From an uncultured Oscillospiraceae bacterium (GTDB lineage: Bacteria; Bacillota; Clostridia; UMGS1883), in contig CAYTWZ010000002.1 of NCBI GenBank assembly GCA_964442035.1, positions 2,211 through 31,173 on the forward strand: a DNA stretch of 28,963 nt, in the 5' to 3' direction. Positions 1-28,963 of this stretch are shown here, piece after piece. A program made the translations under genes and the position numbers. The notes under the pieces are model-generated. The model was not told where the DNA came from, did no database searches, and saw nothing but the letters and a program-made list of their open reading frames with translations. Numbering within the stretch: the stretch's first letter is position 1; each line of letters begins with the position of its first letter.

Positions 1-18
1 TTAAAAATATATCAGAAA

Positions 19-47
19 AAAGCAGTCCCTTAGGGATTGCTTTTTTC
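19..47 (+). terminator. Rho-independent terminator of an upstream gene lying outside the window
   Basis: Hairpin agcagtccc-tta-gggattgct with one G.U pair, followed directly by TTTTTT. It lies just upstream of the tsaA start region. Confidence 0.6.
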
Positions 48-108
48 ATTGATATATGGTAAAATATTCATAATGAACATCACAAAACAAAGACAGCGGG
101 GAGAACAG

Positions 109-816
109 ATGGAGAACACGCTTAAGGTCATAGCCAGAATACACACCGATTTTCCCGAAAAATTCGGTATACCACGCCAAAGCGGACTTGTGCCGGAAGT
201 AGAGGGACGTATCGTTTTTGAACCGTCGTTCAGAAATCCTCAGGCTCTCTTGGGCATTGAGGAGTATTCCCATATTTGGCTGTTGTGGGACTTTTCCCTT
301 GCGCATACTGAGGATTTCCGCCCTACTGTGTACCCTCCCCGGCTTGGGGGTAAGGTGAAAAAGGGCGTTTTTGCCACAAGGTCACCGTATCGGCCCAATT
401 CAATAGGACTGTCCTGCGTCAGGCTGGAAAGGGTGGAGCATGGGCTTGAGGGCCCTGTCCTTGCGGTAAGCGGGGCGGATATGCTGGACGGAACACCAAT
501 ATATGACATCAAACCGTATCTCCCTTATGCGGACAGCCGCCCGGAGGCATCAGGCGGCTTTGGACAGGAGCATATGAATGACGCGATAGCTGTGGACTTT
601 CCTCCGGATATGCTTGAGCTTTTGCCCCAAAGCAAGCGCTCCGCGGCACTTAAGGTGCTGGGACAGGACCCCAGAGCGGCATATAACAAGGGCGATGGCT
701 ATGTTTACGGAATGGAGTTTGCGGGCTTTGATATACGCTTCAGGGTAAAGGACGGACTTCTGACAGTATGCGGAGTTGTGGAAAGCACTCATGGGCAGTG
801 GGATAAGATCAAGTGA
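109..816 (+). CDS. tsaA: tRNA (adenine37-N6)-methyltransferase TsaA/TrmO (YaeB family)
   Basis: ORF 37..816. Internal ATG at 109 (MENTLKVIARIHTDFPEKFGIPRQSGL...) is preceded by GGGGAG 5 nt upstream. The sequence shows the YaeB/TsaA beta-barrel fold family pattern with a Gly/Pro-rich C-terminal half. Confidence 0.8.
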   Translation: MENTLKVIARIHTDFPEKFGIPRQSGLVPEVEGRIVFEPSFRNPQALLGIEEYSHIWLLWDFSLAHTEDFRPTVYPPRLGGKVKKGVFATRSPYRPNSIGLSCVRLERVEHGLEGPVLAVSGADMLDGTPIYDIKPYLPYADSRPEASGGFGQEHMNDAIAVDFPPDMLELLPQSKRSAALKVLGQDPRAAYNKGDGYVYGMEFAGFDIRFRVKDGLLTVCGVVESTHGQWDKIK

Positions 817-820
817 GGTA

Positions 821-2200
821 ATGAATTTTATGATTGAAAAGCTTAAGGGTCTGTACAAGCAGTATCGGGAGCTTATTGCATATGTTATCGTTGGGGGAAT
901 GACTACAGCGGTCAATCTGGCGGTGTATTGGCTGGACAAGGAAATACTGGGCATCAGCCGCGATCCCAATGTGGTGATCGCGTGGATCGCATCGGTGATA
1001 TTTGCTTATTTTACAAATGCGCTGATCGTTTTCCGCAGCAAAAATACCGGCAGGATAAAGGAGTTTTTAAGGTTTGTGAGCAGCCGTTTGGCGTCGCTGG
1101 CGCTGGAGCTTGTGCTGATGAAGGTGTGCAATGACTTTATCGGTCTAGGAGAATGGTTGTCAAAGTACATTGTGGCAGTTGCTGTAATAGTCGCCAATTA
1201 TGTGTTGAGCAAGCTGTGGGTCTTTGCCAAACGGGAGACGGGGACTAAAAAAATGGGAAGCGCGGAAGATAAGGGCGTTATTCTTACAAAAAGCTGGGTG
1301 GTTTGCGCTCTGGCTTTTGTCTGCTGCGCACTTTGGGGCAGCGCCTTCCCTTGTGTAAAGATCGGCTACAGCCTGTTTGAAATATCGGCCTCCCACGTTG
1401 CGTCGCAGGTGCTTTTTGCCGGTGTGCGTTTCACTTTGGCGGGGGTGATGACCGTTATTATAGCCAGTATAGGGCAAAAACGACTTGTTTACCCCAAAAA
1501 CGCCGGAGAGGTAAGGGGAGTATTTAAGCTTTGTCTTTTTCAGACAGTTATACAGTATATTTTCTTTTACATAGGACTTGCCAGAACAGACGGGGTGAAA
1601 AGCTCCATCATTGAGGCATCCAACGTTTTTGTAGCCATACTTATTGCGGCGCTTGTATTTAAGATCGAAAAGCTGACAGCGGTCAAGGTGATAGGCTGCA
1701 TTGTGGGCTTTGCCGGAGTTGTGCTGATAAACTTAGGCAGCGGCGGCTTTGACGCCAGCATGAGCCTGCTGGGCGAGGGATGTATTTTCCTGTCTACGTT
1801 TTCCTATGCAATTTCCTCTGTGGTAATGAAGTCTTACTCCCAAAAATACGATACCGTGATGATGAGCGGGTGGCAGTTCCTTTTGGGCGGAGTGATACTT
1901 ACCTTGGCCGGACTTGCTTTTGGGGGAGGACTGCCGGTGGTATCATCTCAGGGACTGGCTATGCTTTTTTATCTGGCCTTTGTGTCGGCGGCGGCTTATT
2001 CACTTTGGGCGGTCCTGCTCAAGTACAATTCCGTGTCCAGAGTGTGCGTGTACGGCTTTATGAATCCTATATGCGGAGTTCTGCTTTCCACCTTGCTGCT
2101 TAATGAAAGGGGAAGCTTCGGACTTAAGGGACTTGTATCGCTGGCACTGGTTTGTATCGGCATATACATCGTAAACCGTCAGGAAGCAAAATTATGTTGA
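821..2200 (+). CDS. Fusion membrane protein: N-terminal GtrA-like 4-TM domain plus C-terminal EamA/DMT-type permease (two EamA repeats)
   Basis: Continuous frame 776..2200. Residues ~20-155 match the GtrA family (…IVGGMTTAVNLAVYWL…FYFTNALIVFRSKN…LRFVSSRLASLALE…). After the linker TGTKKMGSAEDK comes a ~10-TM EamA-like region. ATG candidates at 821 and 830 follow a GAGG box. Confidence 0.7.
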   Translation: MNFMIEKLKGLYKQYRELIAYVIVGGMTTAVNLAVYWLDKEILGISRDPNVVIAWIASVIFAYFTNALIVFRSKNTGRIKEFLRFVSSRLASLALELVLMKVCNDFIGLGEWLSKYIVAVAVIVANYVLSKLWVFAKRETGTKKMGSAEDKGVILTKSWVVCALAFVCCALWGSAFPCVKIGYSLFEISASHVASQVLFAGVRFTLAGVMTVIIASIGQKRLVYPKNAGEVRGVFKLCLFQTVIQYIFFYIGLARTDGVKSSIIEASNVFVAILIAALVFKIEKLTAVKVIGCIVGFAGVVLINLGSGGFDASMSLLGEGCIFLSTFSYAISSVVMKSYSQKYDTVMMSGWQFLLGGVILTLAGLAFGGGLPVVSSQGLAMLFYLAFVSAAAYSLWAVLLKYNSVSRVCVYGFMNPICGVLLSTLLLNERGSFGLKGLVSLALVCIGIYIVNRQEAKLC

Positions 2201-2224
2201 CATTGGCGCGTTTTGGTGTATAAT
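2196..2224 (+). promoter_or_regulatory. Sigma-A-type promoter for the Wzz/BY-kinase gene (TTGACA-17-TATAAT)
   Basis: ttgaca, then a 17-nt spacer, then tataat. The -35 hexamer overlaps the stop codon of the upstream gene. Confidence 0.5.
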
Positions 2225-2290
2225 TAAAGTAAGGGATTTTTGAATAATTTGCGCTTGCGGCTTAGAACAACTCTTGAGGTTATTTTACTT

Positions 2291-2331
2291 ACAATCAGCG
2301 TTTTAGAATTAATCAGGGCTTCCTTAGGATA
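2291..2331 (+). promoter_or_regulatory. AATCAG-box element, copy S1 (aatcagcgttttagaattaatcag + ggcttccttaggata)
   Basis: Direct repeat AATCAG-N12-AATCAG lying ~35-75 nt upstream of the cps-like start codon. Related copies occur at ~24483-24506 (minus strand), 24604-24650 and 27710-27736. Confidence 0.35.
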
Positions 2332-2367
2332 AATTATAGGGAAAATTATTCCGGGAGATGATAATTT

Positions 2368-3675
2368 ATGGATGAGTATATGGATGAACTTGACGAAACA
2401 ACTATTGATATAAAGAAAATATTTTTGGTTTTGTTTAAAAGTATGCCGGTGATACTTATTGTGACGCTTGTCTGCGGGGCTGCGGCCTATATTTACAGCA
2501 GCCGCTTCATGACTCCGGTATACTCTGCCCGGGTGCGTCTGTACGTAAACAATCAGCAGGGAGATTCGCAGAAAGTGCAGAACTCAGATATCGCAACGGC
2601 CAATTCCCTTGTGCACGGATATGTGGCAATGATAACTACTGACAAGGTACTTCAGGAGGTAGCCTCCAATATCAATCTGGACTATTCAGCCGAACAGCTG
2701 GCATCCATGATAAGCGCCGAGGGTATTGAGGACACGTCTGTGTTTGTGGTGACGGTTCGAAGCACCAACCCACAGCATGCCCAGCAGATCGCCAATGTTG
2801 TTGCAGAAACAGCACCTCCCCTTATACAGGATATCGTCAAGGGTAGCACTGAGATCATTGACCGGGCAAGCCTACCAAAAACACCGGACTCACCCAATGT
2901 TCTTAAGATCAGCCTTATCGGTATGATCATAGGCTTTGCCGCCGGGGTAGTCGGGGTACTTCTGAAGGACAAATTTGACGTTCGGGTCAAAAGCAGTGCC
3001 ATACTTACTGAAAAATTTGATCTGCCTGTGCTGTCTGAGGCCGATAGCTGCGCCGATGATCCTCTTGAGGGCGGCGAAGCCTACAAAAGGATCAATTCCG
3101 GCATTCGGTTTTCACTTCCAAGACGAAAATGCCGGGTTATTGGTGTAACAAGTGCTGTTAACGGTGAAGGAAAAAGTTTTACCGCATCCCGTATGGCTGC
3201 GGAAGCTGCCCGTGCAGGAAATAAAACCCTGCTTATAGATGGTGACATGAGTGGTCATGGCTTAGGTGCGGCATTTGGTTTTGACAAAGGTAATGGACTG
3301 AGCAATGTTATCGCCGGGGATGAGAACTGCGAAGCAGCGGCATTGCATACAGCTGTCAGCAAGAACCTTGATGTAATAACAGGGGGAGATATTCCGCCTA
3401 ATCCGGAGGAGCTGCTTGCCAGCCCCGAAATGAAGTCTATTGTTGAAGGCTATAGGAATGATTACAGCTATATTATAATAGACATGCCTCCCGTGTCTCG
3501 GCAGACAGCGGAAGCGGCAGCCTCTGCAATGGATGGGATAGTCATGGTGGTGCGCGCACGCAAAACCGGCGCTGATGTGATTTCCGATGCATTGAAGTGG
3601 CTTGCCGACGCGGGTGCAAAAAATCTTGGCTTTGTATTCAATGACCCTGTCAAAACCAATGATTTAAAAGGATAA
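2368..3675 (+). CDS. Fused polysaccharide co-polymerase (Wzz/CpsC-like, 2 TM) and BY-type tyrosine kinase (CpsD/CapB-like ATPase)
   Basis: N-terminal Wzz domain: TM helix, a periplasmic-type domain, then a second TM (LIGMIIGFAAGVVGVLL). C-terminal kinase motifs: Walker A (VNGEGKSFTAS), A' (LLIDGDM) and B (IIIDMPPV). There is no C-terminal Tyr-rich tail. Confidence 0.8.
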   Translation: MDEYMDELDETTIDIKKIFLVLFKSMPVILIVTLVCGAAAYIYSSRFMTPVYSARVRLYVNNQQGDSQKVQNSDIATANSLVHGYVAMITTDKVLQEVASNINLDYSAEQLASMISAEGIEDTSVFVVTVRSTNPQHAQQIANVVAETAPPLIQDIVKGSTEIIDRASLPKTPDSPNVLKISLIGMIIGFAAGVVGVLLKDKFDVRVKSSAILTEKFDLPVLSEADSCADDPLEGGEAYKRINSGIRFSLPRRKCRVIGVTSAVNGEGKSFTASRMAAEAARAGNKTLLIDGDMSGHGLGAAFGFDKGNGLSNVIAGDENCEAAALHTAVSKNLDVITGGDIPPNPEELLASPEMKSIVEGYRNDYSYIIIDMPPVSRQTAEAAASAMDGIVMVVRARKTGADVISDALKWLADAGAKNLGFVFNDPVKTNDLKG

Positions 3676-3688
3676 AGTGAGGTACACT

Positions 3689-4417
3689 ATGGACTATAAG
3701 CTGATTGATTTTCATACACATATTCTGCCCGGCATTGACGATGGAAGCAAAAATGCGGAAACGTCGGTCAAAATGCTCAAAAGACTGGAAGAACAGGGTG
3801 TAAGCGATGTTGTACTAAGCTCCCACTTTTACGCCTCCCAGAACAGCATTGAGGAATTTGCACTCCGGCGAGAAAAAAGCCTCGGCCGTCTTTTGGAAGA
3901 GCTTGATAAGACTCCCGTAAATATCAGGCTTCACCTTGGGGCGGAGATATTGTTCATGGATTACATTGACCGGGTAGAGGGCCTTAGTGAGCTTGCCATA
4001 GGCAAAACCAAATATATTCTGTTGGAGATGCCCTTTGTCAAGTGGAGCGAAAGGATGCTGGGAACAGTCTACAAGGTCATAGGCAACGGCTACATTCCTG
4101 TTATTGCCCACTTTGAGCGCTACATTCCCATACAGGGAAAGCTGGATTATATATATGAGCTAAAACGTATGGGCTGCATACTTCAGATGAATGCCGGCAA
4201 TTTTAAAGGCTTTTTCCGGAAGGGGAAGGCGTTGAAGTTTTTTGAAGATAATACTGCATCGCTTTTAGGAACAGACTGCCACAATCTGGACAGCCGACCT
4301 CCCGAGCTGAAGGCGGCCTATGAAGCAATAGGCCAGAAGCTTGGGGAAGATGAACTTCGGCGCATAAGCGCTGTAGGGGAAAAAATCCTCGAAAATTCCC
4401 GGACAGTGTATAACTAA
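3689..4417 (+). CDS. cpsB: Manganese-dependent protein-tyrosine phosphatase, PHP family (CpsB/YwqE-like)
   Basis: MDYKLIDFHTHILPGIDDGS… shows the HxH…DDG metal motif typical of CpsB/YwqE. ATG at 3689 follows GTGAGG with 6-nt spacing. Confidence 0.8.
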   Translation: MDYKLIDFHTHILPGIDDGSKNAETSVKMLKRLEEQGVSDVVLSSHFYASQNSIEEFALRREKSLGRLLEELDKTPVNIRLHLGAEILFMDYIDRVEGLSELAIGKTKYILLEMPFVKWSERMLGTVYKVIGNGYIPVIAHFERYIPIQGKLDYIYELKRMGCILQMNAGNFKGFFRKGKALKFFEDNTASLLGTDCHNLDSRPPELKAAYEAIGQKLGEDELRRISAVGEKILENSRTVYN

Positions 4418-4518
4418 ACGAAAGATGTCCCCCGTTGGCGGGCGATCCTTTCGTTTTCGGGGAGATCAATCTCCCACCGAAAACGCCCCATGACGGGCTT
4501 TCAGCCCTTATTGAACTA
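4409..4518 (+). promoter_or_regulatory. Conserved structured leader element, copy A (candidate cis-regulatory RNA or insertion-like repeat)
   Basis: Shares ~110 nt with 25391-25502. Both copies start TATAACTAAACGAAAGATGT and end GGGCTTTCAGCCCTTATTG. The P1 stem aaacgaaag/ctttcgttt encloses a small hairpin; a second hairpin is ttcggggagat-caa-tctcccaccgaa; a third is gggct-ttc-agccc. Confidence 0.45.
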
Positions 4519-4577
4519 AAAACAGGAGAACATTCGGTGGGAGAAAGGCTTTGTATTTTTAAAAGGAGGTATTTGAC

Positions 4578-5339
4578 ATGGGTGACGATTTTACCCTCAG
4601 TGACAAGCAAATTCGTGAAAACCGAAATCGGGAGTACCGCAAAGATCCGCCGGAGCTTATCTTAGTCATAATATGCGTGGCCGCTGTAGTGACGGGTGTG
4701 TTTTTCCCGGGGGAAATGTATGATTCGGTGTTTGGTACCGAGCTTATACTCAGCAATCTCATCCGCGTGTTCTTGGCTGTACTTGGTTTTATATTCGGAG
4801 TGCGAATTATTGTTCCTAACCATAAGATCACTTATATTTTTGGCGGAATAGTGATTCTTGTGTCCGTCATACTGGCCTTTTCTGCTACGCCTGAGGCCAT
4901 GATTGCGTTTGCGATGGGCTTCGCGTCTATGATCGTATCTGCGGCAAGACCGTCGGTGCTTGTAATTACGGCAGCTGCTGTGATACTTGTGGAAATAATA
5001 AAGCGGCTGTATATTATATTCGGCCCCGGACAAAAGGCTTCCCGTGGGGGAAAGGTATTGACCCGTGTATCTGCAATCTTGGGCGGGCTTTCCATATTTA
5101 TTGCGCTGCTGATGCCTATGGTCGATCAGGAGTATCCCGGCATGGCAACGGTCGTGCTTTGGATAGTTGGGCTGATATGCGCCGCCGGCGGGTTTATTAC
5201 AGGAGTTGTTGTAAAGCAGCCGTCATATAATACCGGGGACTGGCTCCGGCTCATAGCTTCAGCGGTGGGTATGGGAATACTGCTTTCCTGTATTACTACA
5301 ATATTCGGCCTCCCCGTGCTCGACTTTATGAGGTGGTAA
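4578..5339 (+). CDS. Uncharacterised polytopic membrane protein (about 6-7 TM)
   Basis: RBS AAAGGAGGT lies 8 nt before the ATG. The protein is hydrophobic throughout and no recognisable family motif was found. Confidence 0.6.
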   Translation: MGDDFTLSDKQIRENRNREYRKDPPELILVIICVAAVVTGVFFPGEMYDSVFGTELILSNLIRVFLAVLGFIFGVRIIVPNHKITYIFGGIVILVSVILAFSATPEAMIAFAMGFASMIVSAARPSVLVITAAAVILVEIIKRLYIIFGPGQKASRGGKVLTRVSAILGGLSIFIALLMPMVDQEYPGMATVVLWIVGLICAAGGFITGVVVKQPSYNTGDWLRLIASAVGMGILLSCITTIFGLPVLDFMRW

Positions 5340-5427
5340 GGAATAATAAAAGACTTCCTTTCGGACTCTTGAGATAAGGTCTGAATTGAATACTAAAAAA
5401 CTTTGTTTATTAAGCCGCAAATGAACA

Positions 5428-5469
5428 GACCCCCAAAGGTTAGACCTGAAAATCTAACTTTTGGGGGTC
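5428..5469. terminator. Bidirectional terminator hairpin between convergent genes
   Basis: Stem of ~18 bp: gacccccaaaggttaga / tctaacttttgggggtc. It lies between the plus-strand membrane protein gene and the minus-strand S41 peptidase gene. Confidence 0.55.
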
Positions 5470-5501
5470 ACGTCATCTGATAGGGAGTATTTTATTGCCT
5501 G

Positions 5502-7034
5502 TTATTTAAAATACGCCAGCGCTGTCTGCATCTGTATGTCAACTACCTTGTTCATATTGTATTCGTAGTCGTTCAGCGCCATGGCTGTGTAGAAATCTAC
5601 CTCACCGGTGATCTCGATTTCGCTGTACCGCTGGAATACCCTTACAGCCGCCTCAGTGCGGCTGTTGTATATTCCGTCCACTTCGCTGTCGGCCAGCAGC
5701 TTGAGGGCGTTAAGCCTTTGCTCCACCCCAAGCCTTGTGCTGTCGGACTCCAGCATGTCTGGGGCAAGTAATATGTCTGCAAAATCCTCCTCATTTACGG
5801 GAGAAACCTCGTTTTCAACCGCGTAATCCGGGGTAAGTCCTGTGCCGTGGATGCGCTGATCGGAGGGGCTGTAATATTCGCCTATCGTGAACTTCAGCCC
5901 GCTGCCTGTGGGGGTATGCATTATTACCTGCATACAGCCCTTGCCAAAGGTTTTGGTTCCCATCAGCTTTGCGGCATTGCGGCTTTGAAGAGCCATTGCC
6001 AGAAATTCGCTGGCGGATGCGGTGTTTTCGTTTACAAGCACCAGCATTTCGTAGCCCGGAGCGTTGTAGTTTTCGGAGTACAGATCCACATTGTTTGCTT
6101 CATCCCGATATTTGAGCTTGCCGATAATTCCGGCTGAGATCAGCTTACGGGCTACCTCAATGGCCGCGTCGATATCTCCGCCTCCGTTGTCCCTCAGATC
6201 GATTATAACATTGTTTATGCCCTGATTTTTGAGCTGGTCAATGTAGCCGTCAAAGTCCTCAGGCAGAGATGCGGTGAAGGAGTCAACATCGATGTAACCG
6301 ATTTTGCGCCCGGCCTCGTTTTCAATGATATCCATGGTGGAATGACTTTCGGTGACCTTTTGGCGTACAGCACGTACATACAAGAGCTCATCGCCGCGAA
6401 CAATGCCTATATCCACAAAGGTGCCTTCCTCGCCAATGATCAGCTCGCGTGTGGCGGCAGGCTCGTAATTGGAGGTGTCAACTCCGTCCACCGATACGAT
6501 CTGATCGCCTACCTGAATGCCGGCCATCTCGGCTGAGCTGCCGGAAAACACATTCTCGATAACTGTGCCGCCCTTTTGTATAGTCATAGTTACACCTATG
6601 CCGTAAAATGAGGCATTGTAGTAATCAAGCTGCTGGGAGTAGAGCTCGGGAGGGTAATACTCCGCATACTCATCCCCAAGGGTCTTTACCATAGTTTCAA
6701 GGGCAAGATCAATGTCAAACCGACCACCGTTGTCAATGGTGGCACAGATCACGTTGTAAAGCAGGTTTTCGTCAGACACTCCGTAATAGTAGTTGTCGGC
6801 CAAAAGGTGGGCGTAATCCCTGATAAGGTTCTTTTGGCGGAATGCGGAAAGGGCATTTTTGAGCTTGGGATTGTCACTCTCTATTTCTGTGCTTTCCGTA
6901 ATTGCTGGAGTATCCGCCTCGGCTTCTTCGGTAGCGGTAGGTGTGTTGACCTCCGTGCTTGCGGGGCTCTCGGCCAAGACAGGGGTAAAAATCAGCGTCA
7001 GCGCCAGCAGCAGTGATAAAAGTTTGTTTTTCAT
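5502..7034 (-). CDS. S41 family C-terminal processing peptidase (CtpA/Tsp-like) with PDZ domain and C-terminal peptidoglycan-binding domain
   Basis: Signal peptide MKNKLLSLLLALTLIFTPVLA. PDZ motif GIGVTM…GSSAEMAGIQVGDQIVSVDG. S41 core motifs GGGD…LVNENTASASE…TFGKG. C-terminal PG_binding_1-like segment (…LKLLADSEVDGIYNSRTEAAVRVFQ…). Confidence 0.85.
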   Translation of the reverse strand: MKNKLLSLLLALTLIFTPVLAESPASTEVNTPTATEEAEADTPAITESTEIESDNPKLKNALSAFRQKNLIRDYAHLLADNYYYGVSDENLLYNVICATIDNGGRFDIDLALETMVKTLGDEYAEYYPPELYSQQLDYYNASFYGIGVTMTIQKGGTVIENVFSGSSAEMAGIQVGDQIVSVDGVDTSNYEPAATRELIIGEEGTFVDIGIVRGDELLYVRAVRQKVTESHSTMDIIENEAGRKIGYIDVDSFTASLPEDFDGYIDQLKNQGINNVIIDLRDNGGGDIDAAIEVARKLISAGIIGKLKYRDEANNVDLYSENYNAPGYEMLVLVNENTASASEFLAMALQSRNAAKLMGTKTFGKGCMQVIMHTPTGSGLKFTIGEYYSPSDQRIHGTGLTPDYAVENEVSPVNEEDFADILLAPDMLESDSTRLGVEQRLNALKLLADSEVDGIYNSRTEAAVRVFQRYSEIEITGEVDFYTAMALNDYEYNMNKVVDIQMQTALAYFK

Positions 7035-7666
7035 GGCAGTTCCTTTCTGATGTGGCCATATATGGAGGCCAGAGCATTGTTAAGTAAAATATATCGAGCC
7101 ATGGCTAAAGGAGCATATCCGTCTCTTAGCCCTTCCCGGTCATAATATTCCGACGCCGCGGAAATGATTTCCTCCGGTTCATCCCAGCCCAAAGCCCACA
7201 AAAGCCTTTCGGCCTCAGAGGATATAAGCAAATTTGCGTCTTCCCGGCCGTCGGGGGGCGTTCCGTGGAGCTCAAGCATTTTTTTCAGCCTGTTATAAAT
7301 ATATATGTGCCTGAATTTCGGGTCAGACATCTCCGGCATAGGTAGCTCAGGCAGCTCCGCAGCAGGGCTCAGAGCTTCGGACAAAAAGCCCGTATCAGAG
7401 AAAAAGCTTACAAAGCCCTTCCCCGTATTTGCCGGGCGCAGACCCCCACGGGGCTCTATTGCTGTTACAAGATTCGCAGCGATTACCTCCGCACTCACAG
7501 ACAACTCCTTCGCAAGTACAAAGGCCGCCGTGACGGAAAAAGCCCCGTTGCTCCTATCCTTGGGACGTATTACGGAAAATTCGGGACAAAAGCCGTACAG
7601 CCTGAACGCGGCTTCCTCCGTGATGGAGCAGACCAGCCCCTTGCGGTTCTCTAAGGCCGCTTTCAC
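7031..7666 (-). CDS. Hypothetical protein, possibly a DALR (ArgRS C-terminal anticodon-binding)-like domain protein
   Basis: 4-nt overlaps with both neighbouring genes suggest translational coupling. The C-terminal part (…SSEAERLLWALGWDEPEEIISAASEYY…LAMARYILLNNALASIY) loosely resembles a DALR helix bundle. The ywiB-argS synteny of Bacillus supports this reading. Confidence 0.5.
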   Translation of the reverse strand: MKAALENRKGLVCSITEEAAFRLYGFCPEFSVIRPKDRSNGAFSVTAAFVLAKELSVSAEVIAANLVTAIEPRGGLRPANTGKGFVSFFSDTGFLSEALSPAAELPELPMPEMSDPKFRHIYIYNRLKKMLELHGTPPDGREDANLLISSEAERLLWALGWDEPEEIISAASEYYDREGLRDGYAPLAMARYILLNNALASIYGHIRKELP

Positions 7667-8079
7667 GGGCGCACCTTTACACTCAGCAAATTGTGACTGT
7701 GAGAAATATTGTTGATGGAAAGATTGTAGTCTATATCCAGTTTTCCGCCGTCCTCATCCATGTTTACGGAAACGTCGTTGGCGGTTACGCTTACGGTGAG
7801 GTTGCCGAAAGGTGTTTCGTAGCAGCTTATGTGACACTGTCCCTTTTCAAAAACCATCCTCGTGTTTGCCTCACCGCTGCGGAGCATTGTTATTACTCCG
7901 TCAGGGGAAATCTTGAGGGTGGTGCTGCATTTTTCCCGGCCTATAAGCTCACCCTCAGGATAGTTGATGTAATATTTGCCGGACTTCTTATAAAAGTGTC
8001 CTTCTGTGCAGTAATTCATTTTGTCGGTGTCACCGCCGGCAGTGACATGTCCGTTGATCTCTACATATACCTGTTTCAT
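7663..8079 (-). CDS. DUF1934 (YwiB-like) beta-barrel protein
   Basis: MKQVYVEINGHV…YKKSGKYYINYPEG…GNLTVSVTANDVSV is the typical DUF1934 pattern. ATG at 8079 follows GAGGT 7 nt upstream. The longer ORF that extends to 8136 lacks an RBS. Confidence 0.7.
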   Translation of the reverse strand: MKQVYVEINGHVTAGGDTDKMNYCTEGHFYKKSGKYYINYPEGELIGREKCSTTLKISPDGVITMLRSGEANTRMVFEKGQCHISCYETPFGNLTVSVTANDVSVNMDEDGGKLDIDYNLSINNISHSHNLLSVKVRP

Positions 8080-8104
8080 TTGTTTAACCTCGCAAGTGTA
8101 TCCT

Positions 8105-8902
8105 TTAAAGTACGGTTCTGTGGACGCTGAGCTCAATTTCCCTGCCCAGAAACATCCCTCCCAGCTTTACAAAGCTTTCGGTGCTGTCAGAAACATAGAA
8201 CTCGTAGTGTCCCTTCTTATTTCCTTCGTTGAGCATGTTTTCTTCACTGAGTATCTTTTTGGTGTAGCAGGCTGCTTCACGGCCTGAGGATATGAGCTTT
8301 ACGTCTTCTCCCATTATATCACCGATCACCTTTTCAAGCAAGGGGTAATGTGTACATCCCAAGATAAGCGTATCCACGTTTTCCTTTTTAAGGGGAGTAA
8401 GGTAATCTCTGGCCACTATACGAGCCACCTCACTGTCAGCGTAGCCATTTTCCACAATGGGTACAAACATGGGGCATGCCGCGCTGAACACATGTACATC
8501 CGGCTCAAGCTGGCGGATTATCTGGGCATATTTATCGCTTTGGATAGTACCGGCAGTGCCGATTACACCGATATGGCCGTTTCTTGAACGCTTGATCGCC
8601 GCCCGGCAGGCGGGCTCAAGCACGCCGATGATCCTTACCCCCATGTCTCCAAGGTAGGGGAGGGCAACGCTGCTGGCAGTGCCGCAGGCGGCAAGTATAA
8701 TCTTGATGTTGTATTTAAGCAAAAAATTTACATCGTCCTTTGTGTAGCGTATAAGTGTTTCCCGGCTCCTGTTGCCATAGGGGACACGTCCCGTGTCTCC
8801 GAAGTATATTATATCCTCGCCGGGCAAAACGCTTATTAGCTGCTTGACAGAGGTCAGTCCGCCTAACCCGCTGTCAAAAACCCCGATAGGGCGATTGTCC
8901 AT
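8105..8902 (-). CDS. murI: Glutamate racemase
   Basis: MDNRPIGVFDSGLGGLTSVKQL…CTHYPLL… are the signature motifs of MurI. ATG at 8902 follows GGAGGA. Confidence 0.9.
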   Translation of the reverse strand: MDNRPIGVFDSGLGGLTSVKQLISVLPGEDIIYFGDTGRVPYGNRSRETLIRYTKDDVNFLLKYNIKIILAACGTASSVALPYLGDMGVRIIGVLEPACRAAIKRSRNGHIGVIGTAGTIQSDKYAQIIRQLEPDVHVFSAACPMFVPIVENGYADSEVARIVARDYLTPLKKENVDTLILGCTHYPLLEKVIGDIMGEDVKLISSGREAACYTKKILSEENMLNEGNKKGHYEFYVSDSTESFVKLGGMFLGREIELSVHRTVL

Positions 8903-9051
8903 AGAAATTCCTCCATAATTAATGATAGTGGTATTATTGAATCTCCCGCTGAAATCCTGAGGAGTGAGCGTCCCCTGCGCAGGTTGCAATCGTTCGCAAG
9001 ATCCATTTCAAGCAAGCTTGATGGAGCGTTGTTCCGATTTAAACCGGCAGA

Positions 9052-9930
9052 TCAATTTAAAACCAGCATTTTGTCCCAGTGCCTTTGACTGTGATTGCGA
9101 AAAAACACCGCCATAGCGCCGTTGTCATATATTTCCAAAAAAGCACTGCGTATGGCGTTGCCACGGCCCGTTTCAAGGCTGGAAATATTAATCTGGGTCA
9201 GCATGTGGTTATCTGTGCCGCATATTTGACGACCCCAGTCCTTGCCCGCCCATACACTGTCGCCTATGTGAGCATGACCGTAAAAATGTGCCCTGACGTT
9301 ATTTTGGATAGGCAGGAAGTTGCCCATATACTCTGTGGCCCGATTCCCTCCTGGATAGGAATAATGTCCGGCGGTAATTACATCCGCCATGTTGTCGCGC
9401 TTTGCCGCAATAGCCTGAAAATCTTCATATGTATACGGGTAACCGACACCAAATGCCCTTCCGTGGCAAAAATGCCAGCTTCCGTCCTCCGCCGCACAGT
9501 CCGCCAAAAAAAGAACATCTATGCTGCCGATCTTGTCCCAAAAGTAAAAGTCACTTACACGCTTGGTGGTTTTCCAGCCGTCGGAGACATGCGAGACTAC
9601 CATTTCACGGAATGGGAGCACGGCATCGCCGTGCTCCGATATATAGTCCATGTCGTGATTGCCCGGACAGTAGCATACCGGAACCTTCATTCGGAGAAAT
9701 ACCTCCTCCTGCATCCTTGCCATCTGCCAAAGCTTCCCAAGGTCAGCCCCTTCCACACTGTCACCAAGATACCATGCCTTTTCACAGGTCAGGCCCAGTG
9801 AAGCGATATCCTCCGCCGCAGTGTACATACAGCGGCGGCTCCGGTCAGGGTCATGCTGCTGTAGGTCACTTAAAAGCCATACTCGGTGCAGAACATGTTT
9901 CTTTGATTTTTCAAGAAAATATTCAATCAT
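9052..9930 (-). CDS. Calcineurin-like metallophosphoesterase
   Basis: Metallophosphoesterase motifs D..(Q/H), GDxxE/D, GNHD (CYCPGNHDMDY) and GHxH (FYGHAHIGD). RBS GAAAGGA precedes the start codon. Confidence 0.75.
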   Translation of the reverse strand: MIEYFLEKSKKHVLHRVWLLSDLQQHDPDRSRRCMYTAAEDIASLGLTCEKAWYLGDSVEGADLGKLWQMARMQEEVFLRMKVPVCYCPGNHDMDYISEHGDAVLPFREMVVSHVSDGWKTTKRVSDFYFWDKIGSIDVLFLADCAAEDGSWHFCHGRAFGVGYPYTYEDFQAIAAKRDNMADVITAGHYSYPGGNRATEYMGNFLPIQNNVRAHFYGHAHIGDSVWAGKDWGRQICGTDNHMLTQINISSLETGRGNAIRSAFLEIYDNGAMAVFFRNHSQRHWDKMLVLN

Positions 9931-9951
9931 GCCGGGTATCCTTTCACAGAT

Positions 9952-11475
9952 TTATTTTACCAGACTTTCGCCGGTCATTTCCTTGGGCTGTTCTATGCCC
10001 ATAAGCTTGAGCATGGTGGGCGTGATGTCCGCAAGTCTGCCGCCCTCGCGGAGTGAACCGCAGTCCGCGCCTACAACGATGAAGGGAACAGGATTGGTAG
10101 TGTGGGCTGTGAAGGGAGCCTTGGTCACAGGGTCGATTAGCTGATCCGCGTTGCCGTGATCGGCAGTGATGCACACTATGCCGCTTTTTTTGAGTACAGC
10201 CTCAGTGACCTGACCAACGCAGTCGTCAACAGCCTCAACGGCCTTGATGGTTGCGGGGATTATTCCGGTATGGCCTACCATATCGCAGTTGGCGAAATTG
10301 AGAATGATAACATCAAACTTGTCAGCTTCGATTTCCTTTATGACTGCATCCTTGACCTCGTAGGCGCTCATTTCGGGCTTAAGATCAAAGGTCGGTACAT
10401 CTGGAGACTGGATAAGAATTCTTTCTTCCCCGGGGAACTGTTTTTCCTCGCCGCCGTTGAAGAAGAAGGTAACGTGGGCATACTTTTGGGTCTCGGCAAT
10501 TCTAAGCTGAGTAAGACCAAGCTTGCTTACATACTCGCCGAATGTCATTGTAAGGGCTTCGGGAGGATAGGCAACTGTTACGTTAGGCATGGAGGCATCA
10601 TACTGAGCCATGCACACAAAGTTGACGGGGAAGAATCCGCGCCTGCGCTCAAAACCGTCAAAATCCGGATCCACAAAGGCGCGGGTAATCTGACGTGCCC
10701 GGTCAGGACGGAAGTTGAAGCAGATAACGCTGTCACCTTCACTGATCATTCCGTCGCTGTCAACCACAGTGGGAAGCATAAACTCGTCGGTAACGCCATT
10801 TTTATAGGAGTTTTTGATGGCCTGTACAGGGTCATTCTCGCTGACGCCCTCACCAAGCACCATTGCATCGTATGCCTTGACTACACGATCCCAGGCTTTA
10901 TCACGATCCATAGCGTAGTAACGGCCTGCTACAGTGGCTACCCTGCCAATACCGATCTCAAACATTTTTTCAACCAGCTGTGCCATATAGCCCGCTCCAG
11001 AGGTCGGAGGTGTGTCACGTCCGTCCAGAAAAGCGTGTACATATACTTTTTTGACCCCAAGCTTTTTAGCCATGTCGATAAGACCGTAAAGGTGCTCGTT
11101 GTGACTGTGAACGCCTCCGTCAGAGAGAAGTCCGAACAGGTGAAGAGCCTTTCCGCTGTCGGCAGCGGCCTTCATGTTAGCCTTAAGGACACTGTTGTCC
11201 AGTATAGCGCCGTCCTTGATGTCCTTTGAAATTTTCACCAGCATCTGATATACAATACGTCCGGCGCCGATGTTGGTGTGTCCAACCTCACTGTTGCCCA
11301 TTTGTCCGTCGGGAAGGCCTACATCAAGGCCGCTGGCGGAAATTATGGTGTTGGGGCAGGTTGCCATATATCTGTCAAGGTTAGGCTTTTGTGCGGCCAT
11401 TACGCAGTTGCCCTCTTCATTGGGGTTGATGCCGTAGCCGTCCATTATAAGCAGAGCAATAGGTTTTTTAGGCAT
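9952..11475 (-). CDS. gpmI: 2,3-bisphosphoglycerate-independent phosphoglycerate mutase
   Basis: MPKKPIALLIMDGYGINPNEEGN… matches the iPGM family along its full length. Confidence 0.9.
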   Translation of the reverse strand: MPKKPIALLIMDGYGINPNEEGNCVMAAQKPNLDRYMATCPNTIISASGLDVGLPDGQMGNSEVGHTNIGAGRIVYQMLVKISKDIKDGAILDNSVLKANMKAAADSGKALHLFGLLSDGGVHSHNEHLYGLIDMAKKLGVKKVYVHAFLDGRDTPPTSGAGYMAQLVEKMFEIGIGRVATVAGRYYAMDRDKAWDRVVKAYDAMVLGEGVSENDPVQAIKNSYKNGVTDEFMLPTVVDSDGMISEGDSVICFNFRPDRARQITRAFVDPDFDGFERRRGFFPVNFVCMAQYDASMPNVTVAYPPEALTMTFGEYVSKLGLTQLRIAETQKYAHVTFFFNGGEEKQFPGEERILIQSPDVPTFDLKPEMSAYEVKDAVIKEIEADKFDVIILNFANCDMVGHTGIIPATIKAVEAVDDCVGQVTEAVLKKSGIVCITADHGNADQLIDPVTKAPFTAHTTNPVPFIVVGADCGSLREGGRLADITPTMLKLMGIEQPKEMTGESLVK

Positions 11476-11512
11476 TGTTATTACCTCCGTATCAATAGTG
11501 TTAATAGAACCA

Positions 11513-11536
11513 AAGGGGCGCTAAACGCCCCTTTTA
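11513..11536. terminator. Intra-operon hairpin (aaaggggcg-ctaaa-cgccccttt) between tpiA and gpmI
   Basis: Perfect 9-bp GC-rich stem with A/T tracts on both sides. On the plus strand it is followed by TTATTATTTT. It could be a partial or attenuating terminator. Confidence 0.4.
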
Positions 11537-11550
11537 TTATTTTGTGAAAT

Positions 11551-12303
11551 TTACTTTGCGGCTTCTGTGATCTGTGCAAAGTCAGCGGATTTGAGGGAGG
11601 CTCCGCCGATAAGTCCGCCGTCAATGTTGGGTTTTGCAAGCAGTTCGGCAGCGTTTTTGGCGTTCATGCTTCCGCCGTACTGGATGGTGATTTCGGCGGC
11701 TGTGGCCTGATCGTACAGTCCCTCAAGCACCTTGCGAATAGCGCCGCAGACCTCCTCAGCCTGATCGGCAGTAGCGGTCTTGCCTGTACCTATGGCCCAG
11801 ATAGGCTCATAGGCTACTACTACCTTCTTGGCATCATCAGCGCTTACACCGGAAAACGCCTTCTTGATCTGTATTGTGATAAGATCCATAGTGATACCGA
11901 CTTCTCTCTGGCCAAGGCTTTCACCTACGCAGAGAATGGGTATAAGGCCCTTTTCCAGCGCTTTCTTTACCTTCAGGTTGACGGTTTCGTCTGTCTCGGC
12001 AAAGTACTGGCGGCGCTCACTGTGGCCTATAATAACGTACTTGACGCCAAGGTCAATGAGCATGTCGGCGCTTACCTCGCCGGTATATGCGCCCTTGTCC
12101 TCAAAGTGGAGGTTTTCCGCGCCGATCTCTACGTGAGTGCCTTCCGCACCCTTAACTGCTTCGGCAAGGTTGACAAAGGGGGTGCAGCAAACAACTGTGC
12201 AGCTTGCGCCCTTGGTGGCCTCGGCCACTTCCTTGACATAAGCGCAGGTTTCGGAGGGAAGCTTGTTCATCTTCCAGTTTCCCGCAATTATATATTTACC
12301 CAT
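11551..12303 (-). CDS. tpiA: Triosephosphate isomerase
   Basis: MGKYIIAGNWKMNK… and the AYEPIWAIGTGKTAT active-site loop. Confidence 0.95.
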   Translation of the reverse strand: MGKYIIAGNWKMNKLPSETCAYVKEVAEATKGASCTVVCCTPFVNLAEAVKGAEGTHVEIGAENLHFEDKGAYTGEVSADMLIDLGVKYVIIGHSERRQYFAETDETVNLKVKKALEKGLIPILCVGESLGQREVGITMDLITIQIKKAFSGVSADDAKKVVVAYEPIWAIGTGKTATADQAEEVCGAIRKVLEGLYDQATAAEITIQYGGSMNAKNAAELLAKPNIDGGLIGGASLKSADFAQITEAAK

Positions 12304-12324
12304 CTGAATTACTCCTTTTGCTGA

Positions 12325-13518
12325 TTACTTGTCATTGAGCGCCGCAATACCGGGAAGGTCCTTGCCCTCAAGGTACTCAAGGCTTGCACCGCCGCCTGTG
12401 GAAATATGGGTCATCTTGTCGCCAAGACCGGCCTGGTTTACAGCCGCAACGCTGTCACCGCCGCCGATAACTGTGGTAGCGCCCTCAAGTGCGGCAAGCA
12501 CCTGAGCGATAGCGTTTGTACCCTTTGCGAAGTTGGGCATTTCAAACACGCCCATTGGTCCGTTCCATACTACTGTCTTGGCGTCCTTAAGAACCTCTGT
12601 GAACAGCTCAACGGACTTGGGTCCGATGTCAAGTCCCTGCCAGCCGGCCTCGATGCCACCCTGAGGAACGACCTTGCTTTCGGTGTCGTTATCAAAATCC
12701 CTGCCCACAACCGTATCAACGGGAAGCACCAGCTTGTCGCCGGCCTTTTCCATCATCTTCTTGGCGTAGTCAACAAAATCAGCTTCAAGCAGGGAGTCGC
12801 CGACTTCCTCACCCATAGCCTTCATGAAAGTGTATGCCATGCCGCCGCCGATAATGAGCTTATCAACCTTGTCAAGCAGGTTCTCAATGACAGAGATCTT
12901 GCTGGAAACCTTACTGCCGCCAAGGATAGCTACCAAGGGACGTACAGGTGCGTTAACAGCGTTGCCAAGGTATTGGATCTCCTTCTGAATCAGGTAACCG
13001 GCAACAGCGGGCTGAAGATATTCCGTAACGCCAACGTTGGAGCAGTGTGCTCTGTGCGCTGTACCGAAAGCGTCGTTTACAAACATATCGGCAAGAGAAG
13101 CAAGCTCCTTGCTGAAGGCTTCAACATTCTTTGTTTCCTCAGCTCTGTAGCGGGTGTTTTCAAGGAGTACAACGTCTCCGTCCTGCATTTCAGCAACGGC
13201 TTTCTTCGCGTTTTCGCCTACAACATTGGCGTCAGCGGCAAATACAACAGGCTTGCCAAGCTTTTCACTGAGGCGCTCCGCCACAGGAGCAAGGGAAAGC
13301 TCGGGCTTAGGCTCGCCCTTGGGCTTGCCCAGATGAGAGCAAAGAATTACCTTTGCGCCGTTATTAATAAGATACTGGATAGTGGGAAGGGCAGCTACGA
13401 TTCTTGTCTCGTCTGTGATAGTGCCTTCCTTAAGGGGTACGTTAAAATCGCAACGTACAAGAACCCTTTTGCCCTTTACCTCAACATCCTCGATGGTCTT
13501 TTTGTTTGTCATGCTCAT
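12325..13518 (-). CDS. pgk: Phosphoglycerate kinase
   Basis: …[14 protein letters not shown]…[11 protein letters not shown]… are PGK signatures. ATG at 13518 follows GAGGTGA. The upstream GTG in the ORF track overlaps the RBS. Confidence 0.95.
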
Positions 13519-13599
13519 TTGAATCACCTCATAATTTATTTTTAAAAAATAACCAACAAATGTTATGGAACAATTTCCCGTGTCCCACTGTCACATATA

Positions 13600-13628
13600 T
13601 ATTATACCATCTTTTTAAGGAAATGCAA
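13600..13628 (-). promoter_or_regulatory. Sigma-A-type promoter with extended -10 for the pgk-tpiA-gpmI operon
   Basis: On the minus strand: TTGCAT-16 nt-TGgTATAAT, about 75 nt upstream of the pgk start. Confidence 0.5.
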
Positions 13629-13725
13629 GAAAAAAATATACAAATTTGCATTTAATTTACATAGCCTTTAATTCACTTTAATTTGCGTGATTTTTGACAT
13701 AGAATGTTCAGTTATACCATATGCG

Positions 13726-13765
13726 GCTAAGGGCAGCCGGCCGATTGCGGCCGACTGCCCTTAGC
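13726..13765 (-). terminator. Terminator hairpin downstream of the large beta-helix protein gene
   Basis: Long near-perfect inverted repeat gctaagggcagccggccg-att-cggccgactgcccttagc, 10 nt past the stop codon. There is no strong U-tract. Confidence 0.5.
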
Positions 13766-13775
13766 AAGAGATCGG

Positions 13776-16700
13776 TTATTTGCTTACTGACGTCAATGCG
13801 CATGAGGATGAGCCTGAGTACGTGCCGCCGGTCACTATTCCGTATGGCTCTTTCCCCGTGAAAGCGCCACCTGTTACGCTCCCTCCGTAATTTAATGTGT
13901 ATGAGCCGCTTTTGATTTCAGGTGTTGATATAAATACCCATGCGTATGCTTTTGACGGTACATATGTCACAATTTCATCCCCGCTTGAATTTGTTAGCTT
14001 GAACGCCTTACCCGCTGATTGTGATGAAAAGCCGCCTGAACCGCCCCACATACCGCTGCCGGAGGAACTTGACGAAGTCACAACGTAATACTGCTTCGCG
14101 CTGTCGGGAGTTATCGCCATATCGGATGAACCTGCGCCAATTACAGTACCTCCTGTAATTGAAAGTGTGTCGCCGTTGTTATCGCCTATGTCAAACACGC
14201 CGTTCCCGCCGCTTGTGGGGCCGTTTACAAGAAGCGTACCGCCCGAAATTAGAGCGCTGCCGTTGCTGTCAAAGCCATCGCCCTCTGCTTCGATATAGAC
14301 CAGTCCGCCGGATATTTCAACATATCCGTATGTCGACGAATCCTCACCGCCCCAGTTGGGACCGCTGTTCCAGCCTTGATTGCCGCCGTTCCAGCCTTGA
14401 TTGCCGCCCGGCCCCGCTAAAAGCTCAACTGACAAAGCGGAAACGGTATCAATGTCATATGCGCTGTCTGTCGGCTTGTCGCCTGCCGCGTTTACACCGT
14501 CGTCAGAGGAAACGATTCTTGTTTCACCGCCTAAAACATATATATTTGCGGCTTCTATGCCTTCATAGCTCTTTGTAATATTTATATCGGCGTTATCGCT
14601 TATATAAAGATAGCTGTCGCCGTGTATCCCATCGTCGCCTGTGGCGGCGGTTATGCTTCCGCCGATTATGCGCACAGTATGGTTTGAATGAACGGCGTCA
14701 TCATAGGTGTTTATATTGAAAGTGCCGCCACTGATATAAACAAGGTTGCCGCCCTTTACGCCCTTACAGCTGCTCGCCGCCTCGGGATTGTTTGCCGAAA
14801 CGGTCTGGGGCGCACCGCCGTATGCGGTCAAATCAAATGTGCCGCCGGAAATATTTGTTATGTTCTCGCTTTGTATACAATCCTGCTGGGAATTTACAGT
14901 GATATTGCCGTCTGTAACAACAACATTTCCGGTCCCGCACTGTATTCCGTCCTCGCTACAGGTTATGTCAAGAGTTCCTCCGTTGATATCAATTTCACCC
15001 TCTACATAGGCGAGAACCGTTGCTCCGTCTGTGTCGTATATTACCTCATTTACTTGAATTCCCTCCAAGGCTTTGGTGATCGTTATATTTGCGCCGCTAC
15101 CTATTGTAATGTTTTTTACCGCTTTGATTCCGTCCTCACCGGCCGACGCGACAATTGTGCCGCCTGTGATCGCCACACAGCCATCGCCCTCGGCAGGCGT
15201 GCCACTTGTTAACGTCGTGTCCTCAAGGTATGCAATGCTCGAAGCATTAGCCTTGATAGCTTCACCCGCGGCGTTGATCGTTATGTCGCCGCCAGTGATC
15301 GTGAGAAGAGTATCAGCTTGTATGCCGTCCCCGTTTGATACAGTGCCGTCCGTGCCTGTTGTTGTTTTTGAGGTTATATTTATTGTGCCGCCGTTTATCG
15401 TAACAGAACCGCCGGAAACGTATTCATTTGTCAGCGCGTCAATTTCAGGATCCTGATCGGACTTGATTCCGTCTCCTCCGGAAACAACCGTTATCGAATT
15501 GTTTTTCTTTGTGATTTTTACGGATTGGTCACCCTTTATGCCGTTGTTTGCGGCAGTAACATTTAAATCGCAGACGCCAATTTCGATGTCGTTCTTACAG
15601 CGTATGCCGTTCCCGTAATCGGATATTGCGTTAAGCGTTCCCTCACCCTTTATTGTAAGGTCATTCTTGCTGTAAATTGCTGTTGTATCCCCGTCCGATG
15701 AAGCTGATCTGAATGTGCTTTCGTTTTCTGTGGGAACAAGTGTTACCGTTCCCTTTAAACCGTCAAACGCGTTCCCCGTTGTGCTTGTTACGCTTACACC
15801 GTCAAGATTGACGGTGATTAAATCTGTCTTTTCGGAGGAATTAACTATTATCTGTCCATCGTTTAATGTGCCCTCAACGGTATATTCTCCCGCCGCCGTA
15901 ATTGTAACGGCAGTTCCAGATACGGTTACATTTTCAATGCCATCGGCATTCACGCTGTCACCCATAAGATGTATTATTCCGTCACCCGCGGAAATTACGG
16001 GATCCTGTGGAGATTCCTCCTCAGTCGCTTTGGTGGTGACGGTAACAGTGATATCGCCTGTTATCTTGGTTATTCTGTATGTATTTTCCCCAAGCTCGGA
16101 GGGCAGCTTTAGATTTTTGTAATTTGTTGACGGGGTCACTTCAACAGATTCGATCTCGTAGCCCTCATCCGCGGTAATCTTAAAATTCACCTGTCCGTTG
16201 CCGGAGGTATCGATTTCGCCGGTGTCGCCGCTTCGCGCGTATGCCTCTGTAACAAACTGCTCATCGCCTGTAAACACCTGCGTGTCAGACACGGCTATTG
16301 ATGCGTGGGAATCGGTCTCAAATGTCGCTTTAAAGCCCTCCGCTGTCGTTGCCTTGGTGGTGACGGTAACAGTGATATCGCCTGTTATCTTGGTTATTCT
16401 GTATGTATTTTCCCCAAGCTCGGAGGGCAGCTTTAGATTTTTGTAATTTGTTGACGGGGTCACTTCAACAGATTCGATCTCGTAGCCCTCATCCGCGGTA
16501 ATCTTAAAATTCACCTGTCCGTTGCCGGAGGTATCGATTTCGCCGGTGTCGCCGCTTCGCGCGTATGCCTCTGTAACAAACTGCTCATCGCCTGTAAACA
16601 CCTGCGTGTCAGACACGGCTATTGATGCGTGGGAATCGGTTTCAAATGTTGCTTTAAAGCCCTCCACAGGAACAAACACATCACTTAGCGGCTCAAGGGT

Positions 16701-17033
16701 CAGTACGCCGTTTTCTGTTTTCCAGAAAAAAGCTTTTAAAACATCGCCGTCATCTTTTAATGTGCTGTTAAAGACAAGCGACTTGTTGCCGGTTCCGTTT
16801 GTTTCTTCGGATACCACAATGCCCTTGAGCTGCCCTAAAGAGTCATATACCGCAACAATTCCTTTCCCGCTTTCGTCTGAGCCTTTGCTTACGACCATTG
16901 ATATATTTCCGTTCTCGTCAATATCCAATGAGGTAATTGAGCAGGCAAGCTCTGCCGCCTCCGCGGCAATTGAAAAAACCATCAGCGATAAAACGATGAT
17001 AAAACATAGAACCTTTGTGGAAATGGATCTCAC
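13776..17033 (-). CDS. Large secreted right-handed beta-helix repeat protein (Cthe_2159/DUF4353-like carbohydrate-binding family) with two identical 108-aa Ig-like modules
   Basis: Signal peptide MRSISTKVLCFIIVLSLMVFSIAAEA. Dozens of GDDGI/NGDGI/xDGIxx beta-helix turn motifs. A GWNGGNQGWNGGNQGWN low-complexity linker. An exact tandem 108-aa repeat (GFKATFETDSHASIAVSDTQ…TTKAT). Confidence 0.8.
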   Translation of the reverse strand: MRSISTKVLCFIIVLSLMVFSIAAEAAELACSITSLDIDENGNISMVVSKGSDESGKGIVAVYDSLGQLKGIVVSEETNGTGNKSLVFNSTLKDDGDVLKAFFWKTENGVLTLEPLSDVFVPVEGFKATFETDSHASIAVSDTQVFTGDEQFVTEAYARSGDTGEIDTSGNGQVNFKITADEGYEIESVEVTPSTNYKNLKLPSELGENTYRITKITGDITVTVTTKATTAEGFKATFETDSHASIAVSDTQVFTGDEQFVTEAYARSGDTGEIDTSGNGQVNFKITADEGYEIESVEVTPSTNYKNLKLPSELGENTYRITKITGDITVTVTTKATEEESPQDPVISAGDGIIHLMGDSVNADGIENVTVSGTAVTITAAGEYTVEGTLNDGQIIVNSSEKTDLITVNLDGVSVTSTTGNAFDGLKGTVTLVPTENESTFRSASSDGDTTAIYSKNDLTIKGEGTLNAISDYGNGIRCKNDIEIGVCDLNVTAANNGIKGDQSVKITKKNNSITVVSGGDGIKSDQDPEIDALTNEYVSGGSVTINGGTINITSKTTTGTDGTVSNGDGIQADTLLTITGGDITINAAGEAIKANASSIAYLEDTTLTSGTPAEGDGCVAITGGTIVASAGEDGIKAVKNITIGSGANITITKALEGIQVNEVIYDTDGATVLAYVEGEIDINGGTLDITCSEDGIQCGTGNVVVTDGNITVNSQQDCIQSENITNISGGTFDLTAYGGAPQTVSANNPEAASSCKGVKGGNLVYISGGTFNINTYDDAVHSNHTVRIIGGSITAATGDDGIHGDSYLYISDNADINITKSYEGIEAANIYVLGGETRIVSSDDGVNAAGDKPTDSAYDIDTVSALSVELLAGPGGNQGWNGGNQGWNSGPNWGGEDSSTYGYVEISGGLVYIEAEGDGFDSNGSALISGGTLLVNGPTSGGNGVFDIGDNNGDTLSITGGTVIGAGSSDMAITPDSAKQYYVVTSSSSSGSGMWGGSGGFSSQSAGKAFKLTNSSGDEIVTYVPSKAYAWVFISTPEIKSGSYTLNYGGSVTGGAFTGKEPYGIVTGGTYSGSSSCALTSVSK
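16026..16673. repeat. Exact tandem duplication, 2 x 324 bp, inside the beta-helix protein gene
   Basis: Two consecutive identical 324-nt units, also visible as identical antisense ORFs at 16198.. and 16522... They encode two identical 108-aa modules. Confidence 0.85.
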
Positions 17034-17273
17034 TATTATTCCTCCTCTTTCTTTTTTATTTTATAATTATTTTTTTATTTATATTTATTTATCGACTATC
17101 ATTACCTGCGTTGACGTACTTGGGAGACATTATGCTACCGACTGAATAGTATTTCATTTGCTTAAATTATAACATGATTTGTAAAAAAGTCAACGCGCGT
17201 TGAAAAAATAATTTACAATTTACATCGGCGTAAAAGTGTATTAAAAATTATTTAAAAAAGATTTGAAAAACTC

Positions 17274-17302
17274 TTGACATTTGTGGAAAAACCATATACA
17301 AT
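17274..17302 (+). promoter_or_regulatory. Consensus sigma-A promoter of the pot operon (TTGACA-17-TACAAT)
   Basis: ttgaca, then tttgtggaaaaaccata (17 nt), then tacaat. Confidence 0.55.
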
Positions 17303-17310
17303 ACACTTAT

Positions 17311-17366
17311 AAAAACGGTACGAGTGGCGGATTTGGCGTGCATAGTCCTCCACAGTACCGTTTTTT
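17311..17366 (+). terminator. Promoter-proximal terminator-like hairpin in the potA leader (candidate attenuator)
   Basis: aaaaacggtac…gtaccgtttttt with an internal extension gtgg/ccac, followed by U6. It starts only ~2 nt after the predicted TSS. Confidence 0.4.
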
Positions 17367-17450
17367 ATATTCCGCGGTGCTTTTCGCGGAAAATCGTGAG
17401 GGAGCGCTACGATAATTGCACTTCGTAAAAATTAAAGGGGTGACGCAGTT

Positions 17451-18944
17451 GTGAAGGACAACAAAAACATTATCATCGAGCTGAAAAACGTCTCGAAACA
17501 TTACGGTCAGACTTATGCAGTAGAGGATTTTAACTTATACGTGAAGAAGGGTGAGTTCGTTACTTTCCTAGGGCCTTCGGGCTGCGGTAAGACCACTACG
17601 CTTCGTATGATCGCGGGCTTTGAAATGCCCACCGGGGGCGAGATACTGCTTAACGGCAAGAATATCGCCAATCTTCCTCCCTACCACCGTCCGGTAAACA
17701 CGGTGTTTCAGCGCTACGCTCTGTTTCCGCATCTGGACGTTTACGACAACATTGCCTTCGGCCTTAAGCTGAAGAAGATCAACGACGGCAACGGGAAGAA
17801 GCGCAAGCTTACCAATAAGGAGATCAGCGAAAAGGTCAGGGGAGCGCTAAAAATCGTTGACCTTGAGGAGTATGAGGACCGGGACATCGCCACACTGAGC
17901 GGCGGACAGCAGCAGCGCATTGCTATTGCCCGAGCTATCGTAAACGAGCCCGAGATACTTCTTCTGGACGAGCCTCTGGGTGCGCTGGATCTTAAGATGC
18001 GCAAGGATATGCAGCTGGAGCTTAAGGAAATGCACAAAAAGCTGGGTATCACGTTTATTTATGTTACACATGATCAGGAGGAGGCGCTTACTCTGTCGGA
18101 CACTATTGTGGTAATGAAGGACGGCATGATTCAGCAGATCGGCACGCCAGAGGGCATCTACAACGAACCGGCCAACGCCTTTGTGGCCGACTTCATTGGC
18201 GAAAGCAATATCTATAACGGCACAATGATTGACAAGCTTAAGGTTCGGTTTCTCGGTCATGTGTTTGAAGCCCTTGACGACTTTGACAAAAATGAAAAGG
18301 TGGATGTTGTGGTACGTCCCGAGGATATCCACCTTGTGCCTCCGGGAGAGGGAATGCTGGACGGCAAGCTTATCAGCAAGATATTTAAGGGTATACACTA
18401 TGAGTATACTATGATGGTGGGCCGCAATGAGGTGATCATTCAGGATACCCGGAACATGGATATCAACTGTGAAGCAGGTATAATAATCGAGCCTGACGGC
18501 ATACATATAATGAAAAAGGAGCTCACTGCCAACGTATATGATGACGCCTACATTGACAAAAACAACAATGTAGTTATTTCAGATTCCCACTTCCCCTGTG
18601 ATGTGACAAAGCTGGTAGAAGGCTCAACTCTTGACAGTGATGGCTATGTGGTTGGACCTGACGGTACGGTGTACGACTTTACCGATGCGGATGTAAAAGC
18701 CACCATCGGCCTTGCGGATGTGGAAATACTTGACAACGTGGATGAGGGCGCTGTTCAGGGCAATGTTGTGGAGATTATATACAAGGGCGACCACTATGTT
18801 CTCACTGTACGTACCGATGAGGATGAGGACTTTGTTCTGGGTACGGAATATACATATGACGAGGGAGACCGCGTGGGTATACGTGTAAAGCCCGAGCATA
18901 TCGGCCTTACTCTGAAGGGGGAGGCAAAGAAATATGCGAAATAA
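17451..18944 (+). CDS. potA: Spermidine/putrescine ABC transporter ATP-binding protein with duplicated C-terminal TOBE-like domain
   Basis: GTG start after AAAGGGG. Walker A GPSGCGKTT, ABC signature LSGGQQQRIAIARA and Walker B ILLLDEP. The C-terminus is ~130 aa longer than canonical PotA. Confidence 0.85.
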   Translation: MKDNKNIIIELKNVSKHYGQTYAVEDFNLYVKKGEFVTFLGPSGCGKTTTLRMIAGFEMPTGGEILLNGKNIANLPPYHRPVNTVFQRYALFPHLDVYDNIAFGLKLKKINDGNGKKRKLTNKEISEKVRGALKIVDLEEYEDRDIATLSGGQQQRIAIARAIVNEPEILLLDEPLGALDLKMRKDMQLELKEMHKKLGITFIYVTHDQEEALTLSDTIVVMKDGMIQQIGTPEGIYNEPANAFVADFIGESNIYNGTMIDKLKVRFLGHVFEALDDFDKNEKVDVVVRPEDIHLVPPGEGMLDGKLISKIFKGIHYEYTMMVGRNEVIIQDTRNMDINCEAGIIIEPDGIHIMKKELTANVYDDAYIDKNNNVVISDSHFPCDVTKLVEGSTLDSDGYVVGPDGTVYDFTDADVKATIGLADVEILDNVDEGAVQGNVVEIIYKGDHYVLTVRTDEDEDFVLGTEYTYDEGDRVGIRVKPEHIGLTLKGEAKKYAK

Positions 18945-19737
18945 AAGTCTACGATTTCAGCGTAAATATCTTTCCATTCCTTATATGGTATTTATGGTCC
19001 TGTTTGTGGTGATACCATTAGTTCTGATCATTGCCTATGCCGCAACTGATCAGGGAGGGCAGCTTTCGGCGGAAAATCTGCTGTCCTTTTTCAGGGACAC
19101 CAACAATATTAATACCCTTATTATCAGCTTCTATATCGGCATCGGGAATACGGCTCTTTGCCTTTTGATAGGCTATCCTGTGGCTTTTCTTCTGGCTAAG
19201 AAGAATTTGGGCTTTACCATGGCTACGGTCCTGCTCTTTGTGATGCCAATGTGGATCAACTTTGTACTTCGTACGGCAGCTACAAGGGATCTGCTGTTCT
19301 GGTTAGGGCTCAATGGCGGTGAGCATCCTTACGTGGCTACAATGATAGGTATGGTATACAATTATCTGCCATTTACTATACTTCCCCTCTATACCACAAT
19401 GATAAAAATGGATCGAAGCCAGATCGAAGCCGGTTATGACCTGGGGGCTACTCCGGCGCAGGTGTTTGTGAAAAACATACTGCCCATGACCATGCCAGGT
19501 ATAGTTTCTGCGGCAACGATGGTTTTTATGCCCACTATGAGCAGCTACGTAATTTCCGACGTTATGGGTGAGAGAAAAATTTCCCTTATAGGCAACAGCA
19601 TTCAGTTGTACTTTGATCAGGGTCTGTGGCATATGGGCAGCCTTGTGGCGCTGGTAATGCTGGCAATTATACTTTTCGGCTCCTTCCTGACGCGTAATAT
19701 TAAGACTGACGACGATGCAAGAGGAGGGCTTTGGTAA
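18934..19737 (+). CDS. potB: Spermidine/putrescine ABC transporter permease
   Basis: 6 TM helices, an EAA-like loop (…DLGATPAQVF…) and an 11-nt overlap with potA. Confidence 0.85.
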   Translation: MRNKSLRFQRKYLSIPYMVFMVLFVVIPLVLIIAYAATDQGGQLSAENLLSFFRDTNNINTLIISFYIGIGNTALCLLIGYPVAFLLAKKNLGFTMATVLLFVMPMWINFVLRTAATRDLLFWLGLNGGEHPYVATMIGMVYNYLPFTILPLYTTMIKMDRSQIEAGYDLGATPAQVFVKNILPMTMPGIVSAATMVFMPTMSSYVISDVMGERKISLIGNSIQLYFDQGLWHMGSLVALVMLAIILFGSFLTRNIKTDDDARGGLW

Positions 19738-19738
19738 A

Positions 19739-20542
19739 ATGAAAAATTCCCGTTTTCTTGATTTTGTATCAAAGTTTTATGTTTATTTAGTGTTGCTGGT
19801 AATGTACGCGCCCATTCTGGTGCTGATTATTTTCAGCTTTACCAATACCAAGCTAATTGGCAGCTGGAACGGCTTCAGCCTGCATCTGTATTCGGCACTT
19901 TTCAAAAACAAGGAGATAGTAGGCGCGGCGGTAAATACCTTTGCAGTGGCCTTCTCCTCCGCGGCGGTTTCCACTGTGCTTGGTACGCTGGGGGCTATTG
20001 GTATTTTTTACAGCAGCAAGCGCAGCAAGGCTATTATGGAAGGCATTGGCCAGATACCGGTAATGAACGCCGAGATCGTCACCGCTCTTTCCCTGACAAT
20101 ACTGTTTGTATTCTGCGGCGTAAAGTTCAACTTTCTGACATTGCTTGTGGGCCATGTGGTTCTGACTATCCCGTTTGTGGTACTCAGCGTCCGTCCCAAG
20201 CTGACGCAGATGGATCCTAACGTCTATGAGGCGGCTCTTGATTTGGGAGCCACCCCAAATAAGGCGCTGATGAAGGTAGTAATGCCAGAAGTCATCCCCG
20301 GGGTGATCAGCGGCTTTATCCTTTCAGTCACCTTGAGTCTTGACGATTATATCATCACTGCCTTTACAAGGGATACCTCCTTCCAGACCCTGAGCACCTA
20401 CGTTTACGGTGTGACAAGCAAAAAGGGCACACTGCCCCCGTCTCTCAGGGCGCTTACCACTATTATAACCCTTCTTGCCATGGCTGTGCTCCTGGTGGCC
20501 AATCTTCGTAGCGGCGGCAAAGTAAAAAAGACAAGGCGCTAA
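19739..20542 (+). CDS. potC: Spermidine/putrescine ABC transporter permease
   Basis: ATG at 19739 follows GGAGGG and lies immediately after the potB stop. EAA loop (EAALDLGATPNKAL). Confidence 0.85.
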   Translation: MKNSRFLDFVSKFYVYLVLLVMYAPILVLIIFSFTNTKLIGSWNGFSLHLYSALFKNKEIVGAAVNTFAVAFSSAAVSTVLGTLGAIGIFYSSKRSKAIMEGIGQIPVMNAEIVTALSLTILFVFCGVKFNFLTLLVGHVVLTIPFVVLSVRPKLTQMDPNVYEAALDLGATPNKALMKVVMPEVIPGVISGFILSVTLSLDDYIITAFTRDTSFQTLSTYVYGVTSKKGTLPPSLRALTTIITLLAMAVLLVANLRSGGKVKKTRR

Positions 20543-20559
20543 GGGAGGTAATGTATGAA

Positions 20560-21990
20560 ATGAAAAGAATTATTGCCGCACTTATGGTGACTATGTTTTT
20601 TGCGTGTCTGCTGCCCTGTGCTTACGCTACAGGGGACGAGCAGGTGCTTCGGGTCTACAACTGGCAGGACTATATTAACGAGGGCCTTGACGACGATGGG
20701 GAAAAGGTGGATGACTCCGTTATTGAGCTGTGGGAGGCGGACTATTTTGAACGCACCGGCAAAAGAGTCAGGGTTCAGTATGACACCTTTGAGACCAACG
20801 AGACTATGCTGAACACCCTTCGCACCGGCAAGACTCAATATGATCTGGTCTGCCCTTCGGATTATATAATCCAGAAGATGCTTATCGAAACTCAAAGCGG
20901 TGTTGACGAAAACATCATGATTGAAAAATACGATCTTTCCAAAATGCCCAACTATAATGCCAACTGCTCTCCCTATATTCGGGATATATTTGACCGTTAC
21001 GGCTGGACAGATTACGCCGTTGGCTATATGTGGGGTAGCGTAGGTATAGTTTATAACCCCGAGACTGTCAGGGAGGAGGATGTAAAGACATGGGACATCC
21101 TCTGGAATCCTGACTACAAGAATAAGATTACCTGTAAAGATACCTCGCGTGACGCCTATGTAATAGGTCTGCTTAAGGTCTATGAGGATGAGCTGAGGGC
21201 CAACCGCGCCGCCTATGACAAGGGTGAGATCACCGGGGAGGAGCTTCAAAGGCGAACTCACCAAATCGTTAACCGGGTGGAGGATCAGGACATATACAAG
21301 GTCGAGGCTGCCCTAAAAGAAATGAAGGACAACATCTACGGCTTTGAGGCTGACAGCGGCAAGACTGATATTGTTTCCGGCAAAATTACCGCTAATGTTG
21401 CCTGGAGCGGCGATGCGGTCTACGCAATGGATCTTGCCGAGGAGGAGGACAACAAGTATCTCAACTATGTTGTTCCCGATGAAGGCAGCACTATCTGGTT
21501 TGACGGCTGGGTAATGCCGAAGGGAGCCAATGTGGAGCTGGCTCAGGACTTTGTAGACTTCCTTTGCCGTCCCGAAATCGCCGCCCGGAACGTGGAGTAC
21601 ATCGGTTATACCAGTGTGGTGGCCGGGGATGAACTGTTTGAGCTTGTATATGACTGGTACGGTGACAGTGATGGAGATATTGAGCATGACGTCAGCTATT
21701 TCTTTGACGGAACTCTTTCACCCCAAAACCTTACCGACGGCAGGGCCATTATCCGCACAAGTGAGGAAAACCGTCAGCTTATGGCCATGTACCCGGATAT
21801 GGACACATCCTTCCGTTGCGGCATAATGGAGGATTTCGGCTCTCAAAACGAGCAGGTTCTGAGGGCTTGGAGCCGTGTCAAGGGTACAAACCTTCCATTC
21901 GGAATGTATGTTGTTGCTATAGTGATAGTTGTGGGCGCTGCTGTCCTGTCAATACTGTATGGAGGAAAATACAAAAAAAGAAGAAGATAA
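20560..21990 (+). CDS. potD: Polyamine ABC transporter substrate-binding protein with C-terminal transmembrane anchor
   Basis: PotD/PotF fold motifs (VYNWQDYI…, …DGWVMPKGA…). N-terminal signal peptide with AYA cleavage-type site. C-terminal hydrophobic helix plus KYKKRRR. ATG at 20560 is 11 nt after GGGAGG. Confidence 0.8.
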   Translation: MKRIIAALMVTMFFACLLPCAYATGDEQVLRVYNWQDYINEGLDDDGEKVDDSVIELWEADYFERTGKRVRVQYDTFETNETMLNTLRTGKTQYDLVCPSDYIIQKMLIETQSGVDENIMIEKYDLSKMPNYNANCSPYIRDIFDRYGWTDYAVGYMWGSVGIVYNPETVREEDVKTWDILWNPDYKNKITCKDTSRDAYVIGLLKVYEDELRANRAAYDKGEITGEELQRRTHQIVNRVEDQDIYKVEAALKEMKDNIYGFEADSGKTDIVSGKITANVAWSGDAVYAMDLAEEEDNKYLNYVVPDEGSTIWFDGWVMPKGANVELAQDFVDFLCRPEIAARNVEYIGYTSVVAGDELFELVYDWYGDSDGDIEHDVSYFFDGTLSPQNLTDGRAIIRTSEENRQLMAMYPDMDTSFRCGIMEDFGSQNEQVLRAWSRVKGTNLPFGMYVVAIVIVVGAAVLSILYGGKYKKRRR

Positions 21991-21994
21991 ACGC

Positions 21995-22025
21995 AAAAAT
22001 CCGGGACAATAAGCCCCGGATTTTT
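21995..22025. terminator. Bidirectional rho-independent terminator between potD and the convergent minus-strand gene
   Basis: aaaaatccggg-acaataagc-cccggattttt, with T/A tracts on both sides. Confidence 0.65.
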
Positions 22026-22054
22026 GTGGGTCAGGGACTTTTACTTGGAGCCAT

Positions 22055-24451
22055 TCAATCCTCCAATATCTCGTCCACACACATATCCGCCAGCTCACGG
22101 GCGTATTCTTCACAGTACCCTTGGCTGGTTATATTTATGGAAGAGAAACCCTCCGATGGAGTCAGCAGTACCCAGCCCTTGTCAAAGCTCAGTTTTATAC
22201 CGTCGGTCAGATCCATAGGCTGGCTTTGATGACGGCTGTATATTTTGTTCATAGCTTGGGAGGTTTCGGCGCAGTCTACACCGGTGTGTATCATGTGGGT
22301 CTCGGGCAGACGGGCAAGAAGCTCGGACAATGAAGCGTTTTCGCTTTTCATAAAGTCAATCAGCTTGATCAGCGCGCCCACCGCATCAAAGGCGTAGATA
22401 AACTGGTCATACAGCATGGGGTCATCGGATTTGGTCAGCTCGCGCATAAGCTCCGGCGGAGAATTACGGGTGCGTACCACTACAGCACCGTATTTTTCAG
22501 CCAAAAGCTCAACTCCCGAAGGCGCTGATATCGGAACGTAGATTTTGGCGCCCCTGTGGGTATGCATTACAATCATAGCGGACAGAAGAGTGTATATATC
22601 ACGGCTGATTATTCTCCCGCTAATATCGATGAGGGTCAGTTCCTGACAGGACGGGTCGATAACAGCTCCCAGATCCGCGCCTTCTTCCTTTACGGCCTGG
22701 GCGATCTCATGAGGGCCTTTGTCAGAGGTCTCCACATGGCAGTTGAGATCATTGCCGGCGCTTTTCAGCAGACGCTTTGCCCAGTCGGAGCTGCCTCCTA
22801 CCAGCAACTTGTAGCCGAGGCTTTGCTTTTTAGTGGAGTTGATAAGGTTTTTGAGATAAAACAGCTTGTATTCAAAAAGGTACTCCGCATCCTTAATGTT
22901 TTCGCTGCTCCCCCGGGAAAAGTCCTCCAGTCGAAAGCTGCTTTTAAGCCTGTTCATCAGCTCGGACTGCGGGTCTGCACCGTTGGGACCTATGAGCTTG
23001 ATTTCTCCGTAGTCAGCTCCTCCCCGGGTATATACGTTTACCGCCGCACCGCCCCACAGCCGATGAAAGCGGACTCCGCTTCGGCTTACTGGAAGAGGCT
23101 GTTCCCCAAAGTCAAAGATTTTTGCTCCTGTGGAGAGCACTCCGCCGATGAAGGCGGATTTCAGCATTGCCGCCGCCGGTGAGCCGCTGTCGGATACGCC
23201 TACGCCGCAGCCATCCGCTGCTGTGCCAAAGGCTGCACCAAGGAGGGTCATTGTTTCGGGAGTTATTTCGCTGCCAAGCTCTCCCTGTACTCCGGCAGAG
23301 CTCCATATCCGTCCTCCCCCTACGCTACCCCATATAAGGTTGGAATGCTGCACGGTATCCGGAGGAAGCTCCTTATGTGGCCATATACGGACACCGGGCT
23401 TTACGGCACAGTTTTCACCTACCACGCTGCCGCTGCCTATCACTGCCTGCTCGTATACGGCGCTCCCGCGTTTAAGGACAGCTTCGCGGTCTATTACCGC
23501 ACCTCTAAGCTGAGCGTTTTCCTCCAGTCTGCATCCGTCAAGGGCAATGCCCCGCTTGATGCCGGATCCGGCACAGAGAGTGACCCCGCGGCCTATTACG
23601 CTGTAGGGCTCTACTCTGGAACCACGTAGGATACGGCTGCGCCCTCCGATAAATGCCGGCGGGCGCAGTACGGCTCCCTGCTGTATTTCGGCCCCGCTTT
23701 CAACCCAGATGCCCTCACTGTATTCCTCCGGCATGTTCAGCGCGGTTTTCCGATCAAGTATATCCCCGTGACAGCGGCGGTAGTCCCCAAGGCTCCCGAT
23801 GTTGCACCAGTATCCGCCGTGGGGCATACCGTATATACCGCGTTTGTCATTAAGCAAAACCGGAAATATGTCTCGTATCAGGTCAGTAAAAATTCCCTCG
23901 GGTATCAGTGTCAGCAGCTTAGGCGAGAGCACTCCCACTCCGCAGCTTATATATGAGGATGCAACAAGCCCCCAGTCCGTACTTTCGAACAGCCTGTTTA
24001 TCCGTCCTCCTTCTCCGATGGTCATTGTCGCCCGGTGAGGATATGGGGAGGCGGGTGCCAGCGCAATGGAGGCCAATGCTTTGCGGCTTTTGTGGAAACG
24101 AATAAGAGACGTAATGTCCATGTCCGTTATCACCGAGCCGCTCATTGCAACAAAGTCCCCATCTACAAAGTCCCAGGCGTTTTTTAACGCTCCGGCAGTA
24201 CCCAAGGGTGTATCTTCATTAAAATACGTCAGTCTAACTCCTAAGGCCGTACCGTCACCGAAAAATTCGCGTATTTTGCCTGCCATGTACCCTTCTGTTA
24301 CGGCAATTTCAGTTATGGCGTGCTTCTTCAGTAGCTTTATACAGTGCTCCATTATGGGCGCACCCATAATATTGAGCATAGGCTTTGGCCTGTCACAGGT
24401 GAGCGGCCTAAGCCGCGTGCCCTCGCCGCCGGCCAGAATTATAGCTTTCAC
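22055..24451 (-). CDS. Multidomain sugar-1-phosphate nucleotidylyltransferase (GlmU/ManC-like NTP-transferase plus left-handed beta-helix) fused to a C-terminal phosphoglucomutase/phosphomannomutase-like domain
   Basis: GTG start after GGGGG. N-terminal MKAIILAGGEGTRLRPLT nucleotidyltransferase motif, then hexapeptide-repeat region, then a PGM/PMM-like C-terminal half. In that half TASHNP reads TRGGAD and DGDGDR reads DPSCQE. Confidence 0.8.
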   Translation of the reverse strand: MKAIILAGGEGTRLRPLTCDRPKPMLNIMGAPIMEHCIKLLKKHAITEIAVTEGYMAGKIREFFGDGTALGVRLTYFNEDTPLGTAGALKNAWDFVDGDFVAMSGSVITDMDITSLIRFHKSRKALASIALAPASPYPHRATMTIGEGGRINRLFESTDWGLVASSYISCGVGVLSPKLLTLIPEGIFTDLIRDIFPVLLNDKRGIYGMPHGGYWCNIGSLGDYRRCHGDILDRKTALNMPEEYSEGIWVESGAEIQQGAVLRPPAFIGGRSRILRGSRVEPYSVIGRGVTLCAGSGIKRGIALDGCRLEENAQLRGAVIDREAVLKRGSAVYEQAVIGSGSVVGENCAVKPGVRIWPHKELPPDTVQHSNLIWGSVGGGRIWSSAGVQGELGSEITPETMTLLGAAFGTAADGCGVGVSDSGSPAAAMLKSAFIGGVLSTGAKIFDFGEQPLPVSRSGVRFHRLWGGAAVNVYTRGGADYGEIKLIGPNGADPQSELMNRLKSSFRLEDFSRGSSENIKDAEYLFEYKLFYLKNLINSTKKQSLGYKLLVGGSSDWAKRLLKSAGNDLNCHVETSDKGPHEIAQAVKEEGADLGAVIDPSCQELTLIDISGRIISRDIYTLLSAMIVMHTHRGAKIYVPISAPSGVELLAEKYGAVVVRTRNSPPELMRELTKSDDPMLYDQFIYAFDAVGALIKLIDFMKSENASLSELLARLPETHMIHTGVDCAETSQAMNKIYSRHQSQPMDLTDGIKLSFDKGWVLLTPSEGFSSINITSQGYCEEYARELADMCVDEILED

Positions 24452-24482
24452 CGTTGTTTCCCCCTTTTGTTTTCAGAAAACG

Positions 24483-24506
24483 CTGATTGATTCTAAAATG
24501 CTGATT
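24483..24506 (-). promoter_or_regulatory. AATCAG-box element, copy S2 (minus strand: aatcagcattttagaatcaatcag)
   Basis: Lies ~30-55 nt upstream of the GTG start of the nucleotidyltransferase gene. It is followed by the palindrome GTTTTCTGAAAAC. Confidence 0.35.
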
Positions 24507-24603
24507 GGCGGGAAAATTTTTCTCGCAGTAAGGCAAAAAGCGCATGATTACTTGCTGTATTATGGGCTTCTTTAACCGAACTGCGGGGGAAATAACCGTC
24601 AAG

Positions 24604-24650
24604 CAGCGTTTTAAGCCGTAGACGTGAATTAATCAGAGCTTCCTTGATAT
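24604..24650 (+). promoter_or_regulatory. AATCAG-box related element, copy S3 (cagcgtttta…gaattaatcagagcttccttgatat)
   Basis: Shares the gaattaatcagRgcttcctt arm and the cagcgtttta segment with S1. It sits in a 400-bp divergent intergenic region. Confidence 0.3.
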
Positions 24651-24795
24651 TATTTGCCGGGAGAAAAATCTTATTCCAGGAAAACTACGGATCCATACAT
24701 TTGATATAGTTCGGTTCCATCCATGCGATTTTTGCTTTAACTTTTTTGCCCGCAATCAAAAATACAAATAATACAAAAAAAATTACAAGATTGTT

Positions 24796-24824
24796 CTTGA
24801 CAATCATATGACCGTGTGATATAA
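24796..24824 (+). promoter_or_regulatory. Sigma-A promoter with extended -10 (TTGACA-17-TGaTATAAT) for the HTH-nfeD-floT operon
   Basis: ttgaca…gtgtgatataat. TSS ~22 nt before the ATG of the HTH gene. Confidence 0.55.
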
Positions 24825-24852
24825 TCATATCATAAGCAAAGAGGGTGATCAG

Positions 24853-25395
24853 ATGTATGTGCTTCCCGGAACAAATATTGAAGTAGGGGAGCTGTCCTTT
24901 GACAGCGTTAATTCGCTGCTGAATTCAATTTTTCTCACAGGAGGACTGGTGCTTAGTCAGGTGGCAGGAATGACTGACTGTGCTCCACATGTGGTGCAGA
25001 ATTGGGTCAAAAGAGGGTTTGTTTCGCCGCCGGTGAACAAGAAATACAGCAAGCGGCAGTTTTGCAGAATAGCCTTTATCAACTTTTTGAAGGATGTGAT
25101 GCAGATCGACAAGGTCACGGCGCTGATGGAATATATTAATGGGGCGCTGGATGATGAAAGCGATGATCTGGTGGATGACTGTACGCTGTACTGCTACTTT
25201 GCTCAGGTAATAGGACAGCTGACGGACTTCCGCCGGGACACCATAGAGTCTGTGGTGGAAAAGTCGGTCTCCGGAGGAGGAGACAGCTATATCCAAGTCA
25301 GGCTCAAGGCCACACTTATAGTTATGGCCACCTCTTACGGAGCGGCAATGCTTCGAAGCAGGGTCAATTTGCTTATAAGTCAGTTGGATATATAA
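24853..25395 (+). CDS. DUF1836-like protein with N-terminal MerR-type HTH
   Basis: LSQVAGMTDCAPHVVQNWVKRGFVSPP resembles the MerR HTH. The overall pattern matches the Firmicutes DUF1836 family (assignment tentative). Confidence 0.6.
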   Translation: MYVLPGTNIEVGELSFDSVNSLLNSIFLTGGLVLSQVAGMTDCAPHVVQNWVKRGFVSPPVNKKYSKRQFCRIAFINFLKDVMQIDKVTALMEYINGALDDESDDLVDDCTLYCYFAQVIGQLTDFRRDTIESVVEKSVSGGGDSYIQVRLKATLIVMATSYGAAMLRSRVNLLISQLDI

Positions 25396-25502
25396 CTAAA
25401 CGAAAGATGTTCCCGACTATATGGGCGGTGAGCGACCCTTTCGTTTTTCGGTGGGATATCAATCTCGAAACGTTGAAAGAGGGCTTTCAGCCCTTATTGG
25501 AA
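25391..25502 (+). promoter_or_regulatory. Conserved structured leader element, copy B (between the HTH gene and nfeD)
   Basis: Same 5' (TATAACTAAACGAAAGATGT) and 3' (GGGCTTTCAGCCCTTATTG) ends as copy A, with the same P1 stem. The internal hairpins are variable and covarying. It overlaps the stop codon of the upstream gene. Confidence 0.45.
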
Positions 25503-25523
25503 AAAAAGGGGGTCAAGGGGATA

Positions 25524-26162
25524 ATGTTCATTGTGAATTGGTGGAATGCCATGACAGCGGCTCAGCACGGGTTTTTGTATGTAGCGGTTCCGGCTACTTT
25601 AGTACTGGTCATTCAGACACTGTTGCTGATGTTTGGCATAGGCGACAGTGACGGTGATGTGCCGGACGGGGATATTCCCGATGTGGATGTTGGCGATGGA
25701 AATTTTCAGGCGGTGGAGGATTTCTCCAACTGCGATGTTTCCGGTGACTTGGACGGTGATCTGAGGATATTTACGGTCAGGGGTATGGTTGCGTTTTTCT
25801 CGGTGTTTGGCTGGTCAGGCGCGGCAATACTCGGAGGCGGACTTCCGCTGTGGTTTTCCGTTGTGGGGGCTGTAGTGGCGGGAGCTGCCGCAATGCTGGC
25901 GGTGGCGTTTATCGTCAAGTTTGCCCTTAATCTTCAGCAGTCGGGCAATATCAATCCCCGCAATGCCGTGGGTAAGTCCGGAACGGTTTATATAACTGTT
26001 CCTCCGGCTCGAAGCGGCAGCGGAAAGGTCAATCTTGTGCTTCAGGAGCGCTACTCCGAAATGGAAGCTGTTACCGATGGAGAACAGCCAATTTCGCCCG
26101 GTCGTGAAGTAACTGTAGTTGGAACTACAACAATGGGAACACTTATAGTTAGGGAAAAGTAA
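25524..26162 (+). CDS. NfeD-like membrane protein (YuaF family) with C-terminal OB-fold
   Basis: ATG at 25524 follows AAGGGGG. Two to three TM helices and a C-terminal beta-rich domain (…GKSGTVYITVPPARSGSGKVNLVLQERYSEMEAV…VTVVGTTTMGTLIV). The upstream in-frame extension to 25407 is non-coding by comparison with copy A. Confidence 0.7.
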   Translation: MFIVNWWNAMTAAQHGFLYVAVPATLVLVIQTLLLMFGIGDSDGDVPDGDIPDVDVGDGNFQAVEDFSNCDVSGDLDGDLRIFTVRGMVAFFSVFGWSGAAILGGGLPLWFSVVGAVVAGAAAMLAVAFIVKFALNLQQSGNINPRNAVGKSGTVYITVPPARSGSGKVNLVLQERYSEMEAVTDGEQPISPGREVTVVGTTTMGTLIVREK

Positions 26163-26184
26163 AAAATAGGGGAGGAAAATTGTT

Positions 26185-27561
26185 ATGACTGTTTTAATTC
26201 TGATCTGCGTTATCGTTGTGCTGCTTTTGTCAACGATCATGCTCATCGTCAGCCGTTACCGCAAATGCCCCTCTGACAAGGTAATGGTCATCTACGGTAA
26301 GGTGGGGGCTAACAGCGACGGCACAAGCCGTAGCGCCAAGTGCATCCACGGCGGCGCGGCCTTTATCTGGCCGGTGATCCAGGCCTACGAATATCTGGAT
26401 CTTACGCCTATTTCCATAAGCGTTGATCTTAAAAACGCACTGTCACGGCAAAATATACGTATTGACGTACCAAGTCGCTTCACAGTAGGCATATCCACAG
26501 AAAACGGCATTATGCAGAATGCCGCCGAAAGGCTTTTGGGACTTAAGCTGTCCGAAATTCAGGAGCTTGCCAGGGATATCATATTCGGTCAGCTACGTCT
26601 TATCATTGCGACTATGGATATTGAGGAGATCAATACCGACCGTGATAAGTTCCTTGAGGCTGTGAGCCGCAATGTGGAAAGCGAGCTTAAAAAGATCGGT
26701 CTGCGTCTCATCAACGTAAACGTAACCGACATCACTGACGAAAGCGGATATATCGCTGCTCTTGGTAAGGAAGCGGCAGCCAAGGCCATCAACGATGCCA
26801 AGCAGTCCGTTGCGGAAAAGGATCGTGACGGCGCCATTGGTCAGGCCAACGCCCAGAGGGATCAGCGTATCTCCGTATCTGAAGCAAACAGCCTTGCCAT
26901 AACCGGTGAGAACGAGGCTCAGATAACCATTGCCAAGTCTAACGCTGTTCGCCGTGAGCAGGAGGCCGAAGCTCTTCGCAGGGCTACTGCCGCCGAAAAA
27001 ATTCAGGAGGCAAAAGCCCTTGAGGATGCCTACGGTGCCGAAAAAGAGGCCGAAATGGCCCGTGCCGCCAGAGAGCAGGCCACTCTTGAGGCTGATGTGC
27101 TCGTAAAGGCCGAGATCGAAAAGCGTCAGAAGGAAATCGCAGCCGCCGCCGAAGCGGAGCAGTTGCGTATTAAGGCACAAGGCGAGGCGGACGCCATATT
27201 TGCAAAAATGGCCGCCGAGGCAAAGGGTATGCAGGAAATTCTTACCAAGCAGGCGGAGGGCTTTGAAAAGATCGTTGCCGCCGCCGGAGGCAACGCATCC
27301 GATGCCATGAGGCTTATGCTTGCCGACAAGATGGAGGAGCTTATGCGCATACAGGTCGATGCCATCAAGAATATTAAGATCGACAAGGTCACTGTATGGG
27401 ACAACGGTAAGGAGGGCAATTCCACAGCCAACTTTATCAGCTCTATGGCTAAAGCTGTGCCTCCTATGAGCGAACTGTTCGACATGGCGGGCATGAAGCT
27501 GCCGGAGTATCTTGGCAAGAAAAAGGAAGCGCCCGCCGCCGACGCGGAAGCAGTGGGGTAA
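26185..27561 (+). CDS. floT: Flotillin / SPFH (band 7) family protein
   Basis: N-terminal TM helix, SPFH domain, and a long Ala/Glu-rich coiled-coil with EA repeats. Immediately downstream of nfeD, matching the Bacillus yuaF-floT arrangement. Confidence 0.8.
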   Translation: MTVLILICVIVVLLLSTIMLIVSRYRKCPSDKVMVIYGKVGANSDGTSRSAKCIHGGAAFIWPVIQAYEYLDLTPISISVDLKNALSRQNIRIDVPSRFTVGISTENGIMQNAAERLLGLKLSEIQELARDIIFGQLRLIIATMDIEEINTDRDKFLEAVSRNVESELKKIGLRLINVNVTDITDESGYIAALGKEAAAKAINDAKQSVAEKDRDGAIGQANAQRDQRISVSEANSLAITGENEAQITIAKSNAVRREQEAEALRRATAAEKIQEAKALEDAYGAEKEAEMARAAREQATLEADVLVKAEIEKRQKEIAAAAEAEQLRIKAQGEADAIFAKMAAEAKGMQEILTKQAEGFEKIVAAAGGNASDAMRLMLADKMEELMRIQVDAIKNIKIDKVTVWDNGKEGNSTANFISSMAKAVPPMSELFDMAGMKLPEYLGKKKEAPAADAEAVG

Positions 27562-27631
27562 AGCTGTAACCTAAGGAAACGCTGAATAATTTACGCCTAC
27601 GGTTTAAAACAAACCTTGGCGATTAATTCAC

Positions 27632-27661
27632 CGGCAGCTCGGTTAAAAAGCCGAGCTGCCG
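27632..27661 (+). terminator. GC-rich hairpin downstream of floT (probable terminator)
   Basis: cggcagctcgg-ttaaaaag-ccgagctgccg, an 11-bp perfect stem. No U-tract follows. Confidence 0.4.
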
Positions 27662-27709
27662 CAAGTATTCATGTGCCTTTTGCCTTGCCTCGAAAAAATA
27701 TTCTTTGCC

Positions 27710-27736
27710 AATCAGCATTTTAAAATTAAACAACGC
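27710..27736 (+). promoter_or_regulatory. AATCAG-box related element, copy S4 (aatcagcattttaaaattaaacaacgc), immediately upstream of a -35 hexamer
   Basis: Matches S2 at ~20 of 26 positions. It lies ~12 nt upstream of the TTGACA of the LRR-protein promoter. Confidence 0.35.
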
Positions 27737-27748
27737 TTCATTTAATAT

Positions 27749-27776
27749 CTTGACAGGTCATCAAAATGTGATATAA
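27749..27776 (+). promoter_or_regulatory. Sigma-A promoter with extended -10 (TTGACA-16-TGTGATATAAT) for the LRR surface protein gene
   Basis: ttgaca…atgtgatataat. The -10 context is identical to that of the promoter at 24796-24824. Confidence 0.55.
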
Positions 27777-27863
27777 TAAATGTTGAAATGATGAACGTAT
27801 CCCGTATTTGTTGAGCTTGCCTCATTCATCATTCTATCACTTTTTAGAAAGAAGGTTCTATGT

Positions 27864-28963
27864 ATGAGCAAAGGAAAGCTTTTGCCGATACTGATGAGTC
27901 TGACAATGTTGGGCTCATCGGTCAGTATCCCCGTTTCCGCGGCGGAATACACCGACAATCAGATAGCGGACACGGTAGCCCGTGTAGCTGTGACGGAGAT
28001 TTTTGCCACGGATGTGAGCGAACCCTCTGAGGATGAATTTATTGCTCCTGCCGAAGATGTAGAAGAGAACGAGGCGGAAAAAGCGTCACAGGAGGATGCT
28101 TATGTCATGACAGACAGCGATGTTAAACTGTTCGCGGATTCATTGACATATGAAAACCTGCAATACGAAGTAAATGACGGCAATATTACAATAGTGGGCT
28201 GCAATGACGGTGTGGAAAGTATTGATATTCCCGCAACTATCGATGGGGAAGCAGTTACGAGTATTTCCGCTTACGCTTTCAGCGGACATTCAGATTTAAA
28301 AAAGCTCACCATACCGGAGGGAGTGACATATCTCGGGGCTTACTTTTTGACGGGAACAGCCGTAGAGAGGCTGACCATCCCCTCCACAGTGACGGAATCC
28401 GGGGGCAGCATCAACGGCGCGTTGGCCGGTTCCGCGGTTACAGAGCTGACCTTTGCGCCGGGCACGGTAAAAATTCCGAATAACATTTGCCGCAGCGATT
28501 CGCAGGGCAGTCTGCTTGAGATAGTCAATTTGCCGGACGGAGTGGAGACTATCGGAGATTGTGCTTTTACAAACGCCAAGAGCCTGACAAGGTGTGACCT
28601 CCCGGAGTCCGTTGTTACGATAGGAAATAACGCTTTTCAGAACTGCGTCAGTCTGGACGGCGAGATAAATATTCCCGCCAGTGTAAAAACTATCGGAGAT
28701 TACGCATTTGATGGCTGCAAAAGTATTACAAGCGTAAAAACCAACCTGAACACAAGCTCCGAGTGGGTAGGGACGGATAAAGTTTCCTTTTCAGCAACAA
28801 TTGGAAAGATGGCTTTCCGGAACTGCACTTCAATGAACGGTTTTGAGCTTGCCGCCAGCGTGAAAACGCTGAATAACTATGCGTTCGAGGGCTGCTCATC
28901 CCTGAGCGAGCTCACCATACCGGAGGGAGTGACATATCTCGGGGCTTACTTTTTGACGGGAAC
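27864..28963 (+). CDS. BspA-type leucine-rich-repeat cell-surface protein (5' partial; continues beyond the window)
   Basis: RBS GAAAGAAGG, then ATG at 27864. Signal peptide MSKGKLLPILMSLTMLGSSVSIPVSAA. Repeated LRR_5-type units (…IPEGVTYLGAYFL…, …LPDGVETIGDCAFTNAKSL…, …IPASVKTIGDYAFDGCKSI…). Open to the window end. Confidence 0.7.
   Translation, partial: MSKGKLLPILMSLTMLGSSVSIPVSAAEYTDNQIADTVARVAVTEIFATDVSEPSEDEFIAPAEDVEENEAEKASQEDAYVMTDSDVKLFADSLTYENLQYEVNDGNITIVGCNDGVESIDIPATIDGEAVTSISAYAFSGHSDLKKLTIPEGVTYLGAYFLTGTAVERLTIPSTVTESGGSINGALAGSAVTELTFAPGTVKIPNNICRSDSQGSLLEIVNLPDGVETIGDCAFTNAKSLTRCDLPESVVTIGNNAFQNCVSLDGEINIPASVKTIGDYAFDGCKSITSVKTNLNTSSEWVGTDKVSFSATIGKMAFRNCTSMNGFELAASVKTLNNYAFEGCSSLSELTIPEGVTYLGAYFLTG
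28305..28963. repeat. Internal direct repeat in the LRR gene: 53 nt or more identical at 28305-28357 and 28911-28963, 606-nt period
   Basis: ctcaccataccggagggagtgacatatctcggggcttactttttgacgggaac occurs twice. The second copy is truncated by the window edge. Confidence 0.8.

What the first reader, a model, noticed from the sequence alone, without database searches (positions are those of the whole stretch)
22055..24451. PGM/PMM-like domain with degenerate catalytic motifs in a large nucleotidyltransferase fusion protein
The C-terminal half aligns to the four-domain alpha-D-phosphohexomutase fold. At the position of the phosphoserine loop (GxxTASHNP) the protein reads …VNVYTRGGADYGEIKL…, so Ser becomes Gly and His becomes Gly. 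At the metal-binding loop (DGDGDR) it reads …VIDPSCQELTLIDISGR…. Loss of both the phospho-Ser and the Asp metal triad is expected to abolish mutase activity. The domain may therefore act as a sugar-phosphate-binding regulatory or scaffold module attached to an active N-terminal sugar-1-phosphate nucleotidylyltransferase, which retains GGEGTRLRPLT. An AATCAG-box lies in its leader.
Basis: inference. Interest (0 to 1): 0.5.

Follow-up and report, generated by a model that had tools for sequence, protein, structure and literature searches.

The report
Doubly inactivated sugar-nucleotide enzyme fusion
This 798-residue gut-Clostridia protein looks like a fusion of two sugar-activating enzymes, but both halves have lost their catalytic residues while staying under selection, so it is probably a non-catalytic binding or regulatory protein and not the "bifunctional enzyme" that databases call it.

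Summary
ORF 22055-24451 (-) encodes NTase + left-handed beta-helix (LbH) + a complete four-domain phosphohexomutase fold (Foldseek TM 0.80-0.82 to 9du5/1wqa). All four mutase signature loops are degenerate: TASHNP->NVYTRGG, DGDADR->DPSCQE, the GGEENGG sugar loop is deleted, and RASGTEP->TPSEGFS.

Two things change the interpretation. First, this is a family trait. 298 fused homologues from Bacillota, Actinomycetota (SCO1388-type), Chloroflexota and others all lack a Ser-His dyad and the phosphate-binding loop. Second, the N-terminal NTase is probably not active here. The G-loop and Lys23 are kept, but the residues matching VTC1's critical Asp111, Asp219 and Lys196, the EKP lysine and the mannose-binding Asn173 read Ser106, Asn217, Arg193, Ser157 and Ser169.

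These losses are shared by a clade and recur independently in at least one other. dN/dS is 0.1-0.36 across the protein. Compared with intact relatives, constraint has moved from the NTase to the LbH and mutase-like parts.

Best reading: a double pseudoenzyme that acts as a nucleotide(-sugar)-binding regulator or scaffold, like GMPPA or GlgD. Its partner and ligand are unknown. The "AATCAG-box" is the end of a dispersed intergenic repeat.

The parts
22055..24451 (-). Complete ORF, 798 aa plus stop (TGA). Member of the NTase-LbH-phosphohexomutase-like fusion family.
   Evidence: The identical protein is found in a Logan assembly of SRR10165008.
23747..24451 (-). N-terminal sugar-1-phosphate nucleotidylyltransferase-fold domain (aa 1-235). 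Its active site is degenerate.
   Evidence: PF00483 E 3.6e-33. Best solved matches are 8x7s (tlr0611), GMPPB and VTC1. Catalytic-position table.
24398..24430 (-). Retained G-loop GGEGTRLRPLT (aa 8-18). With Lys23 (24383-24385) it forms the GXGXRXnK NTP-binding signature.
   Evidence: Signature defined in PMC5982138. VTC1 Gly9/Thr12/Arg13/Lys23 bind PPi.
24134..24142 (-). SGS (aa 104-106). Ser106 replaces the metal-binding Asp of the SGD/NSD motif (VTC1 Asp111).
   Evidence: Alignments. 104/118 homologues have Asp and 14 (the subclade) have Ser or Gly. Role of the Asp.
23975..23989 (-). FESTD (aa 155-159). Ser157 replaces the lysine of the F(V)EKP motif.
   Evidence: Motif role in PMC5982138.
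23936..23950 (-). ISCGV (aa 168-172). Ser169 replaces the hexose-binding Asn of the NTG/NAG motif (VTC1 Asn173).
23795..23809 (-). WCNIG (aa 215-219). Asn217 replaces the second metal-binding Asp (VTC1 Asp219). This change is unique to this sequence among 118 homologues.
23327..23734 (-). Left-handed beta-helix domain (aa ~240-375), GMPPB_C/eIF2B-epsilon type. It is the likely oligomerisation module.
   Evidence: PF25084, PF00132, PF24894. Repeated short strands in the model. It is the most conserved region within the subclade (70% identity).
22058..23311 (-). Four-domain alpha-D-phosphohexomutase-fold module (aa 381-798) with all signature loops degenerate.
23018..23038 (-). NVYTRGG (aa 472-478), the remnant of the phosphoserine loop TASHNP. 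Thr475 or Tyr474 sits at the Ser position and there is no His.
22640..22657 (-). DPSCQE (aa 599-604), the remnant of the metal-binding loop DGDADR. Only the first Asp is kept.
22418..22435 (-). TKSDDP (aa 673-678), the site where the sugar-binding loop (GGEENGG in 1wqa) is deleted.
   Evidence: Gap in all four HMMER alignments..
22142..22162 (-). TPSEGFS (aa 764-770), the remnant of the phosphate-binding loop RASGTEP.
24459..24466 (-). Shine-Dalgarno AAGGGGGA, 8 nt upstream of the GTG start.
21994..22026 (-). Intrinsic-terminator-like hairpin plus T-run, 29 nt after the stop codon. The gene appears monocistronic.
24470..24660 (-). Copy of a dispersed intergenic repeat that forms most of the leader and contains the two CAATCAGC 'boxes'.

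Best explanation
The gene encodes a full-length, selection-maintained member of a widespread family found in Bacillota, Actinomycetota, Chloroflexota, Dormibacterota and Eremiobacterota. The family architecture is a nucleotidylyltransferase (NTase), a left-handed beta-helix (LbH) and a phosphohexomutase-fold module.

Shown:
- The mutase-fold module is structurally complete, but it lacks the Ser-His phosphoserine dyad, the Asp triad, the sugar loop and the phosphate loop. No fused family member examined has a functional set of these loops. The module is therefore a non-catalytic descendant of an archaeal-type PGM/PMM.
- In this protein's lineage, the NTase has also lost the residues that chelate Mg2+ and hold the sugar-1-phosphate. 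It keeps the NTP/NDP-binding G-loop, Lys23, the LGTAGA loop and the base-contacting Glu79.

Inferred: the protein no longer makes a nucleotide-sugar. It still binds a nucleotide or nucleotide-sugar (probably a guanine or uridine one), oligomerises through its LbH, and acts as a non-catalytic sensor, regulator or scaffold. This is how GMPPA, KONJAC, GlgD and eIF2B gamma/epsilon work relative to their active NTase relatives. The constrained LbH and mutase-fold parts would carry the protein-protein function. Neither the partner nor the ligand has been identified.
For: Fold and homology.

Mutase loops: HMMER alignments to four solved mutases. MAFFT with 1wqa as explicit reference over 298 fused proteins found no Ser-His dyad. 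Arg419->Leu, Ser421->Asp and Thr423->Glu/Asp predominate in every lineage group outside the query subclade (Streptomyces has Ala at 423). Asp247->Glu is nearly universal but Gln in the query subclade. Only P0221 keeps DGDADR.

NTase residues: Ser106, Ser157, Ser169, Arg193 and Asn217 stand against family Asp, Lys, Asn, Lys and Asp. Their roles are stated in PMC9168903, PMC5982138 and PMC5474683.

Not decay: dN/dS is 0.10-0.36 in every region, and the ORF is intact in 16 subclade members at 55-100% identity.

Shift of constraint at matched 63% overall identity: NTase 76%, LbH 54%, mutase-like 58% in intact members, against 54%, 70% and 65% in the subclade.

Recurrence: a tree built only from C-domain columns shows the subclade plus P0121/124/125/127 as one NTase-degenerate clade. 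P0148-P0223 form a second, independent clade next to the intact P0142. The full-length protein therefore persists without NTase catalysis at least twice.

Genetics in a relative: sco1388 knockouts, alone or combined with either manC paralogue, show no phenotype.

Precedent for inactive modulatory NTase paralogues in Firmicutes: GlgD.
Against: No biochemical data exist for any family member, so inactivity is inferred from motifs only.

GlmU-type enzymes use Asn at the second metal position (my own knowledge), so Asn217 alone is not disabling. One subclade member (P0016) still has Asp106 and Asp217.

A new chemistry using other residues cannot be excluded.

No partner is identified. The neighbourhood is housekeeping or unrelated and is not conserved: pot ABC transporter, DUF1836, flotillin, ribosomal genes.

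Whether the same genome carries an NTase-intact paralogue could not be tested. Ligand binding is inferred only from retained motifs. AF2 pTM is 0.56, so the inter-domain arrangement is uncertain.
Confidence: 0.6

Rival explanations
1. One reading: an active sugar-1-phosphate nucleotidylyltransferase carrying a non-catalytic mutase-fold regulatory or scaffold module.
For: The G-loop, Lys23, LGTAGA and Glu156 are retained. This is the state of most of the family. In 12 of 80 loci a glycogen-synthase-like GT4/GT5 gene lies within four genes of an intact member; in 11 it is immediately upstream on the same strand, and in L023 it is fused to a GH57 branching enzyme. That implies real NDP-glucose production there. 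Asn can serve as a metal ligand in GlmU-type enzymes (my own knowledge).
Against: In this protein four to five catalytic or substrate positions are replaced together: Ser106, Ser157, Ser169, Asn217 and Arg193. The NTase domain has become the least conserved region in the subclade, the reverse of intact members. Sister lineages have gone on to lose the G-loop itself.
Confidence: 0.22
2. The database annotation (KEGG K16881-type, as given by JGI): a genuine bifunctional mannose-1-phosphate guanylyltransferase / phosphomannomutase.
For: Domain architecture. Source names. Howlett et al. assumed this for SCO1388 from its domains.
Against: All four mutase signature loops are absent here. No fused member has a Ser-His dyad or an R-x-S-G-T-E-P loop. 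NCBIfam mutase and NTase models are far below cut-off (134/439 and 204/440 bits). sco1388 mutants have no GDP-mannose phenotype.
Confidence: 0.02
3. A mutase with a non-canonical nucleophile: Thr475 (or Tyr474) is phosphorylated and the domain still transfers phosphate.
For: Thr or Ser occupies this position in most subclade members (T/S in P0001, 4, 7, 8, 10, 16 and L001). Asp599 (first metal Asp) is retained.
Against: The position is Arg in P0013 and varies across the family (E, Q, R, V...). There is no adjacent His, two of the three metal Asp are lost (Ser601, Gln603), the sugar loop is deleted and the phosphate loop is lost.
Confidence: 0.03
4. A decaying pseudogene or an assembly/sequencing artefact.
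For: Many catalytic residues are lost. Asn217 is unique to this sequence. The NCBI and Logan copies may derive from the same reads.
Against: The 798-codon frame is uninterrupted, with a good SD and terminator. dN/dS is 0.1-0.36 against three orthologues in every domain. The same substitutions occur in 15 orthologues at 55-68% identity from different samples. The AF2 model is confident.
Confidence: 0.02

Closest known systems
Archaeal-type alpha-D-phosphohexomutases (P. horikoshii PMM/PGM 1wqa, T. kodakarensis PGM 9du5, S. tokodaii 2f7l, T. kodakarensis phosphopentomutase 9ix8)
   Same: End-to-end sequence homology (E ~1e-29 to 1e-18) and the same four-domain fold (TM 0.78-0.82).
   Different: The Ser-His-Asn-Pro loop, two of the three metal Asp, the sugar loop and the phosphate loop are all missing. 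The module is fused behind an NTase-LbH instead of standing alone.
GMPPB / VTC1 / ManC (Rv3264c-type) and CugP (tlr0611, 8x7s) nucleotidylyltransferases with a C-terminal LbH
   Same: Fold, G-loop GXGXRXnK, LGTAGA loop and LbH tail. These are the best solved matches for aa 1-365.
   Different: Both metal-binding Asp, the EKP lysine and the hexose-binding Asn are replaced. There are an extra ~420 C-terminal residues.
Non-catalytic NTase paralogues: GMPPA, KONJAC1/2, GlgD, eIF2B gamma/epsilon
   Same: An NTase + LbH fold kept under selection without catalysis. GMPPA binds GDP-mannose and regulates GMPPB (abstract of PMC11228364). KJC1/2 up-regulate VTC1. GlgD modulates GlgC. GMPPA, KJC2 and eIF2B chains are among the structural or sequence hits.
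   Different: Those proteins have a known active partner, and none is identified here. None of them carries a mutase-fold module. Here the G-loop is intact and the metal and phosphate residues are lost. From memory, GMPPA's defect is an insertion in the G-loop.
SCO1388 and the K16881-annotated fusion family
   Same: Same architecture and length, with full-length homology at 30-41% identity. The Streptomyces loci have a CDP-alcohol phosphatidyltransferase gene upstream, consistent with K08744-K16881 synteny.
   Different: Those members keep an intact NTase active site (GGRKDKN.D signature). The window protein's clade does not. I equate the Streptomyces loci with SCO1388 from the paper's domain description, not from a sequence comparison.
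GlmM as a protein-binding regulator of the c-di-AMP cyclase CdaA (7ojs appears among the hits; its role is from my own knowledge)
   Same: A phosphohexomutase fold used as a protein-protein regulator.
   Different: GlmM is still an active enzyme. No cyclase link is seen here. This is an analogy only.

Membership tests
alpha-D-phosphohexomutase superfamily (PGM/PMM/GlmM) | Four-domain alpha/beta fold (domains I-IV) | tested here: met
   AF2 model with pLDDT 90.4. Foldseek to 9du5/1wqa: TM 0.80-0.82 over ~457 columns.
alpha-D-phosphohexomutase superfamily (PGM/PMM/GlmM) | Phosphoserine loop T/S-A-S-H-N-P with catalytic Ser followed by His | tested here: not met
   The loop reads NVYTRGG. Thr475 or Tyr474 sits at the Ser position and there is no His. 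No in-register SH[NL]P in 298 fused homologues.
alpha-D-phosphohexomutase superfamily (PGM/PMM/GlmM) | Metal-binding loop D-x-D-x-D-R | tested here: not met
   The loop reads DPSCQE; only the first Asp is kept.
alpha-D-phosphohexomutase superfamily (PGM/PMM/GlmM) | Sugar-binding loop in domain III (GGEENGG / GEESGH type) | tested here: not met
   Deleted: an 8-residue gap in all four HMMER alignments.
alpha-D-phosphohexomutase superfamily (PGM/PMM/GlmM) | Phosphate-binding loop R-x-S-G-T-E-P in domain IV | tested here: not met
   The loop reads TPSEGFS. The rest of the family has L-P-D-x-E-x-P.
alpha-D-phosphohexomutase superfamily (PGM/PMM/GlmM) | Curated profile thresholds (Pfam PF02878/79/80, PF00408; NCBIfam GlmM/PGM equivalogs) | tested here: inconclusive
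   PF02878 passes (31.6 vs 22.5 bits). PF02879 is sub-threshold and PF02880/PF00408 are absent. TIGR03990 scores 134 vs 439 bits.
Sugar-1-phosphate nucleotidylyltransferases (PF00483; GMPPB/ManC/CugP type) | NTase fold and Pfam threshold | tested here: met
   PF00483 scores 115.6 bits vs 21.2. Structural matches to 8x7s, 7x8k and 7d74.
Sugar-1-phosphate nucleotidylyltransferases (PF00483; GMPPB/ManC/CugP type) | GXGXRXnK signature (G-loop + Lys) | tested here: met
   G9, G11, R13 and K23 are present. Motif as defined in PMC5982138.
Sugar-1-phosphate nucleotidylyltransferases (PF00483; GMPPB/ManC/CugP type) | Two metal-binding Asp (VTC1 Asp111/Asp219; E. coli AGPase Asp142/Asp276) | tested here: not met
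   Ser106 and Asn217. Roles.
Sugar-1-phosphate nucleotidylyltransferases (PF00483; GMPPB/ManC/CugP type) | F(V)EKP lysine and the second phosphate-contacting Lys (VTC1 Glu195-Lys196) | tested here: not met
   FESTD, so Lys->Ser157. Ile192-Arg193 replaces Ser/Glu-Lys.
Sugar-1-phosphate nucleotidylyltransferases (PF00483; GMPPB/ManC/CugP type) | Measured pyrophosphorylase activity | not testable with these tools
NTase-LbH-phosphohexomutase-like fusion family (K16881-annotated; SCO1388-type) | Full-length homology with the same three-part architecture, ~780-835 aa | tested here: met
   The top 120 homologues are almost all ~780-860 aa with ~100% coverage; two are fragments. 78 proteins extracted from the 80 GTDB loci. 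The exhaustive C-domain search returns mostly ~800-aa fusions.
NTase-LbH-phosphohexomutase-like fusion family (K16881-annotated; SCO1388-type) | Intact NTase catalytic signature (G9 G11 R13 K23 D106 K157 N169 K/R193 D217) | tested here: not met
   The query reads GGRKSSSRN against the family's GGRKDKNKD. It belongs to a derived NTase-degenerate clade.
Non-catalytic regulatory NTase paralogues (GMPPA/KJC/GlgD-like): 'works like', not homology-defined | Loss of catalytic residues while the nucleotide-binding loop is kept under purifying selection | tested here: met
Non-catalytic regulatory NTase paralogues (GMPPA/KJC/GlgD-like): 'works like', not homology-defined | A catalytically active partner subunit in the same genome and hetero-oligomer formation | not testable with these tools

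The most novel reading that the evidence does not exclude
The NTase-LbH-mutase-fold family has a conserved core function that needs neither enzymatic activity. One candidate is a nucleotide-sugar-sensing regulator or scaffold of alpha-glucan or envelope-polysaccharide synthesis. NTase catalysis would then be an accessory that has been dispensed with independently in at least two Clostridial lineages. On this reading the window protein is a wholly non-catalytic 'fossil' of two enzymes, kept for binding and assembly, and the K16881 'bifunctional ManC/ManB' annotation is wrong for thousands of genomes.
Probability: 0.3. Interest if true: 0.65.

Novelty: new variant of a known kind. Interest (0 to 1): 0.48.

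Why it matters
First, annotation. A family found in many Bacillota, Actinomycetota and Chloroflexota genomes is propagated as a bifunctional mannose-1-phosphate guanylyltransferase/phosphomannomutase. The mutase half cannot work as such, so metabolic reconstructions that rely on it for Man-6-P <-> Man-1-P conversion are wrong. It also offers an explanation for why sco1388 knockouts had no GDP-mannose phenotype.

Second, pseudoenzyme biology. This is a natural series: active NTase with a dead mutase fold, then a dead NTase with its G-loop kept, then a dead NTase with the G-loop lost. The full-length protein is kept under selection at every stage. That makes it a good system for asking what a phosphohexomutase fold does when it is not an enzyme.

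Third, the link of intact members to GT4/GT5 and GH57 genes suggests an unrecognised NDP-glucose supply route for alpha-glucan synthesis in some anaerobes.

None of this is established biochemically.

Tried and rejected
- Hexamer 'AATCAG-box' as a regulatory motif: it is not enriched (18 vs 15.9 expected). It is reinterpreted as part of a repeat element.
- Rfam scan of the whole window for a leader riboswitch or RNA: no hit at gathering thresholds.
- Literature searches for K16881, SCO1388, 'phosphohexomutase pseudoenzyme' and domain-fusion terms: only Howlett 2018 is relevant, and there is no biochemical characterisation.
- Conserved operon context for the query clade: none. The neighbours differ between P0001, P0008, P0013, P0121 and P0148 and are mostly housekeeping genes. 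Only the divergent DUF1836-membrane-flotillin trio is shared with P0008, a close relative.
- Organism names for the NTase-degenerate clades: the cluster look-up returned no names, and all are uncultured. The nearest named records are an Oscillospiraceae MAG (P0008) and a rabbit-gut Clostridia MAG (L001).
- Co-occurrence of an NTase-intact paralogue in the same genome: could not be tested.
- 'Family-wide uniformly dead' was too simple, and I revised it. Most lineages keep Asp243 and a Glu at the third Asp position. 16 of 24 non-Streptomyces Actinomycetota also keep the second Asp. One protein (P0221) keeps DGDADR. The Ser-His dyad and the phosphate loop are nevertheless absent everywhere.
- A promoter for the gene on the minus strand: no good sigma-70 consensus match in the leader.


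Full report
**1. What is in the sequence**

The finding's coordinates are exactly one ORF, 22055-24451 on the minus strand, 798 aa. It starts at a GTG 8 nt downstream of AAGGGGGA. A terminator-like hairpin follows at 21994-22026. The gene lies convergent with a potD-like binding-protein gene and divergent from a DUF1836/MerR-like gene that has a perfect sigma-70 consensus promoter.

Pfam finds NTP_transferase (aa 2-232, E 3.6e-33), LbH/hexapeptide models (aa 247-349) and PGM_PMM_I (aa 385-511, 31.6 bits against a 22.5-bit threshold). PGM_PMM_II is sub-threshold, and PF02880 and PF00408 are not found. NCBIfam places aa 381-794 on archaeal GlmM (TIGR03990) at E 7.9e-39, but with 134 bits against a 439-bit cut-off. 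It places aa 2-281 on a mannose-1-phosphate guanylyltransferase model with 204 of 440 bits.

**2. The mutase-like half**

phmmer against PDB sequences aligns aa ~380-793 end to end with T. kodakarensis PGM (9du5), P. horikoshii PMM/PGM (1wqa), a phosphopentomutase (9ix8) and S. tokodaii PMM/PGM (2f7l). An AlphaFold2 model built on a 71-sequence alignment has mean pLDDT 90.4. Foldseek superposes its C-terminal half on the whole four-domain fold, with target-normalised TM 0.80-0.82. The fold claim is confirmed.

Residue by residue, and from MAFFT with 1wqa as explicit reference:

| Loop | 1wqa | Query |
|---|---|---|
| Phosphoserine | T-A-S101-H-N-P | N-V-Y-T-R-G-G |
| Metal | D243-G-D245-A-D247-R | D-P-S-C-Q-E |
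| Sugar | G-G-E-E-N-G-G | deleted |
| Phosphate | R419-A-S-G-T-E-P | T-P-S-E-G-F-S |

Three HMMER alignments and the ungapped Y-x-G-x-K anchor give Ser->Thr475 and His->Arg476. One HMMER alignment and MAFFT give Ser->Tyr474. Either way there is no Ser-His dyad. The Thr/Ser is not conserved: it is Arg in P0013 and varies elsewhere.

**3. This is a family trait**

A word-indexed search found 1844 homologues. The top 120 are almost all ~780-860 aa with the same architecture; two are fragments. They come from Oscillospiraceae, Acetivibrionales, Ruminiclostridium, Petroclostridium and Pseudoclostridium, and some sources name them 'mannose-1-phosphate guanylyltransferase/phosphomannomutase'.

A scan of GTDB species genomes extended the architecture to Streptomyces, Acidimicrobiia, Gaiellales, Chloroflexota, Dormibacterota and Eremiobacterota.

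An exhaustive HMMER search with the C-domain alone returned 2243 hits. The strongest are mostly ~800-aa fusions.

Across 298 fused-length proteins:
- None has an in-register SH[NL]P, and none has R-x-S-G-T-E.
- Only one (P0221) keeps DGDADR.
- Against the 1wqa reference, Arg419->Leu, Ser421->Asp and Thr423->Glu/Asp predominate in every lineage group outside the query subclade, which is a charge reversal at the phosphate site. Streptomyces has Ala at position 423.
- Asp247->Glu is near-universal. Asp243 is usually kept. Asp245 survives mainly in non-Streptomyces Actinomycetota, in 16 of 24.
- Actinobacterial members keep a GGDGxGGF-like sugar loop, and Clostridial members delete it.

The module is therefore an ancient, graded pseudo-mutase, and the window protein's clade is among the most degenerate (D-P-S-C-Q-E).

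**4. The N-terminal half is not intact here**

In one search, the alignments to tlr0611 (8x7s), GMPPB (7d72_K) and VTC1 (8yre_D) all place query Ser106 on the Asp of the GD/SD motif. The two that extend through the second metal motif, 8x7s and 7d72_K, place Asn217 on the Asp of W-x-D-I-G. The 7d72_K and 8yre_D alignments map the remaining positions (the 8x7s alignment is not informative at the EKP motif):
- Ser157 lies on the Lys of F(V)EKP.
- Ser169 lies on the Asn of N-x-G.
- Ile192-Arg193 lie on VTC1 Glu195-Lys196 (8yre_D only).

The VTC1 structure paper calls Asp111, Asp219 and Glu195-Lys196 'catalytically critical', and it shows Asn173 bonding the mannose (PMC9168903). Howlett et al. name GXGXRXnK and F(V)EKP as the signature motifs (PMC5982138). 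In E. coli ADP-Glc PPase the metal is chelated by the 'critical residues' Asp142 and Asp276 (PMC5474683).

Among 118 close full-length homologues, 104 have Asp at position 106, 113 have Asp at 217, and 101 keep Asp106, Lys157, Asn169 and Asp217 together. The exceptions are the query's own subclade (>=55% identity), which has Ser or Gly at 106 and no Lys at 157. Asn217 is unique to the query. The G-loop, Lys23, LGTAGA and Glu79 are kept.

**5. Evolutionary pattern**

A neighbour-joining tree built only from C-domain columns avoids circularity. It places the query subclade (P0001, L001, P0008, P0013, P0016) as sister to P0121/124/125/127, which have additionally lost parts of the G-loop and Lys23. 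A second, separate clade (P0148, P0149, P0152, P0153, P0171, P0191, P0223) has a fully degenerate NTase and sits next to the intact P0142. P0227 is a third case.

Within the subclade, Nei-Gojobori dN/dS is 0.10-0.36 in the NTase, LbH and mutase-like regions. dS is near saturation, so these values are rough, but the direction is clear.

Mean identity per domain, for pairs at matched overall divergence of 63% identity:

| Group | NTase | LbH | Mutase-like |
|---|---|---|---|
| NTase-intact pairs (n=1398) | 76% | 54% | 58% |
| Subclade pairs (n=85) | 54% | 70% | 65% |

Constraint has shifted away from the NTase and onto the other two parts.

**6. Context and function hints**

The query clade has no conserved sugar operon.

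For NTase-intact members, 12 of 80 loci carry a GT4/GT5 starch-synthase-like glycosyltransferase within four genes. These are Desulfotomaculia-like Bacillota and one Chloroflexota locus. In 11 of them it is immediately upstream on the same strand, and in L023 it is fused to a GH57 branching enzyme. That suggests NDP-glucose supply for alpha-glucan synthesis in those lineages. It also fits the fact that the closest solved NTase is a UTP-glucose-1-phosphate uridylyltransferase.

Streptomyces loci have a CDP-alcohol phosphatidyltransferase upstream, which matches the K08744-K16881 synteny.

sco1388 mutants have no phenotype, alone or combined with either manC paralogue. The authors had assumed bifunctionality from the domain layout alone.

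**7. Interpretation**

Shown:
- The fold.
- Degeneracy of all four mutase loops.
- Replacement of four to five NTase active-site residues.
- Purifying selection.
- Recurrence of NTase degeneration.

Inferred:
- Catalytic inactivity of both halves.
- Retained nucleotide or NDP-sugar binding.
- A regulatory or scaffold role analogous to GMPPA, KJC1/2, GlgD and eIF2B gamma/epsilon (hits).

The partner, the ligand and the oligomeric state are unknown. Whether an intact paralogue co-occurs in the same genome could not be tested.

My estimates are about 0.9 that the mutase module is non-catalytic, about 0.7 that the NTase is inactive in this protein, and about 0.4 for the specific regulator/sensor model.

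**8. Novelty and score**

The superfamilies, the fusion and the idea of dead NTase paralogues are all known. I could not find the following in the searchable literature:
- recognition that the mutase half of this widely annotated 'bifunctional' family is a pseudoenzyme;
- the fact that some lineages, including this one, have lost NTase catalysis too while keeping the whole protein.

I rate it a new variant of a known kind, of moderate interest (0.48).

Noticed in passing
window 24470-24660 (-), 27565-27745 (+), 2215-2340 (+): A dispersed intergenic repeat of ~170-190 nt. The two long copies are 77% identical over 169 nt, and a third copy is shorter with an internal deletion. The leader copy folds with z = -3.8 against shuffles. 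There is no Rfam match, and it is absent from the related loci fetched, so it may be a MITE/REP-like element or a small-RNA family. The octamer CAATCAGC occurs 8 times against 1.15 expected.
   Followed up: partly
L010-L013, L015, L018, L020, L022, L023, L037, L040, L062 (gene -1 relative to the family gene in 11 of the 12): NTase-intact family members lie next to a GT4/GT5 starch-synthase-like glycosyltransferase, which is immediately upstream on the same strand in 11 of these 12 loci. In Phosphitispora sp. TUW77 (L023) it is fused to a GH57 branching enzyme with a BE_C domain. This suggests an unrecognised alpha-glucan synthesis cluster that uses this NTase.
   Followed up: partly
proteins P0130, P0133, P0141, P0156, P0198, P0199, P0201, P0261: Proteins of ~400-440 aa that begin at the boundary of the mutase-like domain and lack all mutase motifs. 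They may be stand-alone versions of the pseudo-mutase module, or they may be fragments or mis-called starts.
   Followed up: no
protein P0221: The only fused member found that keeps an intact DGDADR metal loop, although it has no phosphoserine dyad. It looks like a relic of the ancestral active mutase.
   Followed up: no
window 16024-16647: A 300-nt tandem duplication at 99% identity (spacing 324) inside the 1085-aa ORF 13776-17033 (-), which carries three Cthe_2159 carbohydrate-binding-domain stretches. This is recent repeat expansion in a probable surface protein.
   Followed up: no
window 4409-4521 vs 25391-25507: Short near-identical stretches (24 nt at 96%, 27 nt at 89%) link the CpsB-downstream region (ORF 4578-5339, no Pfam hit) with the junction between the DUF1836 gene and the membrane-protein gene (25407-26162). 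The two membrane proteins may be paralogues with conserved 5' regions.
   Followed up: no
window 28303-28357 and 28909-28963: An exact 55-nt direct repeat, 606 nt apart, at the right edge of the window. The window ends inside the second copy.
   Followed up: no
L082 7618-8367 (-), near P0013's gene: In the genome of subclade member P0013, a short (249 aa) NTP_transferase gene lies two genes away from the degenerate fusion gene. It could be an active partner, but it is not seen near the window gene.
   Followed up: no
window 776-5339 and 9952-13527: The window also carries a capsule/EPS module: a GtrA-EamA fusion, a Wzz/tyrosine-kinase-like gene and a CpsB phosphatase. It also carries a glycolytic block (iPGM, TPI, PGK). 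Neither is adjacent to the gene under study.
   Followed up: partly

Follow-up and report, generated by a model that had tools for sequence, protein, structure and literature searches.

A short hairpin-rich repeat at the ends of two genes of an uncultured Oscillospiraceae bacterium, probably a member of an undescribed non-autonomous family

Two repeat copies and the genes around them

The window, a stretch of 28,963 nt from an uncultured Oscillospiraceae bacterium, carries two copies of a repeat of about 105 nt (Table 1). Copy A lies in the spacer behind a gene for a CpsB_CapC tyrosine phosphatase, whose product is 242 aa long from the start called in databases, and copy B lies within a cluster made up of a DUF1836/MerR-like gene, a gene for a 212-aa membrane protein and a Band_7/FloT-like flotillin gene. 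The promoter that had been predicted ahead of the cluster holds up as a match to the consensus, at 12 of 12 positions, and was conserved in relatives (L001-L005, L029). The three genes kept their order in every relative fetched, which upholds the cluster of the original prediction; the name nfeD given to its middle gene rests on position, and the 212-aa product yielded zero Pfam or NCBIfam matches. The true start of this gene is the ATG at 25524 and not the one at 25407, which is an in-frame ATG inside the repeat. The flotillin product matched the NCBIfam FloT model at 1.5e-47, under the equivalog cut-off. We also considered a hidden small ORF within the element and rejected it; the ORF of copy A would have 22 codons and no ribosome-binding site.

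Table 1. Positions of the genes, repeat copies and sequence motifs in the window
Feature	Position	Strand	Basis or remark
CpsB_CapC tyrosine phosphatase gene, upstream of copy A	3677..4417	+	Pfam; ortholog ends
Copy A, in the spacer between the CpsB-like gene and a 253-aa ORF	4409..4516	+	Empty site L092; R1, 101.3 bits
Left AACTAAA of the 7-nt direct repeat	4412..4418	+	Holds the present CpsB stop TAA 4415-4417
Right AACTAAA	4514..4520	+	Displaced original last codon and stop, AAC TAA 4514-4519
Sigma-70-type promoter of the three-gene cluster	24797..24825	+	TTGACA, 17-nt spacer, TG-extended TATAAT
DUF1836/MerR_1 gene, upstream of copy B	24853..25395	+	Pfam; ortholog ends
Copy B, outer limits	25391..25502	+	Copy A/B alignment; empty site L094; R1, 92.6 bits
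Left-junction motif TATAAC	25391..25396	+	Holds the DUF1836 stop TAA 25393-25395
P1 stem, copy B	25398..25446	+	AAACGAAAG 25398-25406 pairs with CTTTCGTTT 25438-25446
Decayed P2 hairpin GGGATATCAATCTCG, copy B	25453..25467	+	Copy A/B alignment
P3 hairpin GGGCTTTCAGCCC, tail TTATTG	25476..25499	+	Alignment; 19-mer; RNAalifold
212-aa membrane protein gene	25524..26162	+	Ortholog N-termini; "nfeD-like" by position only
Band_7/FloT-like flotillin gene	26185..27561	+	Pfam Band_7, 2e-27

BLAST within the window aligned the two copies over about 120 nt at 73% identity (E=6e-14), and four blocks, TATAACTAAACGAAAGATGT, CCTTTCGTTTT, ATCAATCTC and GGGCTTTCAGCCCTTATTG, were identical in both. The last of these, a 19-mer, had two occurrences in the window and no more, also with up to 3 mismatches allowed, compared to 0.01 occurrences expected by chance. 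The statement that the window holds no further element-like sequence was borne out, as BLAST, nhmmer and a covariance model (R1) found no third copy. The end sequences associated with the repeat are TAAACGAAAGATGTCCCC... on the left and ...GGGCTTTCAGCCCTTATTGAAY on the right, and its exact limits depend on the model used. Under boundary model M1, copy A spans 4412-4513 (102 nt) and copy B spans 25394-25499 (106 nt, AAC...CCCTTATTG); under a target-motif model, copy B spans 25397-25502.

As had been proposed, the element overlaps the 3' ends of two unrelated genes in different frames. Its 5' end, TATAACTAA, provides stop-codon nucleotides in two frames, and in that sense the element does donate a stop; the CpsB-like ORF stops at the second TAA of this sequence and the DUF1836 ORF at the first. 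The share of the stop codon that counts as donated varies with the chosen element boundary. The CpsB and DUF1836 proteins each end in the same alignment column as 11 orthologs, and therefore neither is truncated. The proposal that host ORFs had been cut short is not supported. Host proteins keep their length: with AAC-TAA as its first letters, the element inserts at a stop codon or next to one (TAT|RAA), and its 5' end re-creates a stop at the same codon. At copy A, the right-hand AACTAAA is followed by the original spacer AAAACAGGAG; the L092 empty site reads AGG TAA AAAACAGGAGG at this point.

Insertion sites and copies in other genomes

A close relative carried clean empty sites at both loci, one at the cps site (L092) and one at the DUF1836 site (L094), with gene spacings of 57 nt and 19 nt and flanks 88.5% and 91.6% identical to those of the window, respectively. 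The alignment with L092 (...GTATACAGG|TAAAAAACAGGAGG...) left 102 nt more in the window, and that with L094 (...GGATATGTGAAAAGGGGG...) left 106 nt more. The spacing between the DUF1836 gene and the 212-aa gene was 16-22 nt in all the more distant relatives fetched. The element was missing from the orthologous sites in at least eight relatives and from the cps locus of L092, L093 and L099-L101, and the covariance model found zero copies in about 130 kb from other relatives. These comparisons show that copies A and B are independent insertions made after the split from the relative with about 90% identical flanks. Copy B was inserted recently, exactly at a stop codon and with no change in protein length. 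Together with homologous copies at unrelated loci of other organisms, the empty sites support the proposal that the element is an inserted repeat.

The empty DUF1836 site also bears on the limits of the element. Its junction, GATATGTGA, has a TGA stop at the same codon as the TAA of the window and reads TATGTGA, without ATAAC; therefore, the target-motif version needs three lineage-specific junction changes. The M1 alternative needs one substitution and a change in the length of an A-run.

Further copies were recovered from five other metagenomic organisms in unrelated gene contexts, with full-length homologs scoring 92-128 bits with the covariance model. One copy in L065 (ODFW01001024.1) lies in the spacer between an AraC-type gene and rnc, with a second copy 7 kb away, and the L049 copy (ERZ1673695) lies 3' of a 606-aa glycosidase-like ORF and 5' of a GNAT gene. 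Copies in L085 and L050 precede an M50 protease gene, copies in L043 and L050 lie 3' of a PrsA-like gene (L043 and L085 are from ERZ824473), and those in L003 (ERR13998775) and L004 occupy the 5' leader of a methyltransferase gene, with a strong promoter ahead of the L003 copy and the ribosome-binding site behind it. The neighboring genes are housekeeping genes, and the downstream genes are unrelated to one another, coding for an unknown membrane protein, an nfeD-like protein, a GNAT protein, an M50 protease, RNase III, a zinc-ribbon protein and a methyltransferase. The ORFs adjoining the 19-mer in metagenomic matches were likewise housekeeping or unrelated genes, such as those for a radical-SAM enzyme and a sulfatase. 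Copy density was 2 per 29 kb in the window, 2 per 13.7 kb in L065 and 1 per 14 kb in L003. A short form consists of the 5' junction and P3 only, and a long form has additional hairpins and an internal second CCCTTATTGAAT. Metagenomic contigs break or recombine at the repeat.

A scan for the 5' blocks in 185,579 species genomes, a set that does not include the source genome, recovered no copy; its single match, in a Gemmataceae MAG, was unlike the element and was discarded. Plasmids and phages gave zero matches by blastn, and viral contigs gave 0 matches to the 19-mer. The stem-only pattern AAACGAAAG...CCTTTCGTTT did find matches in viral contigs, and all 23 of 23 were unrelated palindromes or terminators.

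All seven loci compared had the element co-oriented with the flanking genes. The left junction ATAAC was invariant in six of six copies; the divergent L003 copy, at the seventh locus, has only the similar GATAAAC or GAAAACT. Insertion is thus shown to be orientation-specific and beside an ATAAC left junction in six of the seven loci. The element begins within 3 nt of a stop codon in four loci and away from stop codons in the other three. Right ends read TTATTG(G)AAY. We found no terminal inverted repeats; the longest match of the 5' end to the reverse complement of the 3' end in copy A, copy B and the L065 copy was 5 nt, a length reached by 107-154 of 300 shuffles. Inverted termini in these copies and in the L049 copy were not above shuffles, and two other copies exceeded most shuffles. 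The search for target-site duplications that had been suggested was positive for copy A (AACTAAA) and negative for every other copy, the remaining five sharing no more than 3-5 nt, at offsets that varied. Sites of the integron attC and Xer/dif types were considered and set aside, as the ends, inspected by eye, do not fit RYYYAAC/GTTRRRY and the element does not sit in cassette arrays.

Predicted structure and the question of regulation

The element is predicted to fold into three or four hairpins on the sense strand, with some compensatory changes (Table 1). In copy B, a variable hairpin within P1, termed P1a, spans 25409-25436 according to the fold, RNAalifold and pair counts. The 3' strand of P2 in this copy is deleted relative to copy A, and the hairpin is not formed in the minimum-energy fold. 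P3 has a weaker extension in which upstream AAAGA pairs with the tail. Alternative structures are predicted for copy A, in which CGTTTTCGG can join P1 or pair with CCGAAAACG instead. Across six sequences only, 89% of the cells in the proposed pairs were paired, compared to 45-53% in slid controls. Five pairs in the same six sequences showed compensatory change, a signal that the hairpins of a transposon end would also give. Eighteen G-U cells assign the structure to the sense strand, the loop and junction sequences are better conserved than the P1a hairpin, and the predicted folds reach -37 kcal/mol with z-scores of -3.2 and -2.2. Scans called no intrinsic terminator within either copy; in P3, the tail UUAUUG takes part in pairing and A-rich sequence comes after it, leaving no free U-tract. 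The predicted helices do not include the ribosome-binding site, and it is not sequestered. Rfam searches of the whole window at the gathering threshold, and of both copies at E<=10, returned nothing notable apart from a partial Acido-Lenti-1 hairpin. The EAR/epsC antitermination element (RF01735), considered as copy A follows cpsB, was rejected, as it gave no Rfam match at the gathering threshold or at E<=10 and the repeat is not conserved.

The original prediction had copy B gating read-through into the nfeD-floT genes. With no terminator, no consistent association with any gene and a decayed middle hairpin in copy B, flotillin gating is unsupported; moreover, a relative with a DUF1836 protein at least 90% identical has the operon without the element. 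Its absence from close relatives indicates a genomic hitch-hiker rather than a conserved flotillin switch. In a more general form, the element might be a cis-regulatory RNA (a leader, an attenuator or a protein- or ligand-binding element) that was duplicated into operons and sets downstream read-through or translation, in copy B that of the nfeD-like and flotillin genes. The uniform co-orientation with the downstream gene, the position of the L003 copy, the sense-strand structure with its G-U pairs and some covariation, the conservation of loops and junctions above P1a and the alternative pairings of copy A would all suit such an RNA. We nevertheless consider it distinctly unlikely, as the same operons lack the element in the relative with about 90%-identical flanks and in all other relatives, the downstream genes are functionally unrelated, the scans find no U-tract terminator, the ribosome-binding site is free, half of P2 is lost in copy B and no Rfam family matches.

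The possibility that a mobile repeat has been co-opted depends on its place behind the stop codon. Stem-loops 2-5 nt past the stop could behave as E. coli REP elements do and shield the upstream mRNA from 3' exonucleases or stall terminating ribosomes, thereby setting the ratio of upstream to downstream expression. In E. coli, REP hairpins near stop codons lower the output of the upstream protein. REP-containing mRNAs are also known substrates that require RNase R and PNPase (PMC12320835). The stable predicted folds and the start of the element no more than 3 nt from the stop in four of seven loci are compatible with such a role; however, that proximity is equally explained by a preference for the site TAT|RAA, which contains TAA or TGA, and three of the seven copies are not at stop codons, making co-option improbable in our judgment. 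Coincidental similarity, or two intrinsic terminators with no relation to each other, has in its favor that intergenic hairpins with T-rich sequence behind them are common and that the stem-only pattern also matched terminator-like palindromes in viral contigs. The strength of the match between the copies, the occurrence of the 19-mer against its chance expectation and the full-length homologs rule this out for practical purposes, and the scans called no terminator-like site in copy A or copy B.

Proposed origin and comparison with known systems

Taken together, the element probably belongs to an undescribed family of non-autonomous, site- and orientation-specific, hairpin-rich dispersed repeats that are passive in operon transcripts. 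The family would comprise small (about 43-200 nt), modular repeats of uncultured Oscillospiraceae-like Clostridia; their spread would occur as DNA and depend on an enzyme acting in trans that reads the sense-strand hairpins and the junction motifs. This is the pattern of single-strand HUH (Y1) transposases acting on IS200/IS605-derived PATEs and on REP elements, and we infer a similar process here. Neither a transposase nor a recombinase turned up; a regex search for HUH-motif ORFs gave 0 candidates in about 680 kb of fetched loci. Within an operon the element would simply be co-transcribed and would not gate the downstream genes; at most, stable stem-loops right after the stop may mildly affect mRNA decay or termination of upstream translation. 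The uniform co-orientation and the promoter/ribosome-binding-site position in L003 would likewise be compatible with an RNA-level function.

The element reveals no new regulator of flotillin genes. It does highlight how a small repeat can settle very short operon spacers harmlessly, by landing on a stop codon and rebuilding it. It also matters for annotation: its in-frame ATG adds 39 codons to the nfeD-like ORF (25407 instead of 25524), a 68-aa gene called over it in L003 is probably spurious, and metagenomic contigs break or become scrambled at it. MAG annotation in this clade would benefit from a model of the element.

Several known systems resemble the element in part. Islands that integrate at gene 3' ends or tRNA genes also leave inserted DNA that copies a displaced last codon and stop (here AAC TAA); the element differs in being about 100 nt long, lacking an integrase and rebuilding 3-7 nt, so that the analogy is one of outcome and not of mechanism. 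With classical, DDE-transposase-derived MITEs such as the Correia elements of Neisseria and with BOX and RUP of the pneumococcus it shares the size class, the intergenic co-transcribed location, insertion polymorphism among close relatives and the potential to change mRNA processing, and with BOX a modular structure as well. Unlike MITEs, it lacks terminal inverted repeats and regular target duplications, and its orientation is uniform rather than random.

The element also resembles the REP/BIME sequences of Enterobacteria and other bacteria, which are mobilized by RAYT, a Y1 HUH transposase. Both are short structured intergenic repeats with bulged imperfect palindromes and module mosaics, found in transcribed spacers and at gene 3' ends within operons, without terminal inverted repeats or target duplication, and patchy among close relatives. 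The element, in contrast, is longer, its three or four hairpins differ from one another and keep a fixed order, and it has the constant ATAAC left junction; no GTAG-type head and no RAYT gene were seen. IS200/IS605 elements and PATEs follow a TAM/TEM logic (PMC10055086), and PATEs, their non-autonomous derivatives, are mobilized by TnpA "peel-and-paste" (PMC10055086). The site- and orientation-specific insertion directed by a left-flank motif is similar, in which ATAAC would be the transposon-adjacent motif and the related right-end motif TTATTGAAY the transposon-encoded motif. The subterminal hairpins on one strand, the lack of target duplication and the predicted excision joint of copy A, GTGTATAAC|TAAAAAC, which is a plausible ancestral gene end, also fit. 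Against this, P1a (GTCCCCCG..CGGG) and P3 share no similarity, although the ends of such elements are typically alike; no tnpA, tnpB or omega-RNA match was found, and the empty site L094 lacks ATAAC.

In its 3' hairpin, the element resembles Acido-Lenti-1 RNA (RF01687), an orphan motif of two hairpins (Weinberg et al. 2010, PMC2864571). This hairpin, GGGCUUUCAGCCC-UUAUUG, is also the 3' hairpin of some Rfam instances of that family, and hairpin and flanks are near-identical (AUG(U/A)C-GGGCUU(C/U)CAGCCC-U); the 19-mer lies inside above-threshold Acido-Lenti-1 matches (38.6-42.8 bits) of metagenomic contigs L064 and L090, which are taken to be Bacteroidales-like. Acido-Lenti-1 is also multi-copy and sometimes tandem, with 89 representatives, some of them 200 nt apart. 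The element differs in lacking the 5' hairpin CCYAGSGCU..GCURGG, in occurring in a different phylum and in its extra P1, P1a and P2 modules; copy A scored 13.5 bits against a gathering threshold of 37, over model positions 28-45 only, and copy B gave no match. A bolder reading, which we regard as unlikely, is that the element is a non-autonomous HUH-type transposon that homes to stop codons via TAT|RAA or ATAAC with a silent AAC-TAA stop cassette, and that its right-end hairpin is the same module as the 3' hairpin of Acido-Lenti-1 and as that of REP-like clusters of Bacteroidales-like and high-GC contigs. If true, this would explain Acido-Lenti-1 as a cross-phylum transposon or REP end and not an sRNA, and if the link holds, a 16-year-old orphan "sRNA" family would gain a mobile-element explanation.

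Copies A and B and their insertion sites

The window holds two copies of the element, each about 105 nt (see table), that match each other with E=6e-14 in a BLAST search inside the window. Four blocks are identical between them (TATAACTAAACGAAAGATGT, CCTTTCGTTTT, ATCAATCTC and GGGCTTTCAGCCCTTATTG; alignment A1), and the hairpin separating the first two blocks carries substitutions and an 8-nt indel. The 19-mer GGGCTTTCAGCCCTTATTG, which lies in the P3 hairpin region, occurs twice in the window against 0.01 expected, and still twice with 3 mismatches permitted. BLAST, nhmmer and the covariance model agreed in finding no third copy in the window, in line with what was originally noted. The element clearly occurs in other genomes, which excludes coincidental similarity; the two copies themselves are confirmed. 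As was also proposed, the upstream reading frames end at different TAAs of TATAACTAA, the CpsB_CapC frame at the second (4415-4417) and the DUF1836/MerR_1 frame at the first (25393-25395).

Sequence comparison with relatives shows that both copies are insertions. Assembly GCA_037193305.1, from a close relative, has both sites empty, bearing out the proposal of an inserted miniature repeat. Its locus L094, with a DUF1836 protein in the same 90% protein cluster and flanks 91.6% identical to the window, reads ...CAGTTGGATATGTGAAAAGGGGGTCAAGGG... at site B with the genes 19 nt apart; the window reads ...CAGTTGGATATAT-AACTAAACG...(106 nt)...CCCTTATTG-GAAAAAAAGGGGGTCAAGGG... A second contig of that assembly (L092), whose CpsB is 91% identical, reads ...GGACAGTATACAGG-TAAAAAACAGGAGG... 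at site A, where the window reads ...GGACAGTGTATAAC-TAAACG...(102 nt)...TTATTGAAC-TAAAAACAGGAG... In relatives with a 48-75% identical DUF1836 protein (L001-L005, L029, L096-L098), 16-22 nt lie between the stop at site B and the next start. The C-terminal alignment columns of the DUF1836 protein and CpsB are the same as in 11 orthologs each (alignments A3 and A4), so the element neither shortened nor lengthened either protein. A shared end residue had been named beforehand as the outcome contrary to truncation, and the claim that the element truncates reading frames was not supported.

Two boundary placements are compatible with the data, and the two empty sites on which the choice is based leave both so. 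Model M1, slightly favored because it is more parsimonious, would have the element run AAC...CCCTTATTG, inserted directly after TAT. Insertion at site B would have split the ancestral GAT AT(G/A) T|GA, the host T and the element AA making the present TAA; with L094 as reference, one substitution and a lengthened A-run are needed. For the gene at site A, the element would now provide the final codon and its stop (AAC TAA), with the original AAC TAA displaced to 4514-4519, which would explain the 7-nt direct repeat AACTAAA at copy A (4412-4418 and 4514-4520). In the target-motif model, ATAAC would be a host motif needed for insertion and the element would be TAAACG...TTATTG(G)AAY; the site A stop would be its first three bases, the site B stop would be host sequence, and L094 would show three differences from the site as it was before insertion. 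Whichever placement is right, the element physically supplies one or both stops, and reading still ends at the ancestral codon. The claim that the element donates the upstream stop holds to that extent, but at site B the stop is the host's in the target-motif model. A mildly notable feature of the element is its built-in AAC-TAA, by which it inserts silently at stop codons.

Features of the window and of related loci
Feature	Locus	Coordinates	Strand	Remark
Copy A	window	4409-4516
Copy A, putative M1 extent	window	4412-4513
Copy B	window	25391-25502
Copy B, putative M1 extent	window	25394-25499
CpsB_CapC ORF	window	3677-4417
DUF1836/MerR_1 ORF	window	24853-25395
Cluster promoter	window	24797-24825		TG-extended, 12/12 consensus match
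In-frame extension	window	25407-25523		through copy B
Promoter-like site	window	25497-25525		copy B right end and flank; 9/12 matches
Element copy	L065	6591-6710	-	between AraC-type gene and rnc
Element copy	L049	4149-4293		TAA of AATAAC is stop of 606-aa ORF; GNAT gene next
Long form	L085	58-255		extra hairpins, internal second CCCTTATTGAAT; upstream of M50 protease gene
Short form, 43 nt	L043	767-809	-	TATAAC-CAAACGCTGAATAAT-P3
Short form, 43 nt	L050	1199-1241	-	TATAAC-CAAACGCTGAATAAT-P3
Contig break	L095	6693-6744		52 nt into element
68-aa gene call	L003	1082-1288	-	probably spurious
SdpI-family gene	L096	7195-7554		between 211-aa and flotillin genes
Second repeat family	window	27567-27740	+
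Second repeat family	window	24478-24650	-
Second repeat family	window	2225-2345	+
300-nt direct repeats	window	16024-16323, 16348-16647		within 1085-aa ORF 13776-17033 (-)
55-nt exact repeat	window	28303-28357, 28909-28963		cut off by window end
27-nt inverted repeat	window	5418-5479		between convergent genes 4578-5339 (+) and 5502-7034 (-)

Predicted fold and family members

The predicted consensus fold runs from P1, enclosing a variable P1a, through P2 (UUCAGC-GGGAGAU-NCA-AUCUCC-UGCUGAA) and optional extra hairpins to P3, built around GGGCU-UUC-AGCCC and extended by AUGA paired with UUAU. Across six sequences the paired fraction of cells is 89%, compared with 45-53% with slid partners, and in five pairs both sides have changed. 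G-U occupies 18 cells, each of which would read A-C on the opposite strand; this places the structure on the sense strand as RNA or single-stranded DNA. Folded singly, copies A and B reach -37.2 kcal/mol (z = -3.2) and -36.9 kcal/mol (z = -2.2), respectively; in copy B the 3' strand of P2 is gone and this hairpin does not form. The UUAUUG tail of P3 is itself paired, with A-rich sequence next, and no terminator-like site lies in copy A or copy B.

In JGI metagenomes the 19-mer turned up at 61 loci, five of them with true homologs (L065, L049, L085, L043 and L050). The first of these has another copy 7 kb away, in which P3 has the variant sequence GGGGCAAGCCC, with TTATTGGAAT next. A profile built from the metagenome homologs recovered a divergent member, altered in P3 sequence with the pairing kept, in a relative with 66% identity in the DUF1836 protein (L003/L004); it follows a strong promoter and precedes the ribosome-binding site of a methyltransferase gene. 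Covariance model R1 found no copies in about 130 kb from other relatives, the 5' blocks gave one match, unrelated to the element, in 185,579 species genomes, and plasmids, phages and viral contigs yielded none. The element is co-oriented with neighboring genes at 7/7 independent loci and lies within 3 nt of a stop codon at four of the seven. The left junction ATAAC is invariant (6/6 copies) and right ends read TTATTG(G)AAY. Neighboring genes have unrelated functions and include no mobility genes. Terminal inverted repeats do not exceed shuffled controls in most copies and the proposed check for flanking target-site duplications revealed no consistent one, features that set the element apart from a classical MITE.

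Some of these loci show peculiarities of assembly or annotation. A Logan contig with a CpsB identical to that of the window (L095) breaks off inside the element, and L043, L050 and L085 carry the same flanks in differing combinations around the repeat; these reflect either a multi-copy repeat in assemblies (breaks, chimeras) or real recombination between copies. The 68-aa call in L003 has no Pfam match; it spans a terminator, the strong promoter (TTGACC and TG-extended TAAAAT, 17 nt apart) and the larger part of the element copy.

The copy B gene cluster and other repeats

The original prediction of an HTH-nfeD-flotillin operon stands in its gene order and promoter: a DUF1836 gene, a 212-aa gene and a Band_7/FloT-like gene follow one another in all relatives fetched. 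The 'nfeD' label is a guess from position, since Pfam and NCBIfam searches with the 212-aa gene gave no match, permissive thresholds included. This gene starts at ATG 25524 and not at the ORF finder's 25407 (alignments A2 and A7). The element's conserved AAGATGT provides an in-frame ATG in copy B, so ORF finders lengthen the downstream gene by 39 codons, an annotation trap. The promoter-like site (TTGGAA, 17-nt spacer, GATAAT) is weak and unlikely to be useful because its -10 overlaps the 212-aa gene start codon. The SdpI-family gene in one relative (L096) means that cluster content varies among relatives.

The window also carries another dispersed repeat family, roughly 170 nt long, which is absent at all relatives' loci and co-oriented with the adjacent gene in every copy. 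Its two long copies share 77% identity across 169 nt; the third is internally deleted. That third copy begins directly after the -10 box TATAAT (2219-2224) of the cps promoter; the one near the flotillin gene begins 5 nt past its stop, after GTAAC. The 5' part of this family (window 27577-27590) has AAACGCTGAATAAT in common with the element's 43-nt short form; the two families therefore exchange modules in a mosaic, BIME-like organization. Elsewhere in the window, the 300-nt repeats, 99% identical and 324 nt start-to-start, suggest recent duplication of a domain in a large protein. The 55-nt repeat lies in a gene starting at about 27864, whose ortholog in the relative's locus L001 is an LRR_5 protein, and the inverted repeat, 81% complementary with an 8-nt loop, looks like a bidirectional terminator-type hairpin.

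Nature of the element and known systems

The element is probably a dispersed inserted repeat behaving as passive cargo. The insertions are recent, the phylogenetic distribution is patchy and the neighbors are unrelated; these findings favor a non-autonomous repeat over a dedicated regulator, as do the short and long modular forms, constant junction motif, strict orientation and lack of inverted termini or duplications. Tested as a riboswitch, leader, EAR or terminator, the element matched none. The claim that copy B gates read-through into the flotillin genes likewise found no support, given the neighbors and distribution, the decayed P2 and the lack of a terminator-like site. Within the operon it is most probably cargo transcribed along with the genes. 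It may have a mild, REP-like influence on mRNA decay or the termination of upstream translation; REP-containing mRNAs require RNase R and PNPase (PMC12320835).

If the element is such cargo, an HUH-type enzyme might move it, although we consider this doubtful: the insertion signature matches single-strand HUH transposition, but the left and right end hairpins are unlike each other, which counts against this step. No transposase for the element was found among the loci fetched. REP/RAYT systems are another known case of this signature. Insertion of IS200/IS605 elements and of the PATEs derived from them takes place beside a transposon-adjacent motif and leaves no duplication; their right end bears a related transposon-encoded motif, and the subterminal hairpins they use are on one strand (PMC10055086).

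The exact 19-mer also occurs in several unrelated multi-copy repeat families of other phyla (metagenome loci L031-L091). One, with about 22 matches in three samples, has ACGTTG-rich sequence upstream; others form high-GC clusters with the inverted partner AAGGGCTGAAAGCCC and CCTGGGGCGTTGCC downstream. In REP-like clusters of high-GC contigs, CCTGGGGCG-type palindromes lie about 20 nt downstream of it. Some Bacteroidales-like contigs with the 19-mer qualify as Rfam Acido-Lenti-1, and about seven matches, in coding sequence, look like chance.

The element fits no family in Rfam 15. The 3' hairpin of Acido-Lenti-1 (RF01687) is essentially P3, with seed sequences reading ...AUUAUGUCGGGCUUCCAGCCCU against AAUGACGGGCUUUCAGCCCU in the element; because the 5' hairpin is missing and the score is 13.5 bits against a threshold of 37, the element shares one module with this family and is not a member. 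Above-threshold Acido-Lenti-1 matches in two metagenomic contigs (L064 and L090), presumably Bacteroidales-like, contain the exact 19-mer. It is mildly notable that the element and an orphan Rfam family have the P3 hairpin in common across phyla. Acido-Lenti-1 itself is a little-known orphan motif with 89 representatives, some in tandem and sometimes with group II introns nearby (PMC2864571). The element family is new, and the kind of thing it represents is already known.
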